The translations under genes were made by a program, and so were the position numbers. 64,000 nucleotides of DNA from an uncultured Bacteroidales bacterium (GTDB lineage: Bacteria > Bacteroidota > Bacteroidia > Bacteroidales > F082), in contig CAMZEK010000007.1 of NCBI GenBank assembly GCA_947305795.1, forward strand, positions 627-64,626. Direction: 5' to 3'. Shown here piece by piece: positions 1 to 64,000 of this stretch (position 1 is its first letter; each line of letters starts with the position of its first letter). Below the pieces are notes generated by a model. That model was not told where the DNA came from and did not search any database. It worked only from the letters and a program-made list of their open reading frames with translations.

Positions 1-10
1 TTTTCCATAA

Positions 11-1078
11 TCATGTTATCCTTACACGTGGGTCGATGAACCCATAGATGATGTCCACGACGATATTGACGATGATAAGCATGACCGCAATGAGCAACAC
101 TGCACCCATGATGACAGGAAAGTCATACTTGTCAAGCGCGTCGACCACAACCACGCCGATACCCTTCCAGTCGAAGACGTACTCCACGAAAACTGCACCC
201 GCCAAAAGCGAGGCGAACCAGCCTGAAACCGCCGTCACGACAGGATTCAAGGCGTTGCGTAAGGCATGGATGCAAATAACACGAAACGGCTTCAAGCCCT
301 TGGCGCGCGCTGTGCGAACATAATCCATCGAAAGAGCCTCCAACAACGAGGTGCGCGTCAATTCCGTAACTACGGCCAAAGGTCTCATTCCCAGGGTCAA
401 GGCGGGCAAGATGAGGTTGCGCAAACTCAAGAACTCTCCCCTGCCGTATTCGTCAACGGTGTAGAGGCTACCTGTCATGCTCAAACCCGTGACATGTTCA
501 AGCAAGAAGCCAAAAATCCACGCCATGAGAATAGCCGCAAAGAACGAAGGCAACGACATACCTATCGTAGTAACAAATAGGGTTAACTTGTTGAGAAACT
601 TTGTGTTAAACACTGCCGTCAGGATGCCGATGGCCAAGCCCAAAATCATAGCGATCGAGATGGAGACCGCTGCCAAAAGCAAGGTATTTGGGAAGGCTTC
701 GCCGAGCACATCGGAAACGCGACGCTTGCTTTGGTACGACATGCGCAAATATGGCGCTTTCAGTACGATGGCAGTCGTTCCAAGTGTCGCAATTTTGGCA
801 TAATGACCGATTTTTTCTAGCTTCTGTTCACCTTGCGAGACATCGTAAAACGAAATCGGGACAAGGTCGTTCAGATAGTCAATATATTGTTTCCCTAGAC
901 TTTGATTGAGGCCCAACTCTTCGCGGATGGCGTTTACTGAGGCTTCGTCAGCACGCTGACCAAGCATCATCTGGGCTGGGTCACCAGGCAGAATGTTGAA
1001 CAGGAAAAACACCAACGTCGCGACGCCCCACAGCACCGCGATTCCGTACAGCAGTTTCCTTATGATATAGGCACCCAT
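11..1078 (-). CDS. ABC transporter permease, peptide/nickel (OppB/DppB-like) family
   Basis: 355-aa ORF with ATG at 1078-1076. The N-terminus 'IIRKLLYGIAVLWGVATLVFFLFNILPGDP' plus a multi-TM body is the classic binding-protein-dependent permease layout. A 1-nt TAATG stop/start overlap with the upstream gene suggests an operon. Confidence 0.85.
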   Translation of the reverse strand: MGAYIIRKLLYGIAVLWGVATLVFFLFNILPGDPAQMMLGQRADEASVNAIREELGLNQSLGKQYIDYLNDLVPISFYDVSQGEQKLEKIGHYAKIATLGTTAIVLKAPYLRMSYQSKRRVSDVLGEAFPNTLLLAAVSISIAMILGLAIGILTAVFNTKFLNKLTLFVTTIGMSLPSFFAAILMAWIFGFLLEHVTGLSMTGSLYTVDEYGRGEFLSLRNLILPALTLGMRPLAVVTELTRTSLLEALSMDYVRTARAKGLKPFRVICIHALRNALNPVVTAVSGWFASLLAGAVFVEYVFDWKGIGVVVVDALDKYDFPVIMGAVLLIAVMLIIVNIVVDIIYGFIDPRVRIT

Positions 1079-2325
1079 TATCGTTCAAAAAGCTTTTGCA
1101 ACCGCTCCCCTTGCGGGAAATCGATGGCACTCCATTTGTCTTTCACCAAGCCGTTGTCGAGCCAAACCAACCCAGGATTGAAACGCACTATCGTCTTGAT
1201 TTCCAATGCATCTCCGTAATATACTTCATTGAGGGAACCCTGCTTTTCGCGCAATTGTTCCACCAACTCTGGCGTATCGGCCACGGTCCAAACCACCGTA
1301 AAACCATGATTTTCAGCGGCATCAGTGATGTTTCTTATCTTATCCCATTCTTTCTCCGTAACTTTGGTCAGATCGTGCGAGGTGAACATAAGCAAGTTTT
1401 CGGTGCTAAGAATCATGTCTGTGGCATCGTCGCCAAATTCATCCAAAGCACTGAAACCTAAGTAATTGGCACCACCTTCCGTCCTTTGGTCCACAAACTC
1501 CCATTGGCTCATCCAAACCGAGTCGTTCCACGGATAGTCAGGAGAAAGATATTCTTGGATTTCTCCAGTCGTCTTATTTCTGTATTTCAGATAGATACGG
1601 ATCGGTTCCTCGGACTCTGTGCTCAGTTGCTTGCCCACTTTCCAATTCATGAAGTCAATGACAGGCAAATGGCGGTAATTGAAAACCTCGAAACCCAAAA
1701 ACGCCAATGCGTAAACACAGCCAATAACGAATTGGCCACGCCAAGTAAGGCGATTCTTCAGTTGTTTATTGTTCAAAATCAGTGGAATAAGCACCGCATC
1801 AATGACCAAGTTCTTGTAGAAGGTCTGCCAATTGCTCATCTTGATGGCAGAACCGAAGCAGCCGCAGTCAGGCACAAGGTCATAAAGTGCGTCAAACAGC
1901 GTCGTTGTGGTGAAAAACAGCATTAATAAGGTGGCACCCAATACCGCCAAACGCGGAAAAACATTGGTCATCAAGCAAATACCGACCAAAAACTCCGCCA
2001 AAATCATTAGGACGGCAAGAATCATGGCCACGTCGTTGAGCCAAGTCATGCCGTAAACGGACAGATAGTCGAGCATCTTGTACTTGGTTCCCAAAGGATC
2101 AACACCTTTGGTGAAACTGCTAAAAATGAACAACGCACCCACCAAAAGACGACAAACAGTTAGCACAAGCTTACTATACCTCCTATAAAAAACAACAGGA
2201 ATCAGTAAGTTAATCACAAGAACAGCAAGAAACCATAGGGTAAAGCCTGGTAGAAAATAAATCCCAACTGCTGACGCCAAAGCCACGCCAATGCTGATCC
2301 AACTAAGAGCAGGACTCCGTTTCAT
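1078..2325 (-). CDS. DoxX/MauE-like membrane protein with a soluble C-terminal half (BT_3928-like family)
   Basis: Track ORF 1078..2340 opens with GTG. The first ATG (MKRSPALSW...) is at 2325, 1 nt after the stop of the upstream gene. There are several TM helices in the first ~190 aa and a soluble ~220-aa C-terminal part. Confidence 0.55.
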   Translation of the reverse strand: MKRSPALSWISIGVALASAVGIYFLPGFTLWFLAVLVINLLIPVVFYRRYSKLVLTVCRLLVGALFIFSSFTKGVDPLGTKYKMLDYLSVYGMTWLNDVAMILAVLMILAEFLVGICLMTNVFPRLAVLGATLLMLFFTTTTLFDALYDLVPDCGCFGSAIKMSNWQTFYKNLVIDAVLIPLILNNKQLKNRLTWRGQFVIGCVYALAFLGFEVFNYRHLPVIDFMNWKVGKQLSTESEEPIRIYLKYRNKTTGEIQEYLSPDYPWNDSVWMSQWEFVDQRTEGGANYLGFSALDEFGDDATDMILSTENLLMFTSHDLTKVTEKEWDKIRNITDAAENHGFTVVWTVADTPELVEQLREKQGSLNEVYYGDALEIKTIVRFNPGLVWLDNGLVKDKWSAIDFPQGERLQKLFER

Positions 2326-2326
2326 C

Positions 2327-2875
2327 TCATGCCTCCTCACCCATCAAAATCAGCGCGAACACAGCATAGTTGATCATGTCGTAATAATTCGCGTCAAGTC
2401 CCTCACTCACAAGGGTTTTCCCGTTGTTGTCCTCAATGGACTTGGTACGCAACACCTTGCTCATTATCAGGTCAGTGATGGAGCTAACACGCATGTCGCG
2501 CCAAGCCTCGTCGTAGTCGTGGTTCTTGCGCGTCATCAGCTCATAAGCCTCGTTGGTGACCTTATCGTAAAAGAGCGTGGCCTTTTCGATTGTCAAATCT
2601 GGCTGGTCGACTACACCAAGTTGCAATTGGATGATGCCCATTGCCGCATAGTTGACGATGCCGATGAACTCCGGCTCGATGCCCTCATCCACAAGACGCT
2701 CTTCGGTTGTCTGTAAAGTCCTGATTCTCTTTACTTTGATAAAAATTTGATCCGTTATTGAAGGTGTACGCAAAATGCGCCAAGCTGGACCATAGTCCTT
2801 CATCTTGTCGACAAACAACTTGCGGCATTGCGCCAACACCGCATGAAATTGGGATTTTGTGTCTTTTGTTTGCAT
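2327..2875 (-). CDS. DUF1599 domain protein
   Basis: 'KLFVDKMKDYGPAWRILRTPSITDQIFIKVKRIRTLQ' and a second half-repeat 'KNHDYDEAWRDMRVSSITDLIMSKVLR' match my memory of DUF1599. Track ORF start 2896 is TTG and lies inside the -7 box, so ATG 2875 is preferred. Confidence 0.65.
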   Translation of the reverse strand: MQTKDTKSQFHAVLAQCRKLFVDKMKDYGPAWRILRTPSITDQIFIKVKRIRTLQTTEERLVDEGIEPEFIGIVNYAAMGIIQLQLGVVDQPDLTIEKATLFYDKVTNEAYELMTRKNHDYDEAWRDMRVSSITDLIMSKVLRTKSIEDNNGKTLVSEGLDANYYDMINYAVFALILMGEEA

Positions 2876-2893
2876 AGCAAAGTGCTTTGGCCG

Positions 2894-2901
2894 CAAAGAT
2901 A
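2894..2901 (-). promoter_or_regulatory. Bacteroidota -7 promoter box (TAnnTTTG)
   Basis: Minus-strand TATCTTTG about 18 nt upstream of ATG 2875. Confidence 0.5.
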
Positions 2902-2957
2902 CTAAGAAAAGGTTTGATGACTACAGAATAGAAATATTTTTGTTCCAGTTCAAATGG

Positions 2958-3464
2958 TCATTTGAAAACAAGAATCAACAAAGGCTTAACAATGAAATAG
3001 ATACAAACGCAGGCGTAAATCACTTTCAGACCCGTCCCGACCAAAAAGCCGACAAAGGAACCAAAAGCAGCCTTCCATGCCTTATGGTCGTCAGTGCCAG
3101 CCAATTTCTCACCAATGTATGCCCCGACAAACGGCCCCAATAGGACCGCTATGAAGCCGATGGGAAATACAAACGTGATCAACAAACCCAAAACCAAGCC
3201 AATAGTGCTACCTCGGACACCCGCTTTGGTGCCACCTAACTGCTTCGTTCCCCATGCGGGAACTATGTAATCCAAAGCAAATACGGCGGCTGCGATCACA
3301 CCCATAATCACTAGAAAATCAGTTGGATAATCTATTCCTTTGACAAAAGAGACAACCAACAATCCCATGAAACTGAACGGCGGTCCGGCGATGCCTGGCA
3401 CGATAGCACCCACCAAGCCGATGAGCATCAAAATGATAGCCGCTGCAATGAGTACGTAAGTCAT
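2958..3464 (-). CDS. DUF456 family small membrane protein
   Basis: 168-aa, glycine-rich 4-5 TM protein. 'LIGLVGAIVPGIAGPPFSFMG' and 'GPFVGAYIGE' are DUF456-like. Confidence 0.6.
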   Translation of the reverse strand: MTYVLIAAAIILMLIGLVGAIVPGIAGPPFSFMGLLVVSFVKGIDYPTDFLVIMGVIAAAVFALDYIVPAWGTKQLGGTKAGVRGSTIGLVLGLLITFVFPIGFIAVLLGPFVGAYIGEKLAGTDDHKAWKAAFGSFVGFLVGTGLKVIYACVCIYFIVKPLLILVFK

Positions 3465-3541
3465 TGTATTTAATTTAGCTTGCGAAAATAGGAATTTTTT
3501 TCTTTTCAGGCCAATAATTTTGAATTTATGGAAATCTACGC

Positions 3542-3549
3542 TACATTTG
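3542..3549 (+). promoter_or_regulatory. Bacteroidota -7 promoter box (TAnnTTTG)
   Basis: TACATTTG about 19 nt upstream of ATG 3569. Confidence 0.5.
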
Positions 3550-3568
3550 CAGCATTAAAACCTATTCC

Positions 3569-4399
3569 ATGAAAAAACCACTACTCCTAATAGTTTTTAT
3601 TACACTGACTTTCAGTCTATTCGCGCATGATTTCGTCAACCCCATCGGCGGACGTGCGGCGGCGATGGGTGGCTGTTCAGTGGCCTCTCGCGGACTTTGG
3701 GCCATGCAAAACAACCCCGCTGGCATGGCGTATTTGGACAAGTTCAGCCTCGGCTTGTACTATGAAAACCGTTGGCTTTTACCTGAGACGGCCTACAAAA
3801 GCGCAGCTTTGGCCGTACCTACCAAATTCGGATGTTTAGGACTGAGTTTCAACCAGTTCGGTTCTTCAAAATATAGCGAGAATAAGTTTGGTTTGGCTTA
3901 TGCAAAAGACTTTGGACCCTACCTGCAAATTGGGCTTCAGTTGGACTACTTGCTAATTAGCCTCGGCAACGAATATGGGCGCCAAAGTGCAGTCACCTTT
4001 GAATTGGGCATACAATCGCAAGTCACTGAAAAACTGAGACTTGGAACCTACATTTTCAATCCTGTCAGTTTCAAGTTGGAACAAAGCATTAACCAAGAGA
4101 AACCGCCTATCGTATTCCGTTTCGGCGCGGCCTATCAATTTACAAAAGACTTTGTCGGGCTGTGCGAAGTTGAGAAAAACACTGACCATGAAGGCGTTAG
4201 CTTGCGCGGCGGCTTGGAATACGAGGTTTTGAAAAACTTCTACCTCCGTGCTGGTGCACAGACCAACCCCGGCTTACTCTCCTTCGGCCTCGGCTACGAA
4301 ATCCGTTTCGCGCGAATCGATGTGGCAGCACAACTGCACCAAATACTCGGTGCCTCCGTCCAAATTGGCATGATTTTCAGCATTGGGAAAAGAGCATGA
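3569..4399 (+). CDS. outer-membrane beta-barrel protein, PorV/PorQ (UPF0164)-like
   Basis: Has a signal peptide. 'GGRAAAMGGCSVA...MQNNPAGMAY' resembles the PorV/PorQ/FadL-like N-terminal motif. The rest shows an alternating beta-strand pattern, and there is an ATGA overlap with the next gene. Confidence 0.5.
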   Translation: MKKPLLLIVFITLTFSLFAHDFVNPIGGRAAAMGGCSVASRGLWAMQNNPAGMAYLDKFSLGLYYENRWLLPETAYKSAALAVPTKFGCLGLSFNQFGSSKYSENKFGLAYAKDFGPYLQIGLQLDYLLISLGNEYGRQSAVTFELGIQSQVTEKLRLGTYIFNPVSFKLEQSINQEKPPIVFRFGAAYQFTKDFVGLCEVEKNTDHEGVSLRGGLEYEVLKNFYLRAGAQTNPGLLSFGLGYEIRFARIDVAAQLHQILGASVQIGMIFSIGKRA

Positions 4400-6573
4400 A
4401 ACGACTGATTCTCACCATAGTAGCCCTAAGTCTCTGCTTCTTCGCAAAGGCTCAAACTGTCATCGACACACTCAGCACCGACGCCTTGAACGAACTGCTC
4501 ATCGAGCAAGTGGAGCGTTTGGCTGAAGACAGCGATGAAGATGTTGACTATGAGGAACTTTTGGAGCAATACATCTTTTTGGTTGAGAATCCCGTCAACC
4601 TTAACAGCGACGACATCATTAAACTTTTGGAACTGCATCTTATCAATGTTTTCCAATACGAGGAACTACAAAAATACCGCCGCTATTACGGTGATTTTCT
4701 GTTTCTTGAGGAGTTGGAGATGGTGGAAGGCTTCGACGAGCAGACTTTAGCCATCATCGCGCCCATCGTCCAAATCGGGAAGGATAACAGCCGCGACAAG
4801 ATTACGCTCAGCAAAATGGCGCGTTACGGCAAACATCAAGTGGTAGGACGTTACGAGCAAATCCTTGAGCATCAACAAGGTTACGACCCCATCAGCGACT
4901 CTGCATTATTGGCCAAACCCAACTCGCGTTTTTTGGGTAGTCCGCAACGCTACCAACTGAAATACACCTATAATTATAGGAACAGGATTCGTGCAGGGTT
5001 CGTGCTGGAGAAAGACCCTGGCGAGATGTTTTTCACTGACCATGTGAGTGATACGATTAAAGCGCTGTTGGGCGACAAGTACCATCGTGGCTTCGATTTT
5101 ATCGGTTTTCACCTTTATGCCAAAGACCTCGGTATCGTGAAGGCTGCCGTTTTGGGTGACTATCAATTGTCTTTCGGTCAGGGTCTTACAATGTGGACTG
5201 GCATGAACTTTGGCAAAATTGAGACAGGCAGCAGCGTGATGAAACAAGGTCGTGGCATCACGCCAAAATCCTCAGCCTCAGAGTATTCCTTCATGCGTGG
5301 CACAGCCGTCACCCTTGGCGGCGGACCGTTTCGAGGCACCGTTTTCTACTCCAACCGCAAGATTGACGCCAACATCACCGAAACAGACACCCTTGAAGCT
5401 GCAGAATACGTCAGCAGCTTGCAAGAGACTGGATATCACCGCACTATTGGCGAGTTGCTTGACCGATATGCCATACGGCAACAAGTTGTGGGCGGACATT
5501 TGGCTTATGCCGTTTCGCATTTCGAGGTGGGCTACACGCTACACCACACCTGGCTCAGTGCTAAGTTGCAGTTGTCCCCATCGAACTACAACCAATTCTA
5601 TTTCCAAGGCACTCAACTCACCAACCAAGGCATTGATTTCAAGTATGTTAAAGGTAAGTTTGCGTTCTTTGGCGAAGGCGCGATGAGTTTTAATACGGAC
5701 AGCACAACATTGTTGAGCACTTCGACAGGCGCTACGGCTCTTTCACGTTTTGCTGGCTTGCTTGGGATGACCGTAAAACCCACTGGTTATCTGAACTTTA
5801 CTATCTTTTACCACGATTACGGCAAGGCCTATCAAAACCTGTTTTCCAATGCCTTTTGCGAAGGCAGCCGCAATCAAGGACAACGGGGTGTTTATCTTGG
5901 TGTGGAGGTCGCACCCGCGCCGTATTGGAACCTTTTGGCTTATGCCGACCATTTTCGCTTCACTTGGCTGACCTCGCAAGCCTACGCACCCAGCTGGGGC
6001 CACGATTATTATCTACGCCTCAGCCACAGCTTCAACCGCCGCACCACCGCCTACCTGCAGATCCGCTCGAAAACCAAAATGAAAAACTCGACCGACGGGT
6101 TGGTTTTCAGCCACTACCCCATTTTCTACACCAAAAATTCTGTACGGTTCAACATCAATTACGGCTTTGCCAACGGCCTTGTATTCAGCAACAAAGCCGA
6201 ATATGCCCATTACCGCAACGATGACGGCAGCAACAGTCAAGGCTTTTTCATTTGTCAAGACGTGTCCTACAAGCCTGAAAACAAGCCTTTTAGCCTCACA
6301 TTCCGTTATGCCCTTTTCGACACAAAGGATTACGACTCGCGTGTGTACGCCTACGAGAACGATGTGCTGTATTCGTTTTCAGTTCCAGCACTTTACGGCA
6401 AAGGAATGCGCGTTTATCTCTTGGGAAAATGGAAGCCGTTCAACAGCTTGACACTCTACACCCGTATCGGTAGCATCATCTACACTGACCGAGACGAAAT
6501 CAGCAGTGGCCTGACATTGATTGAAGGCAAACACAAAACAGACTTGAAAGTGGAAGCGATTTGGAAACTTTAG
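4396..6573 (+). CDS. helix-hairpin-helix domain protein with large C-terminal beta-barrel-like region
   Basis: Signal peptide 'MKRLILTIVALSLCFFAKAQ'. N-terminal acidic HhH-like repeats ('DIIKLLELHLINVFQYEEL', 'LEELEMVEGFDEQTLAIIAPIV'). The C-terminal ~500 aa are rich in alternating aromatic/polar strands. Confidence 0.55.
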   Translation: MKRLILTIVALSLCFFAKAQTVIDTLSTDALNELLIEQVERLAEDSDEDVDYEELLEQYIFLVENPVNLNSDDIIKLLELHLINVFQYEELQKYRRYYGDFLFLEELEMVEGFDEQTLAIIAPIVQIGKDNSRDKITLSKMARYGKHQVVGRYEQILEHQQGYDPISDSALLAKPNSRFLGSPQRYQLKYTYNYRNRIRAGFVLEKDPGEMFFTDHVSDTIKALLGDKYHRGFDFIGFHLYAKDLGIVKAAVLGDYQLSFGQGLTMWTGMNFGKIETGSSVMKQGRGITPKSSASEYSFMRGTAVTLGGGPFRGTVFYSNRKIDANITETDTLEAAEYVSSLQETGYHRTIGELLDRYAIRQQVVGGHLAYAVSHFEVGYTLHHTWLSAKLQLSPSNYNQFYFQGTQLTNQGIDFKYVKGKFAFFGEGAMSFNTDSTTLLSTSTGATALSRFAGLLGMTVKPTGYLNFTIFYHDYGKAYQNLFSNAFCEGSRNQGQRGVYLGVEVAPAPYWNLLAYADHFRFTWLTSQAYAPSWGHDYYLRLSHSFNRRTTAYLQIRSKTKMKNSTDGLVFSHYPIFYTKNSVRFNINYGFANGLVFSNKAEYAHYRNDDGSNSQGFFICQDVSYKPENKPFSLTFRYALFDTKDYDSRVYAYENDVLYSFSVPALYGKGMRVYLLGKWKPFNSLTLYTRIGSIIYTDRDEISSGLTLIEGKHKTDLKVEAIWKL

Positions 6574-8831
6574 ACTTTCATTAAAGCCTTTGCCCTATCT
6601 TTTTGCGCCACAAACCACACCAAATCAGCGGGTTGGAACGTAATTCGCGCCGAAGGATTCAAGATGAATTGTCCGTCACGCTCGATGGCAATCACCATCG
6701 TCTCGTACTTGTCGGCCAAGCCGGAATCCATCAAGGCAACCCCGATGAAAGGACTATTGGGTTTCACTTCCACCTTATACATATCCACCTCGCTATCTTC
6801 ATGTTCCTGAATCAGTTGGTCGCTGAGCACCTCGATTCTCGGCAACAGCAACCGCAAATGATCCTCATGACCGACAAAGGTAATCTTATCATACGGAAAC
6901 AGTTGAAAATCAGACTTCGGCAACTCAAAAACATGCTGGCCGCGCTCCACGCGCACCACGCTCACGTTGTAATTGTCGCGAAAATCGGTTTCCTTGATAA
7001 GCTGACCGGAATAGACGCTGTCGGGGCTTAATGTCATCTTCTGGAGGTGACAGTTCTCTTGCAAAATCTCAGGGATAGTAAACACTTGCATCGACTGACG
7101 TTTGTTGAGGTTGTCCATGAAACGCTCCTCGATATGCTTGTAGAATTTCATGGCTGGACCCAAAACGCGCAGTAAAACAATGTAAATCAGAGCAAAACCG
7201 ATATTAATCCAATGGAATAGCGGCGAACTGATGTTCAGTCGTTCCCAGAACAATACGTTCAGGAAATGCTGTATCACGCTATAAGCAATAACGGCCACAA
7301 TCACGAAGCGCAAAACGAATACGAAACGTATCAGTGACTTGTTGAACCTGTTGACTTCCATCAACTTATGGGTTGTAGAGAGCAAAGTGTGCTTGAAGCC
7401 CATCGCCCAAAGGAAGGGCGAAACCAACACAAGAACCACCGCAGTGCTGATGGCTGGTCCCCAAGGCCGCGGCACATATTTCATGATGAACGAGCCGATG
7501 AAAAAACCGATGAGCACCACAGCAATGATGATGGCCAAATAAATGACAATATTCTTGAACTGCCGCGCGAGAAAACTCCCCATATTGACCTTCTTGCCAC
7601 TCTTCACTTTGATGCCTGAATCACTGTTTTCCAAACGGTTAATCCAACTTTTGGGAAAGTGTTGCGTCACCCAATGGTAACATGGCACAGCGGCTTTGAT
7701 GGCGTATGGCGTGAGAAAAGTGGTAATGATGGACACCGAAACGATGATGGGATACAAGAAATCATCAATAACACCATAACTCAAGCCGAGCGTGGCGATG
7801 ATGAACGAAAACTCCCCGATTTGGCTGAAACAGAAACCACCTTGCATGGCCTGTTTCAAGCCCAAACCAGCAATCAACCGACCAACGACATTGCTCAAAG
7901 GCTTGAAAATAAGCAATATAATTGTCACCACCAAAATCTGCCACCAATAATCGACTAAAATCTGCGGGTCAACCATCATACCCACCGACACAAAGAAAAT
8001 GGCACCAAACAAGTTTTTAATCGGTGTCGTGAGCTTATGAATCATCTCAGCCTCAAGGGTTTCCGCTAAGATAGAACCCATGATGAAGGCACCCAAAGCC
8101 GACGAAAACCCCGCCAAATTAGCCAGCACCACCATCATGAAGCACAAACCGACCGAAAAGACCGTCAGTGTTTCCTCCGACATGAACTTTCTTGCCCATT
8201 TCAGCACCGTTGGGACAATGAAAATGCCGCCGACGAACCACACCAAAAGGAAGAATCCAAGTTTCAACATACTGGAAACCAACTGCATACCATCGAAGGT
8301 CTTGCTTACCGCCAAGGTCGAGAGAATGACCATCAGCAGGACAGCCTCAAGATCTTCCACCACCAATTCGCCAATAACATTGCCGCTGAACTTCTCACGA
8401 TGCAACTTCATGTCGTCGAAGGCTTTGGCAATGATTGTCGTCGACGAAATTGAGAGCATGGCGCCGAGGAAAATACTGTCCATCTGTGTCCAGCCCAAAG
8501 CTTTGCCGAGCAGGAAACCGACCACACACATAGTGACCAATTCCGTGAGCGCAGTGATTCCGACCGTGCCGCCCACTTTTTTCAATTTCTTGAAACTGAA
8601 CTCCAAACCGATACCAAACAGCATGAACACCATGCCGATTTCGCTCCAAGTTTCTACACTCGTGTGGTCGCGGATGACGGGAAACCATTCAAAATTCGGC
8701 CCGATGAGGAAACCTGCAATAATGTAGCCCAACACAACGGGCTGCTTCAACCATTTGAAAATCACCGTGGTAATACCAGCTGTGACGAGTATTAAGGCAA
8801 GGTCGGAGAATAATGCGGGTAGGGATTCCAT
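6570..8831 (-). CDS. cation:proton antiporter (CPA2/Kef-type) with two C-terminal RCK_C (TrkA-C) domains
   Basis: 753 aa. N-terminal Na+/H+ exchanger TM core ('GYIIAGFLIGPNFEW', 'ALGAFIMGSILAET') and C-terminal TrkA-C-like repeats. Confidence 0.85.
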   Translation of the reverse strand: MESLPALFSDLALILVTAGITTVIFKWLKQPVVLGYIIAGFLIGPNFEWFPVIRDHTSVETWSEIGMVFMLFGIGLEFSFKKLKKVGGTVGITALTELVTMCVVGFLLGKALGWTQMDSIFLGAMLSISSTTIIAKAFDDMKLHREKFSGNVIGELVVEDLEAVLLMVILSTLAVSKTFDGMQLVSSMLKLGFFLLVWFVGGIFIVPTVLKWARKFMSEETLTVFSVGLCFMMVVLANLAGFSSALGAFIMGSILAETLEAEMIHKLTTPIKNLFGAIFFVSVGMMVDPQILVDYWWQILVVTIILLIFKPLSNVVGRLIAGLGLKQAMQGGFCFSQIGEFSFIIATLGLSYGVIDDFLYPIIVSVSIITTFLTPYAIKAAVPCYHWVTQHFPKSWINRLENSDSGIKVKSGKKVNMGSFLARQFKNIVIYLAIIIAVVLIGFFIGSFIMKYVPRPWGPAISTAVVLVLVSPFLWAMGFKHTLLSTTHKLMEVNRFNKSLIRFVFVLRFVIVAVIAYSVIQHFLNVLFWERLNISSPLFHWINIGFALIYIVLLRVLGPAMKFYKHIEERFMDNLNKRQSMQVFTIPEILQENCHLQKMTLSPDSVYSGQLIKETDFRDNYNVSVVRVERGQHVFELPKSDFQLFPYDKITFVGHEDHLRLLLPRIEVLSDQLIQEHEDSEVDMYKVEVKPNSPFIGVALMDSGLADKYETMVIAIERDGQFILNPSARITFQPADLVWFVAQKDRAKALMKV

Positions 8832-8850
8832 TATAATTGAGTTTAGAGTT
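8832..8850 (-). promoter_or_regulatory. short AACTNNN heptad leader (2 phased units) abutting the start codon
   Basis: The minus strand reads AACTCTA AACTCAA TTATA ATG. On the plus strand AGTT occurs at 8840 and 8847. Confidence 0.3.
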
Positions 8851-11138
8851 TAATGATTTTCATCAGTGACGGGTTGTTTGGCGCTATTGAGCAATTCCTT
8901 GGCGTGGCTTTCGGAGCCAACGAACCACACCTTGTCGCCATCTAGGAAGGTGATGGAGGATTCGGGATTGAGGATAAAATCGTCGCCGCGCTCCACGGCT
9001 ATCACAAAGACATTGAAGCGATTGCGCAGGTCGGAGTCGTGCAAGGTCACACCCTCATAGCGGTCGCCTTTGGTCACCACCGAACAATAAATGTCTACAT
9101 CACTTTCGGGGCGTTCCTTGACGAGCACTTCGTCCTCCACCTCAATGCGTGAACGCACCTTGGCCAACTGTTCCTCAGTGCCAAGCAGCGTGATTTCATC
9201 CATCGGGAACAGCATAAAGTCGCGCCTCGGCAGATCGATGACCTCATCGGCACGGTCGACGCTCACCACGCTGGCATCGTAAACGTCGTGAAAGTCGGTC
9301 TCGCGAATGCGTTTGCCGGCATATATGCTCTTGGCACTCAGCGTCATTTTCTCCAAAACGAAGTTTTCCTGCAAAATCTCAGGCACCACAAACGATTGCA
9401 GCGTCTGACGGTTGTTCATATTGTCCAAAAAACGTTTCTCGATGCGCTCATACCAGTGCATCACGGGACTTATTCCCCTCATTATGAGGAGATAAGCCAA
9501 GGAAGCGACAATGGCTATGACGAAGTCGTCCATCTGAATGTTAATCGCGCTCCAAAAACCATTGTTAAGGCTATGCTGGAAAACACGCGCCGTGAACCCC
9601 CATGCGATAACAAAACCCAAGGCAAACAAAATCCTGACCATTCGGTTGTTCGCCTTGTTTTCCTTAACCATCTTTTCCGTGTCCTCGTCCAAGTCACGCC
9701 TGAAGGCCAGCGCCCAAATGAACGGCGAAAGGATAAGCAACACTGCTGCCAAGACAATCAACCCCGAATAGGGTTGCGAAACATTGTTCATTACAGGCTC
9801 GAGGAGCGAGAAAGTGATGAGCATCAAAGCCAAAAGGATGGCCGAATAGAGTACGGCACTCTTCACCCGACCGACAACGAAATCTTTCATAGTCAGTTGG
9901 TTGCCACGTTTTATTTTCAGGTTTTTCTCCTTGCTGCCGAAAAACTGCATCCAACTTTCTGGCACTTTCTTGTTGATCCAATTATAGAGCGGTTCGCCGC
10001 CTTTTATCAAATAAGGTGTAAGGAAAGTCGTGATGATGGACACCGAAACGATGATGGGATAAAGGAAGTCGTCGATGACGCCGAAACTCATACCCACCGT
10101 GGCGATGATGAAGGAGAACTCGCCGATTTGCCCGAAGCACATTCCGGCGCGCACTGCATTGTGGAGGTTGTCGCGCGAAAGCAACATTCCCACTCCCGAA
10201 CTCAGTGACTTGAACACCACCACAACCAACGTGATGAGCAAAATTTGCCACCAATATTGCACTAAAATAGCCGGATTGACCATCATACCCACCGACACGA
10301 AAAACACCGCGCCAAATAGGTTCTTGATGGGTGTAGTCAGTTTGTGAATCATCTCAGCTTCAAGCGTTTCAGCCAAGATACTGCCCATAATGAACGCACC
10401 CAAAGCCGACGAGAAACCGGCTTTGTTGGCCAACCAAACCATAAAAAAGCAAAGGCCCACGGCAAACACCGTCAGGGTTTCTTCCGACATAAACTTGCGA
10501 GACCATTTCAGGACGGTCGGGATGAGAAACACGCCGCCGACATACCACACCAAAAGGAAGAAAACGAGGCGCAAGACGCTGAATAGCAATTCAGTGCCGT
10601 TCAGAGTCGTGCTAACCGCCAAGGTGGAAAGAATCACCATCATAAGGATGGCGGCCAAGTCTTCGACCACCAAAACGCCAATAACGCTACCAGTGAACTT
10701 CTCGCTCTTCAGTTTCAAATCGTCAAAGGCTTTGGCGATAATCGTGGTCGACGACATTGAAAGCATAGCACCGAGGAAGATGCTGTCCATCTGCGACCAG
10801 CCCATCAGCTTGCCGAGGAAGAAGCCGATGATACACATCGAAACCAGTTCCGTCAACGCGGTAATTCCAACAGTACCAGTCTGTTTCTTCAGTTTCTTGA
10901 AACTAAACTCCAAGCCGATGGCGAACAGGAGGAACACCATTCCGATTTCGCTCCAAATCTCGACGCTTTCGTGGTCGCTGATGACCGGAAACCACGGAAA
11001 ATAAGGTCCGATGAGCAATCCTGCAATGATATAGCCCAAGACCAAGGGCTGCTTCAACCATTTGAAAATCACCGTTGTAACGCCTGCCGTGACGAGTATT
11101 AGAGCAAGGTCAGAGAATATTGCGGGTAAGGATTCCAT
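8850..11138 (-). CDS. cation:proton antiporter (CPA2/Kef-type) with two RCK_C domains, paralogue of 6570..8831
   Basis: Same architecture as the neighbouring gene. Track start 11180 is TTG and lies upstream of the -7 box. ATG 11138 gives 'MESLPAIFSDLALILVTAG', colinear with the paralogue. Confidence 0.85.
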   Translation of the reverse strand: MESLPAIFSDLALILVTAGVTTVIFKWLKQPLVLGYIIAGLLIGPYFPWFPVISDHESVEIWSEIGMVFLLFAIGLEFSFKKLKKQTGTVGITALTELVSMCIIGFFLGKLMGWSQMDSIFLGAMLSMSSTTIIAKAFDDLKLKSEKFTGSVIGVLVVEDLAAILMMVILSTLAVSTTLNGTELLFSVLRLVFFLLVWYVGGVFLIPTVLKWSRKFMSEETLTVFAVGLCFFMVWLANKAGFSSALGAFIMGSILAETLEAEMIHKLTTPIKNLFGAVFFVSVGMMVNPAILVQYWWQILLITLVVVVFKSLSSGVGMLLSRDNLHNAVRAGMCFGQIGEFSFIIATVGMSFGVIDDFLYPIIVSVSIITTFLTPYLIKGGEPLYNWINKKVPESWMQFFGSKEKNLKIKRGNQLTMKDFVVGRVKSAVLYSAILLALMLITFSLLEPVMNNVSQPYSGLIVLAAVLLILSPFIWALAFRRDLDEDTEKMVKENKANNRMVRILFALGFVIAWGFTARVFQHSLNNGFWSAINIQMDDFVIAIVASLAYLLIMRGISPVMHWYERIEKRFLDNMNNRQTLQSFVVPEILQENFVLEKMTLSAKSIYAGKRIRETDFHDVYDASVVSVDRADEVIDLPRRDFMLFPMDEITLLGTEEQLAKVRSRIEVEDEVLVKERPESDVDIYCSVVTKGDRYEGVTLHDSDLRNRFNVFVIAVERGDDFILNPESSITFLDGDKVWFVGSESHAKELLNSAKQPVTDENH

Positions 11139-11154
11139 AAAATAATGTTTGCCG

Positions 11155-11162
11155 CAAAGATA
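11155..11162 (-). promoter_or_regulatory. Bacteroidota -7 promoter box (TAnnTTTG)
   Basis: Minus-strand TATCTTTG about 16 nt upstream of ATG 11138. Confidence 0.5.
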
Positions 11163-11198
11163 CAAAAAAAGTGACCTCAATGGAAGTCACTTTTGTTT

Positions 11199-13022
11199 TT
11201 ATTCCGCAAACATTCCTTCAATCAAATCCTTGTAACGTTCTGCAATGATTTTTCGGCGGATTTTCAGGCTGGGAGTGATTTCGCCGTCCTCGATAGTCCA
11301 TTCGTGATCAAGCAGTTCAAAACGCTTAATCTTCTCATAATCACCGAAATACTTGTTATATGCATCCACTTCCTTGCGGTAGCGGTCGATCACGGCCTTG
11401 TTCCTAATGATTTCGGCATTCGAAGTGTAGGCGATGTGGTTTTCCTCACACCAAGTCTTCAGGTGCTCAAAATTCGGCACAATGAGTGCTGCGGCAAACT
11501 TCTGGTTCTCACCGACTACCATAATTCCGCTGAACCATTTGGATTCGGCAAACTTGTTCTCAATCAGCGCGGGTGAGATGTACTTGCCCATCGAGTCTTT
11601 GAAAATTTCCTTCATGCGACCCGTGATTTTCAGCAGGCCATCTTCGTCGAACTCGCCGATGTCGCCTGTATGGAAATAGCCGTTCTCGTCAATGGCAATC
11701 TTGGTCTGCTCGGGATCTTTGTAGTAGCCCTTCATCACTGGAGAGCCTTTTACCAGAATCTCGCCCGACTCGGGATCGATTTTGATATCGACGCTCCCAC
11801 AAGGCACACCGACCGTTCCCGCCTTGATGATGCCCAAAGCTAAGCTGTTGGTGCAAATCACTGGCGAAGTTTCCGTCAGGCCATAGCCTTCGATAATCGG
11901 GATGTTCATGGCAGCAAATAGGCGCACCAAACGCGGTTGCAAACTGGCACCACCAGAAATGATAAACTCCAAACGCCCACCAAAAGCCTTTCTTACATCC
12001 TTGAAAACCAACTTATTAGCTAAATACAACTTGAAACGGTAAGCTCTATTATTTTTCTTTTCCGTCTCATCGTATCGCTCTGCCAACTGGAAAGCCCAAT
12101 AGAAAACGCGCTTTTTCACGCCCTTCATCTTGTCGCCCTTGCGCACAATGCCATTATATACCTTTTCGATGACACGCGGCACAGTGGTAAAATGTTCAGG
12201 CTTCACGTCTGCAATATCGCGCATGATGGTGCCAAAGTTCTCCACGTAATAGGTCGCGTTACCGAGATAAAGGTGCGTAAACAACACCGAACGCTCGTAG
12301 ATGTGCGACAAAGGCAAGAAACTCACCACTTTCTGCGAACTCGGGACGGGATAATGCGGGCCATAATAGGCCACACAACTCATCAGGTTGAAATGCGTCA
12401 GCATCACGCCTTTTGGGGTGCCGAGAGTACCTGATGTGTAGATAATGGTGGCCACGTCATGGGTGGAGACCGACTCCTTGCGCGTCTGCAACGCGGCGAG
12501 GGATTTCTTGTCGACCTTCACCGAAACCATCAGTCCGCGAAGCGTCAATTGACCTTCCACTGGATTGAAAACGAACTCTTTGGGACGCATGGGCATGGCC
12601 GCCAGAATCTTCTCTATCTTCTTGTGCAGCAACGAGCCTTCGACGAAAACCACCTTAGGCTCGGCATGGTTCAGGATATATTCAAAATCGCTTTGGCGCA
12701 CCGTGGGATAGATAGGCACCAAAATGGCACCAATCTGTTGCACAGCGAAATCCACCATGTTCCATTGCGGACAATTGTTGGAAATCACCGCCACACGATC
12801 GCCTTTGGAAACGCCCAAGCCCATCAATCCCTGACTGATGGTATCGGTCATCTTCACGAAGTCACGTCCGATGTATTTCTTCCACTTCCCTTCCACCTTG
12901 CAGGCAAACATCAACCGTTTTTTGCCGTATTTCTCAACGAATCGCGGCAGTAGGTCGAACGTGCGAGGAGGAATATCAGGGTAAGCCTGGACCGTTTTCC
13001 CTTTGTTTGTGTTCTTATCCAT
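11199..13022 (-). CDS. long-chain fatty acid--CoA ligase (AMP-dependent synthetase/ligase)
   Basis: 607 aa with AMP-binding signature 'IIYTSGTLGTPKGVMLTH' and 'GYGLTETSP', 'TGDIGEFDEDG'. Confidence 0.85.
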   Translation of the reverse strand: MDKNTNKGKTVQAYPDIPPRTFDLLPRFVEKYGKKRLMFACKVEGKWKKYIGRDFVKMTDTISQGLMGLGVSKGDRVAVISNNCPQWNMVDFAVQQIGAILVPIYPTVRQSDFEYILNHAEPKVVFVEGSLLHKKIEKILAAMPMRPKEFVFNPVEGQLTLRGLMVSVKVDKKSLAALQTRKESVSTHDVATIIYTSGTLGTPKGVMLTHFNLMSCVAYYGPHYPVPSSQKVVSFLPLSHIYERSVLFTHLYLGNATYYVENFGTIMRDIADVKPEHFTTVPRVIEKVYNGIVRKGDKMKGVKKRVFYWAFQLAERYDETEKKNNRAYRFKLYLANKLVFKDVRKAFGGRLEFIISGGASLQPRLVRLFAAMNIPIIEGYGLTETSPVICTNSLALGIIKAGTVGVPCGSVDIKIDPESGEILVKGSPVMKGYYKDPEQTKIAIDENGYFHTGDIGEFDEDGLLKITGRMKEIFKDSMGKYISPALIENKFAESKWFSGIMVVGENQKFAAALIVPNFEHLKTWCEENHIAYTSNAEIIRNKAVIDRYRKEVDAYNKYFGDYEKIKRFELLDHEWTIEDGEITPSLKIRRKIIAERYKDLIEGMFAE

Positions 13023-13143
13023 ATTTTCGAAAAAACGGTGCGAAAATACAGCATTATTTCAATAAAAACAATTTTTTATCAAATGGAGTGGTTTTTTTTG
13101 AACAAAAGCCGCTGTTTTATCAACGAAAAACAAATGAAAAAAC

Positions 13144-13151
13144 TATTTTTG
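13144..13151 (+). promoter_or_regulatory. Bacteroidota -7 promoter box (TAnnTTTG)
   Basis: TATTTTTG about 19 nt upstream of ATG 13171. Confidence 0.45.
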
Positions 13152-13170
13152 CGCCCGATTTCGTGAAGCC

Positions 13171-13737
13171 ATGCTATCCATTTTCGACGATATGACCCAA
13201 GTGACCGAAGCCGAGGTGAAACAGATGCTGCCTTTGGTGGACGAACAGCGCCGTGAAGAAGCCCTGCGCTACAAGCATCTGTTCGGGCAATTTGCCTCCC
13301 TGAAGTCTTGGCTGATGCTCAAAGATTTATTAAATCCTTTGAAAATCAACGATTTGAAAATGGACTATAACGAGCATGGCAAGCCTTTCTTGACCAAGTA
13401 TCCTGAGGTGCATTTCAACCTCAGCCATTGCAAGAACGGCATTGCCGTGGTGGTGGACTTCTCCCCTGTCGGCATCGACATCGAGAGTTACCGCAGGAGC
13501 AATCTCGCTCTCGTCCGTAAAACAATGAACCCCGCCGAAGCCGAATGGATTTGTGCTTCCAGCGACCCCGTTGAAACTTTCACCCAGTATTGGACCAAAA
13601 AAGAAGCCGTCGTAAAACTGCGCGGCACGGGCATTATTGACGACCTGCACTATATCTTGAATGGCGAAGGCTACCAACTTGAAACGCACATTAATCGAGA
13701 AAAAGGATATGCCTGGAGTGTGGCGTATACAAAATGA
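13171..13737 (+). CDS. 4'-phosphopantetheinyl transferase (Sfp-type)
   Basis: 188 aa with 'FNLSHCKNGIAVVVDFSPVGIDIE' and 'WTKKEAVVKLRGTG' PPTase motifs. Confidence 0.8.
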   Translation: MLSIFDDMTQVTEAEVKQMLPLVDEQRREEALRYKHLFGQFASLKSWLMLKDLLNPLKINDLKMDYNEHGKPFLTKYPEVHFNLSHCKNGIAVVVDFSPVGIDIESYRRSNLALVRKTMNPAEAEWICASSDPVETFTQYWTKKEAVVKLRGTGIIDDLHYILNGEGYQLETHINREKGYAWSVAYTK

Positions 13738-13738
13738 A

Positions 13739-13764
13739 GAAAGGCGGCCTTTCGGTCGCCTTTC
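13739..13764. terminator. hairpin between convergent genes (possible bidirectional terminator)
   Basis: GAAAGGCGGCC-TTTC-GGTCGCCTTTC, an 11-bp stem with one G:T pair, between the PPTase and hppA 3' ends. The T-tracts are weak. Confidence 0.4.
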
Positions 13765-13782
13765 TCGTTCATAATCCGATGT

Positions 13783-16017
13783 TTACAGTAAGTGACAAGT
13801 GACCGTCAAACCAGCCATCACGATGCTCACCATGCTCATCAGCTTGATGAGGATGTTCAGCGAAGGTCCTGACGTATCCTTGAACGGGTCACCGACGGTG
13901 TCGCCAACGACGGTAGCCTTGTGGTTGTCAGAGCCTTTACCACCGAAGTTGCCTTCTTCGACATACTTCTTGGCATTGTCCCAAGCACCGCCCGAGTTGG
14001 CCATGAACACAGCCAAGACGAAGCCCGTGCTGAGGCCGCCGATGAGCAGACCAAGCACACCAGGAACACCCAAAATGACACCTGTCAGAATCGGGACGAG
14101 GATGGCGAGAATGGAAGGCACCAGCATCTCGTGTTGTGCGCCCTTCGTGGAGATGGCCACGCAACGCTCGTAGTCGGGTTCGGCTTTGCCTTCAAGGATG
14201 CCCTTGATGGTGCTGAACTGACGGCGGACTTCCTCCACCATCTTCTGGGCCGCACGACCCACAGCGTTCATCGTCATGCCGCAGAACACGAAAGCCATCA
14301 TGGCACCGATGAAGATACCGACGAGAACGATGGGGTTCATCAAGTTGACATTGTAAGCGTTCATGAAGTCAACCAAAGAGGCTTTGGCGGCTTCCACGCC
14401 ATTCGGCAAGGCTTGACCCACACGAATAAGAGCGATCTTGATTTCTTCAACGTATGAGGCCAACAATGCCAAAGCTGTCAAAGCAGCGGAACCGATAGCA
14501 AAGCCCTTACCAGTAGCAGCAGTGGTGTTGCCGAGAGCATCAAGAGCATCGGTGCGCTTACGCACTTCAGGTTCAAGGCCACTCATTTCGGCGTTACCAC
14601 CGGCATTATCGGCGATGGGACCGTAAGCGTCGGTAGCCAAGGTGATACCCAAAGTGGAAAGCATACCCACAGCAGCGATACCGATACCATAAAGGCCGTG
14701 TGACAAATTTTCTGGTGTAAAAGCAATATGGAAACCATTGGCGCAAAGGTAAGCCAAAACGATGGCCACGCCAACAGTAACAACCGGAATAGCAGTTGAT
14801 AGCATACCAAGACCCAAGCCAGAGATAATAACAGTAGCGGGACCCGTCTTGGAACTCTCAGCCACCTTCTGTGTAGGCTTGTAACTCTGCGAGGTATAAT
14901 ACTCGGTAGATTTGCCGATAATGACACCAGCTAACAAACCGACCACCACCGAAAGTGAAGTTTGCCACCACATGTTGGCATACTCTCCGGTTTCTTTTCC
15001 AAACAGGAAATACATGATGCCGAAGGTCGCAACGGCAATCAAGACAGCGGCAGTGTTTGTACCACGGCTCAAAGCACCGAGAAGTTGCTTCATGCCAGCA
15101 TCCTCTTTGGTGCGCACCAAGAAGATACCAATCAATGAGAGGAGCACGCCCACAGCGGCAATCAGCATGGGAGCAAACACGGCTTTCATCTGCATCTCAG
15201 CACCAGCGGCACTCTGCGTAGCTGCGGTGGCGAAAGCAGAAGCGCCCAAGGCCATGGTAGCCAGGATAGAACCAGCGTAGGACTCATAAAGGTCGGCACC
15301 CATACCGGCCACGTCACCGACATTGTCACCAACGTTATCGGCGATGGTGGCGGGGTTACGCGGGTCGTCTTCAGGGATGTTGTACTCGGTCTTACCGACA
15401 AGGTCAGCACCGACGTCAGCAGCCTTGGTGTAGATGCCGCCACCCACACGGGCAAACAGGGCCTGAGTAGAAGCACCCATGCCGAAGGTCAGCATGGTAG
15501 TGGTGATGGTAATCAAGTCGTTGTCAGCTCCAACGGCTGCGAGCAAACCTGTGCCATTCAGCACAAGAAACCACACGGAAACGTCCAAGAGGGCAAGGCC
15601 CACCACGACGAGACCCATGACAGCACCTGAACGGAAAGCCACTTTCAAGCCGCTGTTCAAAGACTTACGAGCCGAATTGGCTGTACGTGCCGAAGCGTAG
15701 GTGGCCGTCTTCATTCCGAAGAAGCCTGCCAAGCCCGAGAAGAAACCGCCTGTGAGGAATGCAAACCACACGACGCCGTTCTGTAATTTGAAATAAGCCA
15801 TGATACCGAAAATGGCCGCCAAGATTATGAACACAATGATCACCACCTTGTACTGCTGTTTCAGGTAAGCCATAGCTCCCTTACGGACATGAGCTGCGAT
15901 TTTCTTCATCAAGTCCGTACCTTCGTCTTCCTTCATCATCTGTTTGTAGAAGATGAAAGCGAATGTTAGCGCCAGAATTGAGGCTACCAACACGATGTAA
16001 ACAATACTGTTACTCAT
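13783..16017 (-). CDS. hppA: membrane-bound H+/Na+-translocating pyrophosphatase
   Basis: 744 aa with 'DNVGDNVGDVAGMGADLYESY', 'DNAGGNAEM' and 'GDTVGDPFKDTSGPSLNILIKL', all diagnostic of V-PPases. Confidence 0.95.
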   Translation of the reverse strand: MSNSIVYIVLVASILALTFAFIFYKQMMKEDEGTDLMKKIAAHVRKGAMAYLKQQYKVVIIVFIILAAIFGIMAYFKLQNGVVWFAFLTGGFFSGLAGFFGMKTATYASARTANSARKSLNSGLKVAFRSGAVMGLVVVGLALLDVSVWFLVLNGTGLLAAVGADNDLITITTTMLTFGMGASTQALFARVGGGIYTKAADVGADLVGKTEYNIPEDDPRNPATIADNVGDNVGDVAGMGADLYESYAGSILATMALGASAFATAATQSAAGAEMQMKAVFAPMLIAAVGVLLSLIGIFLVRTKEDAGMKQLLGALSRGTNTAAVLIAVATFGIMYFLFGKETGEYANMWWQTSLSVVVGLLAGVIIGKSTEYYTSQSYKPTQKVAESSKTGPATVIISGLGLGMLSTAIPVVTVGVAIVLAYLCANGFHIAFTPENLSHGLYGIGIAAVGMLSTLGITLATDAYGPIADNAGGNAEMSGLEPEVRKRTDALDALGNTTAATGKGFAIGSAALTALALLASYVEEIKIALIRVGQALPNGVEAAKASLVDFMNAYNVNLMNPIVLVGIFIGAMMAFVFCGMTMNAVGRAAQKMVEEVRRQFSTIKGILEGKAEPDYERCVAISTKGAQHEMLVPSILAILVPILTGVILGVPGVLGLLIGGLSTGFVLAVFMANSGGAWDNAKKYVEEGNFGGKGSDNHKATVVGDTVGDPFKDTSGPSLNILIKLMSMVSIVMAGLTVTCHLL

Positions 16018-16073
16018 AGGATTATAATTTAGTTAAACTTGAATTGTTGTCAAAAACAAGTATTTTGAGGGGA

Positions 16074-16081
16074 CAAAAATA
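16074..16081 (-). promoter_or_regulatory. Bacteroidota -7 promoter box (TAnnTTTG)
   Basis: Minus-strand TATTTTTG about 56 nt upstream of hppA ATG 16017. Confidence 0.4.
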
Positions 16082-16165
16082 AGAACAAATCATTTTGAAA
16101 TGAAAACTTTTTTCTCTGTTTTTTGCTCCAACGCAACTTTTTTTGCCAATTTCAGAAAAAGTCCC

Positions 16166-16173
16166 TACTTTTG
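16166..16173 (+). promoter_or_regulatory. Bacteroidota -7 promoter box (TAnnTTTG)
   Basis: TACTTTTG about 96 nt upstream of ATG 16270. Confidence 0.35.
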
Positions 16174-16269
16174 ACGATTGAAGGAAGAAGGTTTTGTCGC
16201 AAAATAGAGGCTTCATAATCAGTTTTTTAGATCCACAAGACCTTTTTTACTTTTGAAAAACGGACAAAA

Positions 16270-16854
16270 ATGGACAAGGTCAGATTGGAAATCATCGGCT
16301 TGACGTACAGCGAATCCCCGACGGGTGCCTACGTCTTGATTTTGGGAGACAAAAACTCGCGTCGCCGCCTGCCCATCGTCATTGGCAGCAATGAGGCACA
16401 AGCCATCGCCGTAGGCATTGAGCGGCAGCAGAACAGCCGTCCCCTCACCCATGACTTGCTTTTGAAATTCGCCAACACCTTCAACGTGAAGATATTGGAA
16501 GTGGTCATCAATCGTTTCCGCGACGGCGTATTCTATGCCATGCTGGTCTGTCAGCAAGGCAACGAAATGGTACTGATTGACGCGCGCCCCTCCGATGCCA
16601 TCGCCCTCGCCGTGCGCCTCGGTTGCGAGATTTACGCCTACGAGAACGTCATGCAGGAGGCTGGCATCATCATGGACGACATGGAAGAGGACGAAACGCC
16701 TGATCAAAGTGGTACTATTAATAAGGTGCAAGACGAACCCGATTTAGATCTGCTCACCCTCAGCGAGTTGGAAGACCTGCTGCAAGAGGCCATCGATGAT
16801 GAAGACTACGCCAAAGCTGCACAAATAAGGGACGAGATAAACAGTAGAAAATGA
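16270..16854 (+). CDS. bifunctional nuclease family protein (DUF151) with C-terminal UVR motif
   Basis: 'RRLPIVIGSNEAQAIAVGIERQQNSRPLTHDLL' and 'IDARPSDAIALAVR' are DUF151-like. The tail 'LEDLLQEAIDDEDYAKAAQIRDEI' is a UvrB/C-type motif. Confidence 0.8.
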   Translation: MDKVRLEIIGLTYSESPTGAYVLILGDKNSRRRLPIVIGSNEAQAIAVGIERQQNSRPLTHDLLLKFANTFNVKILEVVINRFRDGVFYAMLVCQQGNEMVLIDARPSDAIALAVRLGCEIYAYENVMQEAGIIMDDMEEDETPDQSGTINKVQDEPDLDLLTLSELEDLLQEAIDDEDYAKAAQIRDEINSRK

Positions 16855-16890
16855 AATATAAGAGCTACATAGAAAACAGGTTCCTTTTTT

Positions 16891-17071
16891 AAATTTTAAA
16901 TCTTTGAATCTTTGAATTTTGAATCTTTGAATTTTGAATCTTTGAATTTTGAATCTTTGAATTTTGAATCTTTGAATCTTGAATCTTTGAATCTTTGAAT
17001 TTTGAATCTTTGAATCTTGAATCTTTGAATCTTGAATCTTTGAATCTTGAATCTTTGAATCTTTGAATATC
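16891..17071. repeat. 181-bp tandem array of 7/8-nt units (GAATCTTT / GAATTTT / GAATCTT), 15-bp higher-order period
   Basis: About 21 consecutive GAAT-initiated units from 16906 to 17064, plus degenerate flanking units. Lies in the intergenic gap 20 nt upstream of ATG 17092. Confidence 0.95.
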
Positions 17072-17091
17072 AAATCATTAAATCTACAAAT

Positions 17092-18372
17092 ATGAAAGCA
17101 ATCAAGTTTCGTTTAATTGTGATGAACTTCCTCATCTTTGCGGTGTGGGGAGCTTATCTCTGTTCGTTGGGTATCTATCTCGGACGCGTGGGAATGGGTG
17201 CCAACATCGGGAAATTTTTCGCCATCCAGGGCATCGTTTCCCTGTTCATGCCTGCACTGATGGGCATCGTCGCCGACCGCTGGATTCCGGCGCAAAAGCT
17301 TCTCGGCATCTGTCATTTCCTCGCCGCCGTCTTCATGGCGTTAGCCGGTTACATGGGCATGAAATATGGCAGCGCCATCAGCTTTGGTCAACTATTCCCG
17401 TTCTATGCACTCAGCGTGGCTTTCTTCATGCCGACCATTGCCTTGGGCAACTCCGTGTCTTACAACGCCTTGAACCAAGCAGGATTGGACACCGTGAAGG
17501 CCTTCCCGCCCATCCGTGTTTTCGGCACCATCGGTTTCATCCTTTCCATGTGGATTGTGAATTTTACGGGCTTCAAGGACGGTTACCAGCAACTGTTCGT
17601 CTCCGCCGCTTGGGGTCTCATTTTGGCCGTTTACTCGTTCACGCTGCCGAATTGCCCCGTCAACAAGAACGTGGAAAGCAAATCCTTCGTCGATACTTTC
17701 GGGCTACGCGCCTTCTCGCTGTTCAAGGATTCGAAGATGTGCGTTTTCTTCATCTTCTCGTTCCTCTTGGGTATGTGCCTGCAAGTGACCAACGGCTTCG
17801 CCACCCCATTCCTTGACGCATTCGGTGCCGACCCGCAATATGCCAATGCCTTCGCGGTGAAGAACAACGTGTTCCTGTCGTCCATTTCGCAAGTATCTGA
17901 AACCTTGTGCATTTTACTAATCCCCTTCTTCCTGAAGAAGTTCGGTATCAAGAAGGTGATGCTCATCGCTTTTGTGGCATGGGCCTTGCGCTTCTTCTTC
18001 CTCGGCGCGGGCAGTCCAACGGGCTTCGGCCTCGTGCTGCTGATTCTCTCCATGATTGTTTACGGTGTGGCATTTGACTTCTTCAACATCAGTGGCTCGC
18101 TTTTCGTCGACCAAAACACCGACGTGAGCATCCGCAGTAGCGCGCAAGGCGTGTTCATGATGATGACCAACGGCCTCGGAGCCACCATCGGCTCGCTTTG
18201 TGCCCAAGCCGTGGTGAACCGCTTTGTGTTCCACCCTGCCGCCGCCGACCCGAACTTCAATGTAATGGGCGGCTGGTCAACGGCATGGTATGTGTTTGCT
18301 GCTTTCGCCTTGGTGGTGGGCATTTTGTTTGCGGTTTTGTTTAAGTACAAGCACGTTCCAGAGAAGCAATAA
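17092..18372 (+). CDS. nucleoside permease, NupG/XapB-like MFS transporter
   Basis: 426 aa, 12 TM. The N-terminus 'RLIVMNFLIFAVWGAYLCSLGIYL...GIVADRWIPAQK' matches the nucleoside:H+ symporter family. Confidence 0.75.
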   Translation: MKAIKFRLIVMNFLIFAVWGAYLCSLGIYLGRVGMGANIGKFFAIQGIVSLFMPALMGIVADRWIPAQKLLGICHFLAAVFMALAGYMGMKYGSAISFGQLFPFYALSVAFFMPTIALGNSVSYNALNQAGLDTVKAFPPIRVFGTIGFILSMWIVNFTGFKDGYQQLFVSAAWGLILAVYSFTLPNCPVNKNVESKSFVDTFGLRAFSLFKDSKMCVFFIFSFLLGMCLQVTNGFATPFLDAFGADPQYANAFAVKNNVFLSSISQVSETLCILLIPFFLKKFGIKKVMLIAFVAWALRFFFLGAGSPTGFGLVLLILSMIVYGVAFDFFNISGSLFVDQNTDVSIRSSAQGVFMMMTNGLGATIGSLCAQAVVNRFVFHPAAADPNFNVMGGWSTAWYVFAAFALVVGILFAVLFKYKHVPEKQ

Positions 18373-18392
18373 CTTACTGAAAAACAAATGGA

Positions 18393-18437
18393 AAACCCTG
18401 CTGATAGCTTTAACTATTGGCAGGGTTTATTTGTTTT
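18393..18437 (+). terminator. imperfect long hairpin followed by a T-rich tract
   Basis: AAACCCTGCTGATAG-CTTTAA-CTATTGGCAGGGTTT followed by ATTTGTTTTG, about 20 nt after the permease stop. Confidence 0.5.
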
Positions 18438-18473
18438 GCATTAGTTCAATCTCGGAAGTATATGCTATTCATC

Positions 18474-18605
18474 CTATAGAAGCTCGTCAATAAAGCCCAA
18501 TTCTTCGATTTGTTCAAAAGATTTGCCTTCTGCAAATTCATTGATGTTGGCGATGCACTCAAGGATGTGTTGAAGTCTTCCCTTATCTTTAACCGGCTCT
18601 CTCAT
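18474..18605 (-). pseudogene. truncated HepT/DUF86 (HEPN toxin) N-terminal fragment, 43 codons
   Basis: The minus strand reads '[43 protein letters not shown]'. This is a DUF86-type N-terminus that overlaps the MNT stop by 17 nt as in intact pairs, but it stops at about one third of normal length. Confidence 0.5.
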
Positions 18606-18891
18606 AAATCAATACTTTGTCTTTTTCCGCCGTCTCTCGGGCAAAAGGCAGCAAGCTGCCTTCCGTTATCAAATCCACTTTCTTGCCCAACAAATCCTCC
18701 AAGCCCAAGGCAATACCAATATGCTTGAGTAAACTCACGCCCTTACCTGTCTCTTGGTCGAAGACAACCAAAACATCCACATCGCTTTCTGGCGTTTGTT
18801 CACCCCTCGCATACGAGCCAAACAGCCACGCTTTCAGCACAGGTTGAGTGGCAAAATAGGCTTGCATGGTTTGTATCAACTGGGTATCCAT
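18589..18891 (-). CDS. MNT-type nucleotidyltransferase (antitoxin of HepT/MNT modules)
   Basis: '[23 protein letters not shown]' is the minimal NTase motif. The -7 box lies inside the track ORF's first codons, so ATG 18891 (MDTQLIQ...) is preferred. Confidence 0.8.
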
Positions 18892-18908
18892 CGTACAGAT
18901 TGTTTTTG

Positions 18909-18916
18909 CAAAAGTA
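18909..18916 (-). promoter_or_regulatory. Bacteroidota -7 promoter box (TAnnTTTG)
   Basis: Minus-strand TACTTTTG about 17 nt upstream of ATG 18891. Confidence 0.45.
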
Positions 18917-18956
18917 CACATTTTTTCAAAACCTACAATTTTTCAAGAAATTCAAC

Positions 18957-18964
18957 TATTTTTG
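18957..18964 (+). promoter_or_regulatory. Bacteroidota -7 promoter box (TAnnTTTG)
   Basis: TATTTTTG about 20 nt upstream of thyA ATG 18985. Confidence 0.5.
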
Positions 18965-18984
18965 CAGCACGAAATTACCCAAAG

Positions 18985-19812
18985 ATGAAGCAATATTTAG
19001 ATTTATTACAGTATATTTTGGACCACGGCCATCAGAAAGGCGACCGCACGGGAACAGGCACCATCAGCGTGTTCGGCTACCAGATGCGGTTTGACCTTTC
19101 GGAAGGGTTCCCTTTGGTCACGACGAAAAAGGTGCATCTGAAGTCCATCATTTATGAACTATTATGGCTGCTGAAAGGCGACACCAACATCCAGTACCTG
19201 CACGACCACAAAGTCAGCATTTGGGACGAATGGGCTGATGCCAACGGCGACCTCGGCCCCGTTTATGGTGCCCAATGGCGCAATTGGAACGACGAGGGCA
19301 TTGACCAAATTGCCGATGTAGTAAGAAGCATCAAGGAAAACCCGAACAGCCGTCGGCACATCGTAACCGCTTGGAATCCAAGCGTCTTACCCGATGAGCA
19401 CGAAAAGGATTTCGCCGCAAACGTGGCCGCTGGCAAGGCGGCACTCCCACCCTGCCACTGCTTCTTCCAGTTTTATGTAGCCGACGGACGACTGTCGTGC
19501 CAGCTTTACCAACGCAGCGCGGACGTGTTTCTCGGCGTGCCGTTCAACATCGCCTCCTACGCCCTCCTTACCATGATGATGGCGCAGGTGTGCGGTTTAC
19601 AACCCGGCGACTTCGTCCATACTTTCGGAGACGTACACATCTACAACAACCTCATCGAACAGGTGAAGTTGCAACTGACACGCACACCAAGACCATTGCC
19701 CACCATGAGAATCAACCCAAAGATAAAAGATATTTTTGGCTTCAAATTTGAGGATTTCACATTAGAGAATTACGACCCGTGGCCTGCGATTAAAGGCGAA
19801 GTGTCTGTCTAG
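18985..19812 (+). CDS. thyA: thymidylate synthase
   Basis: '[31 protein letters not shown]' and '[13 protein letters not shown]...[24 protein letters not shown]' are canonical ThyA motifs. The track ORF is extended upstream. Confidence 0.95.
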
Positions 19813-19850
19813 ATTGCCACGGCCTGCGGCCCCGCAATAACATCAATAAA

Positions 19851-19879
19851 AACTGACAACTGAATAACTGACAACAAAT
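19851..19879 (+). promoter_or_regulatory. AACT-heptad leader abutting the folA start
   Basis: AACTGAC AACTGAAT AACTGAC AACAAAT ATG, with AACT at 19851, 19858 and 19866. Confidence 0.35.
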
Positions 19880-20374
19880 ATGACAATCTCCATCATCGTC
19901 GCCATGGCCGCCAACCGCGCTATCGGCATCAACAACCAACTCATTTGGCACAATAGCAACGACCTGAAACACTTTAAAAAGGTGACTTCGGGCCATTGCG
20001 TCATCATGGGACACAACACATGGCTCTCGTTGCCCGGTCAGAAGGCCCTGCCCAACCGCCGCAATATCATCATCTCCGACCGCTTGGACGAAGCCCCTGA
20101 AGGTTACGAGCTGGCCACCTCTATCCCGCAAGCCATCGAAATGGTGCAGAGCGAGGACGAGGTTTTCATCATGGGTGGCGGCAGCATCTATGAGCAATTC
20201 CTGCCCAAGGCCAACAAGCTGTATCTGACCCGTCTTGACAAGGAGTTTGAGGCTGACACCTATTTCCCCTACATCAACTTCGAGGAATGGAATCTCGTTG
20301 ACCTTGATGTGATTGACGATGACCCGCAAGTGGACTATTCCTATCGTTTTGAGGTCTGGGAGAGAAAAGCATGA
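19880..20374 (+). CDS. folA: dihydrofolate reductase
   Basis: 164 aa with 'ISIIVAMAANRAIGINNQLIW', 'GHNTWLSLP' and 'VFIMGGGSIYEQFL'. Confidence 0.9.
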   Translation: MTISIIVAMAANRAIGINNQLIWHNSNDLKHFKKVTSGHCVIMGHNTWLSLPGQKALPNRRNIIISDRLDEAPEGYELATSIPQAIEMVQSEDEVFIMGGGSIYEQFLPKANKLYLTRLDKEFEADTYFPYINFEEWNLVDLDVIDDDPQVDYSYRFEVWERKA

Positions 20375-22974
20375 AAAGGAAATACCTTATCGTCCTTGCA
20401 GCTGTTCTAATGGCCGCCGTCCCGATTTTTGCCCTTTCTAACGGCGAGAACCTCAACCAAGCCTTGAGCACACTTCGTAAAGACTTGAGGCAGGATTACC
20501 AACAAATCTCGAAAGCACAGACCCAGCTCTCTGATGATTATGAGAAGCAGCACGAGAGGATGGTGGAAATCATGAAACAGTGCAACGAGCTATCGCTGCA
20601 GCTGTATTCCCAGAAACAGGACTTCACCTTCGACCTCTGCTATGCCTTGGAGAACGTCACGGACAAATACAACGAATTCAGCAAGGACCGCAAGCCTTTC
20701 GACCACATCGTCGCCAACCTTGACATAGAAATTGAGCGATACGCCCGCCTGATTGAAACGCTGCGTCGACTCCCACCCGAACGCGACAGCATCTTCGGCC
20801 TGCCCGATAGTCTGCTCTTCCCCAACGACACGTTGAACCGAAATCTTATCCTCAGCAGCTCTCAAGTGATGCTTGAAGCCGAAGTCAAAGCATTGGCCGA
20901 CTCCATCTCGACACCTTTCATCCTTGACGAACAAGGCAATCAAGATCGCGACCAGTGCATCTTCTACGCCACCGAACTACTGAAGATGTACGTTGAAAGC
21001 AAAACCATCGTGGTGGCCGACAGCATCCACTATCACGAGACCTTCCTGCGCTTGAAAGAGACTTACGACTTTGCCCGCAACTATTACCAACTTCTCCAAA
21101 ACAACATCTTCATCGAAGGACAAACACCTTGGTTCTCTATCCTGACCAATCCTAGCCGCTACTGGCAAAAGGCCAAGGAAGATATCAAAGAAAAATACAC
21201 CCTTGCGCCCGACATAGACAACCCTGAAGACGAGGACACAGCCTATTCACTGCAAATCTTGGTCGTTTTCTTCCTCATTGCGGGTTTCCTAGTGCTATGG
21301 CTCATTGTCGCCCTGCTGCTCATCCCCGTTTTCCGTTACATCAAACCCATAAAGGACTTGGTCGCCAAAGAACAACGGCGTTATGTTTCCTTATTAGTTT
21401 CCATCCTGATATTTGTTCTAATCACTGCCAGTTCAATTGACAACAGCATTTTCCAAAAAGCTTTCGACCTTGCCAACACCTTCATGTGGCTACTTGCTGC
21501 CATCATTGCCGCATTACTCATCAGATTGAAACCCGAGCAACTCAAGAATGGCGTTAAGCTCTACATCCCGACCATCTTCATGGCCCTGGCCGTCATCGGT
21601 TGCCGCGTCGTTTTCATGCCCAACTCACTGATGAACATCTTCTTTCCTCCCATTCCCTTAATCTTTTTCTGTTGGCAGTTGTATGCTTGTCTGAGGCACA
21701 GACAGAAAGTTGAAAAGAGTGACCGCATCTTCGGCTGGATTTCGCTCGTCGTGACGGGAATAGCGTTAATTGTTGCCATCGCCGGTTACATCTTCGCTTC
21801 GTTGCTTATCTTGGTTTGGTGGTATTTCCAACTTGCGACCATCCTCACCATCATCACCATTTGGGACCTGACTGTGCTTTACAAGGAAAAGCGAATGAAG
21901 CACCGCATCGACAAGCACAGCAAGCGTACTGCCCACCTGTCGGGTGCTGATAAGGACACGCTCATGTTCAGGGCGACTTGGTTCTACGATCTCATCCGTG
22001 AAGTGGTTTTACCAGTAGTGGTGCTGATGTCGTTCCCATTCTGCCTACACCTCGCATTAAATGTGTTCGATTTTGAGGACTTGTACAACAATCTGTATCA
22101 CAGTCCTTTCTTCCAATTAACCAACGACGAGGGCAAAAGCACCTTCTGTATTTCCTTCTATAGCATTATCCTGCTGATTTGTCTGTTTTTCGTGTTCCGT
22201 TACGCCAACCAGGCCCTTCACGCCCTGTACCAAAGAGTCCGTTACACCCTCTTCATGCGGAAACACAACCGCAAGCACATCCGTAGCAACGAAATCAACC
22301 TGTCGCTTGCCAACAGCATCATCAGCGTGGTGGTATGGATGATTTACATCATCATCATCGTAGTCATGCTAAAGATTCCAACCGGTTCGTTAAGCCTTGT
22401 GGCTGGAGGCCTTTCCGCCGGTATAGGCCTAGCACTCAAGGATGTCCTCAACAACTTCATCTACGGCATCCAACTCTTGTCAGGCCGTCTGCGAGTGGGT
22501 GACTGGATAGAATGTGACGGAGTAAGAGGCAAGGTCACCGAAATCAGCTACCAAAGCACGCAGATTGAGACCGTTGACGGCGCGCAAATGTCGTTCCTCA
22601 ACGCCACTCTCTTTGCCAAAAACTTCAGCAACCTCACACGCAACCATTCCTACGAGTTCCTCAAGATTACTGTGGGCGTGGCATACGGCACCGAGATCCA
22701 ACGCGTCCGCGAGGTGTTGCTGGAGGCCCTCAAAACGCTCCAAACCAAAGATGCCTTTGGTAGAGACATCGTGGAACCCCAACGTGGCGTTTCCATTGTA
22801 CTGGGCGACATGGACGACAATGCGGTCACCATCGCCATCAAGCAATATGTGCTTGTTGCAGAACGTGTTGGCTACATTGATCGCGCCAAAGAATTGATTT
22901 ACAACACTCTAAACGAAAACGGCATTGCCATCCCATTCCCGCAGTGCGACGTCCATCTTATTAAGGACGAATAA
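20371..22974 (+). CDS. mechanosensitive ion channel, MscS family with large N-terminal extension (MscK-like)
   Basis: 867 aa: signal peptide, coiled-coil periplasmic region, many TM helices, and the MscS core 'LRVGDWIECDGVRGKVTEISYQSTQIETVDGAQMSFLNATLF'. ATGA overlap with folA. Confidence 0.8.
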   Translation: MKRKYLIVLAAVLMAAVPIFALSNGENLNQALSTLRKDLRQDYQQISKAQTQLSDDYEKQHERMVEIMKQCNELSLQLYSQKQDFTFDLCYALENVTDKYNEFSKDRKPFDHIVANLDIEIERYARLIETLRRLPPERDSIFGLPDSLLFPNDTLNRNLILSSSQVMLEAEVKALADSISTPFILDEQGNQDRDQCIFYATELLKMYVESKTIVVADSIHYHETFLRLKETYDFARNYYQLLQNNIFIEGQTPWFSILTNPSRYWQKAKEDIKEKYTLAPDIDNPEDEDTAYSLQILVVFFLIAGFLVLWLIVALLLIPVFRYIKPIKDLVAKEQRRYVSLLVSILIFVLITASSIDNSIFQKAFDLANTFMWLLAAIIAALLIRLKPEQLKNGVKLYIPTIFMALAVIGCRVVFMPNSLMNIFFPPIPLIFFCWQLYACLRHRQKVEKSDRIFGWISLVVTGIALIVAIAGYIFASLLILVWWYFQLATILTIITIWDLTVLYKEKRMKHRIDKHSKRTAHLSGADKDTLMFRATWFYDLIREVVLPVVVLMSFPFCLHLALNVFDFEDLYNNLYHSPFFQLTNDEGKSTFCISFYSIILLICLFFVFRYANQALHALYQRVRYTLFMRKHNRKHIRSNEINLSLANSIISVVVWMIYIIIIVVMLKIPTGSLSLVAGGLSAGIGLALKDVLNNFIYGIQLLSGRLRVGDWIECDGVRGKVTEISYQSTQIETVDGAQMSFLNATLFAKNFSNLTRNHSYEFLKITVGVAYGTEIQRVREVLLEALKTLQTKDAFGRDIVEPQRGVSIVLGDMDDNAVTIAIKQYVLVAERVGYIDRAKELIYNTLNENGIAIPFPQCDVHLIKDE

Positions 22975-23120
22975 TTGGGCTAACGCTCAGCACCAAACAC
23001 TCTGAGGGAAGGTTGGAAAACGACCTCGCCCGCATTGATTTTGGCCTTGCACACGAAGGGTTGTCATCATCAGCGACAAAATCGCTGTCAAGGTGATGCA
23101 TCGTTTCGTGGTACGGAGAT

Positions 23121-23153
23121 AGAAAAACGGCCACCCCTATACAAGAGTGGCCG
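23121..23153 (-). terminator. intrinsic terminator-like hairpin after the C10 array
   Basis: Minus strand: CGGCCAC-12 nt loop-GTGGCCG followed by TTTTTCT, about 30 nt after the stop at 23182. Confidence 0.45.
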
Positions 23154-23181
23154 CTCACAAAAAACAAATGTTATGAAAAAC

Positions 23182-25776
23182 TTACTTGATTACGGTAATA
23201 CGCTTGGTGATGTTGCCGTTTTCGGTGACTACTTGCACCATGTAAACACCGCTTTCAGCACCGCTCAGATTAATGGTTGCTGAGTTGCCTTCGCATTGGG
23301 TGTCATACACCTTCTGACCGATGGTGTTATAAACCGTCACGTGTTGCAAGCCTTCGCCTTCCACTGTGAACATATCCTTGGTTGGATTAGGATAGAGAGC
23401 CACATCGCTACCATTCATTTCTTCAACAGCGTCCACAGAATACAGAACATGGAGGTAGAATTGGTTACTATCATGAATCCAGCTGGCAGGTGCCGACACG
23501 CAGTCAAGGTCGTTGTATGCAGCATAGAGCTTGTAGTAGTACCAAGTGCCGTCCGCGTTGGCAGTATTGTCGGTATAGCTTGTAGCGTTGGAACTCAACA
23601 GTTTGATTCTCTCATATTCGGTGTTATCGGTTTTTCTGTAGAGATAATAGCCCGAAAGGCCTTCAGCCTGCTCCGGTTTTTCCCATTTTAGCTTGATTTT
23701 GAAGGTATTGGTGTATTCATAGTCAAGATTAGTCGGGGCATAGCACTCACCTGAAGTGGCGCACGACTCATTGGAGTATTCACCATTCTCACCTCCATCG
23801 CTGAGGTAACCGACACGATAGCAATGGCCACCCACCGAAGCGTTTTCATCAACGAAAGAAGTTGCGTTGGGAACAAGGCGATAGAGCAAATTGTCACGAT
23901 ACACCACGTAGCCATAACCTGACTCACTTATGCCATCCCAAGAGACATTGATGTTGTGAGAATTCTCGGAATCAACCAAGGCAATGACGTTCGACGGGAC
24001 ACCCATGCCAGTCGGGTTACCACAGCCATTATTGCCTTCATAGAAGATGCCTTCAGGCATGTCCTCTGAGGATCCAGAATAGGTATAAATCGAATTGTTC
24101 TGCGAATCCTTAAGCGTGAATCCCATGTTGAAAGCACCTGATTGGGTCGGGGCTGTCCAACCGAAGGATACCATGCCAAGCGGCACATCAACTGGTATGG
24201 CCTGAACGCTGGAGCTGGTGGTGGTCACTTGGGCAACCTCAGTGCCAGCAGCGTTGTAGACATGGATGGCACCACCCTTGAAGCCCGTGAAGGAAGCCTG
24301 CGTAATGTTGACTATCCAACTGCAGGTGGGACCAAAACTGACGCTATTGGAATAGGCAAGCTTGCCATGACTGCCATTGCAGACTGCATAAACCGTGTAT
24401 ACGAAACTGTCATAACGAGGCACCGTGTTGTCAGAAATGGTCATCGAGGCACCTGGAGTAACGTTGTTTTGCGTATAGATTACCTCACCGTCGCGACAAA
24501 CCACAATCTGGTCGATGGAGGTCAAAGTGCTGTTGTTCAAAGCTTGCGAAGGATTGGTCCAAGAAACCTGAGCCGACAATGCAGTAGGGCTGTCGGGCGT
24601 AACATTCACGTTTGTGGGAGCCTTGGCCGTGCTATTGTAAACATCAACAGGAACAAAATTGGTGACAATCTTGTTCTGGGCATTGTAATCAATATTATCG
24701 ATGAGGAACCAGTTGTCGCCACTGCCACCCCAACCCCAGTTAAAGTGGAAGTAATCGTTGTCGTCGTAACCGTCGCAGATGAAGGCGTGACCATAAGGAG
24801 CACCCGATTCAACACCTGCATAATACATGGGCCATCCCATGTCGAAAGCTTCTTTCAGCGTATTCATCCAAACCGTGACGTTTGCCTTGTTCATAACAGA
24901 AGCGGCGTTAGAATAACGGAAATAAGTGGAAATGGCTGAAGGGACGCTTTCAGTGCTGGCACCGCTACCTTGTTCAATATCGCCACCATAATCCATATTG
25001 ACGGCAACGCCGCAATGATAGCAAAGTGTAGCAACGGCAGTACCTTCTTCAGGCGTGTAATTACTACTGGTATAGACATTCAACATGTGATCCCAATCAT
25101 AAGTCGTGGCACCATAATTGGCACTTTGTTGACCATACTTCGGATGATTGTATGTATGGCTTCCTTGGCCTTGAGCCGGATGGTTCCAATACTTCATAAT
25201 CTGCGACATGGCCGTGGCCACGCAACCCACGTAGGCGTGATAACCCGCATTGGGGCTTTGGGCGTCATCAGGGCACATGCTGTTATAAGGAGCCGGGCTT
25301 TGGTTCCATTTGGTCTGCAACAAATACACACGGCCCTTGCCGCCATTACGCGAAATCAGCTCACCCGAGTTCATCACGCTCTGCCATTCGGCGGCAACTT
25401 TAGGAGTGGCCTTGCCCGTAAGCTTTCCACTACGGTTGGCAATCACCTGGTCAAGCATGTAATTCAATGCGGGGTTGATGTTTTCGGCATCGAAAATCCC
25501 TTCGTTGGAATAGGCAACGATAGGACGGTAGAAATCATCGGCGGAGACAATGACATGCCCCTCTTTGCCGACATTGAAGACATAGAAACAAGCTTCGCCA
25601 CGGTTGGAGGCACCCGTATAAACAAGGGTAAGTTCTAAACTTTGACGGGCTTGTTCAAAATTGGCCTGGACAAACTGTTGTCCGACGTACTTGGCTTGGC
25701 TCACGCTGACCGGATTGGCGAACGCCGTCCCGAGACCGAGCATTAAAGCAAGCACACTCATCAGATACTTTTTCAT
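23182..25776 (-). CDS. C10 family cysteine peptidase (streptopain/interpain-like) with I69-type prodomain and T9SS C-terminal sorting domain, paralogue 1
   Basis: Signal peptide. Prodomain 'ACFYVFNVGKEGHVIVSADDFYRPIVAYS'. Catalytic Cys 'YVGCVATAMSQIMKYWNHP' and His 'GHAFICDGYDDNDYFHFNWGWGG'. Fn3-like 'LSGYYLYRK'. T9SS tail 'LYPNPTKDMFTVEGEG...GVYMVQVVTENGNITKRITVIK'. Confidence 0.85.
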   Translation of the reverse strand: MKKYLMSVLALMLGLGTAFANPVSVSQAKYVGQQFVQANFEQARQSLELTLVYTGASNRGEACFYVFNVGKEGHVIVSADDFYRPIVAYSNEGIFDAENINPALNYMLDQVIANRSGKLTGKATPKVAAEWQSVMNSGELISRNGGKGRVYLLQTKWNQSPAPYNSMCPDDAQSPNAGYHAYVGCVATAMSQIMKYWNHPAQGQGSHTYNHPKYGQQSANYGATTYDWDHMLNVYTSSNYTPEEGTAVATLCYHCGVAVNMDYGGDIEQGSGASTESVPSAISTYFRYSNAASVMNKANVTVWMNTLKEAFDMGWPMYYAGVESGAPYGHAFICDGYDDNDYFHFNWGWGGSGDNWFLIDNIDYNAQNKIVTNFVPVDVYNSTAKAPTNVNVTPDSPTALSAQVSWTNPSQALNNSTLTSIDQIVVCRDGEVIYTQNNVTPGASMTISDNTVPRYDSFVYTVYAVCNGSHGKLAYSNSVSFGPTCSWIVNITQASFTGFKGGAIHVYNAAGTEVAQVTTTSSSVQAIPVDVPLGMVSFGWTAPTQSGAFNMGFTLKDSQNNSIYTYSGSSEDMPEGIFYEGNNGCGNPTGMGVPSNVIALVDSENSHNINVSWDGISESGYGYVVYRDNLLYRLVPNATSFVDENASVGGHCYRVGYLSDGGENGEYSNESCATSGECYAPTNLDYEYTNTFKIKLKWEKPEQAEGLSGYYLYRKTDNTEYERIKLLSSNATSYTDNTANADGTWYYYKLYAAYNDLDCVSAPASWIHDSNQFYLHVLYSVDAVEEMNGSDVALYPNPTKDMFTVEGEGLQHVTVYNTIGQKVYDTQCEGNSATINLSGAESGVYMVQVVTENGNITKRITVIK

Positions 25777-25827
25777 TGGTGTAGAATTTTAATTAATCGT
25801 TTCTTTTTCCATTTTGAATCAAGGGCG

Positions 25828-25835
25828 CAAATTTA
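25828..25835 (-). promoter_or_regulatory. Bacteroidota -7 promoter box (TAnnTTTG)
   Basis: Minus-strand TAAATTTG about 51 nt upstream of ATG 25776. Confidence 0.4.
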
Positions 25836-25878
25836 TACAAAAATCCAATATGCGAACCACTTTTGATTGACAAAAACA

Positions 25879-28434
25879 TCAATGCGTGATAGACAAGCGA
25901 CGCACAGCGGTTCCCTCACGTGAGCTTATAGTGACGACATATAGTCCTTCAGCAAACGAAGACACATTGATATTCAATACATTGCCCTCCTTCTCCTGCT
26001 GGTAGACCATTTGGCCCAACATATTGCAAACCGTCACTTTTGTCATGCCTTCTGCTTCAATTCGCAACGTTTGGTCGGCGGGATTCGGATACAGGTTGAC
26101 GCTTTGCCCAGTAGACTCTTCCACATCCGTTGGGGAATAATAGACATGGAGATAAAACAGATTCGGGAAGTGCTTGACGGATGCCGGAGCCGAGGTGCAG
26201 TCGGTGGCGGAATAGTATGCGTAAAGACGGTAATAGTAATCTCCTTCCACGTTGGCTGTGTTGTCGGTATAGGTAGTGGCATTAGAACCGAGTAGCTTGA
26301 CTCTCTCGTAGGTGCCATTTTCGCCTTTTTTCCTATAAAGGTAATAGCCAGAAAGTCCTTCGTGGTTTTCAGGTTTATCCCAAATCAGCTTGATTTTGTA
26401 GTTGTTACCAGTGTACTCAAAAGTAAAGCCGCTCGCAGCCATGCAATCGCCCGCCGAAGCGCAGGTCTCATTAGAGTCCTCAGACTCGCCACCTTCACCC
26501 AAGGACCTCACCGTATAGCAATATCCAGCAGTGATGTTCTCATCGGTATAGGTTTTGCCTTCACGCACTAAGGCAATGAGCTGTTCGTCACGGTAAATGT
26601 TGTAGCCATAATAGGGATCAACATCACTATTCCAAGTAAGCACGACATTGTCGGAACTCACATGCGACACCAAACCGTATGGGGTTTCCTCCATCTGTCC
26701 CGAGCCACAATCATTGTTGGCACGAAGGAAAATGCCGGCCTCCAAGTCTATTGAGTTGCCTGAATAGGTGTAAAGCGAGTTGCCCTCGCTGTCCTTGATG
26801 ACAAAAGTCATATTGCTCACCGTTTGATTCGGAGCCGTCCAGCCAAAACTGACACGTCCAACCGGAACGGGGATGTTCAACGAGACGGGCGAGGAATTGG
26901 TCATGGTATAGCGATCCACTTCCCTACCCGTGGCGGAATAAAGCGACACATAGCCGCCGTTCCAACCTTGGAAGGAGCTGCTTTGCATGACGATTTTCCA
27001 GTTGCAGGTCGGGCTGACAAGGATGTCATCGGCGTATGCCGAAGTACCACGCTGCCCATCGGAAATGGCATAGACGGCATACTTGAAGTTGTCGTAGCAC
27101 GGAACACTCTCATCCACGAAGCTCATCTCAGCGCCTGGAGCGACATTGTCCTCAGAATAAATCACCTTTCCGTTGCGTTCGACCACAATCTGATCGATGA
27201 CAGCAAGGTTGGTGTTGGATAAAGTCTTGGCGGGATTCTTCCATGAAAGGGAGGCCACCAAAGTGCCGTCAGTGGCCGGTATCACGACAAAATCAGTGGG
27301 CGCATCGGGCGTGGCGGCATAAACGGCGGCAGGTACATAATTATAGATGACGCTCTCGCCGTCGGCATAGCCGTGATTGTCGATGTCGAACCAACCATCG
27401 CTGCTTCCACTCCAGCCCCAATTGAAGTGCACCATGTCGTTGTCATTATAGCCGTCAAGTACATAGGCATGGCCGTTCCCTCTGTGGGCCATTGGCCATC
27501 CCATGTCAATTGCATTGATAATCAACTGCATATATTCTTCACGGGTATAATCTTCACGGCTAAGGTTTTGCATGTAGTTGGTGTAGAAGAAGTATTCAGG
27601 CATTCTTTGGCAAAGCAGCCCTGTGACAGCACCGCTGCTGCCGGGACGATAGTTCATGTCCACCGAAACGCCCGCATGGTAAATCAGTTGAGCCACGGCC
27701 TCGATTTGCACTTGCGGCGAACTTGCGCTGATGTGGTTGGGCATGTTGTCCCAGTCATAGATGGTCGCTCCAAAATTGGCCGTCAGCGGGCCGTATTCCG
27801 GATGGTCGTTTGGAATGTAGGTATGGCTGCCTTGTCCCTGCAACGGATGGTTCCAGAACTTCATCACCTGGGCGGCAGCAGTCGCCACGCAACCAGCATA
27901 GCAGTGTCCACCAGGGCCTTCTTCGCCTTCGGGACAGAAATAATTGTAAGGATAATTTTGGTTCCATATGGTCTGCACCAAGTATTCGTCTTCCCTACCA
28001 CCGTGGCGCGAGACGAGGCGACCACATTTCTCTAGCATGGCCCAATCGGCGGCAACTTCAGCATTGCCTGTACCTTTCTGCGCCTCGGACATAATGCCCA
28101 AACGCATCCTTTCAAGGTAATCGGCCAAAGCGGGAGCCATGTCGTCGGGGTTGAAGGTGCCCTTGTCGGAATAGCCGATGACGGGGCGCACCGCATCATC
28201 GCCGGCAAGGATAACGAAACCCGTCGTACCCACGTTAAAAACGTAATAACAGGCCTCTCCCCTGTCGGAATATCCCGTTTTGACGAGGCTCAAATCGGAG
28301 CTTTGGCGGGTGAATTCAAAATTGGCTGACACGAAGGATTGCACCAGCCTCTGTGCGGTTTCTTGGCTGACAGGCCGAGCCGACACAGTGACGGCAATAG
28401 TCAATGCCAATAGCGAAAGTAGTATTTTTTTCAT
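25879..28434 (-). CDS. C10 family cysteine peptidase with I69-type prodomain and T9SS C-terminal domain, paralogue 2
   Basis: 'ACYYVFNVGTTGFVILAGDDAVRPVIGYS', 'YAGCVATAAAQVMKFWNHP', 'GHAYVLDGYNDNDMVHFNWGWSG', tail 'LYPNPADQTLRIEAEG...GLYVVTISSREGTAVRRLSITH'. Confidence 0.85.
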   Translation of the reverse strand: MKKILLSLLALTIAVTVSARPVSQETAQRLVQSFVSANFEFTRQSSDLSLVKTGYSDRGEACYYVFNVGTTGFVILAGDDAVRPVIGYSDKGTFNPDDMAPALADYLERMRLGIMSEAQKGTGNAEVAADWAMLEKCGRLVSRHGGREDEYLVQTIWNQNYPYNYFCPEGEEGPGGHCYAGCVATAAAQVMKFWNHPLQGQGSHTYIPNDHPEYGPLTANFGATIYDWDNMPNHISASSPQVQIEAVAQLIYHAGVSVDMNYRPGSSGAVTGLLCQRMPEYFFYTNYMQNLSREDYTREEYMQLIINAIDMGWPMAHRGNGHAYVLDGYNDNDMVHFNWGWSGSSDGWFDIDNHGYADGESVIYNYVPAAVYAATPDAPTDFVVIPATDGTLVASLSWKNPAKTLSNTNLAVIDQIVVERNGKVIYSEDNVAPGAEMSFVDESVPCYDNFKYAVYAISDGQRGTSAYADDILVSPTCNWKIVMQSSSFQGWNGGYVSLYSATGREVDRYTMTNSSPVSLNIPVPVGRVSFGWTAPNQTVSNMTFVIKDSEGNSLYTYSGNSIDLEAGIFLRANNDCGSGQMEETPYGLVSHVSSDNVVLTWNSDVDPYYGYNIYRDEQLIALVREGKTYTDENITAGYCYTVRSLGEGGESEDSNETCASAGDCMAASGFTFEYTGNNYKIKLIWDKPENHEGLSGYYLYRKKGENGTYERVKLLGSNATTYTDNTANVEGDYYYRLYAYYSATDCTSAPASVKHFPNLFYLHVYYSPTDVEESTGQSVNLYPNPADQTLRIEAEGMTKVTVCNMLGQMVYQQEKEGNVLNINVSSFAEGLYVVTISSREGTAVRRLSITH

Positions 28435-28460
28435 TGTATTAGGTATTTAGATTTAGCCTG

Positions 28461-28468
28461 CAAATATA
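28461..28468 (-). promoter_or_regulatory. Bacteroidota -7 promoter box (TAnnTTTG)
   Basis: Minus-strand TATATTTG about 26 nt upstream of ATG 28434, immediately after the terminator of the preceding paralogue. Confidence 0.5.
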
Positions 28469-28470
28469 AA

Positions 28471-28502
28471 CAAAAAAAGGAAATGCGCAAGGCATTTCCT
28501 TT
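28471..28502 (-). terminator. intrinsic terminator between C10 paralogues 3 and 2
   Basis: Minus strand: AAAGGAAATGC-CTTGC-GCATTTCCTTT (11-bp stem) followed by a TTTT tract, about 20 nt after the stop at 28524. Confidence 0.6.
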
Positions 28503-28523
28503 CTAAAAGTGGATGATTGGCTA

Positions 28524-30809
28524 TTAATGCATCACGGTAAAGCGTTTTGCAGTCGTGCCGTTCACACTCTTGATGCTGATGGCATAAATACCTGGAACGA
28601 AATCGGCGGTGCTGATGACCACACCGTCCTCGTCACAAGCTTTAAAGTAAACCACCTGACCTGTCATGTTGTAGACGACCACTTGCTCAAGTCCCTCAGC
28701 CTCAACGCTTAGCATGGCATTGGCGGGATTGGGATAGACCTTCAAATCGCCGTTGCCGCTTTCGCTCACCGAAGTGACCTCAACACTGACGAAGTCCTCA
28801 CCATCTGCCGTCCAAGCGGGAATCGACTCGCAATAGGAACGGTAGGCCGTCACTTTATAAAAGTACTGTCCCGCGTCAACGATGTCGAAATACTCATGCA
28901 TGGTCTTGTCGACGGTGGCAATTTCGCCATAGAAGTCGCCATCTTCGCTGCGATACACCTTGAAGGACTGCGGCTCACCCTCGTATTCCCAAGTGAGCAA
29001 AGTACCAAATTCTCCATTAACCCATTGATACTCAGCGGCAAGACCCGTTGGAGGCAAACAACCGCCACAGTCGTTGTTGTCCGTATGGATCACGCCATTT
29101 AAGTTGTTGGAGCTACCCGTGTAGGTATAGACGGATTGGTTGGCGGAGTTCTTGATGTTGATGGTCAGGCTACTGACGGCAGTGGAAGGCGCCACCCACT
29201 TGAAGGAGACGTTGCCTTCGGGAATACGCACCTGCTGGCTGAGGGGGGTCGACGAAGTCATGGTGATTTCTTCAATGACCGTTCCGAACGAGTTGACCAC
29301 TTGCAGCTTTCCGCCGTTCCAGCCTTGGAAATTGGTGGTTTGGCCGACGACTTTCCACGTGCAGGTAGGGCCATATTGGTATGCAACCTTGGCGAAACGG
29401 CCTTTCACGTTGTTAGAAAGATAATAGAGGCAATAAGTGTAACAATCGAAATCGGCGACATGGTCTTCAAAGTGCATCACTTCGCCAGGAGCCACGTTGC
29501 TTTGCGAGAAAATCTGCTGACCATTGCGTAACAATATCACTTGATCGATGCTCGTCAAGGTCTCGCCGCTCAGCGAGGTGGTAGGATTGGTCCAGCTGAC
29601 GGTACCCGTCTTGGAATTGGCGTTTTCCGCAACGACATCCAGATCTTCCACTGCTGGAATAAGATCATTATAGATGTAATCAGGAATCATGTCAAAAATG
29701 GCGGCTTGACCGTCGTTGAAGTTGCCGGAATAGGTATTCAAGGCATCAATGGCAAAATAATTGTTGTTGAAGCCGCTCCAGCCCCAGTTGAAGAAGAACT
29801 TGCGGTCGCTTTCACGATAGCCACAGCAAACAAAGGCGTGGCCGCCGGTAGGATCACTGCCCGAATAATACAGCGGGAACCCTTCTTCAAGACTGGCAAT
29901 CAGCATGTTTTCCCAGTCCGTCTTGGAATAAAGGTCACGGTCTTTGCGACTAGCTTGATCGGTGTAGCGGAAATAGTTTGCTATGGCAGGTGGAACGTTT
30001 TGGGAATAGGCTCCTGAAGAACCCGGGCCATACATCATGTCAATAGACACACCACAGTGATACATCAAGGTGGCAATAGCTTGAATATTAACTATCGGCG
30101 AGCCTGCAGAAATGGAGTTGATCATGTTGGCCCAATCGTAGGTAGTAGCACCAAAGTCGACGGTTTGCATGGGATAACCCTCAGGCGTGTAAGAATAGGA
30201 ACCGTTGCCCTGTTCAGGCCAATTCCAGAATTTCAGCACCATCGACATGGCCGTAGCTGCACATCCAGCATAGGCATGGCCACCAGGGCCGCCTTGTCCC
30301 GTCGGGCAACAGTAGTTGTAAGGATAATCCTGGTTCCAGTTTAAGGTCACCATGGGGGCAATATCTCCACGATTGCCACGCACATTGCCACCCTCAAAAC
30401 CAGTTCTGGAAATGCTTTCCCATTGAGCCTTGATTTCGGCTTCGGGTTCGAGGTTATTCGTCACGGCATAGTTGATCTGACGGGCATAGTGACGCAGGTA
30501 GTAGGCCAATCCGTCGGAGATTTGGGAGGCATCGAAGTTGCCTTCCTCGCCGTAGGCAAGGATGGGTTGCGCCACATCGTCGGCAGAAACGATGATGAAA
30601 CCGCCTTCAAAGTTGAAGACAAAAAGGGCGTTTGTGCCGCTTTCGGTCATCTCGGTGTAGGCGAGGTTAAGTTCTGCAATTTGTTTGGCAGCATGGTTCT
30701 GCACATACTTCAGGCCGAGCTGACGGGCTTGCTCTACGTCAACGGGCGAGGCGATGAGACGGCTCACGAACAGAGCCAAAGTCGTCATCAGGAATAGGAA
30801 TTTTTTCAT
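28524..30809 (-). CDS. C10 family cysteine peptidase with I69-type prodomain and T9SS C-terminal domain, paralogue 3
   Basis: 'ALFVFNFEGGFIIVSADDVAQPILAYG', 'YAGCAATAMSMVLKFWNWP', 'GHAFVCCGYRESDRKFFFNWGWSG', tail 'VYPNPANAMLSVEAEG...GIYAISIKSVNGTTAKRFTVMH'. Confidence 0.85.
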   Translation of the reverse strand: MKKFLFLMTTLALFVSRLIASPVDVEQARQLGLKYVQNHAAKQIAELNLAYTEMTESGTNALFVFNFEGGFIIVSADDVAQPILAYGEEGNFDASQISDGLAYYLRHYARQINYAVTNNLEPEAEIKAQWESISRTGFEGGNVRGNRGDIAPMVTLNWNQDYPYNYCCPTGQGGPGGHAYAGCAATAMSMVLKFWNWPEQGNGSYSYTPEGYPMQTVDFGATTYDWANMINSISAGSPIVNIQAIATLMYHCGVSIDMMYGPGSSGAYSQNVPPAIANYFRYTDQASRKDRDLYSKTDWENMLIASLEEGFPLYYSGSDPTGGHAFVCCGYRESDRKFFFNWGWSGFNNNYFAIDALNTYSGNFNDGQAAIFDMIPDYIYNDLIPAVEDLDVVAENANSKTGTVSWTNPTTSLSGETLTSIDQVILLRNGQQIFSQSNVAPGEVMHFEDHVADFDCYTYCLYYLSNNVKGRFAKVAYQYGPTCTWKVVGQTTNFQGWNGGKLQVVNSFGTVIEEITMTSSTPLSQQVRIPEGNVSFKWVAPSTAVSSLTINIKNSANQSVYTYTGSSNNLNGVIHTDNNDCGGCLPPTGLAAEYQWVNGEFGTLLTWEYEGEPQSFKVYRSEDGDFYGEIATVDKTMHEYFDIVDAGQYFYKVTAYRSYCESIPAWTADGEDFVSVEVTSVSESGNGDLKVYPNPANAMLSVEAEGLEQVVVYNMTGQVVYFKACDEDGVVISTADFVPGIYAISIKSVNGTTAKRFTVMH

Positions 30810-30848
30810 TTTTTTGTTATTTTATTGTTGATTTCTGTTTTAAGGCTG

Positions 30849-30856
30849 CAAAAATA
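30849..30856 (-). promoter_or_regulatory. Bacteroidota -7 promoter box (TAnnTTTG)
   Basis: Minus-strand TATTTTTG about 39 nt upstream of ATG 30809. Confidence 0.45.
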
Positions 30857-30875
30857 ATCATCCTGGTGAAACGAA

Positions 30876-33800
30876 TTACATTTTCACCACTTTTTTGACC
30901 ATAGACCCTGCAGCGGCATTCACTTTGATGAAATACACGCCGTTCTGACAATCGCTCATGTCGATGACCGTCTTTCCGCCTTCACCCGCTTTCTCCACAA
31001 GACACTGGCCGACAAGGTTGTAGACCTCAACCGAGACCACATCCTTGGCTTCGACGGTCAGCATGCAGGAAGTCGGATTGGGATACAGCGCCATGCCGTT
31101 CGTCGCCTCAACGACGGACAAATTGCTGAACCTGATGAAGTCCTCACCTTCCTCGGTCAAGCCGTATTCCGACTCACAATCTGAATACACCGCCTTGACT
31201 TTGTAGGTCTTGTCCATTCCTTCGAGGTTAATGTCTTCTTCATAAAGATCATTACTGGGTGCTGGGAATGAAACGTCGGTAGTGTCACCCGCCAAATGGT
31301 CGATGACGGTAACGACGAAATGGTCGGGGATGCGCTCTTCGTAAGGATGGCTCCATGTAAGGCGAATCTTATCGGCAGGCTCTGACAAGCGCCTGAAGTC
31401 ATACGGTGCCGAACAAGGCAACGGATCTGCTTCGAAAACTACTGTGACCTCATTCGTCTCAAACCCATGATAATCTCCAGAAATGCCTTCAGGAGCAAAA
31501 GCCATCACCTTATAAACATAAGTACCTCCTGGCACCAAGTCTTCATTATCGGTATAGGTAACTCCCGTCACCTCATCTGAAAGCACCGTTCCATTGCGTA
31601 TAACACTGTATTTCATGTCCAAAGCTTGATAAATCGGTTCCCAAAACAGCGTGACCGACATGGCCTCTTCATCCGCTTTAGCAATCAGTTGAGGCTCAGT
31701 GGCATAATACTGTTCATTCGACCAATCCACTTTAACATAGAACTGTTCCTCATTGAAAAGACTGTTGGCATAAGCGGATGTGCAGTCAATATCCTGATAA
31801 TAAGCCACTACCGCGTATTTGTAGGGGGTTCCCGCCACAGCGGTGTTGTCCTTAAGGTTGGTCGCGGTCAACAATTTAACACGCTTGTAATCAGAGTCTT
31901 CCGTCTTGCGATAGACGATATAGCCCGTAATGTTCTCGTTTTCGGGTGCAGTCCAGTACAGTTGCACCTTATTATTATTGGTGTAGTTGAAATACAAGTT
32001 GGAAGGTGCTTCGCAGCCTGTACCAGAAGTGACGCAATACTCGTTGGAAGGGACCGTTTCGCCACCATTACACAAAGCCGTGATATAGTAACTATGGCCA
32101 CCGATTTCTGTGTTAACATCCACATACTGAGTTTCATGTGCCATGTTGAATAGGAAACCGTCACGATAGATGCAGTAGCCGAATTCTGGGGTATGGTCAC
32201 TATCCCATGTGAGGATGATGGTGCGGTCATTCTCGGGGTCGAGAGTGGCCTTCAAATTGTAAGGCGCCTCGCAGGTGTTCTCGTTGCCACAACCGTTGTT
32301 CAGGGTCTTGATGAGGCCGGGCTCCAGTCCCGACGAGGGGCCGTTATATTCATAAACAAGCTGGTTTTCAGCGTCTCTCACCTTGAAGGAAAGGTTGCTG
32401 ATGTTGGAATTGGGTGCAGTCCAATACAGGTTGTTGTTGCCCAAGGCCATCTGGAAGTTCTGTATGGTGGCCGTGGCTTGTGTGGTGGTCAGGAAGTCGA
32501 TGTAAGTGCCTGCAGCGTTCTGCACAGTGATACCGCCTCCGTCCCAGCCATGAAAATCGGTTGACGTCATGACGACTTTCCAAGTGCAATAGGGGCCAAA
32601 GACAGCTTTTGTAACGGTCGAGCGGCCATAAGTGTCAGCACCAACGGCCATTACCGTGTATTCGAACTGGTCGAAATAAGGCACTTCGTCGTCATAAGTC
32701 ATGGCCTGACCTGGTACAACACCCGTAATCTCCTGAACGACAAAGCCATTACGCTTTACAACGATCTTGTCAAGCGCAGTCAGGGCCTCCCCCGTCATGG
32801 TCTCAGTGGGATTCGTCCAACTGAGATGCCCAATCCGCGAAACATCGCTGTCGATACTCACGCTGAGGTTTTCGGGAGCTTTGGGCATTTGGTTGTAGAC
32901 GTAATTCGGAATGAAGTCATACACAATAGCCTGACTGCCAGAATATTCAAAGTTTTCGCCGTCGATGAGGAAATAGCCGTTGGAAGCGCCACCCCAACCC
33001 CAGTTGAAATAAAACAGGTCGTCCACATCATAGCCGTCGCAAACGAAGGCATGGCCGCCATCCGGACTTTGTCCAGAATAATACAGCGGGATATGCTGGT
33101 CGATGTTCGACTTCAACAAGGCTATCCACTCGTCATAAGTATGGCCGCTTTTGGAAATGTGTTCGGCATGTTCCGAATAGGAAAAATAAGTGCTGATAGC
33201 CGTGGGGACATCATCAGAGAATGCGCCGCTGCCGTCAGGGGCAAACATCATATTGACCGACACGCCACAATGGTACATCAACGTGGCCACAGCCTCCTTC
33301 TGTTCTTGTGTGGCGTTGCCATAATAATTCAGCATCTTGTCCCAAGCATAAGTGGTAGCACCAAAGTTGGCGTATTGCTCGCCATAGCCTATGGCATAAT
33401 AACTGTGCTCGCCCGTTCCCGTGACTGGCCATTCCCAGTACTTCATCAGTTGAGCCATCGCCGTGGCGACACAACCCGTCGGGCAACCTCCAGGGGCATA
33501 CATATTATAAGGAGCATCTTGGTTCCATTTCAACGGCACGAGTGGTCCCACCACGGGAGCACCACGGTCGGGATGAAGCACGCCGTAGGCTTCCAAGTTC
33601 TTCCAGCGGCAGATGATGTCGCTCGAAACGTTACCGCCTTGTTGCACAACGGTTTCAATGCCGTGAGAAAGTTCGTCCAGCATGAATCGAAGTCCGTCGG
33701 GAGCGGTTTCATAGTCGAACTGGCCTTGGTCGGAATAGCCGAGGATGGGCGACGAGCAGTCGTCAGCTGCCACAATGACAAAACCGCTGTTGAAGTTGAA

Positions 33801-34001
33801 GACGTAAGCCGTGGCCGTGCCATTAGTGGCACGACAGGTGTAGGCCAATTCAAGGTCATTCACCGCGTTTTTGGCAAACATGGCCTTGTGCTGGATGAAA
33901 TTGAGTCCCAAGCGTTGCGCTGTGCCCACTTCAACGGGGTTGGCTTTGAGGGTCGTCACGCCCAGAAGCAAGGCGAAGATAACAAGTAAATTTTTTCTCA
34001 T
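30876..34001 (-). CDS. C10 family cysteine peptidase with I69-type prodomain, extra Fn3/Ig-like modules and T9SS C-terminal domain, paralogue 4
   Basis: 'TAYVFNFNSGFVIVAADDCSSPILGYS', 'PTGCVATAMAQLMKYWEWP', 'GHAFVCDGYDVDDLFYFNWGWGG'. It is about 180-280 aa longer than its paralogues through additional beta-sandwich repeats. Tail 'LYPNPTSCMLTVEAKD...GVYFIKVNAAAGSMVKKVVKM'. Confidence 0.85.
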   Translation of the reverse strand: MRKNLLVIFALLLGVTTLKANPVEVGTAQRLGLNFIQHKAMFAKNAVNDLELAYTCRATNGTATAYVFNFNSGFVIVAADDCSSPILGYSDQGQFDYETAPDGLRFMLDELSHGIETVVQQGGNVSSDIICRWKNLEAYGVLHPDRGAPVVGPLVPLKWNQDAPYNMYAPGGCPTGCVATAMAQLMKYWEWPVTGTGEHSYYAIGYGEQYANFGATTYAWDKMLNYYGNATQEQKEAVATLMYHCGVSVNMMFAPDGSGAFSDDVPTAISTYFSYSEHAEHISKSGHTYDEWIALLKSNIDQHIPLYYSGQSPDGGHAFVCDGYDVDDLFYFNWGWGGASNGYFLIDGENFEYSGSQAIVYDFIPNYVYNQMPKAPENLSVSIDSDVSRIGHLSWTNPTETMTGEALTALDKIVVKRNGFVVQEITGVVPGQAMTYDDEVPYFDQFEYTVMAVGADTYGRSTVTKAVFGPYCTWKVVMTSTDFHGWDGGGITVQNAAGTYIDFLTTTQATATIQNFQMALGNNNLYWTAPNSNISNLSFKVRDAENQLVYEYNGPSSGLEPGLIKTLNNGCGNENTCEAPYNLKATLDPENDRTIILTWDSDHTPEFGYCIYRDGFLFNMAHETQYVDVNTEIGGHSYYITALCNGGETVPSNEYCVTSGTGCEAPSNLYFNYTNNNKVQLYWTAPENENITGYIVYRKTEDSDYKRVKLLTATNLKDNTAVAGTPYKYAVVAYYQDIDCTSAYANSLFNEEQFYVKVDWSNEQYYATEPQLIAKADEEAMSVTLFWEPIYQALDMKYSVIRNGTVLSDEVTGVTYTDNEDLVPGGTYVYKVMAFAPEGISGDYHGFETNEVTVVFEADPLPCSAPYDFRRLSEPADKIRLTWSHPYEERIPDHFVVTVIDHLAGDTTDVSFPAPSNDLYEEDINLEGMDKTYKVKAVYSDCESEYGLTEEGEDFIRFSNLSVVEATNGMALYPNPTSCMLTVEAKDVVSVEVYNLVGQCLVEKAGEGGKTVIDMSDCQNGVYFIKVNAAAGSMVKKVVKM

Positions 34002-34038
34002 AGTCTATGATTTTGTAAATTAATTCAGTTTAAAGCGG

Positions 34039-34046
34039 CAAAGATA
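34039..34046 (-). promoter_or_regulatory. Bacteroidota -7 promoter box (TAnnTTTG)
   Basis: Minus-strand TATCTTTG about 37 nt upstream of ATG 34001. Confidence 0.45.
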
Positions 34047-34053
34047 AACATTT

Positions 34054-35319
34054 TCAGGTTTTCTGCTGTTTTTTCTTCGCTGCGGGGAACAAAATATTGT
34101 TCAAAATAAGCCTATAACCTGGAGAATTAGGGTACATATCCAACTCAGTGGGCGGGTCACCGACAATGTGCTGGTAATCTTCGGGGTCGTGGCCGCCGAG
34201 GAAGGTCCAAAAGCCGTTGCCGAAGTTGCCGTGAATGTAACGGTCCTCGTCCAAAGCGGCATTGTCACCCAACACAACGACCGATGGCTTGACAACTGAC
34301 TTATGGAAGGCCGTGGTCTGTCCCATGAAGCCCTTCACCAATCTTTCGTGGCATTGCGTGAGCATGGTCGGGACCGGATCCCACTTGGCGGAAAAGTCGA
34401 ACAACAAGAAATAGTCGTTCTCTTCCCTCACCCGCTGCATCCGCCCTTGCGTGACGTCGATGTTGGAGATTTCGTATTCCTGCGGGTTAGTCGAAACGCT
34501 GAAGTCAGTGAAAGCGAAGCAGTTGTCGTAATCAAGACGTTGCGGGTCGCCGCTGCGGATGGGGTCGCCATCGAACATATAATCACAGATGTCGAGACCA
34601 TCGGCGGACAAGGCCACATCGAAACTGTCGGGCGCGGAGCACATGGCGAACATATAGCCACCACCCGCCACAAACTCTCGGATTTTCTTTGCCACGGCCA
34701 GTTTCAGCTGCGAGACTTTGGTGAAGCCCCAACGTTGCGCGGTGGTTTCCTGTGCCCGCACATCCTCCTGATACCAAGGGTAATTGCGGTAGCGCGCCCA
34801 AAACTTACCGTATTGTCCCGTGAAGTCCTCATGATGCAAATGCAGCCAGTCGTATGTGGGCAAAACGCCCTGCAGCACCTCATCGTCGTAGACCACGTCG
34901 TAAGGGATTTCAGCGTAAGTCAGTACGAGGGTGACGGCATCGTCCCAAGGCAGGTTGTTCTTCGGCGCATATACCGCCACGCGCGGTACCTTCTGTAACT
35001 TCATCTCGTCCATATTCGCGCCCGGGTCGGCGATTTCGGCCAAAATCGCGTCGGCCTGCGCATCAGCGATGACGTTGTAGGACACATTGCGCATCTTGCA
35101 CTCGCGTTCAAACATTTCATGGTAAGGGATGAGGTAGCTCCCTCCTCTATAGTTCAGCAACCAACTGATTTCCACCTCCCTTTGCAGCACCCAATAGGCC
35201 ACGCCGTAGGCTTTCAAATGATTGGTCTGGGTATTGTCCATCGGGATGAGGAGATAGGCGGCCTTCGCGGGCCATGCCAAGGAAAGAAGAAAACACAGGA
35301 TTATCAGTCTAATTCTCAT
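34054..35319 (-). CDS. conserved secreted protein of unknown function
   Basis: Track start 35331 is TTG. ATG 35319 gives the signal peptide 'MRIRLIILCFLLSLAWPAKA'. 'LLIPMDNTQTNHLKAYGVAYWVLQ...WLLNYRGGSYL' matches a widely conserved Bacteroidota family that, from memory, is often auto-annotated as asparagine synthetase B. I see no synthetase motifs. Confidence 0.5.
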   Translation of the reverse strand: MRIRLIILCFLLSLAWPAKAAYLLIPMDNTQTNHLKAYGVAYWVLQREVEISWLLNYRGGSYLIPYHEMFERECKMRNVSYNVIADAQADAILAEIADPGANMDEMKLQKVPRVAVYAPKNNLPWDDAVTLVLTYAEIPYDVVYDDEVLQGVLPTYDWLHLHHEDFTGQYGKFWARYRNYPWYQEDVRAQETTAQRWGFTKVSQLKLAVAKKIREFVAGGGYMFAMCSAPDSFDVALSADGLDICDYMFDGDPIRSGDPQRLDYDNCFAFTDFSVSTNPQEYEISNIDVTQGRMQRVREENDYFLLFDFSAKWDPVPTMLTQCHERLVKGFMGQTTAFHKSVVKPSVVVLGDNAALDEDRYIHGNFGNGFWTFLGGHDPEDYQHIVGDPPTELDMYPNSPGYRLILNNILFPAAKKKQQKT

Positions 35320-35339
35320 TACGCTTTTCAATTAAAGCG

Positions 35340-35347
35340 CAAAAATA
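35340..35347 (-). promoter_or_regulatory. Bacteroidota -7 promoter box (TAnnTTTG)
   Basis: Minus-strand TATTTTTG 20 nt upstream of ATG 35319. Confidence 0.45.
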
Positions 35348-35388
35348 CAAAAAACCTGCAACCTTTGGTTTTCTTTCTGAAAAATCCC

Positions 35389-35396
35389 TACCTTTG
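35389..35396 (+). promoter_or_regulatory. Bacteroidota -7 promoter box (TAnnTTTG)
   Basis: TACCTTTG about 70 nt upstream of ATG 35467. Confidence 0.45.
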
Positions 35397-35411
35397 CCCC
35401 GAAAATAACTT

Positions 35412-35432
35412 CGCCGAATTAAAAATTCGGCG
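35412..35432 (+). promoter_or_regulatory. perfect 9-bp palindrome in the leader of the phosphate-transport operon
   Basis: CGCCGAATT-AAA-AATTCGGCG, located between the -7 box and ATG 35467. Confidence 0.4.
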
Positions 35433-35466
35433 GAGCCAATCTAACGATTTCAAAACCATTACGACA

Positions 35467-36114
35467 ATGGCACTGAACAACCTTTTCACGAGGGAAAAAC
35501 GCGAGAAGCACTTCTTCCCCACCTACGCCAAGCAAGCAGAGACGGCGCAAGTCGCCGCCAAATACCTGAAAGAGTTGGTCAAATCCGACGACCCTGAGGA
35601 ACGCCGACTGCTCACCCGCATGATCAAGAAACAGGAAACCACCGGCGACGAGCTGCTGCGCGAGTTCTACATCGAGCTAAACGGGGCCTTCATCACGCCC
35701 TTCGACCGCGAGGACATGAACGCCCTCGCCATGGACTTGGACAAGTTCCTGGACTTCATCAACCACTCGGCCAAGACCATCCTGATGTACAACCCCAAGA
35801 AAATCGACAAGCAAATCAAGGAGATTATCGACAACATCCATGAAGACGCCACCATCATGATTGAGGTTTTCAGTCTCTTGGACGACCTTGGAAAGAACCA
35901 TCAGCAAATCAGCGACTTGTGCCAGCGCGTCACGCAAATCGAGCATGTGGTCGACGACATCTATGGCGACTACATCTCCTACCTTTTCAGCAACGAGAGC
36001 GACGAGATTGAGCTTCTGAAATACAAGGAGATAGCCCAAGTGGTGGAAGACACCACCGACCGCGCCAAGGAAGTGACCAGCACCGTAAAAAGTCTTATCA
36101 TAAAGCAATCGTGA
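35467..36114 (+). CDS. DUF47 (PhoU-like, TIGR00153-type) phosphate-transport regulator, copy 1
   Basis: 215 aa, all-helical. 'FFPTYAKQAE', 'TPFDREDMNALAMDLDKFLD' and 'IEHVVDDIYGDYISYLF' are the typical DUF47 partner pattern for PiT. Confidence 0.8.
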   Translation: MALNNLFTREKREKHFFPTYAKQAETAQVAAKYLKELVKSDDPEERRLLTRMIKKQETTGDELLREFYIELNGAFITPFDREDMNALAMDLDKFLDFINHSAKTILMYNPKKIDKQIKEIIDNIHEDATIMIEVFSLLDDLGKNHQQISDLCQRVTQIEHVVDDIYGDYISYLFSNESDEIELLKYKEIAQVVEDTTDRAKEVTSTVKSLIIKQS

Positions 36115-37181
36115 TGAACCTCCTGACCATAGCTATCATTCTTTCCATCGTCCTTGCCTTCGTCTTCACCTTCCTGAACGGCATGAACGACGCGGCCAAC
36201 TCCATCTCGACCATCATCGCCACCAAGGTGATGTCGCCGATACAGGCCATCATCTGGGCTTCGTTCTGGGAGTTCACGGCCTTCATCATCATCCGGTTGG
36301 TGCTCAACCAACAGTTTGCCGTGGGTAACACCATGGCCAACTTCGCCGACCAGAATGTCATCACGCCCTACCTTATCTTATCGGCATTGGTCGGCGCGGC
36401 GGTATGGGTAGCCATCTGTACCCGTAACGGAATGCCGATTTCCACTTCCCATGCCCTCATCGGCGGCATCATTGGAGCGGCATGGTTCGTCAACGGCAGC
36501 GATGTGCTGCACATGAAGCCCATTCTCATTACATTGATTTTCATTGTTTTATCACCTTTAATCGGTTTATTCCTCGGCTTTTTCCTTGAATGCATCTTGC
36601 TGAAAGTCTTCAAGAACAGTCCGCGAAAAGGGGTTGACAAGTTTTTCAAGGTGTTGCAACATTTCTCGACGGCGGCTTTCTGTATAGGTCACGGCTCCAA
36701 CGACGCTCCCAAGACGATGGGCATCATCGCTGTGCTGATGGCCAGCGTGTTCACTACCCACGGCGTCAGTCCAGCGATGAAGGAATTCATCGGCAACTTC
36801 TACGATAGCAGCCTTCCATTCCATATCCCTGACACACTGGCTATTACGTGTTATCTCATCATGTCGTTGGGCATCTTGATTGGCGGCAAAAACGTCATCA
36901 AGACGATGGGCGGCGGCTTGGCGAAAATCACACCCATCAGAGGGTTCTCCGCCGAGTTTGCCGGTGCTACCACCTTGATTGCCACCTCGTTCATGGGTAT
37001 CCCTGTCAGCACGACACACACCATCACGGGCGGCGTCATCGGCGTAGGCCTCACCGACGGCATGAAATCTGTGAAATGGGTCACGGCACGGCGCATCGTC
37101 CTTTCGTGGATCCTCACCATCCCTGTGCCTTTGGTCATTGCCGGCGTACTTAACCTGTTGTTCAACCTCCTACTTCCCTGA
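36114..37181 (+). CDS. inorganic phosphate transporter, PiT family
   Basis: 'NGMNDAANSISTIIATKV', 'GHGSNDAPKTMGII' and 'VSTTHTITGGVIGVG' are PHO4/PiT signatures. Track start 36111 is GTG; ATG 36114 overlaps the upstream TGA by 1 nt. Confidence 0.9.
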   Translation: MNLLTIAIILSIVLAFVFTFLNGMNDAANSISTIIATKVMSPIQAIIWASFWEFTAFIIIRLVLNQQFAVGNTMANFADQNVITPYLILSALVGAAVWVAICTRNGMPISTSHALIGGIIGAAWFVNGSDVLHMKPILITLIFIVLSPLIGLFLGFFLECILLKVFKNSPRKGVDKFFKVLQHFSTAAFCIGHGSNDAPKTMGIIAVLMASVFTTHGVSPAMKEFIGNFYDSSLPFHIPDTLAITCYLIMSLGILIGGKNVIKTMGGGLAKITPIRGFSAEFAGATTLIATSFMGIPVSTTHTITGGVIGVGLTDGMKSVKWVTARRIVLSWILTIPVPLVIAGVLNLLFNLLLP

Positions 37182-37186
37182 ATGCC

Positions 37187-37840
37187 ATGAGTCTCAATAG
37201 TTTCTTCCAGTTTTTCGTCCCCAAAGAGAGGAAGTTCTACCCGCTCTACATGAAGCAGGCGGAGTACATTGAGAAGGCCTCCAAACTGCTGCGGCAGATG
37301 ATCAACGAGACCGACCTCCATCAACTCGAAGTCCTGAAAAAGGAAATCAAGGCCTGCGAAACGGAAGGCGACGATGTGTTGCGCGACTTTTACAGCCAGC
37401 TTTTCGCCACCGTGCTAACCCCCTTCGAGCGTGAGGACGTGCATGAACTCGCCGAGATGATGGACACCTTCCTTGACCGCATCGACGACTCGGCCAACAT
37501 CATCCTCACCCGCCGCTTTGTTGACGTGGACGAAGACCTCTCGGTCATGACGGACAACATCATGTTTGCCGCCGAGAGCCTGAGCAACATCATCCGAGAC
37601 CTCGAATTCATGAACAACAATGCCAAAAACAAGGAAATCAACCGCTTGTGCCATGAAATCAAGACACTTGAGCACGACAACGACGAGCTTTACGGCAGCT
37701 ATATCAGCAAACTGTTCCAGCAAAACTACAGCCTCACCGAAATCATCAAGCGCAAGGACTTGGTGCAAGTGCTCGAAAACACTACCAATTCGGTGAAGTA
37801 TATTTCAGATAAGATTAGGAGTATTATTAGTAAGTTGTAA
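37187..37840 (+). CDS. DUF47 (PhoU-like) phosphate-transport regulator, copy 2
   Basis: 217 aa. 'FYPLYMKQAE', 'TPFEREDVHELAEMMDTFLD' and 'LEHDNDELYGSYISKLF' are colinear with copy 1, at roughly one third identity by eye. Confidence 0.8.
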   Translation: MSLNSFFQFFVPKERKFYPLYMKQAEYIEKASKLLRQMINETDLHQLEVLKKEIKACETEGDDVLRDFYSQLFATVLTPFEREDVHELAEMMDTFLDRIDDSANIILTRRFVDVDEDLSVMTDNIMFAAESLSNIIRDLEFMNNNAKNKEINRLCHEIKTLEHDNDELYGSYISKLFQQNYSLTEIIKRKDLVQVLENTTNSVKYISDKIRSIISKL

Positions 37841-37845
37841 TCGCC

Positions 37846-39039
37846 ATGAGACAAATCATCAACAGCCTGTTAGACAATGACCTCTACACCTTCAGCGTGT
37901 GCTACGCCTACCTGCAGAAGTTTCCACGCGCCATGGGACAATACACCTTCGTCGACCGCAACAATACGGTCTATCCCAAAGGCTTTGCCGAAAAGCTGAG
38001 AGCACAGTTCGACCTTTACGGCAGTATAAAAATCACCGACGAGGAAGTGCGTTTCATGAAGCGGAAATGCTACTACTTCCCGCTGTGGTTCTTCACCTTC
38101 CTGAAAGGCTTCCACATGCGTCCCTCCGAGGTCGAGGTGAGCCAAGATGAAGAAGGTCATCTCCACATTCAAGTGACAGGCCTGCTTTGGCGCACCGTGT
38201 TTTGGGAGATGCCCATCCTCGCCACCGTTTCCGAGCTGATGCACGAACTGAAAGGCGAATTTGAGCATTACGATGCTGGGAAGGAATACAAGAAATCCTA
38301 CGACAAGGCTATCCGACTCATCGGCAACGGCGTGAAGTTCAGCGACTTCGGTACACGCCGTCGTTTCTCGTTTGAGCATCAGGACTTGGTCATCCGCAGT
38401 TTCATCGAAGCACAGAAGCAATTCACCAAAACCTGCTTCGTCGGTACCTCCAACGTGCTGTTGGCCATGAAATATGACCTCACCCCTATCGGCACGATGA
38501 GCCATCAATTCATCGAGACTTGTTCGCTCTACGGCTACAATGAGGCCAACTATTTGGCGATGGACTACTGGCAGGAGGTGTATACCGGTAGCTTGGGCGT
38601 ATTCCTTTACGACACATACACGCGCAAGGCTTTCTTCCAGAATTTCACCACACTGCACGCCAAGTTGTTTGACGGCCTGCGTGTCGACAGTGGCGACAAC
38701 ATCGAGGCTTTGGAGGAAATCATCGCCAAATACAAGGAACTCGGCATCGACCCAGCGCAGAAATCCATCATCTTCAGCAACGGTTTGAACGTGGACGAGG
38801 CCATCGCCATCCATGAGGCCGTCAATGGGCGAATGCAAGACTCCTTCGGTATCGGCACTCACCTCACTTGCGACATCGACAACGTGAAAGCCATGAACAT
38901 CGTGGTGAAACTCACCGCCGCCAAGATCACTGAGAAACGTACGTGGAAGAAAGTGGTCAAGCTCAGCGACGACCATGGCAAATACACCGGCGACCCCGAA
39001 GAGATTGAGATTTGCAAGAAGACGCTGGAAATTGATTAA
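37846..39039 (+). CDS. pncB: nicotinate phosphoribosyltransferase
   Basis: 397 aa. 'SLLDNDLYTFSVCYAYLQKFP', 'FSDFGTRRRFS' and 'DSGD' are PncB-type motifs. Confidence 0.9.
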   Translation: MRQIINSLLDNDLYTFSVCYAYLQKFPRAMGQYTFVDRNNTVYPKGFAEKLRAQFDLYGSIKITDEEVRFMKRKCYYFPLWFFTFLKGFHMRPSEVEVSQDEEGHLHIQVTGLLWRTVFWEMPILATVSELMHELKGEFEHYDAGKEYKKSYDKAIRLIGNGVKFSDFGTRRRFSFEHQDLVIRSFIEAQKQFTKTCFVGTSNVLLAMKYDLTPIGTMSHQFIETCSLYGYNEANYLAMDYWQEVYTGSLGVFLYDTYTRKAFFQNFTTLHAKLFDGLRVDSGDNIEALEEIIAKYKELGIDPAQKSIIFSNGLNVDEAIAIHEAVNGRMQDSFGIGTHLTCDIDNVKAMNIVVKLTAAKITEKRTWKKVVKLSDDHGKYTGDPEEIEICKKTLEID

Positions 39040-41195
39040 AACGCCTTCCTCCACCCACACCCATTCCGCCACTCGGAACAGCCGTATGCGGTTTTACCTT
39101 TTATGATATGCCCCTTGCCGCACAGCGGACACACCTGCCCAATGATGGCATCGGGATTAGTGTCAGAAGGCATAGATTCCATTCCACCCACATCCTTACG
39201 CGGGAATGACATGCCTTCTGAGGTTTTCTTCTGTTCGGAAGGCATGTTATTCCTACGTTGGACCGTGCGTTGGCTGGAATCTATGCCTTCCGAGGCTTTC
39301 TTAGTCTTTTGTGTAGTGCTTTTCTTAGGCGCAGCTTTTTTCGGCTTCTCCTCCACCACGGCCGCTGCCACACGACGGTTGCTGTTGTCCATCATCACCG
39401 TGGTAACGATTTCCGTAACCATTTGTTTTAGTTCGTCCAAAAACTGTCGAGCTTCATACTTATGTTGCTCAATCTCACGGAGTTTCTTTTCCCAAATGCC
39501 CGTCAGTTCGGCGCTTTTCAGCAGGTCCTCATGGATGAGGCCGATGAGCTCAATGCCAGTAGGCGTGGGTTCGAGGCTTTTGCGCACCTTATTAATATAA
39601 TGCCGCTTAAATAGCGTCTCGATGATGGCGGCGCGCGTAGAAGGTCGCCCGATGCCGTTTTCTTTCATCACCTCGCGCAGGGACTCATCCTCAACGAGTT
39701 TGCCCGCCGTCTCCATGGCACGGAGCAAAGTGGCTTCGGTGTAAGGTTTCGGCGGCGTGGTCCACTTTTCGGCCAACTGCGGCTGGTGCGGTCCGTGTTC
39801 GCCTTTCTCGAAGATAGGCAAGGTTTTTTCCTCGTCCTCCTGCCCTTCCTTCTTCTCCTCTTCCTGCATCACCGGCTTAATGACCTCGCGCCAGCCTGGA
39901 ACCAAAATCTGCTTGCCCGAAGTCTTGAACTCCACATCCTCCACTTTCCCAAAAATGGTTGTCGTAGCAAACTGACAATCAGGGTAAAACACGGCAATGA
40001 AATGGCGGCAGACTTCGTCATAGACCTTCTCTTCGGCAAAGGACAAACCCTGCGGCACCACGCCCGTCGGAATGATGGCATGGTGGTCGGTGACCTTGCT
40101 ATTGTCGAACACTTTCTTGCTCTTGGGCAGCTTCTTCCCCGCCAATGGATTAGTGTATTCAGCGTAATTTGTGAGTTTCGAGAGTATATCTGGACATTTT
40201 GGATAAATATCGTCGCTCAGATAAGTGGTATCGACGCGCGGATAGGTGGTGTATTTCTTCTCGTAAAGGCTTTGTATGGTCTGCAAAGTCTGGTCGGCGG
40301 ACATATTGTATTTCTTGTTGCACTCCACCTGCAAGGAGGTCAAGTCGTATAGTCTTGGCGGAGCTTCCGTGCCGTTTTTCTTTTGCACTCCAGTCACCTC
40401 AAACTCCTTACCTCTTATCGACTCCAGTGCCCTTCTACCCTCTTCCTCGTTCTTAATGCGATTGCGGTACTTATCGGTATTTTCCGAGTCTTCTGTATCG
40501 GCAACCACCAAGTTGAAAAGGGTGTCACGATATATCGTAGAGAGCAGCCAGTACTGCTCCGGCTTGAAGTTCACAATCTCATGGTAGCGGTTGACAATCA
40601 GTGCCAAAGTGGGCGTTTGCACCCGACCGATAGACAGCACTTGTCGGTTTTGGCCGTATTTCAAAGTATAAAGCCGCGTGGCGTTCATGCCCAACAGCCA
40701 GTCACCGATGGCACGGCTGAGTCCGGCCTCGTAAAGCGACTGATACTCAGATTGGTCCTTCAAGTTCTTGAAGCCCTCGCTGATGGCTTCTTCGGTCAGC
40801 GAATTAATCCAAAGCCGTTTCACGGGACAATGCACGGCGGCCTTCTGCATCACCCAACGCTGGATGAGTTCACCCTCTTGCCCGGCATCGCCGCAGTTCA
40901 CGATTTCATCGGCTTTATGAAACAAGGACTCAATGATTTTGAACTGCTTCTCATAGCCTTTGTCGGCAATCAGCTTAATGCCAAAGCGTTGCGGAATCAT
41001 CGGCAATCGGCTCAAGGCCCACGCCTTCCATTGGTCGGTGTAGTCGTGTGGCTCCTTCAGTGTGCAAAGGTGGCCGAAAGTCCACGTCACCTGATAACCG
41101 TTACCTTCCATGTAGCCCTCATGCTTGGTGTTGGCTCCAAGAACCTTGGCAATACCACGGGCGACATCCGGTTTTTCGGCGATGCAGACAATCAT
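39036..41195 (-). CDS. topB: DNA topoisomerase III with C-terminal zinc-ribbon
   Basis: 'MIVCIAEKPDVARGIAKVLG...YQVTWTFGHL' (TOPRIM), 'SIGRVQTPTLALIV', 'KKYTTYPRVDTTYL' (active-site Tyr region). Lys/Ser-rich linker, then 'CPLCGKGHIIKGKTAYGCSEWRNGCGW'. Confidence 0.9.
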   Translation of the reverse strand: MIVCIAEKPDVARGIAKVLGANTKHEGYMEGNGYQVTWTFGHLCTLKEPHDYTDQWKAWALSRLPMIPQRFGIKLIADKGYEKQFKIIESLFHKADEIVNCGDAGQEGELIQRWVMQKAAVHCPVKRLWINSLTEEAISEGFKNLKDQSEYQSLYEAGLSRAIGDWLLGMNATRLYTLKYGQNRQVLSIGRVQTPTLALIVNRYHEIVNFKPEQYWLLSTIYRDTLFNLVVADTEDSENTDKYRNRIKNEEEGRRALESIRGKEFEVTGVQKKNGTEAPPRLYDLTSLQVECNKKYNMSADQTLQTIQSLYEKKYTTYPRVDTTYLSDDIYPKCPDILSKLTNYAEYTNPLAGKKLPKSKKVFDNSKVTDHHAIIPTGVVPQGLSFAEEKVYDEVCRHFIAVFYPDCQFATTTIFGKVEDVEFKTSGKQILVPGWREVIKPVMQEEEKKEGQEDEEKTLPIFEKGEHGPHQPQLAEKWTTPPKPYTEATLLRAMETAGKLVEDESLREVMKENGIGRPSTRAAIIETLFKRHYINKVRKSLEPTPTGIELIGLIHEDLLKSAELTGIWEKKLREIEQHKYEARQFLDELKQMVTEIVTTVMMDNSNRRVAAAVVEEKPKKAAPKKSTTQKTKKASEGIDSSQRTVQRRNNMPSEQKKTSEGMSFPRKDVGGMESMPSDTNPDAIIGQVCPLCGKGHIIKGKTAYGCSEWRNGCGWRKAF

Positions 41196-41238
41196 TATAG
41201 TTAAGAGTTAAAAGTTAAGAGTTTGGAGTTATCAGTTG
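41196..41238 (-). promoter_or_regulatory. six perfectly phased AACTNNN heptads abutting the topB start codon
   Basis: The minus strand reads AACTGAT AACTCCA AACTCTT AACTTTT AACTCTT AACTATA ATG. On the plus strand AGTT occurs at 41199, 41206, 41213, 41220, 41227 and 41234. Confidence 0.5.
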
Positions 41239-41271
41239 TTCGGGTTTGGGTCGTGTCATCACTATATGGAG

Positions 41272-42042
41272 CTACTCAAACATCTCGATAAAACCATCAT
41301 TTTCAGTGGCATAGCGCAACTTTTTTTGGTAGGGGTCGTAGCGCAACAAGACATTGTAATAATAGTTCAGGTTCTTCATCTTTGCGCCAACATAGCTGTT
41401 CATCATGTAGTCGTAGGTGTAACCCGCATAGAGTTTCCCAAGATACACGGCATAATTATACACATCGCCAAGTTTCACTGTATCAATGGTATAGTTGTAT
41501 TCCAACTTGCCCAACCAGAAGGAATAATCCGTCTCGGAATCAAAGCCGTCAATGAGGTTGTGCTCGCAAAACAGCACAGGTTTCCAATCGCCGTCGTTGA
41601 TTTCGAACCACGACGCCACATTCACGGTATTCAACGGGTGCTTGTAGCTGTATTCGTCGGTGTCGCTGAACAGATAGTCCTCATACTCCGTAATCCGCCC
41701 AGAAATCTCCATCCGAGAGAGCATCACAAGCCAATGCACGGAATCAACTTGCACGTTGTCAGCGTCTTCTGGAACATAGACATCAAGGCCGTATGCGCGC
41801 AGCATATCCGCGTAAGCGCTATACATCACATCCAAAAACAGGTCCTGACTGAAGCCTTCCAACACCTCGGTTGTGCCATAATTTGGCGCATATTCCACCT
41901 TCACCTCGGCCTTTTCGGGAAAATAGACCGCCACGCGGGTGTCCGTTTGCTCGGCCACGAAACTCTTGGCCAATTTCAGTTCCGTTTGGCAGCTTGAAAA
42001 TGCCAAAACCATCAGCAATGCTATGAACAAAACCTTTTTCAT
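41272..42042 (-). CDS. lipoprotein of unknown function
   Basis: ATG 42042 gives 'MKKVLFIALLMVLAFSSC', a lipoprotein signal. TGATG 1-nt overlap with the parC stop. I recognise no domain. Confidence 0.5.
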   Translation of the reverse strand: MKKVLFIALLMVLAFSSCQTELKLAKSFVAEQTDTRVAVYFPEKAEVKVEYAPNYGTTEVLEGFSQDLFLDVMYSAYADMLRAYGLDVYVPEDADNVQVDSVHWLVMLSRMEISGRITEYEDYLFSDTDEYSYKHPLNTVNVASWFEINDGDWKPVLFCEHNLIDGFDSETDYSFWLGKLEYNYTIDTVKLGDVYNYAVYLGKLYAGYTYDYMMNSYVGAKMKNLNYYYNVLLRYDPYQKKLRYATENDGFIEMFE

Positions 42043-44795
42043 CACAAATCGTTTCCAAACAGATCCATTTGCACACCATCACCGCCCTTGGATTCTTCGT
42101 CCGTAGGCTTAACCACCTCAAACGGAATGTCGGCGGGGTTGATTTCTATCTTATCAGTATCTACCTCACTTTCAACAGGTTCCTCAACTTCTTCCTCAGT
42201 CGGTTCAGGTTGGAAAGGCTCAAGGAACTGCCAACTATCTATTTCTCTGGTTGACAGACGTTTACCCTTCGCCTTGTAGCTCTTGATGCCGATAAACTCC
42301 TCCACGTTGATTTTGTCGTCGGGGAAGCAGTTGCCAGCGTCGCTGACCTTGTAACTCAGCAGCAAACAGGGCAGGTCGTCAGTGCTGCGACCCAAATATT
42401 TCGCCTCGGGATGGTCACCGATGAAGGAAATACGGGTGTTCAGTTTGGTCTCGGCCTCGATGCAGAAACGCTTCAGGTACATCTTTTGCGTCTCGCCTTC
42501 GATATAGACCACGGAAAAAATCTCATCAGGGTTGAACTTCCTGATTTCCAGCATGTCATCATCGAAGTGGGTGTTGAGGTCGAAACCTGAAATCTTGAAC
42601 TCACCATTGCTGAAAATCTGTAAAATCTTGTCGTCACCCTCGAAAGCACCAAGGTACTGTCCGCGCTTGTCGGCATTGAGGCGACGAACGGTGTCGTCAT
42701 ACCAAATCTCGCGTGCGTCAAGGGTGGAAACGCCCTCCCCGCCCTTCTTGATTTCCTTGACCTCGTACTTCGTGAGCAGGTTGCCGCGCGTGTCACGACC
42801 TTTCACGGCCAAATCGGCAAACTTATAGTCGACGGTCTTCTGTTTCTTATTGAACAACACCAACGTCACCTTGATGACCTCGGCCTCGCCATTGGGATTC
42901 GACGAAAAATAACGCACCTTCGAGCCGGGCTTGCCTTGCGTGAGGTCGTATTCCTTGTCGCGGGTAACACCCTTTACGGCGAAACGCTTCACAAAGTGTG
43001 CCGCGCCGTTCTTACCGTCGCGATAGACGACATTATAGGTGGTACGGTCGTCGTTCTTGTGGAACACATCGACATGGATAACCTTCTGACCTACAAAGAG
43101 TTTCGGCTGCAACTTGACCACCGCGTACTTGCCATCCTCATGGAAAACAATAATGTCGTCCATGTCTGAGCAGTCGCACACGTACTCGTAGGCTTCCTTG
43201 TTCTTCTCGCGCTTCAAGCCCTCGCCTGTGCAGACAAAGCCTTCTTCCCTATTGACATACAGTTTCTCGTTGTTTGCCGCCACTGCCACTGCCGAGATGT
43301 TGTCGAAGTTGCGGATTTCGGTTTTGCGTTCGCGGCCCTCTCCGTATTTTTCCTTGATATGCAAAAAATAATTAATGGTGTAATCAACGATGTTGTCAAG
43401 GTTGTAATGCGCCTCTTCCATACGCTTCTCAATATCAGCCAACTGCTCATCAGCTTTCTTGATGTCGAACTTGGAAATCTTGCGCACGGGCTTCTCGCAG
43501 AGTTTCTCCACGTCCTCACGCGTGATTTCGCGTTTCAACAACTTGCGATACTTGTCGAAGCGCCGCTCGATGCCAGTGAGTTGGTCTTCCCAAGTCTCAT
43601 AGTCCTTGTTTTCCAACTCCTTATAAATGCCTTTCTCAAAGAAAATCTTCTCTAACGAAATCCAATGCCAACTGTTTTCGAGTTCCTCGATGAGGATGCG
43701 CAACTCCCAACTGAGAAGTTCCATCGTGCGGTCGGTGCTGAGTTTCAAGATCTCGCTCACACCCATGAAGGCCGGATGGTCATTGACGATGACGCAAGCA
43801 TTAGGCGAAATGGAGACCTCGCAATCGGTGAAAGCATAGAGTGCATCGATGGTCTGGTCGGGCGAAACGCCAGGGTTCAAATAGATGACGATTTCACACT
43901 GCTCAGCGGTGTTGTCGTCGATTTTCTTGATTTTGATTTTGCCTTTGTCATTACACTTCACGATGCTATCAATCAGGCTACCCGTAGTTGTTCCAAATGG
44001 TATCTCACTGATTACAAGTGTTTTCTTGTCCTGTTGGCTGATTCTTGCACGAATGCGTACCTTGCCCCCACGCAGACCATCATTGTAGTTGGTCACGTCC
44101 ATCAGGCCACCCGTCGGGAAGTCAGGATAGAGCGTGAAAGGCTCGTCGCGCAGGTATGCGATGGAGGCATCAATCAGTTCGTTGAAGTTGTGGGGCAAAA
44201 ACTTGGAGGCCAAACCTACGGCAATGCCTTCCGTGCCTTGTGCCAGCAGCAATGGGAATTTCACCGGCAGCGAGACGGGTTCGGCATTACGGTTGTCGTA
44301 GGAGCGCGTCCAGTCGGTGGTTTTATGGTTGAAAACGACCTCCTTGGCAAACTTTGAAAGCCTCGCCTCGATGTAACGCGGAGCGGCAGCATCGTCACCC
44401 GTGAGGATGTTGCCAAAATTACCCTGCATATCGATAAGCAGTTCTTTCTGAGCCAGTTGCACCAAAGCATCACCGATGGAAGCATCACCATGCGGGTGGT
44501 ATTTCATCGTGTTGCCGACGATGTTAGCCACCTTGTTGAAACGTCCGTCGTCGAGTTCGTCCATCGAGTGCAGGATGCGGCGCTGCACGGGCTTCAGGCC
44601 GTCTTCGATGGCGGGCACGGCACGTTCAAGGATGACATACGAGGCGTAGTCGAGAAACCAGTTCTCGAACATGCCTTTCAGTGGTATGACATGGTATTCA
44701 TCTTCCTGAGCCTGAGCGTCTTCCACGCCTTCAAAACTCTCGTCCACGGGCTGCTCGTCCAAAGCTTCGTTTTCCGTTTTGTCTTCGATATCCAT
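42042..44795 (-). CDS. parC: DNA topoisomerase IV subunit A (GyrA/ParC family)
   Basis: 'FLDYASYVILERAVPAIEDGLKPVQRRILHSM' and 'KYHPHGDASIGDALVQLAQ'. Start set at ATG 44795 (MDIEDKTENE...); the track ORF extends upstream. Confidence 0.85.
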   Translation of the reverse strand: MDIEDKTENEALDEQPVDESFEGVEDAQAQEDEYHVIPLKGMFENWFLDYASYVILERAVPAIEDGLKPVQRRILHSMDELDDGRFNKVANIVGNTMKYHPHGDASIGDALVQLAQKELLIDMQGNFGNILTGDDAAAPRYIEARLSKFAKEVVFNHKTTDWTRSYDNRNAEPVSLPVKFPLLLAQGTEGIAVGLASKFLPHNFNELIDASIAYLRDEPFTLYPDFPTGGLMDVTNYNDGLRGGKVRIRARISQQDKKTLVISEIPFGTTTGSLIDSIVKCNDKGKIKIKKIDDNTAEQCEIVIYLNPGVSPDQTIDALYAFTDCEVSISPNACVIVNDHPAFMGVSEILKLSTDRTMELLSWELRILIEELENSWHWISLEKIFFEKGIYKELENKDYETWEDQLTGIERRFDKYRKLLKREITREDVEKLCEKPVRKISKFDIKKADEQLADIEKRMEEAHYNLDNIVDYTINYFLHIKEKYGEGRERKTEIRNFDNISAVAVAANNEKLYVNREEGFVCTGEGLKREKNKEAYEYVCDCSDMDDIIVFHEDGKYAVVKLQPKLFVGQKVIHVDVFHKNDDRTTYNVVYRDGKNGAAHFVKRFAVKGVTRDKEYDLTQGKPGSKVRYFSSNPNGEAEVIKVTLVLFNKKQKTVDYKFADLAVKGRDTRGNLLTKYEVKEIKKGGEGVSTLDAREIWYDDTVRRLNADKRGQYLGAFEGDDKILQIFSNGEFKISGFDLNTHFDDDMLEIRKFNPDEIFSVVYIEGETQKMYLKRFCIEAETKLNTRISFIGDHPEAKYLGRSTDDLPCLLLSYKVSDAGNCFPDDKINVEEFIGIKSYKAKGKRLSTREIDSWQFLEPFQPEPTEEEVEEPVESEVDTDKIEINPADIPFEVVKPTDEESKGGDGVQMDLFGNDL

Positions 44796-44922
44796 TATGC
44801 GTTTTCTATTGCTTGCAAAAATAATAAAAAAACACTTTCCATCATGTAAATTTTGCACAATGACCACAAATGAAACAGGGCGGCTTGAAACCAAACCGCC
44901 CTGTCTTTACTTACTGATTATT

Positions 44923-46938
44923 TCAATCCTCAGCAATCTTCAATTTATCCTCCAACAATTTAAGATCTTCTTTTGCCTTATTGATTTTCTTCTCATACTC
45001 TGCCTTCATCAACTCTGAGTTTTTGCTGTTGGAGAAGAAACCAATGTTGTTTTCTAACACGGCAATCTCATCACGAAGCTTCTGGATCCTATTTTGCAAC
45101 GAAAGGCGTTCTTTCCTCACTTTATCATAGCCTTCTGGATTGTCCTTGAGACCTTCCATCATCTCTCTGTATTCGTTGGTCGAGATTTCATGCTGGTTCT
45201 TCCTCATCTGGTCGAACAGGTCGTCGATCAGCTTTCTGTATTCCTTATTAATGGCTTCCTTCTGTTTCATCGGCACATAACCAATTTCAATCCATTGCTT
45301 CTGGAAGCTCTTGATGGCATCCATATTCTCATTGCGATTCGGACCAATCTGGAAGGCCATGATAGCTTCAAGCAAGGCTTTCTTGGCGGCGAGGTTGGCT
45401 TCTTCCTCCGACCTGCGCCCGCTAAAGTGCTCATTCTTACGATTAAAGAAGGTATCGCAAGCAGTGCGGAAACGTTTCCAAATCTTGTCAGTATGGCGTT
45501 TCGGCACGGGACCGATGGTCTTCCATTCTTCCTGAAGCTTTTTCAACTGCTCGGTGGCGTTTCTCCAGTCCGTCGATTCCATCAAAGCCTCAGCCTCAAG
45601 GCAAAGCTGTGTCTTGCGGTCAAGGTTCTCGGTTTGACGGTCTTTCATTGATGCGAAAAACTCCTTCTTTTTCGCGAAGAACGTATCCATGGCGGTCTTG
45701 AAACGATTCCAGATTTCCTCGTTGTCCTTCTTGGCGGCAGGTCCTATGGCCTTCCACATCTTGAAGATCTCGGCGAAGTCGGTGGATTTCTTTTGCCACG
45801 CATTCACACTAGTATATTCCTCGCCGATAATCTCCTCTGCTTTCTCACACAAGGCTTTCTTGGCCTCAAGGTTGGTATTTTGCTCCTCTTGCAATTTGGA
45901 GTAGTGCTCGCGGCGAATTTGGTTGATTTTGTCTGAAGCAGCCTTGAAGCGTTCCCAAATCTCCTCTTTCTTGTCTTGCGGCACAGGCCCGATTTCCTTC
46001 CAGTCCTCGTGCAGCTTCTGCAAAGCCTTGAACGACTTGGTCATCGACTTCTCGTTGAGCAGTTCCTCTGCCTTTTCGCACAAGTCAATCTTCGCATCCA
46101 GGTTTTTCTTCATGTCAAGGTCACGAAGCTCACGCCCGATTCTGACCTTGTCGAAGAACTGTTCCACAAGGAAATGATAGTTGTTCCAAAGGTTGGCGTT
46201 TTCCGTTGCCGGCACCTGCCCGATTTCCTTCCAACGATCCTGGAGGGCACGGAAGTCGTCGTAGGTCTTCTTCAGCGACTCGTCAGAGGCGATAATCTGC
46301 TTCAATTCCTCAAGCAGAGCCTGCTTCTGCGCAAGATTCTCCACTTTTTGCCTTTCAATGTCCTCGTTTTGCTTGGCGCGATTAGCCTTGAAAATACCGA
46401 ATGCTGCATTGAACCTTTGTTCGAGCGGATCTTCCGCGTGCTGGAATTCTTCTTGCAAGCCGCCACCTTCAAGGAATTTGTCTAACTCATTGTCCATGTC
46501 CACCTTGTTCAATTGATTGAAATGGAGACGAATGGCAGCCACTTTGTCCTTGATTTTCAGCACATCCGGGTCTTGGACTGTCTCTTCAAGCAGTTCGACG
46601 AGTTGGAGCTTGTTCAAGCCAACCAAGTCATTGCTGTCTTCAACCACATCCTCCTCATCCTCCGCATCCGTAGCTCCTTCGATCTCAGGCATGACTTCAG
46701 GCATTTCGGGCATTTTTTCCTCCTCAAGTGCCGCAGGTTGGGCAGGCGTCTCGTCTTCGACCAAAGTACACACATCAATGCGCACCTTGCCTGGCAAAAT
46801 GTCGGGCTGAATCAGCTTCATGATTTTCTTTTTCTCGTTACCGTCGATAGCTTTCTTTACGCTCTTTGGCGTAACTTTTTCATTCTCAATTCCTTCGTTC
46901 AGTTCGGAATTTTGATTAAGTTGTTCTTTGTTTTCCAT
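44923..46938 (-). CDS. DUF349 domain protein
   Basis: 671 aa, acidic N-terminus. There are at least five repeats of the DUF349 unit ('LQDRWKEIGQVP..NLWNNY', 'LHEDWKEIGPVP..EIWERFK', 'MWKAIGPAAKKDNEEIWNRFK', 'LQEEWKTIGPVPKRHTDKIWKRFR', 'FQKQWIEIGYVP'). Confidence 0.75.
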   Translation of the reverse strand: MENKEQLNQNSELNEGIENEKVTPKSVKKAIDGNEKKKIMKLIQPDILPGKVRIDVCTLVEDETPAQPAALEEEKMPEMPEVMPEIEGATDAEDEEDVVEDSNDLVGLNKLQLVELLEETVQDPDVLKIKDKVAAIRLHFNQLNKVDMDNELDKFLEGGGLQEEFQHAEDPLEQRFNAAFGIFKANRAKQNEDIERQKVENLAQKQALLEELKQIIASDESLKKTYDDFRALQDRWKEIGQVPATENANLWNNYHFLVEQFFDKVRIGRELRDLDMKKNLDAKIDLCEKAEELLNEKSMTKSFKALQKLHEDWKEIGPVPQDKKEEIWERFKAASDKINQIRREHYSKLQEEQNTNLEAKKALCEKAEEIIGEEYTSVNAWQKKSTDFAEIFKMWKAIGPAAKKDNEEIWNRFKTAMDTFFAKKKEFFASMKDRQTENLDRKTQLCLEAEALMESTDWRNATEQLKKLQEEWKTIGPVPKRHTDKIWKRFRTACDTFFNRKNEHFSGRRSEEEANLAAKKALLEAIMAFQIGPNRNENMDAIKSFQKQWIEIGYVPMKQKEAINKEYRKLIDDLFDQMRKNQHEISTNEYREMMEGLKDNPEGYDKVRKERLSLQNRIQKLRDEIAVLENNIGFFSNSKNSELMKAEYEKKINKAKEDLKLLEDKLKIAED

Positions 46939-47001
46939 TTCAATTCATTTTAGTAATAGCCAAGGATCTTTTTCCTCGACTTTGTTGGACAATAAATCGT
47001 G

Positions 47002-47009
47002 CAAATATA
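47002..47009 (-). promoter_or_regulatory. Bacteroidota -7 promoter box (TAnnTTTG)
   Basis: Minus-strand TATATTTG about 63 nt upstream of ATG 46938. Confidence 0.35.
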
Positions 47010-47200
47010 GGAATATTTTAAGTCGCACACCGAAATTTTCATTTAATTTTCTCATTTTCGGTCAATTTTCTCACTATTCGGTTTTCATGTGCTAAAAAGA
47101 CCCATTTTGTGTTCTACGTTATATTCATCTGATTTTCAGAAAATAACAAAATAATTCAAAAAAAAGCGACAAAAATGATTGCAGATTCGGGAAAAATACC

Positions 47201-47208
47201 TACTTTTG
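47201..47208 (+). promoter_or_regulatory. Bacteroidota -7 promoter box (TAnnTTTG)
   Basis: TACTTTTG 20 nt upstream of the tRNA-Ser 5' end. Confidence 0.55.
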
Positions 47209-47228
47209 CACCCGCAATTCACAACCGA

Positions 47229-47317
47229 GGAGAGGTGGGTGAGTGGCTGAAACCAACAGTTTGCTAAACTGTCGTATCCTGCAAAGGGTACCGGGGGTTC
47301 GAATCCCCCCTTCTCCG
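47229..47317 (+). tRNA. tRNA-Ser (anticodon GCT)
   Basis: Acceptor GGAGAGG/CTTCTCC. Anticodon stem-loop ACAGT-TTGCTAA-ACTGT. Long variable arm. T-arm GGGGG-TTCGAAT-CCCCC. No encoded CCA. Confidence 0.9.
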
Positions 47318-47327
47318 CGAAAGAAAG

Positions 47328-47355
47328 AAGACGATGGTTGCATCGTCTTTTTTTT
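47328..47355 (+). terminator. hairpin plus T-run between the two tRNAs
   Basis: AAGACGATG-GTTG-CATCGTCTT followed by TTTTTT, running directly into the tRNA-Pro 5' end. Confidence 0.6.
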
Positions 47356-47430
47356 CGGGGTATGGCGCAGTCCGGCTAGCGCACCTGCTTTGGGAGCAGG
47401 GGGTCGAAGGTTCGAATCCTTTTGCCCCGA
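47356..47430 (+). tRNA. tRNA-Pro (anticodon TGG)
   Basis: Acceptor CGGGGTA/TGCCCCG. Anticodon stem-loop CCTGC-TTTGGGA-GCAGG. T-arm GAAGG-TTCGAAT-CCTTT. 75 nt, no encoded CCA. Confidence 0.9.
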
Positions 47431-47442
47431 CACTAAAAATCA

Positions 47443-47474
47443 AGGAGTTACGAGAGGTCGTGACTCCTATTTTT
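47443..47474 (+). terminator. intrinsic terminator after tRNA-Pro
   Basis: AGGAGTTACGA-GAGG-TCGTGACTCCT (11-bp stem, one G:T pair) followed by ATTTTT. The T-tract overlaps a TATTTTTG box (47468..47475) that could serve the downstream gene. Confidence 0.65.
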
Positions 47475-47500
47475 GTCAATCTGTCGAAAACAGGAAACCC

Positions 47501-48340
47501 ATGAAATACTTCATCGTTGACGCCTTCACTAACCGGCCTTTTGGCGGCAACCCCGCTGGAGTGGTGTTGCTTGATACAGATACTTTTCCAAAAAACGAAC
47601 TGATGCTGAGAATTGCCGCCGAACTGCGCTACTCGGAGACGGCTTTCATCAAAAGGCATTCCGCGCAGGAATTCACCATCCGCTATTTCACCCCGACGGC
47701 GGAGGTGGAACTATGCGGCCACGCCACCATCGCTTCGTTTTTCCTGTTGCATCAAAAAGGGTTAGCCTCAGGAAAATGCCTATGCCACACTCTTGCTGGC
47801 GATTTGAACATCGAGACCGGGAAACTGGTGATGATGCAGATGGCAAGGCCTCGCATTGTCGCGACCTTAGCCAAAACTGAGGAAATCTATCGGGCTTTGG
47901 GTGTAAAGTCCTACACCCCTGCCCTGCCCGTGCAAGTGGTCTATGCGGGTTTGCCCGACATTATGCTTCCCTTGCCCGATGTGGCTACACTACAGTCGCT
48001 CCAGCCCGACATGGAGGCCATCAAGGAAATCACCAAGCGTCATGAGGCAGTCAGCATCCATCCTTTCGCTTTCAGCAATGACGGCTACACGGCGCATGTG
48101 CGCGACTTCGCCCCGCTGTACGACATTCCCGAAGAGTCGGCAACCGGCACCGCCAATGCCTCGCTGACCTACTACCTCCAACAATGCGGATGCCTCGGTG
48201 CCGAAGCGGAATGTGCCTTCCTTCAAGGGGAGGCGATGGGACGGCCATCGGTGGTCGCCACACGCATTTACCCCGATGGAAACCTTTTCGTCGGTGGCAC
48301 TGCGGCTATAGTGGCGGAAGGGATTTTATGTCACGAATAA
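47501..48340 (+). CDS. PhzF family isomerase-like protein
   Basis: 'MKYFIVDAFTNRPFGGNPAGVVLL' and 'ELCGHATIASF'. The track ORF (from 47243) runs through both tRNAs and is over-extended. Confidence 0.85.
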   Translation: MKYFIVDAFTNRPFGGNPAGVVLLDTDTFPKNELMLRIAAELRYSETAFIKRHSAQEFTIRYFTPTAEVELCGHATIASFFLLHQKGLASGKCLCHTLAGDLNIETGKLVMMQMARPRIVATLAKTEEIYRALGVKSYTPALPVQVVYAGLPDIMLPLPDVATLQSLQPDMEAIKEITKRHEAVSIHPFAFSNDGYTAHVRDFAPLYDIPEESATGTANASLTYYLQQCGCLGAEAECAFLQGEAMGRPSVVATRIYPDGNLFVGGTAAIVAEGILCHE

Positions 48341-48365
48341 AGTCTAATTCTTTTTTTCCATTCCA

Positions 48366-50066
48366 TCACCTCTCCCGCCGCTCAATGACTTGCTTCAGGC
48401 GATAGCGGTCGCCGGTGGACTTGCCGATGGCATCGATAAACTGCTGGTCGTAGCCTGGAGTGTCGTGGCCCCAACGCTGGAACTGACCATTCTTGTCAGT
48501 ACGACGGACAATCTGGTCGTTGTACTTGACAATCAAGTATTTCGCCAATTTATCCCAACGCTGCATCATGCGCTCGGTGTAGGCGATGCTCTTTTTGTTG
48601 AGATAGCTCTGCCGCTCGGCGGGCATCATGTTCTTGATAGCCACAAGCACACTGTCTTGGTCGGCGAAGTAATAGTCCTCCAGCTCGTTTTGAGCTTCGC
48701 GCAGGTCGCCAATCATCATGGAATAGCGCGGATAGACCATGTTGGCCACCCAGTTGTTCATCCAGAAGGCCGACTTGTCGCTGAACTCGGCACGCGGGTT
48801 GTTCTCAGGACGGAAGGCATCGGGCACCTGCGTGATGCAGCAATAAAGTGGCACATAAGCCACCATGTTGGCATCGTCGCAGTTGAACCAAGTGACACCG
48901 CCTACATCGTCGGGTAGCCACGAGCGCATCTGGCAAGTCATGGTGAAGCCCGACTGTTGGGTGGCAATGGGACGCTCACGGAAATAGTCGATGCTGTCAC
49001 TGTCCTTGTAGTGCATCGGCAATGGACGGATGGGCATCCCCCATGGGCCAGCGGTCATGTCAGAGGTCATATCCAAAGGCGTGCCTTCAAAATGGTCGCG
49101 CATGTCGTTCTGCAAGTCGCGTAAAGAGAGCGGTTTGTCAGGCTTGATCCAGAGCGGCAGATGGTCACACTGGTCAAAGTCACCGTTGATGTAAGGCAGA
49201 TATTTGTCCATCTCCTCGTGACTGAAATGATGGCGGAAGAAACTCCACACGCGGGCATCGGCATAACGCACATTCTCGAAATCGATGGGACAATAGGCTT
49301 CGCGGAAGGAAAAATCACTGTCCTTGCCGTTGAAAAAACCTTTTTCACGTGCCATAGTGATGACATCGGCGGCATAGACACATTCCACCTCAGGGCGATT
49401 GATGTGCTTGAGGTTTTTGCTGCTTAGACTGGTGTAGGAGCCTTTCTTCTCCAACGGGAACTGACGGATGCGGCTCAGGTTGGCATGGGCACAGATGCAG
49501 TCGTCAGGGATGCGCAAGGCCACCCAAACGGCACCCTTACGACCTGGTCCCTTGCCAATGATTTCCATAATCCATGCCTCGTTGGGGTCACAAACGGTGA
49601 GCGTTTCACCGCTGCTGTTGTAGCCGTATTCCTCCACCAACTCGGCCATGCATTTGATGGCTTCACGGGCTGTGGACGAACGCTGCAGCGCCAGACGCAT
49701 CAGACTGAAATAATCGAGCAAGCCCTCGTTGTTGACCAATTCCAAACGTCCGTCGAAGGTGGTCTCCACAATGGTCACCTGCTTCTCGTTCATCAGGCCA
49801 ACGATATTGTAAGTATATTCCACCTGCTTCACATATTGACCTTCGTGGGGTGGACCCCAGCCGTGAATGGCAATCAACTCGCCTTCGGCATGACGGCCTG
49901 CCGGGCTGTAGGAAAGTGAGCCTGAGAATCCGAAGCCGTCGCAATTGTAGGTACACATCACGCTGCCATCGGCAGAGGCTTTCTTGCCGACAATCAGGTT
50001 AGTACAAGCCCAAGCGGACTCGATGCACAAGGCCGCAAATAAGGTTAGGATAAAGATTTTTTTCAT
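48366..50066 (-). CDS. C69 family dipeptidase, secreted
   Basis: ATG 50066 gives a signal peptide, then the N-terminal nucleophile motif 'ACTNLIVGKKASADGSVM' typical of the C69/PepD-like Ntn fold. Confidence 0.75.
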   Translation of the reverse strand: MKKIFILTLFAALCIESAWACTNLIVGKKASADGSVMCTYNCDGFGFSGSLSYSPAGRHAEGELIAIHGWGPPHEGQYVKQVEYTYNIVGLMNEKQVTIVETTFDGRLELVNNEGLLDYFSLMRLALQRSSTAREAIKCMAELVEEYGYNSSGETLTVCDPNEAWIMEIIGKGPGRKGAVWVALRIPDDCICAHANLSRIRQFPLEKKGSYTSLSSKNLKHINRPEVECVYAADVITMAREKGFFNGKDSDFSFREAYCPIDFENVRYADARVWSFFRHHFSHEEMDKYLPYINGDFDQCDHLPLWIKPDKPLSLRDLQNDMRDHFEGTPLDMTSDMTAGPWGMPIRPLPMHYKDSDSIDYFRERPIATQQSGFTMTCQMRSWLPDDVGGVTWFNCDDANMVAYVPLYCCITQVPDAFRPENNPRAEFSDKSAFWMNNWVANMVYPRYSMMIGDLREAQNELEDYYFADQDSVLVAIKNMMPAERQSYLNKKSIAYTERMMQRWDKLAKYLIVKYNDQIVRRTDKNGQFQRWGHDTPGYDQQFIDAIGKSTGDRYRLKQVIERRER

Positions 50067-50091
50067 GGGGCAAAAAGAATGGTTGAAGAGG

Positions 50092-50099
50092 CAAAAATA
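50092..50099 (-). promoter_or_regulatory. Bacteroidota -7 promoter box (TAnnTTTG)
   Basis: Minus-strand TATTTTTG about 25 nt upstream of ATG 50066. Confidence 0.45.
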
Positions 50100-50126
50100 C
50101 AAATTTTTGGATTGCCCGCCCAAAAA

Positions 50127-51062
50127 TCAATGCAGCTTCGACCGCTTAATCAAATAGCTCGTCAGCACTTGGTTGTAGTCCTTATTAATATCGGACTCCA
50201 CGTAATCGATTTGGTATTGGTAGCAATGGCGCAACAAAGCCTCTTTGCGCTCAGCCATAATCTTTTTATAGGTTTCTTGAACTTCTATCGGGTTGAGTTT
50301 CAGCATGTCGCCCGTTTCCAAATCGACAAAACGGTACGGGCGGTTTTCAAAGTCTAAGTTCTGCTCCAATTGGCCATCGAAGATGTGAAAAAGGATGACC
50401 TCGTGCTTGTTGTAACGCAAATGCTCCAGCGCCTCGAACATGGGCTGATAGTCGGCGAGGCCGTCGAGCATGTCAGTGAAAATCACCACAAGGCTGCGGC
50501 GGTGGGTCATCTCCGCAATCTGGTGCAAACACTGAGGCGTTGAGGTAGTTTTGCGGTTGTTCTTGTCGTAAGTGTCAATCAGTTTTTCCAACTCGCTGTA
50601 TATAAGCTTATTGTGTACCACCGACGACTTGGCTGGCTCATGGAAAGCTATCGTTTCATCAAACAAGTCCAAGCCCACGGCATCGCGCTGGCGACGCATC
50701 AGTTCCATCAGCGAGGCGGCGGCGTAGACCGAGAAAAAGAGTTTGTTAGGATGCTCGAAATCAATCTTTTGCCTCACGGGAAAGCACATGCTGGAGCTTT
50801 GGTCGATGACCAATTGGCAACGCAGATTGGTCTCTTCCTCGTAGCGCTTAACGAACAGTTTCTCCGTGCGACCATACAGTTTCCAATCGATATGACGAAT
50901 CGGCTCGCCCGTGTTGTAGAGGCGATGTTCGGCAAACTCAACAGAAAAACCGTGGAAGGGACTCTTGTGCAAACCTGTAATGAATCCCTCCACGATTTGA
51001 CGTGCCAAAAACTCAAGGCTGCCGAACTGCGTGAGCCGGTTCCTATCGATTGAGAAGTCCAT
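50127..51062 (-). CDS. DUF58 domain protein (vWA-like, MoxR/Bat-associated type)
   Basis: 'FHGFSVEFAEHRLYNTGEPIRHIDWKLYGRTEKLFVKRYEEETNL...LVIDQSSSM' is the DUF58 hallmark. Confidence 0.8.
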   Translation of the reverse strand: MDFSIDRNRLTQFGSLEFLARQIVEGFITGLHKSPFHGFSVEFAEHRLYNTGEPIRHIDWKLYGRTEKLFVKRYEEETNLRCQLVIDQSSSMCFPVRQKIDFEHPNKLFFSVYAAASLMELMRRQRDAVGLDLFDETIAFHEPAKSSVVHNKLIYSELEKLIDTYDKNNRKTTSTPQCLHQIAEMTHRRSLVVIFTDMLDGLADYQPMFEALEHLRYNKHEVILFHIFDGQLEQNLDFENRPYRFVDLETGDMLKLNPIEVQETYKKIMAERKEALLRHCYQYQIDYVESDINKDYNQVLTSYLIKRSKLH

Positions 51063-51071
51063 GATAACACG

Positions 51072-51140
51072 GGCCCTTCGACAGGTTCAGGGACCCTTCA
51101 CTACCACAAAAGCAAAGGTCCCTGAGCTCGTCGAAGGGCC
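51072..51140 (-). repeat. ~69-nt imperfect palindrome (REP-like intercistronic hairpin)
   Basis: Arms GGCCCTTCGACAGGTTCAGGGACC (51072-) and GGTCCCTGAGCTCGTCGAAGGGCC (-51140), giving about 24 bp with one mismatch and two G:U pairs. It begins 8 nt after the trxA stop and ends 9 nt before the DUF58 ATG. No T-tract follows. Confidence 0.8.
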
Positions 51141-51147
51141 GATTTAC

Positions 51148-51468
51148 TTAAAACAGCTTCTCGAGTTTCTCCACAAACACCTTCTTTGGAGCTGCGCCGA
51201 CATTCTTGTCGACGGGTTGTCCGCCCTTGAAGAACAGCACGGTGGGGATGTTCATGATGCCGAACTTGGCGGCGGTGCCAGGGCATTCCTCGACATCGCA
51301 CTTCACGGCGATCATCTTGCCCTCATATTCGTCGGAGATTTCCTCCACGATGGGTTCAACCTTTTTGCAAGGGCCACACCAAGTGGCACCAAAGTCCACC
51401 ATTACAGGGACTTCCGATTTCAAGACGACTTCTTCAAAACGGTCGTCGGTCATTTGAATTACTGCCAT
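51148..51468 (-). CDS. trxA: thioredoxin
   Basis: 106 aa with 'VDFGATWCGPCKKVEP' and 'IPTVLFFKGG'. Confidence 0.92.
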   Translation of the reverse strand: MAVIQMTDDRFEEVVLKSEVPVMVDFGATWCGPCKKVEPIVEEISDEYEGKMIAVKCDVEECPGTAAKFGIMNIPTVLFFKGGQPVDKNVGAAPKKVFVEKLEKLF

Positions 51469-51506
51469 AGTTTCAATCTTTTGTTAGTATCTGTTTAATG
51501 AGTTTG

Positions 51507-51514
51507 CAAAAATA
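51507..51514 (-). promoter_or_regulatory. Bacteroidota -7 promoter box (TAnnTTTG)
   Basis: Minus-strand TATTTTTG about 38 nt upstream of trxA ATG 51468. Confidence 0.45.
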
Positions 51515-51531
51515 ATAAAAAATCAAATCCG

Positions 51532-51930
51532 TCAATCACTTACCATCTTCTCAATAGTTTCGATCATCTGCCGTGCCGGTTCTATCTTTTCCTCTAATAT
51601 CTCGGAATCAGCATCAAAAGCGCAGTTATAATCACTCTCCTCACGCATGGTTTGGAGTTGGTTATACAATCTACCGTACTCGGCTGGCAAAATCCCAGTT
51701 TTAATATATTGCTGTCCAAACATGGCATGAGACCCATGATGGGTGTGAACTTGATGACCGTCATGTATCATTAATGCCGAAATTGCATGAAAAACAGCAT
51801 AATACAAGCGATTAGCCACCCCATTCCAAAGTTCAGCATTTTTTAATGCCTCGACCTCTTTAAAAGTACGCCTTGCACGTTCAATTTCAAGTTGAACGAT
51901 TGTCCTTCTCTCTTCGTCACTCAAACTCAT
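51532..51930 (-). CDS. HEPN domain protein (toxin-like partner of MNT)
   Basis: 132 aa, helical. 'RLYYAVFHAISALMIHDG' and 'LQTMREESDYN' are HEPN (PF05168-like) features. 4-nt overlap with the upstream NTase gene. Confidence 0.7.
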   Translation of the reverse strand: MSLSDEERRTIVQLEIERARRTFKEVEALKNAELWNGVANRLYYAVFHAISALMIHDGHQVHTHHGSHAMFGQQYIKTGILPAEYGRLYNQLQTMREESDYNCAFDADSEILEEKIEPARQMIETIEKMVSD

Positions 51931-52241
51931 ACCAAAACTATTTTATCCCGTTCAACATTCTTATAAAAAGGTAGAAAAGTCCAAGCGTTCCATTGTTGCC
52001 TTGAATAGACATGTGGGCTGATTTCGATGCCCAAATTCCAGCCCAGTTCCCGGAAAGGGTATGTAAGGTCGTAATCACTCGCTGTGATTTTCGACTTGTC
52101 AAGCAAAACCAGCAAATCCCAATCACTGTTCTCGTGATTGTCGCCACGCGCACGCGAACCATACAACCACAACGAACTCCCCGAAGGAAGAACTGCGAAT
52201 GCCAGTTGCCTAATCTTTTCAATAACTTGGTTGGTATCCAT
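51927..52241 (-). CDS. MNT-type nucleotidyltransferase
   Basis: 'LWLYGSRARGDNHENSDWDLLVLLD'. Track start 52247 is TTG; ATG 52241 (MDTNQVIEK...) is preferred. Confidence 0.8.
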   Translation of the reverse strand: MDTNQVIEKIRQLAFAVLPSGSSLWLYGSRARGDNHENSDWDLLVLLDKSKITASDYDLTYPFRELGWNLGIEISPHVYSRQQWNAWTFLPFYKNVERDKIVLV

Positions 52242-52264
52242 TGCCAAATGACCTTAATCCACCG

Positions 52265-52272
52265 CAAAAATA
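52265..52272 (-). promoter_or_regulatory. Bacteroidota -7 promoter box (TAnnTTTG)
   Basis: Minus-strand TATTTTTG about 23 nt upstream of ATG 52241, squeezed between the dnaE stop (52286) and the NTase gene. Confidence 0.45.
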
Positions 52273-52285
52273 CAAATTTTCTTCC

Positions 52286-55200
52286 TCACCGCAAATCAAA
52301 CTCCACAAAAGGCATTTTCTCAAAAAGCGGAAGGATGTTTTGGGCATTAATGCCTCCGTTTCGAGGAGTCATGTTGCACGATTTCTTGGTCTTCGAGTTG
52401 AAAAGATGCACCTTATAGTTCTGTTTTCCAGCGTTTTCCTTCACCGTTTTGATGAACATGTCCATCTCCGGCTTGTTCATCTCCGTGATGTCCAACTTAA
52501 TGTAAACCGTCTTTGTGGTGTTTTCGAGCAACGAATCCAGCAATTTCGCCTCCGTGAAACGCACATCAAGGGTAGACGGCATAATATTTGGGTCTTGGCC
52601 TGGCCTCGGGAAAGGTGCCTGCAAAGTCCCGTAGAGCATCACAAACTCATTGAGAACCAACAAGTTCTTGCAATTCAGGTAATTCTCCTTGAACAACGAG
52701 AACTGGAAGGCACCCGTTTGGTCTTCGATGGTGAAACTCCCGTAGGCGTTGCCGTTTTTGGAAATCCGTTCCTCCGCCCGCGTGATTTGTCCGCCAAGGC
52801 GAACGGCACGCCTGATATTGCGTTCAGGGTCGTTTTGGGCGGCCTTCAGTTGCTCGACGGTGCAGTTGGCGAAATACCTCAACGGCAGGTGATAAACCTC
52901 CATCGGATGGGCCGAAATGTAGAAGCCCAAAGCCTCCTTTTCCATCTCCAACTCCTTCATTTTCGACCACGGCTCGCAGTCGGGCAGCGGAATACTGAAG
53001 GTCTCCTCCACCCCACCCTGGTCGCCGAAGCCGAACAAATCCATCTGCGCCGAGTTCTTGCGCTCGTTGAACGAGGCCACCATGCGCATGGCTTTTTCGG
53101 AGAACGTAGCGGACTCGTTGGGCGCAATGTTGAATAACATGGCACGATGGAAGCCCTTGAAGCTGTCGAAGCAACCCGCCATGCCCATGCTCTCCAAAGC
53201 CCTGACATTGAGTCCCTTGTCGGCGATACGCATCACAAAGTCACCGAAGTCCTTGAACTTGCCGTTGGCTTCGCGTTCGGCCACGATGCCAGCCACTGCT
53301 GCCTCGCCCACGTTCTTGATGCCACCCATGCCATAGCGGATTTCGCCCTTCTCGTTGACCGAAAACTCGTATTGCGATTCGTTCACGTCGGGACCTAACA
53401 CCGCTATTTTCATGCGTTTACATTCCTCCGTCATGAAGTTCACCTGCTTGATGTCGCCCAATTCGTTATTCAAAACAGCCGCCATGAACTCAGCGGGATA
53501 GTGTGCCTTGAGGTAGGCCGTCTGGTACGAAACCCACGAATAGCAGGCTGCGTGCGACTTGTTGAAGGCGTATGAAGCGAATTTTTTCCACTCTTCCCAA
53601 ATCTTTTCAAGACGTTTTTTAACCTCGGCCTCGGGCAAGTTTTCGGTTTGGGTCAGCTTGGCCACACCTTGTTTCATGAACTTTTCGTAAAGCTCCTCCA
53701 TCTTAGCCAACTGCTTCTTACCCATGGCCTTACGCAGCGTGTCGGACTCACCTCTTGTGAAATCAGCCAGCTCACGCGAAAGCAACATCACCTGCTCCTG
53801 ATAGACACAAATGCCGTAGGTGTCCTTCAGGTACTTCTCCATGCAGTCGAAATCATACTTGATTTCTTGCCGACCTTGCTTGCGGGCGATGAAGTCGGGA
53901 ATGTTGTCCATCGGGCCAGGACGATAGAGCGCGTTCATGGCGATGATGTCACCAATGACGGAAGGCTGCAACTCACGCAGGTATTTCTGCATTCCGGGCG
54001 ATTCAAACTGGAACGTGCCGATAGTGTTGCCTGAACAATACAAGTCGTAGGTCAGTTTGTCGTCAATCGGGATATGGTCGATGTCAATATCGATGCCACG
54101 GGTGCGCTTGATGTTCTTCAGCGTGTCCTTGATCAAGGTCAAAGTCTTCAGGCCAAGAAAGTCCATCTTGATGAGGCCGACAGTCTCAATGACGTGGCCA
54201 TCGTATTGAGTCACAACAACATCCTCTTTTGTGTCCTTGTCCTTGACGGTACACACGGGCGCGACATTGGTCAGGTCGTCGGCACCAATGATGACACCGC
54301 AAGCATGAATGCCAATTTGACGGTTGGTGTCCTCCAGCTCCTCAGCGTAGGTCAGCATCGAGGAAATGTTTTCATCCTTGCCCGTCAGCAACTCATGCAG
54401 TTCGGGAATGTATTTGTAGCAATTCTTCAGGTTGACCTTGGGCATCTTTTTGGGCAACGTGCCTTCCACGGCCTTTACCGCCGCCTCGTCGAAATTGCGG
54501 TCAGGGATATAGCTCTTGATTTTGTTCACCTCGGGCAACGGCACCTTCTGCACACGCCCCACATCGGCAATGGCCGACTTGGCCGCCATCGTGCCGTAAG
54601 TGATAATGTGCGCGACTTTCTCTTTTCCGTATTTCCTTGTCACCCAGTCCAACACGCGCTCGCGACCGTCATCATCGAAATCCACGTCGATATCGGGCAG
54701 GGAAATACGGTCAGGATTGAGGAAACGCTCAAACAGCAAGTCGTATTTCAGCGGGTCTAAGTCAGTAATTTTCAAGCAGTAAGCCACCACTGAACCAGCC
54801 GCCGATCCACGTCCTGGCCCCACCGAAACACCCAACTCCTCACGCGCCGCCCTGATATAGTCGCTCACGATGAGGAAGTAGCCAGGGAAGCCCATCGTCT
54901 TCATCACGTGCAACTCGAACTTGATGCGCTCGATTTGCTCTTCCGTCAGGTCTTTACCATAACGCTCATGGGCACCGTCCCAAGTCAATTTGGCCAAATA
55001 ATCCGCTTCGAGCTTGATACGGTAAAGCCGCTTGTAGCCGCCCAATTTCTTGACCTTCTTCTCGGCCTCCTCCTGCGACAAGACCACGTTGCCGTGTTCG
55101 TCGCGGGTGAACTCGTTGAACAGGTCCTCCTCGGTATATTTCTGTCGGTATTCCGCCTCGGTGCCGAAGTCCTCTGGAATGGGAAAAATCGGCATAATCG

Positions 55201-56899
55201 GGTCGGAATCAATGCTATAAGTCTCGACTTTATCAACAATCTCCTGCGTATTTTCCAAGGCGAAAGGCACATCGGAGAAGATTCGGCCCATCTCCTCGGG
55301 CGTCTTCAGCCATTCCTGCTTGGTGTAATGCATCCGCGTTGGGTCGTCCAAGTCCTTGCCCGTGCTAAGGCAGATGAGACGGTCGTGCGCCTCGCCGTGT
55401 TCTTCTTCCACAAAGTGCACGTCGTTGGTCGCGATGACCTTCACATCGTATTTCTTCGCCAACTCCAAGAGGATTTTGTTCACCTCCTTCTGGCGTTCGT
55501 AAACCTCGGTGTCACCGCCAGGCTTGTCGGTCTTATGTCGCTGGATTTCAAGATAATAATCCTCACCAAAAAGATTCTTGAACCATTGTATCGATTCCTC
55601 CGCGCCCTTGAGGTCACCGTTCATGATTTTTTGCGGCACCTCGCCCGCCAAGCAAGCCGAGCTGCAAATCACGCCCTCGTGATACTGCTCCAAAAGGCTG
55701 TGGTCGATGCGGGGATTATAGTAAAAGCCTTCCGTGTAGGCGATGGAACTCAACTTGCATAGGCTGTGGTAGCCAGCCTTGTTCTTCGCCAATAAAATAA
55801 GGTGCCAACCACGATCCTGACGACCGTCGCGTTTGTCAATGCTGATGGGCGCACAATAAGTTTCCATGCCAAAAATCGGCTTGAAAAACTGTCCGTTCAA
55901 TTGGTCAATTTCCGCTTGGGCGGCGGCTTTTTCCTCATCGGTGGCCTCCACCTTATTTAATATGGCTTTCTGTGCCTTGATGGCATCCTTCACCTTCGTG
56001 TTCTCTTTGTTCACCGTGTCAGCGAAGTCCTTGATACCAAACATATTACCATGGTCAGTGAGGGCGAGGCTATACATGCCGTATTTCTTGCATTTTTCCA
56101 CCAAGTCGGGTACCTTCGACATGCCATCGAGCATGGAATAATGCGAGTGGACGTGCAGGTGCGTGAAGTGCTTCGGGACATAGTTGCCGATTTCAGGCAC
56201 CTCTTCTCCCTCTTCTTCGTCAACGATAGGCTCAAAAGTAATTCCAGCGGGCTGAATCATCTCAGGATTGGCCGCCTTGAACTCCTCGATGAACTGCGCG
56301 TCAACGCCCAAGTCGTTGGCATCCAACACGCCACGACGCACCAATTCGAGGAACACGCGTGCTGTGGCCTCCACGTCGGCAGCGGCATTGTGCGCCAAAT
56401 CGAACTTCTCGCCAAACAAGATTTGGTGGAACTCCTCTAAACGTGGCAACTTGAACTTGCCGCCCTTGCCGCCAGGCAGTTGGCAAAACTCGGCTGTTTT
56501 TTCGGTGCAAGTGTCTACTTTCTGCCAATTGGGTAGCGGATTCTCGCCTTTCTTGCGCATGAACTCGCAGCCAAGAATACAGAGGTCGAAGTCGATATTA
56601 TGCCCCACAAAGCGCGTGGCTTTCGAAGCCGACTGCAGGAAAATATCAAGCACCTCGGCTAACGGCTTGCCGTGCTCGGAGGCATATTTAGTGGAGATAT
56701 GATGCACCATCTTGGCATCGATAGGAATCTCAAAACCCTCAGGCTGAACGATATAGTTGTGCGCCTCCACGAAGCGACCCTTGTCGTCATGAATTTGCCA
56801 AGCCAGTTGCACCATGCGTGGCCAGTTGTCGAAGTCGGTCAGCGGCGCGTTGTAGTTTTTGGGAAGACCTGTGGTCTCGGTATCGAAGACTAGAAACAT
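52286..56899 (-). CDS. dnaE: DNA polymerase III alpha subunit (DnaE) with N-terminal DEDDh 3'-5' exonuclease (DnaQ-like) domain
   Basis: 1537 aa. Residues 1-190 carry ExoI 'VFDTETTGL', ExoII 'GHNIDFDLCIL' and ExoIII 'HNAAADVEA'. The PHP domain starts at 'THLHVHSHYSMLDG' (about aa 245), followed by a canonical DnaE body ('GFPGYFLIV', 'GPGRGSAAGS', 'LPDIDVDF'). Confidence 0.9.
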   Translation of the reverse strand: MFLVFDTETTGLPKNYNAPLTDFDNWPRMVQLAWQIHDDKGRFVEAHNYIVQPEGFEIPIDAKMVHHISTKYASEHGKPLAEVLDIFLQSASKATRFVGHNIDFDLCILGCEFMRKKGENPLPNWQKVDTCTEKTAEFCQLPGGKGGKFKLPRLEEFHQILFGEKFDLAHNAAADVEATARVFLELVRRGVLDANDLGVDAQFIEEFKAANPEMIQPAGITFEPIVDEEEGEEVPEIGNYVPKHFTHLHVHSHYSMLDGMSKVPDLVEKCKKYGMYSLALTDHGNMFGIKDFADTVNKENTKVKDAIKAQKAILNKVEATDEEKAAAQAEIDQLNGQFFKPIFGMETYCAPISIDKRDGRQDRGWHLILLAKNKAGYHSLCKLSSIAYTEGFYYNPRIDHSLLEQYHEGVICSSACLAGEVPQKIMNGDLKGAEESIQWFKNLFGEDYYLEIQRHKTDKPGGDTEVYERQKEVNKILLELAKKYDVKVIATNDVHFVEEEHGEAHDRLICLSTGKDLDDPTRMHYTKQEWLKTPEEMGRIFSDVPFALENTQEIVDKVETYSIDSDPIMPIFPIPEDFGTEAEYRQKYTEEDLFNEFTRDEHGNVVLSQEEAEKKVKKLGGYKRLYRIKLEADYLAKLTWDGAHERYGKDLTEEQIERIKFELHVMKTMGFPGYFLIVSDYIRAAREELGVSVGPGRGSAAGSVVAYCLKITDLDPLKYDLLFERFLNPDRISLPDIDVDFDDDGRERVLDWVTRKYGKEKVAHIITYGTMAAKSAIADVGRVQKVPLPEVNKIKSYIPDRNFDEAAVKAVEGTLPKKMPKVNLKNCYKYIPELHELLTGKDENISSMLTYAEELEDTNRQIGIHACGVIIGADDLTNVAPVCTVKDKDTKEDVVVTQYDGHVIETVGLIKMDFLGLKTLTLIKDTLKNIKRTRGIDIDIDHIPIDDKLTYDLYCSGNTIGTFQFESPGMQKYLRELQPSVIGDIIAMNALYRPGPMDNIPDFIARKQGRQEIKYDFDCMEKYLKDTYGICVYQEQVMLLSRELADFTRGESDTLRKAMGKKQLAKMEELYEKFMKQGVAKLTQTENLPEAEVKKRLEKIWEEWKKFASYAFNKSHAACYSWVSYQTAYLKAHYPAEFMAAVLNNELGDIKQVNFMTEECKRMKIAVLGPDVNESQYEFSVNEKGEIRYGMGGIKNVGEAAVAGIVAEREANGKFKDFGDFVMRIADKGLNVRALESMGMAGCFDSFKGFHRAMLFNIAPNESATFSEKAMRMVASFNERKNSAQMDLFGFGDQGGVEETFSIPLPDCEPWSKMKELEMEKEALGFYISAHPMEVYHLPLRYFANCTVEQLKAAQNDPERNIRRAVRLGGQITRAEERISKNGNAYGSFTIEDQTGAFQFSLFKENYLNCKNLLVLNEFVMLYGTLQAPFPRPGQDPNIMPSTLDVRFTEAKLLDSLLENTTKTVYIKLDITEMNKPEMDMFIKTVKENAGKQNYKVHLFNSKTKKSCNMTPRNGGINAQNILPLFEKMPFVEFDLR

Positions 56900-56936
56900 A
56901 ATCAGTTGAGAGTTGATAGTTTAGAGTTGAAAGTTG
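56900..56936 (-). promoter_or_regulatory. five perfectly phased AACTNNN heptads abutting the dnaE start codon
   Basis: The minus strand reads AACTTTC AACTCTA AACTATC AACTCTC AACTGAT T ATG. On the plus strand AGTT occurs at 56904, 56911, 56918, 56925 and 56932. Confidence 0.5.
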
Positions 56937-56965
56937 AGGCAAAATCCACCTCAAAAATCAGCCTT

Positions 56966-56973
56966 CAAAGATA
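56966..56973 (-). promoter_or_regulatory. Bacteroidota -7 promoter box (TAnnTTTG)
   Basis: Minus-strand TATCTTTG about 66 nt upstream of dnaE ATG 56899. Confidence 0.45.
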
Positions 56974-57006
56974 CGTGATTTTGGGAAACGGTGCAAGATG
57001 CTTGGA

Positions 57007-57510
57007 CTATTTCTTTTTGAAATTATTCCACATCTGTTTCACCATGCCAGCGATTTCTTCCCAAAACCAAACTGGTTCCAGCACTTCCATAGCATCACCA
57101 TTTTTTCTGTGGATTGAGTTGGCATATTGCGTCAGCTCATTACGAAGTTCAGGTTGCAAAGAAGTGTAATGAATACAGGCCACAAGCCAATCGAGAATCA
57201 CTTGACGATAGGCTTTGCCTTTGTATTCGATGCGCGAGAGGGCTTCAGTACGTTGGTCATTGAGGGTTAAACTAATCCGATTGTGCCCATGTTCAACGGC
57301 CATACTTCTGCCCTGATTGTCGACAATCATTAAGCTGGGACTTACTTGAGCGGTTTCACAATCAAAAGAGAATGGCCTTTTCTGCCGTATCACTTCATTG
57401 ACGAAGGCATACATGAAGACACGACCCATGCCATGCTCATCCTCGTGACTTAGCAGACGGGCGATAGTTGTAGTGTTGAATGTTTTCGATGCTATCGTTT
57501 TCATTTTCAT
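57007..57510 (-). CDS. hypothetical protein, third gene of the FtsZ-like operon
   Basis: 167-aa ORF with an ATG start and a 4-nt overlap with the upstream gene. I recognise no motif. It has a basic amphipathic C-terminus 'WFWEEIAGMVKQMWNNFKKK'. Confidence 0.45.
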   Translation of the reverse strand: MKMKTIASKTFNTTTIARLLSHEDEHGMGRVFMYAFVNEVIRQKRPFSFDCETAQVSPSLMIVDNQGRSMAVEHGHNRISLTLNDQRTEALSRIEYKGKAYRQVILDWLVACIHYTSLQPELRNELTQYANSIHRKNGDAMEVLEPVWFWEEIAGMVKQMWNNFKKK

Positions 57511-58199
57511 TTCCTTTTAAGCCTTTTGAAAAACGCTCTTATTCTTGAGGTTCTCTTTGTCGTTTGTTGTGGCTCTGGCAGGGCACGGATTAGGCATTTT
57601 GCTACTTCCGCCAACAAGTCATCGGCCTTTGTGAAGGCTTGGTTTATGGGCAAGTCGCAGTATTGTGTTTTGATGTACTGGTTGTTGAGCAGGAAGAGAG
57701 CATCCGTGTTTCTTGCCAAGTTTTGAATTCCTTCCGAGGCTTGCGAGAATCTGCGTTCGCCTTCCAATTCGAATGGCAAAGTGGCAAGGGCAATGGTCGT
57801 GATGCCCATCTTTTTTGACTCACGGGCGATTACGGGAGCAGCACCCGTGCCGCATCCACCTCCAAGACAGGTGACAACAAAGGTCATAGAAGGTTTGTCG
57901 TCGAATAGTTTCTTTATTGCATCTGTGTTTTCTTCAGTCGCGATGCGTGCTTTTTCGGGGCTATTGCCGCTTCCAAGTCCGTCTGTGCCGAGTTGTAGGG
58001 TCGTGGTGGCGACTGATTTCTCGAGTACTTTGGTATCCATGTCGCAGGCTACAAAGGAGAAACCTTCCAAATTGCTTTGGCTTATATGGTTGACGATATT
58101 GTTGCCGCCACAGCCAACGCCGATTACTTTAACGGTTGGCTTTATCGTTGAGGTTGCTTTTTTGTTCATAGTCGTTGTATTGTTATGAGATTTCAACAT
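57507..58199 (-). CDS. FtsZ/tubulin-superfamily GTPase-domain-only protein
   Basis: 230 aa. 'KVIGVGCGGNNIVNHI', 'GLGSGNSPEKARIATEE', 'CLGGGCGTGAAPVIA', 'TLPFELEGERR' and 'DALFLLNN' are colinear with E. coli FtsZ residues ~10-200. It ends after helix H7 with the basic tail 'RTSRIRAFFKRLKRK'. An alternative start is ATG 58169. Confidence 0.7.
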   Translation of the reverse strand: MLKSHNNTTTMNKKATSTIKPTVKVIGVGCGGNNIVNHISQSNLEGFSFVACDMDTKVLEKSVATTTLQLGTDGLGSGNSPEKARIATEENTDAIKKLFDDKPSMTFVVTCLGGGCGTGAAPVIARESKKMGITTIALATLPFELEGERRFSQASEGIQNLARNTDALFLLNNQYIKTQYCDLPINQAFTKADDLLAEVAKCLIRALPEPQQTTKRTSRIRAFFKRLKRK

Positions 58200-58851
58200 T
58201 CAGTTCGATATTGAAGTCGCGCACCCAAAGGAGGTCGAAAATGGCGAATTCCATGTGCTCGAAAAGGTCGTGGAATGCGAATATAAGATGCATGTCTTTT
58301 GTCAGTTTTCCGTCTAAACCCTCGTTCCAATTGTCCGTTTCTTCACTCAAATATAGCATTTGATGTTCGGATTCTATTGTTGGGACGGGGGAATGATAGG
58401 TGTCAATTCGGAATTGTCCGAATCCGTTATGGTACAAAGGAATAAAGTCATCGATTGTTCCATTCAGTATGTCCCACATCCGTTTGGCGCGTTCGTCTTG
58501 AATGGGATGCAAAGGAGGATAGTCGTAGCCGAAATAGCATTTGCCCTCCACTTCGATGGTTCCTGGCAATTCTGCTTTGGCCACCGACTCATAAAGTGCT
58601 ATAGTGCGTTTGCGCATCTCTATCATCTGTTGCTTCATGGCCTCGTTGAAGTCCTTGAGCAGTTGCAAATAATAGTCGTCCATCACGAACATTTCGTTTA
58701 AGATGGTTTTCCTGATGCTCAAAAGGTTTTGGATGGTTACTCTTCCTGTTTCCATGCCCCACATGCCTTTCTCGCTCTGTCGCTGGCAGTCGAGAATCAT
58801 GTACTCCACCTTCCTGACCGGCTGTGAGTTGTAGATTTCTTGTATGGTCAT
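58183..58851 (-). CDS. hypothetical protein, first gene of the FtsZ-like operon
   Basis: 222-aa ORF with an ATG start. Its stop overlaps the FtsZ-like start by 17 nt. I recognise no motif. Confidence 0.45.
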   Translation of the reverse strand: MTIQEIYNSQPVRKVEYMILDCQRQSEKGMWGMETGRVTIQNLLSIRKTILNEMFVMDDYYLQLLKDFNEAMKQQMIEMRKRTIALYESVAKAELPGTIEVEGKCYFGYDYPPLHPIQDERAKRMWDILNGTIDDFIPLYHNGFGQFRIDTYHSPVPTIESEHQMLYLSEETDNWNEGLDGKLTKDMHLIFAFHDLFEHMEFAIFDLLWVRDFNIELNVEIS

Positions 58852-58869
58852 AGTGCGTTACGATTTAAC

Positions 58870-58915
58870 GATGCAAAGAAAAAGAAAGCCTGTGCCGAAT
58901 TGAAGCACAGGCTTG
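58870..58915 (-). repeat. 46-nt hairpin / T-tract / near -7 box cassette, copy 1
   Basis: The minus strand reads CAAGCCTGTGC-TTCAATTCG-GCACAGGCTT TCTTTTTCTTTGCATC. It lies 22 nt after the HAD gene stop and about 18 nt before ATG 58851. Confidence 0.85.
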
Positions 58916-58936
58916 ACGACAAATGAAAAATTGTCC

Positions 58937-59482
58937 CTAACGGTTCAAAATGTTTATGGCTTCATAGGCCTTTTGGATGGTTAATCCATCGTTTTCATCG
59001 GTTTGAACCAAATGTCCCTGCTGACTATGGAAGAAGATGTTTTCATCGTCGAGAATGACATATTGGAATGGCGGTGTTGCACATTTATGCAACCATGCCT
59101 GGATCTCGAGCGCTTTAGCATTGCGTTCCGGGACGGACAACATTTCGCCGCTTTTAGCATCTTTGTATGTAGTGCTCAGAAGGATTGGTGTCATTGAAAA
59201 CAACTCATCAGGAAGGTTGCGGTCTTTCCATAACGCCTGCATTTTTATCCAGCCTTCGTTTCGCCAAGTGGAGGAAAGAACGATTTTACAGCCAGTATGA
59301 TCAACAATGTATTTAAGATTGCTTATAGTTTTGGGGTCGAACATGGCACCGAACTCATCATAATGGTCGATGCCTTCTTCTCTGAGCAGTTTGGCATAAC
59401 TGGTAGTGTTCAACACGCCATCAAAATCGAGAAAGAGGTACGTTAATTCTTTCTTTTTTAGATAATCTTTAAGCATACTCAT
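58937..59482 (-). CDS. HAD-superfamily phosphatase, stand-alone 'Swiss Army Knife RNA-repair' type HAD domain
   Basis: Motif I 'LFLDFDGVLN', motif II 'IVLSSTWR', motif IV 'YVILDDE'. 181 aa with no cap-domain insert that I can see. Confidence 0.6.
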   Translation of the reverse strand: MSMLKDYLKKKELTYLFLDFDGVLNTTSYAKLLREEGIDHYDEFGAMFDPKTISNLKYIVDHTGCKIVLSSTWRNEGWIKMQALWKDRNLPDELFSMTPILLSTTYKDAKSGEMLSVPERNAKALEIQAWLHKCATPPFQYVILDDENIFFHSQQGHLVQTDENDGLTIQKAYEAINILNR

Positions 59483-59504
59483 AATAAAAGCTAATATGTT
59501 GCGA

Positions 59505-59550
59505 GATGCAAAGAAAAAGAAAGCCTGTGCGGAATTGAAGCACAGGCTTG
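59505..59550 (-). repeat. 46-nt hairpin / T-tract / near -7 box cassette, copy 2
   Basis: Identical to copy 1 at 45 of 46 positions; the only difference is in the loop. It lies after the PD-(D/E)xK gene stop and about 22 nt before ATG 59482. Confidence 0.85.
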
Positions 59551-59581
59551 GGGAAATGTGTGTATAGTTGGCTAAAAAAAA

Positions 59582-60796
59582 CTAATTGTCATTATCTTTG
59601 ACAATGGCAATAGTTTCTTCGAAATGTTGATACACTTCATCAAACTGTTCAATATCAAAACTTTTATACATTTCTTTGCGGTCATTGCTGTGCGGCAGAT
59701 GCTCTTGCTGATTAAGGTCGTCATGATGAGGCTTTTTAAGCCTCTCTACTGTTGAACCAATAAGTTCTCTGTCTTGAACGGGCAGATTAAAGTCAAAATA
59801 GAAACCACTATAAAACTGTGCCCCATCGCAACCGATAGAAACGACAGCTCGTTTCCCTCGTATTCCATCTATGTTATCGAACGTTACATCCGTTATTACC
59901 CACCCTTTTCCACTACCCTCACTAACTTTATTAGGCTCCAGTTTAGAGTATTTTTCTGCTGTTTTCTTTTTCCATGTTTCGTAAATGTTTTTGCGATAAT
60001 CCTCAATCATTTTATTCATTTGTTGAGAAACCTCATTAATACTATCGCTTTTTTCTCGCAAAAAAGAAATACATTCCTTATCGCTTTTTTCTGATAAGTC
60101 AAATTGCTTAATGATTAACTTTTGTAATTCTTTGTTCATTGGTTCGTCTATGTTTCTTATTTTGAATAATCCTTCGAGGTAATCAATATATTGAATGATA
60201 GCTGACTGTAGAAACTGTTCTTTGCACTCAATACACGGCATAACTTTGTCTTTCAGCCATGGTAAAATGTCATAGCAATAGGACAAATTTACATATCTTG
60301 AACGAAAGCTGTCTTTATATTCGCCCCATGATTGCGGCTCTGGCTCTTTGGGGTATTGGGAAAGATAGACGACAAAAATCTGGTTTTTGTTATAGTCATG
60401 CTTTAAGGTTTTCCCAATGTAGTTACTCAATTGAGCCTCTCTATCATCTGCATTATAGATTTTGTTCTCAAAAATAATGGCATAATTCTTATCCATTACC
60501 CATAAATCAATGCGTTCTTTCTCTTGTGTGATTTTTGGAGATTCAATAGTGATTTTGCCGAAATCTCCTGAAAGCCTTTCTTTAATTAGGTCTATTAAAG
60601 AAGTCAAAAAAACATATTTGCCATTTTCGTTTGTATAGGATAATAAATGCATCAAAATCCGGCTGTGAGCGTTTTCGTTGATGTGCAACTGGTCCACCAA
60701 ATTTAAATGAAAGGGTAACTTTTTCTGTTCTTCTTCTTTGATTTTTGAAAACTCAGATGCGAAATTCCATAAGTCTGATAATTGTTGTTCATTCAT
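59582..60796 (-). CDS. PD-(D/E)xK nuclease family protein (PDDEXK_4-like)
   Basis: 404 aa. N-terminal 'ENAHSRILMHLLSY' followed by 'RIDLWVMDKNYAIIFENKIY' (D...ExK core). The gene is AT-rich. Confidence 0.6.
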   Translation of the reverse strand: MNEQQLSDLWNFASEFSKIKEEEQKKLPFHLNLVDQLHINENAHSRILMHLLSYTNENGKYVFLTSLIDLIKERLSGDFGKITIESPKITQEKERIDLWVMDKNYAIIFENKIYNADDREAQLSNYIGKTLKHDYNKNQIFVVYLSQYPKEPEPQSWGEYKDSFRSRYVNLSYCYDILPWLKDKVMPCIECKEQFLQSAIIQYIDYLEGLFKIRNIDEPMNKELQKLIIKQFDLSEKSDKECISFLREKSDSINEVSQQMNKMIEDYRKNIYETWKKKTAEKYSKLEPNKVSEGSGKGWVITDVTFDNIDGIRGKRAVVSIGCDGAQFYSGFYFDFNLPVQDRELIGSTVERLKKPHHDDLNQQEHLPHSNDRKEMYKSFDIEQFDEVYQHFEETIAIVKDNDN

Positions 60797-60834
60797 ATTT
60801 AATTGTTGCTACTTTATTGTTGATATTCTGAAGA

Positions 60835-61248
60835 TTAATTCATCTTATTCCATTGGTGATACCCGCCCGAAGGGCAGTCAAATGCATTGGGCGACTTTGA
60901 GGCATACAACAGAAGGCCACATTTTTTGCATTGATAGACATCGGTGCCTATCGGACATAAATCTTGCCAATTATGGTAGCCTCCAGCAGTGCATCCAAAA
61001 GAAGATGGGGTGTTCTTGCTTTCAACGAGAAGACCGCATTTCTTGCATCGGTAGTTTTCGCAACCGACTTCGCCGAGGTCGTTCCAATCGTGGTAGTTTC
61101 CAGCCCGACAATTGAACGCATTGGGCTGTCGCTCTGTTTTAATCAGAATGCCACATTTCTTGCATTGATAGTTTTTCATAGGCGGCCAGGTTGGGTTTTG
61201 CATTTGTAAGCATAAAGCCAGTATGATATTTGCAGCAAAGGTAATCAT
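60835..61248 (-). CDS. protein with three tandem CCCH zinc-ribbon-like repeats
   Basis: 137 aa. Three ~39-aa units 'Y[QR]CKKCG[IL]L...P..F.C..G.YH.W' (C-x2-C-x14-C-x5-H). Hydrophobic N-terminus 'MITFAANIILALCLQ'. Alternative starts at M16 and M24. Confidence 0.5.
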   Translation of the reverse strand: MITFAANIILALCLQMQNPTWPPMKNYQCKKCGILIKTERQPNAFNCRAGNYHDWNDLGEVGCENYRCKKCGLLVESKNTPSSFGCTAGGYHNWQDLCPIGTDVYQCKKCGLLLYASKSPNAFDCPSGGYHQWNKMN

Positions 61249-61285
61249 TTCTATGAAACAAACGGGATTTTGAAAAAAACTGCGA

Positions 61286-61957
61286 TTACTTGACTATCCA
61301 GTATTCCCTCAAAAGTCTTTCAAACTTCTGTTTCCCGTTTCCGTTTCGATGATTCCACGAAAAGTGAACGGCAGGGTGATTGACGAAATCAATCGGAATA
61401 TCATAAGACAATCCATTCAAGCCCATGTACTTCATAAATTCCGAGTGTGCATATTTGCTGACGAATATGACTACATCAGGTTGGTCGAGTTCAATGATTC
61501 CACATAATGCGCTGCCTGCCACATCACGGTCCAATTGGGAGCAATCTTTTTTGAATGATCTATTGTTTTTCCTCACCGTGGCTGGACGCAGAAAATAATT
61601 ATAGAACATGGCCTCCTCATAGACATGCTCACAAAGTGTTTCTTTCAACACTTCATTCATGGATTTACACAATCTATCAAAAGTCTTATATCCTTTGTAG
61701 TTGCTTACATCTTCCTTTTTTACTTCTGGTATCAAATGTTGTTTGTCCGCACCCTTATACCACGCCTGTGGGTCTTTAAACACACTATCGACACCATCGT
61801 CAAAATAGTTGCTTTCTCCAACTATCAACAGTTTTTTATGTTTGGTGCTGTTCCAATAATTCTCCAAAGAAGCAGGAACGAGTTCGGTGAATCTCACGAA
61901 GATGCCTTCCTTGACAATCTGGTCTTTTCCGATGTTTACATACTTATTGTTTTCCAT
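61286..61957 (-). CDS. hypothetical protein with uracil-DNA glycosylase superfamily-like motif order
   Basis: 223 aa. 'KLLIVGESNYF' (cf. family-4 motif A GEAPG), 'FYNYFLRPA' (cf. N-x4-RP), 'QPDVVIFVSKYA' (cf. P-x-[IV]-[IV]-x-LG-x-x-A) and 'VNHPAVHF' (cf. motif B HPS/HPA). This is motif-order similarity only. Confidence 0.4.
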   Translation of the reverse strand: MENNKYVNIGKDQIVKEGIFVRFTELVPASLENYWNSTKHKKLLIVGESNYFDDGVDSVFKDPQAWYKGADKQHLIPEVKKEDVSNYKGYKTFDRLCKSMNEVLKETLCEHVYEEAMFYNYFLRPATVRKNNRSFKKDCSQLDRDVAGSALCGIIELDQPDVVIFVSKYAHSEFMKYMGLNGLSYDIPIDFVNHPAVHFSWNHRNGNGKQKFERLLREYWIVK

Positions 61958-62028
61958 ATTTTATTGATTTTATTGTATTTAGAGTTTGTTTTTCGTTTGT
62001 TTATTTATGTCAACTCGATCGTTTTTTC

Positions 62029-62073
62029 GCTGCAAAGAAAAAGCAAGCTTGTGCAGAATCGCAGCACAGGCTG
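62029..62073 (-). repeat. hairpin / T-tract / near -7 box cassette, diverged copy 3
   Basis: The minus strand reads CAGCCTGTGC-TGCGATTCT-GCACAAGCTT GCTTTTTCTTTGCAGC, about 72 nt upstream of ATG 61957. No minus-strand gene ends upstream of it. Confidence 0.7.
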
Positions 62074-62115
62074 TAATAAAACTTCAAAAAATGCTACGAT
62101 TCGTTTTTTTATTTC

Positions 62116-62123
62116 TACTTTTG
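62116..62123 (+). promoter_or_regulatory. Bacteroidota -7 promoter box (TAnnTTTG)
   Basis: TACTTTTG about 23 nt upstream of ATG 62147. Confidence 0.5.
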
Positions 62124-62146
62124 CAACCGAACAAAATACCTCCAAA

Positions 62147-62467
62147 ATGGAATACGAAGAAAACAACAATCCCGTCAGCATGGCTTCAGAACCTTCCGCC
62201 GCGTTGTATTATGGCTCAAGTACCAAACTCAGGGAAAGCGGCATCATCCCACAATTGTCTCACCTTGACAAGTCGGACACAATTTGGATTATCCGTTTTT
62301 TGCAACTGCAATTGGAACAGATGAGAGCAAAAGAGAACAATCTTCAAGAACAAGACATCGACCCGATGTTTGGGCTGGATTTCCTGAAAAGCATCCACAA
62401 AGACGTGCCCGATTTTGAGCAACTGAGAACTGAACATTTCCTTGACAAATATGGCATTGTATTATGA
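62147..62467 (+). CDS. putative antitoxin partner of the PIN toxin
   Basis: 106 aa starting at MEYEENNNP. ATGA overlap with the PIN gene. The track ORF (from 61625) is over-extended antisense into the neighbouring gene. I recognise no DNA-binding motif. Confidence 0.45.
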   Translation: MEYEENNNPVSMASEPSAALYYGSSTKLRESGIIPQLSHLDKSDTIWIIRFLQLQLEQMRAKENNLQEQDIDPMFGLDFLKSIHKDVPDFEQLRTEHFLDKYGIVL

Positions 62468-62910
62468 AGGTATTTCTCGACACCAATATTTTTGTTGAAT
62501 ACATTTATGAAAGAGAGCAATTTGCATCTGTTCAACGCATATTCAAAGCCATAAAGAACAAACAAATTGATGGAATCACTTCACACGCCACGTTTTACAC
62601 TTTGGCATATCTCTCCGACCAGATGTTAAAACACAAAGGAATCCATCGTCCAGAATTGACTGAACAAACCCGTGGAATTGTTCGTAGTATGCTTCAACTT
62701 GTTCCTGTTGGAAACATGGATTACGCTGACATGATTACAGGAGTTGATGACACTACATTTTCTGACATTGAGGACAGTTTTCAATACCAATGTGCCTTGC
62801 GAAACCGATGCGATTATCTAGTCACCATCAACATCAAAGATTTCCCAAATGTGCCACAAACATTGATGGAAATATTGACACCAAACGATTTCGTCGCGAA
62901 AGTCCTTTAA
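62464..62910 (+). CDS. PIN domain ribonuclease (VapC-like toxin)
   Basis: 'MKVFLDTNIFVEYI' (first acidic residue), 'DIEDSFQYQCA' and 'DYLVTINIKDF'. 148 aa. Confidence 0.8.
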   Translation: MKVFLDTNIFVEYIYEREQFASVQRIFKAIKNKQIDGITSHATFYTLAYLSDQMLKHKGIHRPELTEQTRGIVRSMLQLVPVGNMDYADMITGVDDTTFSDIEDSFQYQCALRNRCDYLVTINIKDFPNVPQTLMEILTPNDFVAKVL

Positions 62911-62968
62911 CTATAACCCAACACCCATCACTTCTTTTTTCAGCCAAAACCGCAAACCAGAACAGGCT

Positions 62969-63859
62969 TCACCCCTCCTCCTCCGGCTCCACATGAATAG
63001 AAATGTGCGTCTCCTCGCCGTAGCGTTCTTTCAGCAGGTGTTCCACCTCGGAGGCTTTATCGTGGGCTTCCTTCAGCGGGATGTCGCCGTCCATGAGGAT
63101 GTGCATCTCGATGGCGTAATGGTTGCCGATGCGTCGGGTGCAGAGATCGTGTGGCTCACTGACCCCCTGCACGCACTTCACGATGTCCAGAATCTCGTTC
63201 TCCACCTCCTCCGGCAACGACTGTTCCATCAGCTCGCCCATGCCGTTCTTGAGCAAGTCGATGGCCACCTTGACGATGAGTGCACCCACAGCGATGGAGG
63301 CAATCGGGTCGAGAACGGCCCAACGCTCACCCAACAGGATGGCACCGCCGATGCCGATGGCCGTCCCGACTGACGACAAAGCATCGCTGCGATGGTGCCA
63401 AGCGTTGGCCTTCATCGCCTGCGAGTCCAACTGTTCAGCTTTGCGTTTGGTGTATTGGAAAGTCAACTCTTTCAGCAAGATAGAAACCAAAGCCGCCACA
63501 AGTGCCAGTATCCCTGGCTGGGTCAAATTGCCGCCCTTGGCCCAAAAAGCAATCTTCTTGGCCCCATCGACGAAGATGCCCACGGCGACCGCAAACAGCG
63601 CGATGCCAATGAGGGTGGTCGCCAGGGTCTCGAACTTGCCGTGACCATAGTCGTGCGACTTGTCCTTGGGTTTGTGGCTGATGCGCACGAAAGCCAAGAC
63701 GATGATGTCAGTGACAAAATCCGACACCGAATGCACCGCGTCGGCAATCATGGCGGAACTGTGGCCGATGATGCCCGCCACAAACTTGAACACCACCAGC
63801 ACCACATTGACCGCGCTACCCCAAAGGGTCACTTTATAAACTTCTTTTTCCCTATCCAT
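62969..63859 (-). CDS. cation diffusion facilitator family transporter
   Basis: 296 aa. 'SSAMIADAVHSVSDFVTD', 'HDYGHGKFE' and 'NAWHHRSDALSS' are CDF signatures. It has a cytoplasmic C-terminal domain. Confidence 0.9.
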   Translation of the reverse strand: MDREKEVYKVTLWGSAVNVVLVVFKFVAGIIGHSSAMIADAVHSVSDFVTDIIVLAFVRISHKPKDKSHDYGHGKFETLATTLIGIALFAVAVGIFVDGAKKIAFWAKGGNLTQPGILALVAALVSILLKELTFQYTKRKAEQLDSQAMKANAWHHRSDALSSVGTAIGIGGAILLGERWAVLDPIASIAVGALIVKVAIDLLKNGMGELMEQSLPEEVENEILDIVKCVQGVSEPHDLCTRRIGNHYAIEMHILMDGDIPLKEAHDKASEVEHLLKERYGEETHISIHVEPEEEG

Positions 63860-64000
63860 TATGCCTTCTTTTCAGTCAAAATCATGAACAAAATCGCAAA
63901 CAGAATCAGCGCCACGCCGATAGCCACATTGAGCGTGAAAGCTTCCTTGAAAACCAACGTCCCGATGAAGATGGCCGTCAAGGGTTCGAGGATGCCGAGG
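63859..64000 (-). CDS. EamA/DMT-like transporter, C-terminal fragment (runs off the window)
   Basis: Minus-strand frame reads '...LGILEPLTAIFIGTLVFKEAFTLNVAIGVALILFAILFMILTEKKA*'. The stop overlaps the CDF start by 1 nt. Confidence 0.45.
   Translation of the reverse strand, partial: LGILEPLTAIFIGTLVFKEAFTLNVAIGVALILFAILFMILTEKKA

Follow-up and report, generated by a model that had tools for sequence, protein, structure and literature searches.

What is an FtsZ for when it ends at about the point where the second half of the molecule would begin, and when its gene lies among defence genes and not in the dcw cluster that is home to canonical ftsZ? The question is raised by a window of 64,000 nucleotides from an uncultured Bacteroidales bacterium, in which three co-directional ORFs on the (-) strand, 58183-58851 (222 aa), 57507-58199 (230 aa) and 57007-57510 (167 aa), had been described in a first-pass annotation as an operon built around a GTPase-only FtsZ/tubulin homologue with a membrane-targeting tail. 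The product of the middle ORF, here termed Z, represents a conserved ‘half’ FtsZ carried by rumen Bacteroidales. Coordinates are given in Table 1; the outer two genes are referred to as A222 and C.

Identity and extent of the short FtsZ

That Z has the FtsZ fold, as proposed earlier by eye, is borne out by both profile and structure-sequence matches. The Pfam Tubulin/FtsZ GTPase family, PF00091, matches residues 23-177 (E=5.7e-30; 105.5 bits against a gathering cutoff of 33), which places Z in the FtsZ/tubulin superfamily, and 49 solved FtsZ structures are matched, the top one being P. aeruginosa 1ofu (E=6e-41; query 22-204 against chain 13-198). The match to TIGR00065, ftsZ, is partial, extending only over positions 5-212 of 353 with a score of 176.6 against a cutoff of 295.2, and Z thus falls outside the ftsZ equivalog. 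Homology to canonical FtsZ (TIGR00065; 1ofu, 6unx) covers the N-terminal GTP-binding domain, T1 through H7. The alignment stops after H7, as had been claimed, and the T7 NxDxxD motif and C-terminal domain that were looked for in Z are absent, as are the linker and conserved C-terminal peptide of canonical FtsZ. Z ends about 25 residues past H7, its FtsZ part running to a point that corresponds to E. coli residue ~200; of FtsZ it keeps the GTPase domain only.

The length first given for the protein needs amendment. While the FtsZ-like ORF itself stands, homologues begin at the second ATG, and among the 120 of them listed, out of 356 clusters, 80 are 220 aa long with the others at 211-223 aa; the start is more likely at 58169 than at 58199. 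Given those homologue lengths, the 17-nt overlap with A222 that had been read as translational coupling is probably a 13-nt gap.

Table 1. Features of the cassette encoding Z and of its neighbours (positions in the window)
Feature	Coordinates	Strand	Remarks
WYL/WCX regulator, 3′ end	57007..57102	-	last 31 codons + stop, fused in frame to C
C, native part	57105..57510	-	residues 1-136 of a ~141-aa miniature PDC-S26/PDDEXK_4-like protein; ExK degenerate (VEHGHN)
Z, short FtsZ	57507..58169	-	220 aa; ORF runs mechanically to upstream ATG at 58199
Z, variable linker and C-terminal helix	57510..57584	-	linker, residues 196-206
Z, amphipathic basic helix	57510-57551	-	TSRIRAFFKRLKRK; predicted membrane-targeting sequence
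Z, FtsZ N-terminal GTP-binding domain	57585..58136	-	residues 12-195, T1 to H7
A222	58183..58851	-	222 aa; optional first cassette gene; helical hairpin + small beta-sheet
Cassette-boundary element	58853..58914	-	11-bp-stem hairpin (58886-58914), T-run, CTTTGCAGC, then short leader
HAD_SAK_2 protein, neighbouring cassette	58937..59482	-	181 aa; PF18143 E=6.8e-26; phrog_1818
Boundary hairpin, second copy	59521..59549	-	5′ of HAD_SAK_2 cassette
X223-Zn137-PDC-S26 cassette, neighbouring	59582..61957	-	
PDC-S26/PDDEXK_4 nuclease, full-length	59582-60796	-	two cassettes from the Z cassette
Zn137, triple zinc-ribbon protein	60835-61248	-	
X223	61286-61957	-	
Boundary hairpin, third copy	62045..62073	-	5′ of X223-Zn137-PDC-S26 cassette

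Origin and relationships

In a neighbour-joining tree of short forms and full-length FtsZs with 47 terminals, the 8 short forms fall in one clade with no full-length member inside, and Z accordingly belongs to a monophyletic clade of FtsZ paralogues. It is under purifying selection (dN/dS = 0.24), and canonical FtsZs are only about 42-47% identical to it. Two long proteins, P0241 and P0312 (826-840 aa), are tandem duplications of full FtsZ and not kin of the short clade.

The clade is apparently undescribed, so far as could be found. No description of a Z-type half-FtsZ was encountered in the literature or in PADLOC, in agreement with the earlier statement that no defence, partition or division system of this composition was known. 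Among PADLOC-DB v2 models there was no true match to Z, the sole one (REase_II, E=2e-4) being dismissed as spurious, and a match to PHROG PhuZ (E=0.004) was set aside as being at superfamily level only. Identity with a phage-encoded tubulin (PhuZ/TubZ) was rejected; isolated phages and plasmids, searched with Z by tblastn, yielded only ordinary FtsZ at <=41% identity, and relatives of neither Z nor P0257 were present among IMG/VR viral contigs.

Truncated paralogues of a different type occur in Hyphomicrobiales, e.g. Agrobacterium FtsZ1, where an extra ftsZ outside dcw is maintained by selection (bioRxiv 10.1101/2025.09.29.679267), and in being a truncated, selectively retained extra copy outside dcw Z is like them. 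However, FtsZ1-type proteins still have the entire ~315-aa core, T7 included, and form polymers together with the main FtsZ; what they have shed is the linker and C-terminal peptide only, and no membrane helix has been added (bioRxiv 10.1101/2025.09.29.679267), whereas Z is cut after H7, has a predicted membrane helix added and has a remodelled pocket. Lacking both the ~315-aa core and the strict GTP pocket, it is not a paralogue of FtsZ1 type. FtsZl1 and FtsZl2, which may lack filament-forming elements and were proposed to act at membranes, are also pertinent (Makarova & Koonin 2010, PMC2875224). FtsZl1 is extremely divergent, alignable only to H5, and has a coiled-coil, an unrelated C-terminal domain and a location in vWA/OmpA operons (PMC2875224). 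In contrast, Z is ~45% identical to FtsZ, aligns through H7, has no coiled-coil, ends in a 14-residue tail and is encoded in a defence array with no vWA or OmpA genes nearby, and membership of FtsZl1 was rejected on these grounds.

The C-terminal helix

The first-pass annotation likened the basic amphipathic end of Z to the membrane-targeting helices of MinD and FtsA, and the comparison holds. In the 14-residue tail (net charge +7), the hydrophobic moment of RIRAFFKRLKR, 0.81, is the maximum for the protein (mean 0.34, sd 0.17). Among 120 homologues the linker is the most variable stretch and the tail core is conserved; deeper short-FtsZ clades, at 41-48% identity, have analogous tails (KAFFRRLFGR, ISYIKKIFTKKV, SFIKNWFKAI). 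The tail of P0242, GLKAFFRRLFGR, resembles that of E. coli MinD, KGFLKRLFGG. As with MinD and FtsA, then, the protein closes with a short, conserved, basic amphipathic helix preceded by a flexible linker, and this helix is predicted to target Z to the membrane; the architecture as a whole, a nucleotide-binding domain followed by a C-terminal membrane helix, can be likened to that of MinD. Canonical FtsZ, on the other hand, is tethered through FtsA or ZipA. Artificial FtsZ-mts chimeras, such as the engineered FtsZ-YFP-mts, attach directly to membranes, but with Z the predicted membrane helix would be a natural one, and on a half-FtsZ expected to be unable to polymerise.

Nucleotide pocket and polymerisation faces

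Most GTP-contact residues are shared with canonical FtsZ: in the alignment to it, the GTP-contact positions G19, G21, G22, N24, G103-105, G107, T108 and G109 are invariant, as are E136, N163 and F179, and GTP binding by Z is suggested on that account. Nevertheless, relative to canonical FtsZ there are fixed changes at G20, N43, T44, Q47, G103 and T108 (E. coli numbering), which in Z are G20C, N43D, T44M, Q47K, G101C (E. coli G103) and T106C (E. coli T108). The positions concerned are 85-100% conserved in 38 full-length FtsZs, and the clade-specific residues are the same in 119-120 of 120 close homologues except for Q47K: position 47, Q in 95% of canonical FtsZs, is K in 101 of the 120 members of the window's clade, while in the remaining short clades it is A, S or E. 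The T1, T2 and T4 loops all bear fixed changes, and neither signature is intact, with GGGCGTG where the tubulin signature is GGGTGTG, and GCGGNN in T1 where GGGGGN is usual; the T-to-C/F change in the former and the G-to-C change in the latter are fixed in the clade. Three cysteines, C20, C101 and C106, line the phosphate pocket and are each invariant in 119-120 of the 120. In FtsZ, T108A causes loss of GTPase activity but not of assembly, and a long-lived GTP state could by analogy result from T106C/F. Q47K, on the GTP-binding surface, is reported to abolish both function and polymerisation of E. coli FtsZ.

The cassette and its neighbours

Of the three-gene operon first described, the co-directional ORFs stand, and the trio does co-occur at other loci, but it is not a fixed unit. 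A222 is present in 13 of 23 loci and absent from 10, its removal elsewhere being via a precise in-frame deletion; A222 relatives at 46-64% identity exist without any FtsZ-like gene, and a short-FtsZ clade at 48% identity has neither partner and no WYL gene nearby. C adjoins Z in 22 of the 23 loci, and this adjacency, together with the island setting, is what bears on a possible toxin-antitoxin or abortive-infection pairing of Z with C. In 16 loci a WYL gene follows downstream in operon-like spacing. The native unit is one cassette, with the order hairpin, (A)-Z-C-(Fic)-WYL-RNase_T, in an array of defence genes delimited by such hairpins, and the copy in the window has lost its WYL and RNase_T end.

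The scar of that loss is the 167-aa ORF, which comprises residues 1-136 of C followed by the last 31 residues of the WYL regulator. Window positions 57594-57105 align to 8579-9062 of locus L001, the C gene, and 57102-57009 to its 10954-11047, the 3′ end of the WYL gene; the ORF is a deletion chimera in which a deletion of ~1.9 kb fused the WYL end to C. The amphipathic basic tail previously credited to the 167-aa protein is therefore borrowed from the C-terminus of the WYL/WCX regulator, and a second membrane anchor here was rejected.

Nor, though no motif had been recognised in it, is C without a known relative. Three models of PDC-S26, a PADLOC candidate-defence family of PDDEXK_4 nucleases of ~400 aa, match all 31 C-family members (best E ~1e-12 to 3e-14) over ~50 residues and the N-terminal helix; the match to Pfam PDDEXK_4 is at E=0.041. 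C differs from full-length PDC-S26, with its conserved D...ExK, in being only 141 aa and in having a variable or lost motif: the putative catalytic E position is E, K, T, V or A, the K position is K, G, N or R, and the window copy has EHG. The link to PDC-S26 comes from the PADLOC HMMs; when C was compared by BLASTP and hhalign with the PDC-S26 protein of the window itself, nothing significant emerged, the resemblance being confined to a 16-residue N-terminal helix, and a profile search with C of PDB sequences gave no match. The AF2 model of C is of low confidence (pLDDT 69, pTM 0.52), and with it Foldseek found no PDB match at E<=0.001. C has a dN/dS of 0.18.

For A222 (dN/dS = 0.16), the earlier finding of no recognisable motif extends to Pfam, NCBIfam, PADLOC and PHROG, none of which gave a match, and to Foldseek of its AF2 model (pLDDT 78, pTM 0.75) against PDB and BFVD, with no match at E<=0.001. 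A weak helical match to phosphoserine aminotransferase (E=0.002) in a profile search of PDB sequences was taken as chance.

The cassette does have its own hairpin, as annotated: a strong hairpin with a T-run, terminator-like in its match (RNA fold -25.4 kcal/mol, z=-3.97), lies just 5′ of the first gene. In loci that contain A222 these ~61 nt stand in front of it, and in those that do not they stand directly in front of Z; a core of ~41 nt is invariant before unrelated cassettes, the bounding element being GCCTGTGC-N9-GCACAGGCTT. Against Rfam the hairpin region drew no match. The location in a conflict-gene island, far from dcw, is likewise upheld, with PDC-S26, HAD_SAK_2, PIN and HEPN genes in the same island. 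Cassettes surrounding Z are of defence type (PDC-S26, GmrSD, PLD, Fic, HEPN-MNT), and X223 with Zn137 constitutes a conserved left anchor of the island at other loci.

Proposed interference with host FtsZ filaments

As an explanation of the whole, the best available, to be held tentatively, is that a Z-type half-FtsZ within a defence cassette hinders the FtsZ filaments of its host. Without the T7 loop and C-terminal subdomain, Z cannot build FtsZ-type filaments and cannot activate GTP hydrolysis by a neighbouring subunit. It would bind GTP, sit at the inner face of the membrane via its tail, and interfere with the membrane-tethered filaments of the host, either through occupation of the growing (bottom, T7-exposing) filament end by its intact top face or through sequestration of FtsZ in some other way. 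The outcome would be a block to division within a stress- or phage-triggered response analogous to that of WYL-controlled, membrane-anchored division inhibitors.

FtsZ subunits join at the bottom of the filament with GTP carried on their top face; division is blocked by FtsZ mutants whose bottom face is impaired, and also by a truncated paralogue, FtsZ1, when it is overexpressed. The predicted outcome with Z, a blocked growing bottom end, would be the same as with MciZ, SulA and bottom-face mutants (L272E, D212 variants). However, MciZ and SulA are small proteins of other descent that attach to the bottom face of FtsZ, whereas Z would itself be the terminal ‘subunit’. WYL regulators turn on division inhibitors, among them the membrane-anchored AciT, and in the Caulobacter DriD-didA and Acinetobacter DdaA-aciT pairs, as seemingly in the Z cassette, a regulator of the WYL/WCX type is paired with a division inhibitor at the membrane, for which role Z is a candidate. 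DidA and AciT, unlike Z, are small membrane proteins unrelated to FtsZ, and the WYL gene beside Z is deleted in the window. Since partner and WYL genes are both missing from the surroundings of the 48%-identical clade, no one scheme of regulation is conserved family-wide.

Any action of Z on FtsZ is proposed from sequence features, and those that bear on capping point both ways. Consistent with capping are the absent bottom face and, on the top face, a hydrophobic residue at the L178 equivalent (I, V, I or L across all short clades) together with retained K51 and N24. Against it, the top, GTP-binding surface is altered at Q47, G20, N43 and T44: changes of the Q47K type may prevent docking, and with G20, N43 and T44, whose regions of the N-domain touch the T7 loop of the neighbour, fixed as C, D and M, canonical docking on host FtsZ may be lost. 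The limit of about 42-47% on identity to any canonical FtsZ also tells against capping. In filaments, the C-terminal subdomain of the lower subunit takes part in the conformational switch associated with polymerisation, and with that subdomain missing the affinity of Z for FtsZ should weaken. Capping is a plausible mechanism, though unproven.

Other possible roles

A different type of role, though an unlikely one, is that of decoy or co-sensor. A membrane-tethered mimic of the FtsZ N-domain would bind phage or mobile-element proteins that target that domain (T7 Gp0.4-like or CbtA-like), and either soak them up or present them to an effector, partner C or a neighbouring cassette, with defence being triggered. 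The defence protein CapRel is activated by a ternary complex with FtsZ and phage Gp0.4, Z is located within an array of defence cassettes, C is a member of a candidate defence family, and divergence of polymerisation-surface residues would be harmless to a decoy. However, a mimic should mimic, and Z is ~45% identical to canonical FtsZ with its nucleotide pocket remodelled; across the 120 homologues the globular domain is without the hypervariable surface patch expected of an arms race; the catalytic motif of C is degenerate; and the P0242 clade has no partner. We know of no phage FtsZ inhibitor for Bacteroidales.

Nor is it probable that Z has ceased to deal with FtsZ and, through neofunctionalisation, become a switch or effector at the membrane that binds a nucleotide or a metal, e.g. 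a sensor of GTP/GDP or of redox state, or an effector that, once activated, perturbs the membrane with its amphipathic helices. The fixed changes in T1, T2 and T4, at sites where canonical FtsZ is 89-100% invariant, would suit such a departure, as would the three pocket cysteines, the absence of constraint on Q47 across short clades and the MinD-like architecture. Yet conservation of most GTP-contact residues, and of the hydrophobic H6-H7 top-face residue, would be unexpected were interface and nucleotide irrelevant, and to our knowledge such a function is without precedent in the FtsZ/tubulin superfamily.

That Z is a housekeeping accessory regulator of division, like Hyphomicrobiales FtsZ1, and is in a variable island by chance, is very unlikely. 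Truncated FtsZ paralogues that tune division do exist, and the syntenic position of Z and C is stable in a group of related species. However, the whole core and strictly conserved GTP pocket of the FtsZ1 type are lacking, the repeat that bounds the Z cassette also bounds the defence cassettes, adjacent genes differ strongly in dS in a manner indicative of recombination, and GmrSD, PLD and HEPN-MNT genes likewise surround a second short clade.

Finally, a decaying, functionless remnant of a full-length ftsZ paralogue, which the 3′-end deletion of the window's cassette might bring to mind, is scarcely credible and is effectively refuted by the uniformly short length among the 120 of 356 clusters listed, the dN/dS value, the retention of the added tail in deep clades and the monophyly of the short forms, and uniform lengths, selection and a single clade with the same tail also rule out a frameshifted pseudogene, the origin that the first-pass annotation had named as fatal to its proposal.

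Implications

Separation of the two subunit faces is a standard experimental trick in work on filament polarity and capping, and with Z evolution itself has split the faces of FtsZ and added a predicted membrane anchor. Should Z dock on FtsZ, it would be a ready-made, genetically encoded bottom-end capper for treadmilling studies; should it not, it would illustrate re-use of an isolated tubulin-fold nucleotide domain. In either case the hairpin-delimited array is a tractable example of content shuffling in Bacteroidales defence islands. It is possible, though doubtful, that this natural half-FtsZ with its own membrane anchor, from a mobile defence-cassette array, is an immune or stress effector that either poisons the growing ends of Z-ring filaments, with arrest of the infected or damaged cell, or baits phage proteins that attack FtsZ. 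If so, poison or bait, it would be the first part of any conflict system to have been derived from FtsZ. A role in immunity would complement the recent finding of FtsZ as a co-sensor for CapRel, and the division machinery would join the host processes that have supplied genes to defence islands.

A half-FtsZ with an amphipathic tail

The three co-directional reading frames called in the first-pass annotation are all present (see table), and identification of the middle one, here Z, as the N-terminal GTP-binding domain of FtsZ stands, with Pfam, TIGR00065 and PDB matches in agreement. Residues 23-177 match PF00091 (E=5.7e-30), TIGR00065 (ftsZ) gives 176.6 bits against an equivalog cutoff of 295.2 and is covered over profile positions 5-212 of 353, and 49 solved FtsZ chains are matched, the best being that of P. 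aeruginosa (E=6e-41; query 22-204 to chain 13-198). On alignment with E. coli and Bacteroidales FtsZ the protein ends ~25 residues past helix H7 and, as had been proposed, lacks the T7 NxDxxD loop and the C-terminal subdomain. The claimed basic amphipathic tail is also borne out: the helical hydrophobic moment of the last 11 residues (RIRAFFKRLKR) is 0.81, the protein's maximum (mean 0.34, sd 0.17), and the tail's net charge is +7. Since the linker (residues 193-205) varies more than any other stretch in the close family and the tail core RIxAFFKRL is kept, the arrangement fits a folded domain, a flexible tether and a predicted membrane helix.

Z does not qualify as a bona fide FtsZ, its score being below the cutoff and both T7 and the C-terminal domain missing. 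Nor is it of the type of FtsZ1, a truncated Hyphomicrobiales paralogue (bioRxiv 10.1101/2025.09.29.679267), as such paralogues, unlike Z, retain a ~315-aa core and a strictly conserved pocket. Assignment to the FtsZl1 family of Makarova and Koonin (PMC2875224), alignable to H5 only, with a coiled-coil and in vWA operons, is likewise rejected.

Family and ancestry

A word-indexed homologue search (E<=1e-10) gave 356 clusters, and among the best 120 of these the proteins are 211-223 aa long, 80 being exactly 220 aa. Because the listed homologues share a length of ~220 aa, the true start of Z is most likely the second ATG, at 58169 (MNKKATS...), and the 17-nt overlap with A, the upstream gene, therefore becomes a 13-nt gap. 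Species-representative genomes contain 17 Z loci (78-91% identity in Z), from uncultured rumen, goat or deer Bacteroidales MAGs with one exception labelled Candidatus Limiplasma. Pairwise dN/dS against the window (Nei-Gojobori) is 0.24 for Z, 0.16 for A and 0.18 for C, the gene following Z. That Z might be a frameshifted remnant, a possibility raised in the first-pass annotation, is rejected, the family being conserved, uniform in length among the clusters listed and under purifying selection.

Scanned exhaustively with HMMER, 1.84 billion cluster representatives yielded mainly full-length FtsZ (38-47% identity), together with the short forms P0242 (228 aa, 48% identical to Z), P0253 (229 aa) and P0257 (233 aa), which all stop after H7 and have the amphipathic tails GLKAFFRRLFGR, ISYIKKIFTKKV and SFIKNWFKAITNNN, respectively. 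A neighbour-joining tree built on the GTPase domain groups them in one clade, 8 of 47 terminals, with no full-length member; judging by the tree and the shared H7 endpoint and tails, truncation and tail have a single origin, with later diversification. No close relatives of Z were found in isolated phages, plasmids or IMG/VR contigs. Two other proteins from the scan, P0241 (840 aa) and P0312 (826 aa), each carry the FtsZ core twice in one polypeptide, both copies complete and with a Pro- or Gln-rich linker between them, and may be natural tandem fusions or gene-calling artefacts.

Nucleotide pocket and docking surface

Most of the GTP contacts, namely G19, G21, G22, N24, G103-105, G107, T108, G109, E136, N163 and F179 (Z numbering), are invariant in short and canonical forms, and suggest that Z binds GTP. 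Elsewhere the short clade is substituted at sites 89-100% conserved among 38 full-length FtsZs (again in Z numbering): C for G at position 20 (T1 loop), D-M for N-T at 43-44 (T2 loop), K, N, A, S or E for Q at 47 (GTP-binding, or top, surface), C for G at 101 (Ec G103; end of strand S4), and C or F for T at 106 (Ec T108; T4 loop, first T of GGGTGTG), where P0257 has T. C20, D43, M44, C101 and C106 are invariant in 119-120 of the 120 close homologues listed. The FtsZ change T108A abolishes GTPase activity with retention of GTP-dependent assembly (PMC5979038).

The three cysteines, C20, C101 and C106 (window 57852-58112), stand where canonical FtsZ has two glycines and a threonine, all 97-100% conserved, and line the phosphate-binding pocket. 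A metal or redox site may replace or modulate nucleotide binding in Z.

In FtsZ, N-domain residues 42-54, G20, N24 and K51 contact the T7 region of the neighbour (PMC12137876), L178 packs hydrophobically against L270, L272 and M206 of the adjoining subunit, and Q47K and L178E on the GTP-binding surface give non-functional, presumably monomeric protein (PMC13423816). For docking of Z on the bottom face of an FtsZ filament such comparison points both ways, since the L178-equivalent stays hydrophobic across short clades (I, V, I or L) and K51 and N24 are retained, whereas Q47, G20, N43 and T44 are changed.

The flanking genes

By tblastn against 23 related loci, C residues 1-136 map directly after Z, and residues 137-167 map 1-4 kb further downstream. 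In the nucleotide alignment, window 57594-57105 pairs with the C gene of one such locus (L001, 8579-9062) and window 57102-57009 with the last 94 nt of its WYL/WCX regulator gene (10954-11047). The window's ...NGDAMEVLEPVWFWEEIAGMVKQMWNNFKKK derives from the WYL C-terminus, ...WNGDALEVLEPLWLREEMAGMVKRMWNNYSKK; in its native form C has 135-146 aa. On this alignment a ~1.9 kb deletion, with its junction at ~57103, fused C in frame to the last 31 WYL/WCX codons (57007-57104) and took out the remainder of WYL along with any Fic gene. Similarity to other loci ends precisely with the WYL stop codon, and the RNase_T gene that normally follows is absent too. The second amphipathic basic tail, previously read as native, is therefore a deletion product, as residues 137-167 derive from the WYL C-terminus. 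Nor is C devoid of recognisable motifs, as had been stated: each of the 31 members aligned matches three models from PADLOC for PDC-S26 (best E ~1e-12 to 3e-14), a candidate defence family of PDDEXK_4 type, and a full-length member (404 aa) lies two cassettes upstream. Because the putative ExK positions vary (VEHKRN, VEHGHN, VKHGHN, VTHKRN...), C is probably not an obligate nuclease. Its AF2 model (weak, pLDDT 69) gave no structural match.

The three-gene operon as composed earlier calls for correction, C being chimeric and A, directly 5' of Z in 13 of 23 loci, being missing in the other 10. In A-less loci Z starts MTIQKATST..., MTIQ being the first four codons of A, with the same 5' element in front; this fusion and retention mark the loss of A as a precise in-frame deletion with expression signals kept; two direct repeats, imperfect ones (ATGACCATACAA and ACGACTATGAACAA), may lie behind it. 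The A family is large, with 399 matches. Relatives 46-64% identical occur without any FtsZ-like gene nearby, some in relaxase- or integrase-bearing elements adjoining a DUF6557-like protein, PolIII-alpha/PHP, GmrSD or WYL-RNase_T, and one adjoining mfd; A may be part of a separate two-gene module. In seven loci (L024-L027, L039, L040, L043) the A-like genes (46-56% identical) usually adjoin a 323-356-aa DUF6557-like protein, in elements with a relaxase or integrase, McrBC-like or GmrSD genes and WYL-RNase_T; L024 and L039, relaxase-bearing, also have 816-819-aa PolIII-alpha/PHP genes. The AF2 model of A is confident (pLDDT 78, pTM 0.75), with no structural match in PDB or BFVD.

Cassettes and their boundary element

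Gene order across loci is X223, zinc-ribbon protein, variable slot, (A), Z, C, a second variable slot (RhuM/Fic or two other genes), WYL, RNase_T and housekeeping genes, the first two forming a conserved left anchor in most. The left slot holds PDC-S26, a ~265-aa protein, HAD_SAK_2 or GmrSD; an X223 paralogue at times occupies a variable slot. The genes are spaced as in an operon (5 nt from Z to C, 45 nt from C to Fic, 5 nt from Fic to WYL, with RNase_T overlapping by 4 nt), C adjoins Z in 22 of 23 loci and WYL is downstream in 16. Between window and relatives, dS differs sharply among adjacent genes (A 0.13, Z 0.26, C 0.72, a ~five-fold spread), and so fits a mosaic recombination history inside the cassette. 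The P0242 clade is solitary, lacking A, C and WYL, with GmrSD/DUF262, PLD, AAA-ATPase and HEPN-MNT genes as neighbours.

The conflict-gene island proposed earlier is upheld, Z lying among defence-type cassettes between dnaE and a cation-efflux gene, with a HEPN gene nearby and, at the far edge, what looks like a toxin-antitoxin pair.

Every cassette, whatever its gene content, has at its 5' side a ~45-nt element, (A)AGCCTGTGC-N9-GCACAGGCTT-T-rich-CTTTGC, with hairpin arms GCCTGTGC-N9-GCACAGGC followed by a T-run and CTTTGC (RNA fold -25.4 kcal/mol, z=-3.97). A ~41-nt core is invariant in ten copies before seven different genes. Only three copies occur within the 64 kb (58889, 59524 and 62048), all at cassette 5' boundaries, and none lies between C and WYL/RNase_T; no Rfam family was matched. 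The element is probably a terminator serving as an insulator, with a Bacteroidetes -33 TTTG promoter box behind it, and may be a substrate for cassette exchange or shuffling. The hairpin suggested for the operon is present upstream of A, its promoter part being a prediction.

Features of the window and of related loci
Feature	Location	Strand	Description
A	58183-58851	minus	ORF, 222 aa
Z	57507-58199	minus	ORF, 230 aa
C	57007-57510	minus	ORF, 167 aa
HEPN-domain gene	51532-51930	minus	solitary; other side of dnaE
dnaE	52286-56899	minus	1537 aa; N-terminal RNase_T/DEDD exonuclease, PHP, PolIII-alpha, finger, HhH, OB domains
Zinc-ribbon protein	60835-61248	minus	137 aa; three tandem zinc-ribbon repeats, DUF7128-like
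X223	61286-61957	minus	223 aa
PIN pair	61625-62910	plus	280-aa ORF overlapping PIN-domain gene (PIN_3, E=3e-13)
Cation-efflux gene	62969-63859		island bound
Boundary element, window	58886-58914, 59521-59549, 62045-62073	minus	cassette 5' boundaries
Boundary element, L011	3615, 4495, 6624, 7259
Boundary element, L001	2226, 3777, 7942
Boundary element, L007	1101, 5031, 7260
Z starting MTIQKATST	L001 8001, L015 2784, L016 7992, L017 2635, L019 7992, L023 7992		A-less loci

What Z might do

From its tail Z would bind membrane and, because T7 and the bottom face are absent, would be unable to polymerise or to activate hydrolysis. FtsZ subunits join at the filament bottom, bringing GTP on their own top face, and hydrolysis depends on the T7 loop and H8, both supplied by the subunit above. 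A GTP-carrying half-FtsZ with only a top face would then act as a bottom-end capper, its tether concentrating it where filaments run and the change at the T108-equivalent perhaps prolonging its GTP state. Bottom-face-defective FtsZ mutants block division (substoichiometrically, per Du et al. as cited), as does overexpression of FtsZ1, and two other lineages have division inhibitors under the control of WYL regulators, one inhibitor being membrane-anchored. However, Q47K, G20C and N43D/T44M fall on the docking surface and Z is only ~45% identical overall to FtsZ, for which reasons interference with FtsZ or division is advanced tentatively, at rather less than an even chance. A role as decoy or co-sensor, by analogy with the FtsZ-Gp0.4-CapRel precedent, is unlikely, and we are similarly doubtful that Z is a nucleotide or redox switch at the membrane acting independently of FtsZ.

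PADLOC v2 has no model for Z and no description of a Z-type half-FtsZ was found in the full-text literature, in keeping with the earlier claim that no described system has this composition; what was then said of the central protein stands, and the operon composition and second tail were wrong or incomplete. Z, whose function we infer, is a real architectural variant of the FtsZ family, apparently undescribed: half of FtsZ joined to a predicted membrane helix and set in an unusual array of cassettes.

Follow-up and report, generated by a model that had tools for sequence, protein, structure and literature searches.

Proteins of the BrxR family bind inverted repeats of 10–11 bp at several defence-island promoters (PMC9122601), and a role as defence effectors has been demonstrated for UDG-like proteins (PMC11078745; bioRxiv 10.1101/2025.10.29.685425). 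The locus considered here holds a palindrome, TGTGC-N9-GCACA, with a spacer of 9 bp where BrxR sites have 5 bp, and a gene (G) whose product is modelled with the UDG-superfamily fold. It lies between dnaE and a CDF cation-efflux gene in a 64,000-nt stretch of a contig (C7) from an uncultured Bacteroidales bacterium, which we call the window (Table 1). We consider it likely, with a probability of roughly 0.7, that the insert is accessory cargo at a variable site and belongs to a family of unidirectional cassette arrays, in which the cassettes have conflict functions, are swapped by homology and are separated by an element that serves as terminator and promoter. The family was found only in an uncultured genus of rumen Bacteroidales (Ca. 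Limimorpha sp., bacterium F082 and RUG MAGs).

Table 1. Features of the dnaE–CDF interval and its flanks (positions in the window)
Feature	Position	Strand	G+C (%)	Description
dnaE	52286-56899	-	51.9	1537 aa, N-terminal exonuclease fusion; conserved flank, low-coordinate side
dnaE promoter and leader	56900-57006	-		dnaE-proximal edge of insert at ~57000 (alignments with relatives)
A/A'	57007-57510	-	43.7	167 aa, chimeric ORF
B	57507-58199	-	46.9	230 aa; Tubulin/FtsZ GTPase domain, E = 5.7e-30
C	58183-58851	-	44.8	222 aa; first gene of C-B-A' unit
Element copy 1	58861-58930	-		Hairpin -17.9 kcal/mol; 21 nt before C start codon
D	58937-59482	-	41.9	HAD_SAK_2, 6.8e-26; stand-alone phosphatase
Element copy 2	59496-59565	-		Hairpin -16.7 kcal/mol
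E	59582-60796	-	34.7	PDDEXK_4, 6e-19; PADLOC PDC-S26, 1e-31
F	60835-61248	-	44.9	Three 117-nt repeats (repeat family D2) encoding Zn ribbons
G	61286-61957	-	39.6	223 aa; UDG-superfamily fold; first gene of G-F-E unit
Element copy 3 (head copy)	62020-62089	-		Hairpin -9.9 kcal/mol; divergent G/H spacer
H	62147-62467	+	43.3	106 aa; putative antitoxin partner of PIN protein I
I	62464-62910	+	38.5	PIN_3, 3.2e-13; putative toxin
CDF cation-efflux gene	62969-63859	-	56.8	Conserved flank, high-coordinate side

ORF calls and profile searches confirmed the genes listed in the preliminary description, nine ORFs in all (57007–62910), and comparison with relatives bears out its claim that the interval is an accessory hotspot. 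Orthologues of dnaE (1531–1581 aa) are present in 18 genomes of the genus. The motif CTTGC(A/G)CC...TATCTTTGAA in the dnaE promoter and leader is common to G090, G024, G011 and G014, and just upstream of it the alignable similarity to these four genomes stops. In G090, the CDF gene (94% identity) is separated from dnaE by 167 nt, merely the dnaE promoter; G053 and G068 likewise have no cargo upstream of dnaE. Other cargo occupies the site in five relatives (G042, G121, G015, G011 and G024). In G042 it consists of a PIN pair (76% and 72% identity), a HAD gene resembling D and ORFs of low G+C that span about 3 kb; in G121 a RayT-like gene is accompanied by a copy of the element, by cl25 and by a UzuA-like gene; and in G024 the flanks stand 24 kb apart. 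The segment from about 57000 to 62960 is accessory cargo, placed between the CDF stop codon and the dnaE promoter, and the interval is empty, filled or differently filled from one genome to another.

A composition break had been reported for the island, and windowed G+C analysis shows it to be real. The island has 40.7% G+C, the 1.2nd percentile among 2101 genome windows of 5.9 kb, against a genome mean of 49.0% (sd 4.1, 1-kb windows), and the 1-kb windows from 59000 to 62999 rank in the bottom 0.4–3.1%. Low G+C characterises the insert throughout and is most extreme in E, I and G: all nine genes fall under the genomic median (0.4th–17th percentile of long ORFs), and the flanking dnaE and CDF genes stand at the 67th and 97th percentiles. 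The mosaic inside the island is weaker than the earlier hand counts implied, although G+C does spread from 34.7% (E) to 46.9% (B) between genes. The 48–53% previously given for the FtsZ-like operon, the HAD gene and the zinc-ribbon gene was too high because it was taken from single 60-nt lines; none of the nine genes reaches that range.

This spread, the independent variation of E, D and H-I between genomes and the hotspot character of the site would all be expected if each gene or pair had been acquired separately from a different donor and stacked here, with composition recording its origin, as first proposed. We think this improbable. No fewer than 12 other species have genes in the order G-F-(variable slot)-C-B-A, at 75–97% identity and elsewhere on the chromosome, so that the G-F and C-B-A groups and their relative order are not peculiar to this locus; differences in G+C would travel with the genes of such a block in any case; and the element common to the junctions between cassettes indicates exchange inside one array family rather than import from unrelated donors. 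Since the order is so widely shared, most of the insert is, to judge from the comparison of sequences, one pre-assembled block, and the swappable units would be E, D and H-I only.

Across species, the proteins of the block are 84–97% identical (B, C, F and G) or 67–80% identical (A), a divergence comparable to that of the hosts, given that DnaE is 86–88% identical in five block-bearing genomes. E occupies the variable slot, F is always directly downstream of G in relatives, and C is missing from four relatives that retain B-A. D is a single-gene cassette whose slot differs between genomes; where nucleotide alignment places it in two different slots, similarity begins after CTTTGCA and stops after the hairpin. 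In G102 and G042, too, H-I pairs head an array. Variation is also seen where F adjoins the gene that follows it, with no element at that point.

Residues 1–136 of A' belong to the A family, which in relatives is always downstream of B, and residues 137–167 correspond to the C-terminal end of an HTH-WYL-WCX regulator; relatives have these segments in two separate genes (cl0 and cl6), 1–3.7 kb apart. A' is a deletion fusion of gene A to the tail of the WYL regulator gene, with the junction at ...AGAAAAAA|TGGTGATGC.... The source assembly is a MAG of 2.56 Mb in 88 contigs with 80% completeness, and what is said here of this organism's arrays covers the assembled part of its genome. Contig C30 ends within a second WYL gene of array type, and in close relatives a contig end is often found just upstream of dnaE (L049, L050), so C7 might owe its layout to an assembly or binning error that attached the dnaE and CDF flanks to an array from another place in the genome or from a different strain. 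We give this very little credence: no break interrupts either junction, the reading frame runs on through the A'-WYL fusion, alignment with relatives reveals no common stretch in the joined sequences through which an assembly graph could have misjoined them, and this site is laid out in the same way in G042, with its PIN pair distal and its HAD gene proximal. Furthermore, the WYL remnant is of the divergent dnaE-site type (67–68% identity), like those of G011 and G024, which fits a resident array.

The preliminary description had seen no direct-repeat boundary. In fact, the transcription units of the window are bounded by a conserved repeat, present in three copies, and the insert reads as element plus G-F-E, element plus D, and element plus C-B-A', with the divergent PIN pair at the array head. 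A cassette consists of one gene or a short operon, has a short 5' leader to itself and is followed by an element. The element, about 48 nt long and extending to a direct repeat of 48–70 nt in the window, comprises a hairpin with the TGTGC-N9-GCACA core, a T-tract and CTTTGCAGCG; in copy 1 these appear as AAGCCTGTGC-N9-GCACAGGCTT, the T-tract and CTTTGC. The element was matched in 0 of 100 shuffles of the window, and at two or fewer mismatches the three copies are the sole ones in the assembly. Forty-two of 121 genomes of the genus carry it, each with 1–11 clustered copies (the reversed pattern, run as a control, gave a single match overall), and in five relatives a single locus accounts for 24 of 27 copies, all in one orientation. 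When 185,579 species genomes were scanned, every match came from a rumen Bacteroidales MAG except one in Chryseobacterium, which is probably due to chance; searches of viral contigs and Rfam did not find the element. Altogether, members of at least 35 gene families follow the 178 unique copies.

We suggest that the element ends transcription of the preceding cassette, as an intrinsic terminator, and supplies the promoter of the following one, an arrangement that would leave every unit transcriptionally insulated. The hairpin has a stem of 10–11 bp (-17 to -18 kcal/mol, weaker in the head copy) followed by a U-tract, and the predicted -7 box, TTTCTTTG, is near the Bacteroidetes consensus, with T replacing the consensus A; a -33 box is not evident for this predicted promoter. 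The head copy has no co-directional gene upstream for it to terminate.

An account of the element's role that is compatible with our reading of the arrays is that the palindrome is chiefly an operator: the HTH-WYL-WCX regulator of the array, a protein of the BrxR/CapW type, would bind it in front of every cassette and repress the whole array until a signal of infection. Arrays include a WYL+WCX regulator as standard, and in ten unique copies of the element (family F6) the gene directly downstream is a WYL gene. The inner TGTGC/GCACA half-sites are almost invariant and the outer stem positions are often mismatched without compensation, a pattern no less consistent with a palindrome bound by a protein than with a terminator. 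The element is also confined to arrays, the centre of the palindrome lies about 33 nt before the inferred transcription start, and the head copy is present where nothing requires terminating. Still, the spacer is wider than that of BrxR sites, a hairpin with a U-tract after it has the textbook form of a terminator, and the window's own WYL gene is destroyed, though a 96%-identical copy lies on contig C30. On balance, we think a chiefly operator function less likely than not.

In the cassette-array reading, conservation of the element would also supply short homology for recombination, and homologous recombination or gene conversion, from array to array and from strain to strain, may exchange, duplicate and remove cassettes, alongside ordinary deletions. 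The T-tract subtype is independent of the downstream gene family (for C, for example, 13 copies have one subtype and 9 the other), and crossover points are thus not fixed. The homology tract, 45 nt, is short for RecA-dependent exchange.

It was also noted earlier that the island has no mobility genes. For the window this stands: there is no tRNA gene within 9 kb, the source genome has only two tyrosine-recombinase matches, both on other contigs, and the arrays of five relatives and of the source genome have no tyrosine recombinase closer than about 80 kb. It does not extend to equivalent arrays in at least 11 relatives, which are headed by a RayT-like HUH gene, F34. The arrays could conceivably be an integron analogue with another enzyme, in which this divergent Y1 nuclease acts on the folded single-stranded element to excise and insert cassettes, and the window would then be an orphan array whose enzyme was lost or replaced by the PIN pair. 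F34 (346 aa) has an HUH-like motif, DHHHIVLQV, and a Tyr motif, NYVYANPER; JGI calls its homologues RayT, and it matches NCBIfam REP_Tyr_transpos at 3.8e-6, although the score of 26.8 bits is far under the family cut-off of 80 and Pfam Y1_Tnp gives no match. In those 11 or more genomes its start codon is 137–157 nt from the head element and it is directed away from the cassettes, a topology that matches intI, attI and cassettes, and the F34/head-element pairs occupy different chromosomal sites, the dnaE site of G121 and G015 included. In the window, the head copy bears the AAAAAGCAAGC variant that is also found beside F34 in relatives, and the promoter of H, TACTTTTG, takes the same position as the F34 promoter. 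We nevertheless doubt the analogy and think it unlikely to hold. F34 occurs in only about 16 of the 42 element-bearing genomes sampled, with several copies frameshifted or fragmentary, and its only relative in the source genome is a 37%-identical paralogue on another contig; nor does an integron analogue sit well with crossover points that are not fixed. The F34 leader has its own, different palindrome, GCGGGAATGGAATTCCCGC, and Bacteroidaceae homologues (72–75% identity) adjoin other repeats and housekeeping genes such as dnaB, which suggests a conserved domesticated gene.

The cargo itself is, judged by its matches, putatively of defence type, as the preliminary description expected; taken as a whole, that description was largely right, if partly confirmed, in what it observed, and its interpretation is partly supported. 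E, a PD-(D/E)XK nuclease with the island's lowest G+C, is the only gene of the window to match a catalogued defence candidate, the putative system PDC-S26. We suspect that this PDC-S26-type nuclease, the HAD phosphatase D and the PIN toxin-antitoxin pair H-I, whose genes overlap by 4 nt, serve anti-phage or conflict roles; profile searches found no family match for H or for C. G also found no sequence family in profile searches. It has the motifs GESNY and HPA, and its structure model (pLDDT 92.5) has all 50 of its best Foldseek matches among UDG-superfamily glycosylases; the fold it is predicted to have is that of Brig-type UDG-like glycosylases. With F as its Zn-ribbon partner, G may carry out a Brig-like excision of modified bases. 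B consists of the GTPase domain only and a basic C-terminal tail (positions 5–212 of the 353 in TIGR00065 are matched); it is 40–48% identical to real FtsZ but is without the T7 loop and C-terminal domain. Together with A and C, this truncated FtsZ could likewise have an anti-phage or conflict role. Sister arrays contain UzuA (2e-72), PDC-S23 (5e-142) and an IetA-like ATPase (1e-31), and they also hold GmrSD, PLD and the WYL+WCX regulator.

The insert between dnaE and the CDF transporter gene is a truncated cassette array; the family to which it belongs is specific to one genus, lacks an integrase, and is ordered by a conserved hairpin element. The preliminary description saw no direct-repeat boundary here, a statement that must be withdrawn: a repeat search of the window yielded a direct repeat of 70 nt in three copies between the units of the insert. 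Read on the gene (-) strand, the element consists of a hairpin, AAGCCTGTGC-N9-GCACAGGCTT, followed by a T-tract and CTTTGC, and it stands 20-65 nt 5′ of the start codons of C, D, and G. The positions of its copies split the insert into [element] G-F-E, [element] D, [element] C-B-A, and the divergent pair H-I. Its 23-nt core pattern has 3 matches in the window and 0 in 100 shuffles, and at ≤2 mismatches the window copies are the only ones in the 2.56-Mb assembly. An nhmmer profile finds two diverged copies on another contig of this genome (C31), 5′ of unrelated genes in another low-G+C patch. They lie at 3577-3628 and 7430-7485 of that contig, have the form GCCTGTACC-N7-GGAACAGG plus T-tract plus TTTGCAGCG, and precede ORFs of 819 and 514 aa; the patch also holds what we take, from reading, to be a Fic-type active-site motif in a 387-aa ORF and a radical-SAM-like CxxxCxxC motif in a 253-aa ORF.

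Genes of the insert (A to I), flanking genes, and direct-repeat copies
Feature	Position	Strand	Description
dnaE (flank)	52286-56899	-	1537 aa
A	57007-57510	-	167 aa; partial weak matches to PDC-S26 and PDDEXK_4
B	57507-58199	-	230 aa; Tubulin/FtsZ GTPase domain, 5.7e-30
C	58183-58851	-	222 aa; no family matched
Direct repeat	58861-58930		70 nt
D	58937-59482	-	181 aa; HAD_SAK_2, 6.8e-26; phrog_1818
Direct repeat	59496-59565		70 nt
E	59582-60796	-	404 aa; PDDEXK_4, 6e-19; PADLOC PDC-S26, 1.1e-31
F	60835-61248	-	137 aa; three Zn-ribbon repeats
G	61286-61957	-	223 aa; no sequence family matched
Direct repeat	62020-62089		70 nt
H	62147-62467	+	106 aa; no family matched
I	62464-62910	+	148 aa; PIN_3, 3.2e-13
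CDF transporter gene (flank)	62969-63859	-	Cation_efflux, 9e-48

By these assignments of A to I and the flanks, the genes first listed for the insert were correct. In five relatives, 24 of the 27 element copies fall in one ~10-kb locus and in one orientation. The element is present in 42 of 121 sampled genomes of the genus (20 of the 58 of high quality), with 1-11 clustered copies each; a reversed control pattern gave one match across all 121. A scan of 185,579 species genomes returned 67 stretches, all from rumen Bacteroidales MAGs (the RUG series, Ca. Limimorpha sp., and bacterium F082) but one in Chryseobacterium, which is probably due to chance. A phage origin of the element was rejected, viral contigs having given no match to it, and Rfam holds no known RNA family matching it at E ≤ 1. 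The nhmmer search gave 178 unique copies, 5′ of at least 35 gene families. These include UzuA (2e-72), PDC-S23, that is, RhuM plus Fic (5e-142), an IetA-like AAA ATPase (1e-31), GmrSD, a PLD nuclease, PDDEXK_4, a WYL+WCX regulator, bpMoxR, YgjP-like peptidases, an FtsK-like ATPase, DUF6140, and the array family cl19, a weak UDG match. The gene families behind the element are defense-island cargo. The proposal that the insert occupies a defense hotspot is supported. Its own cargo is probably of defense type, with E matching the unvalidated candidate PDC-S26, and sister arrays hold UzuA, PDC-S23, the IetA-like ATPase, GmrSD, and WYL.

Variable cargo at this site had also been proposed, and the dnaE-CDF interval, compared across relatives, bears this out. 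Most relatives have the two genes far apart or on separate contigs. The site is empty in G090, where 167 nt holding the conserved dnaE promoter alone separate the CDF gene (94% identity) from dnaE; this empty site rules out reading the insert as a core operon. In G053 and G068, an EamA-like gene and a 377-aa lipoprotein gene are followed by dnaE, with no cargo. Elsewhere other cargo is found: a PIN pair matching I and H at 76% and 72% identity, low-G+C ORFs over ~3 kb, and, directly before dnaE, a D-like HAD gene (74%) in G042; a RayT-like gene, one element copy, the array family cl25, and a UzuA-like gene (32% G+C) in G121; and a RayT-like gene with an element copy ~3.6 kb upstream of dnaE in G015. 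Both flanks are shared by G024 (CDF gene 88% identical, the gene beyond it 90%), whose dnaE-CDF interval of 24 kb ends in a diverged array. Toward dnaE, the insert has its edge ~10 nt upstream of a conserved promoter block, CTTGCACC...TATCTTTGAA. A remnant of an ICE, conjugative transposon, or prophage, weighed after relatives showed a larger conserved neighborhood, was rejected: the neighbors are ordinary, and no tra, mob, or phage structural genes were seen. The insert resembles known defense islands and hotspots in its integrase-free, low-G+C accessory cargo between conserved housekeeping genes, in being replaced by an empty site in one relative and by other cargo in others, and probably in the grouping of nucleases, a toxin-antitoxin pair, and catalogued defense genes. 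It differs from them in being a unidirectional array whose units are divided by one genus-specific, conserved 48-nt element, and in that the same ordered block occurs at several chromosomal sites.

Base composition sets the insert apart as a whole. At 40.7% G+C it falls at the 1.2nd percentile among 2101 windows of 5.9 kb from an assembly of 49.0% G+C (sd 4.1 in 1-kb windows), and the 1-kb windows across 59000-62999 are among the lowest 0.4-3.1%. By gene, the values (in %) are 43.7 for A, 46.9 for B, 44.8 for C, 41.9 for D, 34.7 for E, 44.9 for F, 39.6 for G, 43.3 for H, and 38.5 for I. Ranked against 1407 long ORFs of the genome, the nine genes lie between the 0.4th and 17th percentiles for G+C and the 1st and 33rd for GC3; the two flanks rank higher in G+C, dnaE at the 67th percentile and the CDF gene at the 97th. 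The compositional break claimed in the preliminary description is therefore real in windowed G+C, but the mosaic is not as described: the entire insert is G+C-poor, with E, I, and G as extremes, and the 48-53% G+C attributed to the FtsZ-like operon, the HAD gene, and the Zn-ribbon gene was an artifact of single-line counts (gene values 41.9-46.9%).

The supposed stacking of independent acquisitions at one place is likewise not supported. A concatenate of A to I was searched against 120 genomes of the genus, followed by tblastn on the fetched loci, and an ordered block, G-F-[variable slot]-C-B-A, recurs in at least 12 other species. Identity to the window is 95-98% for C, 91-95% for F, 92-96% for D, 86-91% for B, 83-87% for G, and 67-80% for A (residues 1-136); DnaE identity in five of the block-bearing genomes is 86-88%. 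In the other species the block occupies other chromosomal sites. At one of these, by our reading, the neighbors are presumably PsuK/PsuG on one side and a carbonic anhydrase, an amidohydrolase, and a UvrA paralog on the other, with what we take to be a GH20 gene also in the larger neighborhood; the second site is beside a LexA-like gene (profile-confirmed) and dinB.

Within the block, the slot between F and C is occupied, depending on the genome, by E (68% identity), a 537-aa E-like nuclease (35%), the UDG-like cl19, a G paralog, D, or an oppositely oriented PDDEXK_4 gene, and C is absent from four genomes that retain B-A. The D cassette sits between the slot gene and C in the window and G068, and upstream of G in G116 and G049; when two of its contexts are aligned as nucleotides, similarity extends from after CTTTGCA to just past the 3′ hairpin. 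The pair H-I also stands at the head of an array in G102, with 84-85% identity. The T-tract of the element exists in subtypes, which divide 13 against 9 before C and 3 against 8 before cl25. Subtype is independent of the downstream gene, so that crossovers would have taken place at differing points in the element, and a fixed crossover point was rejected. This scatter makes homologous recombination or gene conversion more likely than a precise site-specific cut. The junctions G-F and F-E (61248-61286 and 60796-60835) measure 37-38 nt and are element-free. Since the gene after F varies among genomes, some cassette turnover takes place at such repeat-free junctions.

Gene A is composite. Its residues 1-136 and 137-167 map 1-3.7 kb apart in relatives, and the latter are the C-terminus of a 302-aa HTH-WYL-WCX regulator, joined in frame in the alignment as ...AGAAAAAA to TGGTGATGC... 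The window thus retains only the last 31 codons of this regulator, fused to A. Aligned with relatives, the junction has no stretch common to both joined sequences, as an assembly mis-join would require. The remnant belongs to the divergent type that G011 and G024 have at the dnaE site (67-68% identity), and because of this the comparison argues for a real deletion within a resident array, making A a chimera. Intact WYL regulators occur in relatives' arrays (WYL 2e-13, WCX 1e-11), and the window's own genome has a second WYL gene, 96% identical to the relatives' array copies, at the very end of contig C30. The contig stops inside this gene, and a DnaQ-like exonuclease gene (97% identical) lies 2.8 kb off (C30:28230-32346). 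Given the WYL gene at the contig end, the organism may have a second, incompletely assembled array there, its upstream part missing.

How cassettes move in such arrays is the question raised by their layout, which resembles that of an integron: a co-oriented array with a repeat after each cassette. Sedentary chromosomal integrons and CALINs (integrase-less attC clusters) store anti-phage cassettes (bioRxiv 10.1101/2024.07.02.601686), and the likeness extends to small cassettes, each closed by a hairpin-forming repeat, to order and content that vary in relatives, to compact defense genes that include UDG-like glycosylases, and to a divergent gene at the array head. An integron was nevertheless rejected, there being no IntI and, by inspection, no attC features. 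In five relatives, no PF00589 tyrosine recombinase was found closer than ~80 kb to an array, and the two PF00589 matches in the window's own genome are both on other contigs. Whereas an attC site has the arrangement R''-L''...L'-R' with GTTRRRY, an imperfect stem, and extrahelical bases, the element combines a perfect 10-11-bp stem, a 7-9-nt loop, a U-tract, and a promoter-like box, with no flanking paired R boxes. Integrons and CALINs differ from these arrays further in that crossover points here are not fixed, no IntI lies near any array examined, and the cassettes appear to bring their own expression signals.

The statement that mobility genes are lacking holds for the window, but a RayT-like gene heads arrays in at least 11 relatives. 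Its product, F34 (346 aa), shows the motifs DHHHIVLQV (HUH-like) and NYVYANPER (Tyr). Its match to NCBIfam REP_Tyr_transpos, at 3.8e-6, scores 26.8 bits, far below the cut-off of 80; JGI names its homologs RayT. The start codon lies 137-157 nt from an element, and the gene is directed away from the cassettes, in at least 11 genomes and at various chromosomal sites. This topology recalls that of intI, attI, and cassettes, and one could imagine an integrase-free cassette platform in which the hairpin element is the recombination site and the divergent RayT-like HUH enzyme is the cassette recombinase, acting on folded single-stranded DNA. If so, the arrays would be an undescribed, convergent integron analog storing anti-phage genes in Bacteroidales, and the window an orphan array. 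We consider this unlikely. F34 is found in only ~16 of the 42 element-bearing genomes, several copies are broken, and the window's own genome has a paralog at only 37% identity. The F34 genes carry a different leader palindrome of their own, and homologs at 72-75% identity in Bacteroidaceae adjoin other repeats and housekeeping genes. That palindrome is GCGGGAATGGAATTCCCGC (L123:10496-10610, L042:7735-7870, L128:8640-9000); before a Bacteroidaceae homolog stand three GCGGAT-N3-ATCCGC-type repeats, and a Schlafen-like helicase gene and dnaB adjoin. REP elements occur in many copies throughout a genome, with inverted copies on the two sides of rayT. In at least 11 relatives, the arrays share with REPtrons (REP plus RayT) short hairpin repeats beside a RayT-like, putative HUH gene; they differ in that the element has 1-11 copies per genome, array-confined and in direct orientation, that the similarity of F34 to RayT is weak, and that the Y1 HUH gene is not in the window.

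We suspect that the element serves expression. A strong stem followed by a U-tract would act as a terminator, and a promoter-like box downstream, TTTCTTTG, could start transcription of the next unit. The Bacteroidetes -7 consensus is TAnnTTTG, from which this box differs at the second position alone. The window hairpins have predicted energies of -17.9, -16.7, and -9.9 kcal/mol, a terminator scan called the first an intrinsic terminator, and leaders downstream of the element span 15-45 nt. An operator for the array's WYL regulator would also fit the palindrome, and is compatible with a terminator role. Against a pure terminator stand the nearly invariant inner TGTGC/GCACA, outer stem positions that often mismatch with no compensating change (16 C-T and 19 C-A pairs, for instance, as opposed to 5 and 2 double changes), and a head copy that lacks a co-directional upstream gene. 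This pattern fits an operator, as does the position of the element 5′ of the WYL gene itself. As a precedent, two promoters of one defense island carry 10-11-bp inverted repeats, spaced by 5 bp, to which BrxR binds (PMC9122601). The relatives' arrays resemble such BrxR/CapW systems in their HTH-WYL-WCX regulator and in a common inverted repeat before several island units, the regulator gene included. They differ in that the spacer is 9 bp and not 5 bp and the repeat doubles as a terminator-like hairpin; the window, moreover, retains only the 31-codon regulator remnant, and the palindrome is a candidate site.

Among the proteins of the insert, E alone in the window has a PADLOC match. It is a full-length one, residues 17-369 aligning with positions 21-361 of the 413-position profile PDLC04983, and its family, PDC-S26, is an unvalidated candidate. 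Beside it in the window is the PIN pair H-I, in which gene I overlaps its upstream partner by 4 nt, a PIN (VapC-like) toxin-antitoxin layout. PHROG matches in the insert are confined to phrog_1818 (D) and a weak PhuZ match (B).

The suggestion that G is UDG-superfamily-like holds at the level of fold. By sequence, G had no match among solved structures; the likeness emerged from a fold search. A model from 34 homologs (pLDDT 92.5) gave UDG-superfamily glycosylases (SMUG1, family-4 UDG, TDG, UdgX, MUG) as all 50 of its top 50 Foldseek matches in the PDB, with probabilities of 0.99-1.0 and TM-scores of 0.39-0.54. Across the 34 homologs E48, S49, and H194 are invariant and N50 nearly so; the motif A region reads GESNY, not GEAPG or GxNPG, and motif B is HPA (consensus HPS). 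UDG-like proteins have been shown to defend against modified-base phages, and integron cassettes encode such proteins (PMC11078745; bioRxiv 10.1101/2025.10.29.685425). As Brig1 and Brig2 are described, G is like them in its UDG fold, diverged pocket motif, lack of a sequence-family match, and A+T-rich, defense-type setting; it differs in its TM-scores against solved UDG structures, only 0.40-0.51, and in its pairing with the triple Zn-ribbon protein F, which accompanies G in every case.

Over the GTPase domain, B shares 40-48% identity with true FtsZ; it stops after helix H7, covering positions 5-212 of the 353 in TIGR00065 with a score of 176.6 against a cut-off of 295.2. The same truncated build recurs in a few other proteins (228-254 aa). 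Unlike FtsZ and its known truncated tubulin-family paralogs, B lacks the T7 loop and C-terminal domain, has a basic tail, and lies in a defense-type array with A and usually C. We speculate that a GTP pocket without a T7 loop could cap FtsZ filaments or be a decoy for phage inhibitors of FtsZ. For C, which has many homologs, the predicted model is of moderate quality (pLDDT 66.8); Foldseek gave no match to it at E ≤ 0.001, and its profile gave chance-level matches only among solved structures.

A short DNA pattern by itself finds defense-rich accessory arrays in about one-third of the species of an uncultured rumen genus, and each gene behind the element becomes, by association, a candidate conflict gene. 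The unannotated candidates so listed are C, cl25, DUF6140, the G-F pair, and the truncated FtsZ B with A. An integron-like layout, with co-oriented cassettes each closed by a hairpin repeat, is possible without an integron integrase, and the arrays make expression signals common to a whole island, possibly under a single WYL regulator, tractable to study.

Some minor features surround dnaE itself. Its N-terminal exonuclease domain is fused to the polymerase, and 18 genomes of the genus encode it in open frames of 1531-1581 aa; in several other families of the order, a dnaE of ~1160-1220 aa is accompanied by a separate ~190-aa ORF matching residues 1-193. The dnaE leader (56900-56940) contains phased 7-nt repeats (AACTNNN), and relatives have a repeat array there with other units, such as CTTACTT (G011) and AACTCTA (G014, G090). 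Directly downstream of dnaE, at 51532-52247, are two small ORFs, one with a GSRARGD...DWDLLVL motif that we take, from reading, to resemble a minimal nucleotidyltransferase. Because they are present in G022 (80% and 45% identity) and absent from G014, these ORFs may be another variable pair of toxin-antitoxin type, on the opposite side of dnaE.

Follow-up and report, generated by a model that had tools for sequence, protein, structure and literature searches.

A candidate junction module in a hypervariable array of defence-type cassettes from a rumen Bacteroidales genus

A short element combining a palindrome with a promoter-like box occurs three times on the minus strand of a 64,000-nt stretch of DNA from an uncultured Bacteroidales bacterium (hereafter the window). 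We put the probability at roughly 55%, for the best explanation taken as a whole, that it is the junction module of a hypervariable array of co-oriented, defence-type cassettes in one uncultured rumen Bacteroidales genus. Judging from sequence comparisons, the element probably gives each cassette its own promoter and a putative binding site for a shared regulator, and probably serves as a common crossover point for cassettes. The module is built from a palindrome of 25-29 bp, whose centre lies about 33 nt upstream of the expected start, a T-rich spacer and a -7 box.

Three copies in the window

The copies lie at 58870-58915, 59505-59550 and 62029-62073. Copies 1 and 2 share 45 of their 46 positions and differ only in the last loop base, and copy 3 reaches 88% over 42 nt; we thereby reproduced the coordinates and the match given in an earlier, sequence-only reading. 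On the minus strand every copy consists of AAGCCTGTGC, a 9-nt loop and GCACAGGCTT, followed by TCTTTTTCTTTGCA. The 25-nt core pattern gives three matches against 0.34 expected by chance, and the full elements score 65-77 bits (E about 1e-12 to 1e-15). A search of the genome's own 2.56-Mb, 80%-complete assembly found these three copies and no further ones. The features are as follows.

57007..58851, minus: unit 3, behind copy 1, encoding a 222-aa protein, a 230-aa GTPase-only FtsZ/tubulin homologue and a 167-aa protein
58860..58917, minus: element copy 1 (77.2 bits; -17.9 kcal/mol, z -4.8), with hairpin 5' arm 58914-58905, loop 58904-58896, 3' arm 58895-58886, T-tract 58885-58882, -7-like box TTTCTTTG at 58881-58874 and a GCATC extension to 58870
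58937..59482, minus: unit 2, behind copy 2, a lone 181-aa HAD_SAK_2 phosphatase gene between copies 2 and 1
59495..59552, minus: element copy 2 (64.8 bits; -16.7 kcal/mol, z -5.0), with hairpin 59549-59521 and box 59516-59509
59582..61957, minus: unit 1, behind copy 3, three genes
59582-60796, minus: PDDEXK_4 nuclease, 404 aa, unit 1, PADLOC candidate PDC-S26
60835-61248, minus: triple zinc-ribbon protein, 137 aa, unit 1
61286-61957, minus: UDG-like gene, 223 aa, unit 1
62019..62076, minus: element copy 3, first of the array (66.5 bits; z 0.3), with palindrome 62072-62046 carrying a C.A mismatch, box TTTCTTTG at 62040-62033 and GCAGCG to 62028
62147..62910, plus: divergent neighbour of copy 3, an antitoxin/PIN pair
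62147-62467, plus: antitoxin-like ORF, 106 aa
62464-62910, plus: PIN toxin

Copy 1 follows the HAD stop codon by 21 nt and copy 2 follows the PDDEXK_4 stop by about 32 nt. The next minus-strand ATG, belonging respectively to the operon of the 222-aa protein and the half-FtsZ, the HAD gene and the UDG-like gene, lies 18, 22 and 71 nt beyond copies 1, 2 and 3, in agreement with the 18-72 nt previously claimed. Copy 3 has no co-oriented gene upstream, as had also been remarked: about 900 nt there are free of minus-strand genes, and its nearest neighbour is the plus-strand antitoxin/PIN pair, which has its own TACTTTTGC box at about 62116-62124.

The genes carried in the cassettes are defence-like (GmrSD, PLD/DrmC-like, IetA-like AAA, PDC-S26, Fic, AAA_15/21). 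The UDG-like label derives from a weak UDG-superfamily match of a sister family, not of the window gene's own family. In unit 3, the 167-aa protein ends in a 31-residue WCX tail (57007-57099) copied from the gene of a WYL regulator, and homology in relatives begins at 57102. Parts of the layout recur elsewhere: the element-HAD-element block in two genomes (G033 and G125) at about 91-92% identity, an adjacency of HAD, element and family F3 in G142 at 96%, and the junction of toxin-antitoxin pair and element seen at copy 3 in G133.

Promoter-like box and array architecture

That the tail of the element contains a Bacteroidota -7 box had been proposed from the window, and comparison with the genome's own promoters strengthens the proposal. 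The tail, CTTTGCAGCG..AAA, agrees with the genome's extended -7 consensus TAnnTTTGCAGC, which is found 141 times genome-wide; of the 120 occurrences on contigs of 20 kb or longer, 85% are intergenic, lying a median of 35 nt ahead of an ATG. The corresponding median for the box across the element family is 31 nt, and element and genomic consensus alike continue with AAA at +1 to +3. Conservation runs 15-25 nt past the stem into GCAGCG..AAA, the genome's promoter consensus. One position deviates: the element has T at -13, where the genome-wide consensus needs A, and the TT variant TTnnTTTGCAGC is intergenic in 30% of cases as against 85% for TA. No -33 TTTG was found at the canonical distance from the box. 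We infer that the element would act as the promoter of the unit downstream, using the taxon's extended -7 (TTTCTTTGCAGCG, then AAA) about 31 nt before the unit's first ATG. Probably it is a weak promoter or one that depends on a factor, since T replaces A-13 and the palindrome takes the place of the usual upstream A-tract.

We ran a covariance model of the element against 150 same-genus genomes and against 150 further genera in the order. The element is present in 86 of the 150 same-genus genomes at 1-11 copies each, with about one strong match across the other genera. Within the genus, copies mostly cluster on one contig and in a minority of genomes lie on 2-3 contigs. The arrays were mapped for 110 copies at 25 loci in 24 genomes, where the pattern is a co-oriented series of element, unit, element, unit and so on, ending in an element and a WYL regulator. 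A co-oriented gene directly follows the element in 106 of 109 copies, a divergent gene precedes it in 19 of 110 (mostly first-of-array copies in the locus maps), and at none of the 25 mapped loci does an element stand behind the last unit. The element therefore marks 5' ends rather than 3' ends, so that a conclusion initially drawn from copy 3 holds across the whole set. The setting is chromosomal: purB, an ABC transporter, GH20, psuG/psuK, the WYL gene and an exonuclease form conserved flanks, dnaE also borders arrays, and we found no phage match.

Probable recombination at the junctions

The hairpin and T-tract are 0.79 identical between unrelated junctions, 0.85 between junctions sharing only the upstream family, 0.85 between those sharing only the downstream family and 0.95 where both are shared. 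The 5' arm tracks the upstream cassette, while the 3' arm and tail track the downstream cassette; the T-tract tracks both equally strongly, and crossovers therefore appear spread over the element instead of being fixed in the spacer. Homology blocks between species end at 58913-58927, 59547-59556, 62072, 58861 and 62021. The end at 62072 recurs in six genomes, and G133 shares the toxin-antitoxin pair and copy 3 down to 62021. Chimeric inheritance of the copies, together with block ends at the element's edges, points to crossover within the element, as in the phage modules discussed below. We propose that crossovers occur there because the element is the only sequence common to unrelated cassettes; homologous exchange in it would move cassettes between positions, loci and species. 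At 46-58 nt, the element is short for RecA-type recombination.

The near-identity of copies 1 and 2 had been attributed to recent spread of a small promoter-carrying module, to gene conversion or to a shared operator. Our comparison of cassettes in relatives, a check that had been proposed, uncovered shuffled units and blocks ending at the element within a genus in which 86 of 150 genomes carry it. The arrays, chimeric inheritance and block ends favour spread of a module whose promoter activity is predicted. We saw no array-wide gene conversion among copies of the element, but copies 1 and 2 are locally homogenised relative to their orthologues in G125 and G142.

Comparable modules exist in T4-like phages as promoter-early stem-loops (PeSLs), composite terminator/promoter cassettes for which experiments have demonstrated promoter activity, termination and mini-circles (PMC2839356, PMC4122927). 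Like our element, PeSLs combine a short conserved intergenic stem-loop with a promoter and recur in front of non-essential genes where genomes are hyperplastic; their copies recombine, which accounts for the insertions, deletions and replacements seen among relatives, and the cassettes carry their own expression signals. The element shares by prediction the combination of stem-loop and consensus promoter immediately before the following ORF, and it repeats in a hyperplastic region where recombination between copies accounts for the differences among relatives. It lies in rumen Bacteroidales chromosomes and not in a T4-like phage genome, has a Bacteroidota -7 box instead of a sigma-70 early -35/-10 promoter with an AT-rich UP region, measures about 50 rather than about 100 nt, and is known from prediction whereas PeSL function is known from experiment. 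The invariant palindromic core of the element's stem-loop and the WYL regulator gene linked to it suggest a role as operator, which is not known for PeSLs.

Two other kinds of repeat deserve consideration. The element could be a site-specific recombination site, attC-, dif- or lox-like, at which a recombinase encoded elsewhere excises and inserts cassettes. This would suit the 10-bp arms around a conserved asymmetric 9-nt spacer, the direct orientation of all sites, the n+1 sites for n cassettes and the breakpoints at the element, and integron arrays likewise line up unrelated small units in one orientation between palindromic repeats, their content varying between relatives at a fixed chromosomal site. 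Yet scans of array contigs in five genomes found no tyrosine recombinase (PF00589) on them within tens of kb, and the window's own genome has two in total; the conserved flanks are metabolic genes and the others listed above, from purB to the exonuclease. Crossover points are dispersed over the element, and tyrosine recombinase spacers are usually 6-8 bp, shorter than the 9 nt here. Where integrons have an adjacent intI and attI, 55-140-nt attC sites with R/L boxes and promoterless cassettes, these arrays have no integrase that we could find, a 29-nt hairpin without such boxes and a promoter-like box for each unit, and GTTRRRY cores are absent from two of the three window copies. We therefore judge a dedicated recombination site very unlikely. 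A selfish REP- or MITE-like repeat, sitting by chance in intergenic DNA, would also be short, palindromic and repeated, but such families are scattered through a genome in tens to hundreds of copies, as against three here and at most 11 elsewhere, confined to 1-3 loci. The element is moreover single-oriented throughout and directly upstream of a gene, and we saw neither target-site duplications nor a transposase. A generic genome-wide REP element had been named as one outcome that would overturn the reading; since the 80%-complete genome holds only three copies, that objection fails, and we give this account almost no credence.

Palindrome, hairpin and WYL regulator

The palindrome core TGTGC-N9-GCACA is almost invariant and centred near -33; in full, GCCTGTGC-N9-GCACAGGC is 25 bp and spans about -46 to -20. 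Among 114 distinct copies the inner five pairs are 91-100% invariant, and the outer pairs are unpaired in 12-21%. Anchor copies, those before the WYL gene, retain the core despite weak hairpins (-5 to -9 kcal/mol), and first-of-array copies keep the palindrome although nothing there needs termination. In many relatives the main locus has its anchor immediately before the WYL(-WCX) gene or the operon of that gene. The regulator beside the arrays carries WYL and WCX domains; its model aligns full-length with DriD, PafBC, CapW and BrxR, and its N-terminal winged-helix part has a pLDDT of 80-93. Five WYL subfamilies in the genus correspond to five palindrome variants at the same position, a co-variation confounded by the shared ancestry of these promoters. 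Most have the geometry TRTGC-N9-GCAYA, 3-11 nt before the -7 box, and the most distant subfamily (about 41%) has an N5 spacer. Linkage between element and regulator follows from their shared locus and is therefore not independent evidence. In the window's own genome the WYL gene is on a separate contig, C30, which is cut within the gene at its 5' end. In another genus, a genome that is 98% complete contains one good copy of the element but, 19 kb away, only a WYL gene of 40% identity, and in two same-genus genomes the element adjoins WYL fragments only.

We predict that the palindrome is an operator of this wHTH-WYL-WCX regulator, whose own gene, at the end of the main array, would bear TATCTTTGC, the ancestral copy with the best consensus. 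In that case the array as a whole would be one regulon responding to the regulator's ligand; by homology to DriD, PafBC, CapW and BrxR, candidate cues are ssDNA or phage or DNA damage. A shared operator for co-regulation, the third of the earlier suggestions, is thus favoured at the level of predicted binding, on the strength of subfamily-specific palindromes and an adjacent regulator.

Known WYL operators offer a useful comparison. In BrxR operators, repeats of 10-11 bp face each other across a 5-bp spacer; these sites are found at promoters (PMC9122589, PMC9122601), overlying the -35 in Acinetobacter (PMC9122589) and lying just downstream of the predicted -10 in pEFER, where two R-boxes control two promoters of one island (PMC9122601). 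The palindrome resembles such operators. As with BrxR/CapW R-boxes, a wHTH-WYL-WCX gene lies beside defence genes and an inverted repeat of about 25 bp (20-27 bp in the class) overlaps or abuts promoters, the regulator's own included, and the site co-varies with the regulator, subject to the ancestry confounder. The arrays differ in having up to 11 boxes, one for every cassette and always joined to a fixed promoter and T-tract, and in a core spacing of TGTGC-N9-GCACA as against 10/11-5-10/11. In fold, the array regulator stands no further from the activators DriD and PafBC, its closest structural relatives (at under 20% sequence identity), than from the repressors BrxR and CapW. DriD and PafBC are WYL activators that sense ssDNA and have palindromic sites in several promoters, their own among them, and DriD induces a cell-division inhibitor (PMC9186387). 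PafBC promoters lack a functional -35 much as the element lacks a -33 motif, and arrays often end in a GTPase-only FtsZ homologue, a parallel to DriD. The DriD and PafBC regulons are made up of dispersed DNA-damage genes, in contrast to a contiguous array of shuffling cassettes.

Conservation of a palindrome might instead reflect termination. Each copy had been assigned a GC-rich hairpin, and this stands for copies 1 and 2 (z about -5) but not for copy 3, which with its C.A mismatch folds no better than shuffled sequence. Across 110 copies the median energy is -15.8 kcal/mol and the median distance from stop codon to hairpin 27 nt; a hairpin and U-tract follow a co-oriented gene in copies 1 and 2 and in 91 of the 110, while copy 3, the anchors and the 19 first-of-array copies are not so placed or not so stable. 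Transcribed from upstream, palindrome and T-tract would form a terminator-like hairpin insulating the units. Sense-strand G.U pairs equal C.A pairs in the stems (26 and 25), hence there is no RNA-strand bias, and the inner five pairs are invariant, not covarying. What covariation there is, 16 double-change cells where 5.6 were expected, fits a hairpin and a symmetric protein site equally well. The suggested second role of copies 1 and 2 as terminators is a prediction, and the wobble counts reveal no selection for an RNA hairpin.

The copies might simply be Rho-independent terminators of the preceding genes, alike through recent local duplication, with TTTG as part of the U-tract. Copies 1 and 2 look canonical, 21-32 nt past stop codons, and most elements share with Bacteroides terminators (PMC7366714) a GC-rich hairpin and U-rich tract directly past a stop. 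We find this very improbable, given that copy 3 and 19 of the 110 family members have no co-oriented gene to terminate, that the last units carry no element behind them, and that conservation, which concerns sequence beyond mere pairing, extends into the promoter consensus and is common to about 86 species at cassette junctions. More serious is a PeSL-like junction of promoter and terminator that binds no regulator, with the palindrome conserved as a terminator and by recombination re-using the same linker. The strong predicted hairpins of copies 1 and 2, the promoter-consensus match, chimeric inheritance and block ends all hold under it, and three genomes (G298, G069 and G096) carry the element without an intact F2-type WYL gene. 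Against it, the stem top is invariant whereas the stem base, on which a terminator depends, varies and frequently fails to pair; G.U pairs show no excess; the core is kept in anchor and first-of-array copies where a terminator is unneeded or the hairpin weak; and palindrome variants are specific to WYL subfamilies. We consider it possible but on the whole unlikely, and retain the junction module with an operator as our preferred reading.

If crossovers use the element, each new cassette would join the regulon automatically. We tentatively suggest, as a plausible though doubtful extension, integron-like capture without an integrase, in which the operator-promoter of a WYL sensor-regulator is copied before each acquired defence cassette. 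About 50 nt would then serve as an address for homologous insertion, a switch for a phage- or DNA-damage-inducible regulon and an insulator, with the GTPase-only FtsZ as a member of that regulon. Were this so, the FtsZ homologue may act as an inducible brake on division, like didA under DriD.

Copies of the junction module and their genomic setting

The sequence-only reading had placed three co-oriented copies of a short hairpin-and-promoter element, here called E, in the window, and all three positions were confirmed exactly. Copies 1 and 2 are distinguished by one nucleotide, the final one of the loop. Each copy reads, on the gene strand (minus), AAGCCTGTGC-(9 nt)-GCACAGGCTT-TCTTTTTCTTTGCA. 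Following transcription, from high to low coordinates, the locus contains:

CDF transporter, then a divergent antitoxin/PIN pair
62029-62073, minus: E copy 3
behind copy 3: UDG-like 223-aa gene, triple zinc-ribbon protein, PDDEXK_4 nuclease (PADLOC candidate PDC-S26)
59505-59550, minus: E copy 2
behind copy 2: HAD_SAK_2 phosphatase
58870-58915, minus: E copy 1
behind copy 1: 222-aa protein, GTPase-only FtsZ homologue, 167-aa protein; dnaE next

Predicted folding energies were -17.9 kcal/mol for copy 1 and -16.7 kcal/mol for copy 2 (z about -5); copy 3, which has a C.A mismatch, is no more stable than shuffled sequence. Pattern search, blastn-short and a covariance model found no fourth copy in the 2.56-Mb, 80%-complete assembly, and therefore the concern that E might be a genome-wide REP element falls away. 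Rfam returned no match within 56500-63000, blastn against 50,697 phage records, a test of phage origin, gave no hit, and an exact-protein context lookup with the HAD gene returned no record. An attC-like GTTRRRY core occurs only after copy 1, by chance.

Relatives carry the element in far longer series. In a 6-kb DNA search the 46-mer came up repeatedly inside individual loci of same-genus genomes, and the covariance model (R1, built from 43 copies) found 1-11 copies in 86 of 150 genomes of the genus and one strong match among 150 genomes that each represent a different other genus of the order. The bearers are MAGs of uncultured Bacteroidales from the rumen of cattle, goat and red deer. We mapped 110 full copies in 25 loci of 24 genomes, calling genes as longest-ATG ORFs with a custom script; the copies are related by descent and their counts are not independent, and alignment A2 was fitted to the model. 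Within each mapped locus every copy has one orientation, and arrays run E-unit-E-unit-...-E-(WYL regulator, DEDDh exonuclease), with units of 1-5 genes that are reshuffled between species. A reading of the window's locus as an array of shuffled anti-phage cassettes was tested and holds. Products of the units include AAA (IetA-like) and FtsK-like ATPases, AAA_15/21 ATPases beside some PLD nucleases, PLD nuclease (DrmC-like), GmrSD/DUF262, Fic, DUF6140, UDG-like, PDDEXK_4 and HAD_SAK_2 proteins, and the 222-aa/half-FtsZ operon. On one flank of the main locus are purB, an ABC transporter, GH20 and psuG/psuK, with the WYL gene opposite; the window locus (CDF-TA / array / dnaE) is a secondary site, and three genomes (G033, G133, G139) use a third.

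Across loci L016-L051, the array very often ends in an operon of the 222-aa protein, a GTPase-only FtsZ and a ~146-aa protein, directly before the E copy that precedes the WYL gene (the anchor copy). In the window, the 167-aa gene upstream of dnaE (57007-57510, minus) is a chimera: residues 1-137 match the family that follows half-FtsZ in relatives, and the final 31 share 61-67% identity with the WCX tail at the C-terminus of the WYL regulator. Another contig of the same assembly (C30:28230-32346), which ends inside the WYL N-terminus, carries the full gene for this regulator together with its DEDDh exonuclease. The chimera and the contig cut point to a rearrangement or an assembly break at the array end. 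Elsewhere in the window, a tandem 7/8-nt unit (TTTGAATC / TTTTGAATC; 15-nt period, about 14 copies) at 16858-17121 directly precedes an ATG at about 17090 and might allow phase variation by slipped-strand mispairing, and about 23500-34000 (minus) holds 3-5 tandem paralogous genes of about 2.4-3.2 kb each (families D3-D13) with segments 60-80% identical.

Promoter-like tail and palindrome

The proposal that E tracks gene starts held up among the mapped copies: 106 of 109 precede a co-oriented gene, and no copy follows the last unit of any array in the 25 loci. A divergent gene lies upstream of 19 of 110 copies, mostly the first of an array, like copy 3. The median distance is 27 nt from the preceding stop codon to the hairpin and 31 nt from the box G to the ATG.

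The sequence TAnnTTTGCAGC occurs 141 times in the window's assembly. On contigs of at least 20 kb it is 85% intergenic, compared with 9% of the sequence, and it precedes a co-oriented ATG by a median of 35 nt or stands immediately ahead of tRNA genes. Aligned, these promoters show phased A-tracts followed by G-TAttTTTGCAGC-s-n-n-AAA. For Bacteroidetes the published consensus has TAnnTTTG at -7 and, less strongly, TTTG at -33 (PMC7366714). The conserved tail of E, TTTCTTTGCAGCGTrAAA, agrees with the genome's own consensus in the box, in its GCAGC extension and in the AAA where initiation is expected, bearing out the -7 box first proposed from sequence. In E the 3' arm of the palindrome replaces the A-tract at -24 to -20. 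A canonical -33 TTTG was rejected, as the loop TTCG/TTTG lies 14 nt before the box rather than 18-21 and the TTTG of the T-tract is far too close. Anchor copies, before the WYL gene or its operon, carry TATCTTTGC without a mismatch; almost every non-anchor copy has T at -13, and such TT variants are only 30% intergenic genome-wide. We interpret the cassette copies as weak or factor-dependent promoters, a prediction, and put the probability that E is a promoter at about 0.75.

The taxon's general promoter consensus, G-TAyyTTTGCAGC-s-nn-AAA with A/T tracts phased at about -53, -42 and -22, is longer than the textbook TAnnTTTG and is useful for start-site annotation in these MAGs. The antitoxin/PIN operon has its own consensus box TACTTTTGC (window 62075-62147), ~23 nt ahead of the start codon. 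The palindrome of copy 3 is ~45 nt upstream of this box, so one factor bound there could affect both divergent promoters.

The palindrome could act as an RNA stem, ending transcripts of the preceding unit, or as a protein site. In 114 distinct copies the five inner pairs (TGTGC/GCACA) are 91-100% unchanged, and the four outer pairs, at the stem base, are unpaired in 12-21%. The base of the stem is the part that matters most for a terminator. Double changes exceed shuffled expectation (16 cells versus 5.6), which fits a hairpin or a symmetric site alike. Selection on RNA would be expected to favor transitions that keep a sense-strand G.U pair, and that excess is absent (26 versus 25 for C.A). 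Anchor copies keep the core with weak predicted hairpins (-5 to -9 kcal/mol), and at the start of arrays, where no upstream unit calls for a terminator, the palindrome is nearly as well preserved as elsewhere. Hairpins of these first copies were only slightly weaker (medians -14.5 versus -16.9, p = 0.075), and the idea that the hairpin is strong only where a terminator is needed was not supported. With the box G set at -7, the palindrome reaches from about -46 to -20, centered at -33. Taken together, it behaves more like a protein site than an RNA stem; terminator activity of most copies is, as a prediction, still somewhat favored.

The linked WYL regulator

The gene behind the anchor copy encodes WYL and WCX domains. 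A single-sequence AlphaFold model was unusable (pLDDT 33), and a 46-sequence alignment gave a usable N-terminal three-helix and wing domain (pLDDT 80-93). A sequence search of this domain against solved structures returned no match; by sequence the closest solved relative of the regulator is DriD, and the whole model matched full-length DriD, PafBC, CapW and BrxR by Foldseek (probability 1.0, E 1e-10 to 1e-5). Regulators of this family bind 20-27 bp palindromes at promoters, their own included (PMC9122589, PMC9122601, PMC9186387): the BrxR(Acin) operator covers the -35 with 10-bp half-sites spaced by 5 bp (PMC9122589), the two R-boxes of pEFER BrxR serve two promoters (PMC9122601), DriD has a 20-bp palindrome in several promoters, and PafBC promoters lack a -35 (PMC9186387).

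Each WYL subfamily in the genus has its own palindrome at equal distance from the -7 box:

F2-type (the subfamily of the multi-copy arrays): GCCTGTGC-N9-GCACAGGC
57-61% identical: ACATGTGC-N9-GCACATGT
~54% identical (G079; also G036): GCTTGTGC...GCACAAGT
53% identical (G094, G095): AGGTATGCCC-N5-GGGCATACCT = TATGC-N9-GCATA, 25 nt before the WYL ATG
41% identical: AGAACTATGC-N5-GCATAGTTCT

Genomes with the 57-61% type hold only 1-3 copies of E, and the multi-copy array is therefore an expansion within the F2-type clade that apparently started from the operator-promoter of the regulator itself. Against a linkage to WYL stand G298 (another genus, 98% complete), where one good copy has only a 40%-identical WYL gene 19 kb off; G069 and G096, whose copies adjoin WYL fragments only; and the window's own genome, whose WYL gene is on contig C30, ending inside the gene. 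We give even odds to the prediction that the palindrome is a WYL operator. DriD induces a cell-division inhibitor (PMC9186387), and half-FtsZ might by analogy play that part here.

The G298 copy (G298:C37:36803-36860, locus L029; 64 bits) has a PLD-like fragment on one side and a 280-aa gene on the other. Its host belongs to another genus and family within the order and has no F2-type WYL, and the copy is probably part of a horizontally transferred cassette. In the window's assembly, contig C31 (minus) carries a second, diverged junction-like family at 3571-3628, 7429-7486 and 10819-10876: AAGCCTGTACC-GTGATTT-GGAACAGGT, then TATTTTTGCAGCGT. These three co-oriented modules, 3.3-3.9 kb apart and each before a gene, may be a second regulon or array; a similar palindrome adjoins a 41%-identical WYL paralogue in G026.

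Probable exchange at the junctions and its meaning

We compared junctions over the hairpin and T-tract:

Identity of E by shared neighbors
unrelated, same genome: 0.793
unrelated, different genomes: 0.790
upstream gene family alone shared: 0.846
downstream gene family alone shared: 0.847
upstream and downstream families shared: 0.949

Gene conversion had been offered to explain near-identical copies. Array-wide it fails, since unrelated junctions are equally similar within and between genomes (0.793 versus 0.790), and there is thus no array-wide concerted evolution. A local form fares better: copies 1 and 2, 635 bp apart, agree at two positions where their G125 orthologues differ, among them the private GCATC of copy 1 (GCAGC in G125 and G142), which suggests conversion between the two copies.

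The 5' arm of E tracks the upstream family, the 3' arm and tail track the downstream family, and the loop and T-tract track both equally, from which we infer that E copies are chimeras with crossover points distributed along the element. This pattern favors homologous exchange over site-specific cutting at one fixed point. Blocks of BLAST similarity shared by the window and its relatives stop at E edges (58913-58927 in five genomes, 62072 in six; further ends at 59547-59556, 58861 and 62021). An integrase-driven array was also considered; in the 5 genomes scanned no tyrosine recombinase lies near the arrays, and the window's genome has only two in total. That E serves as a crossover linker is, on these patterns, likely.

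In the model we propose, E would be the promoter of the following unit, a probable WYL operator that in read-through RNA would also form a terminator-like hairpin, and the common homology by which cassettes move; all functional statements on E are predictions. E would work like the promoter-early stem-loop (PeSL) of T4-like phages (PMC2839356, PMC4122927) crossed with a BrxR-type R-box, although in the strict sense it lies outside both families.

Defense islands are mosaic, and some are WYL-controlled. To our knowledge, integrons and phage hotspots aside, there is little explanation of how new defense systems slot in with neighboring genes left undisturbed, or of how they are brought under shared control. 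In these abundant, uncultured rumen bacteria, a single short sequence at a chromosomal locus seems to answer both questions. If this is confirmed, any gene that follows an E would be a defense candidate, the covariance model would be a handle for harvesting uncharacterized candidates from rumen metagenomes, and E would offer a compact regulated promoter/terminator part for Bacteroidota; it would also extend the phage PeSL principle to bacterial immunity.
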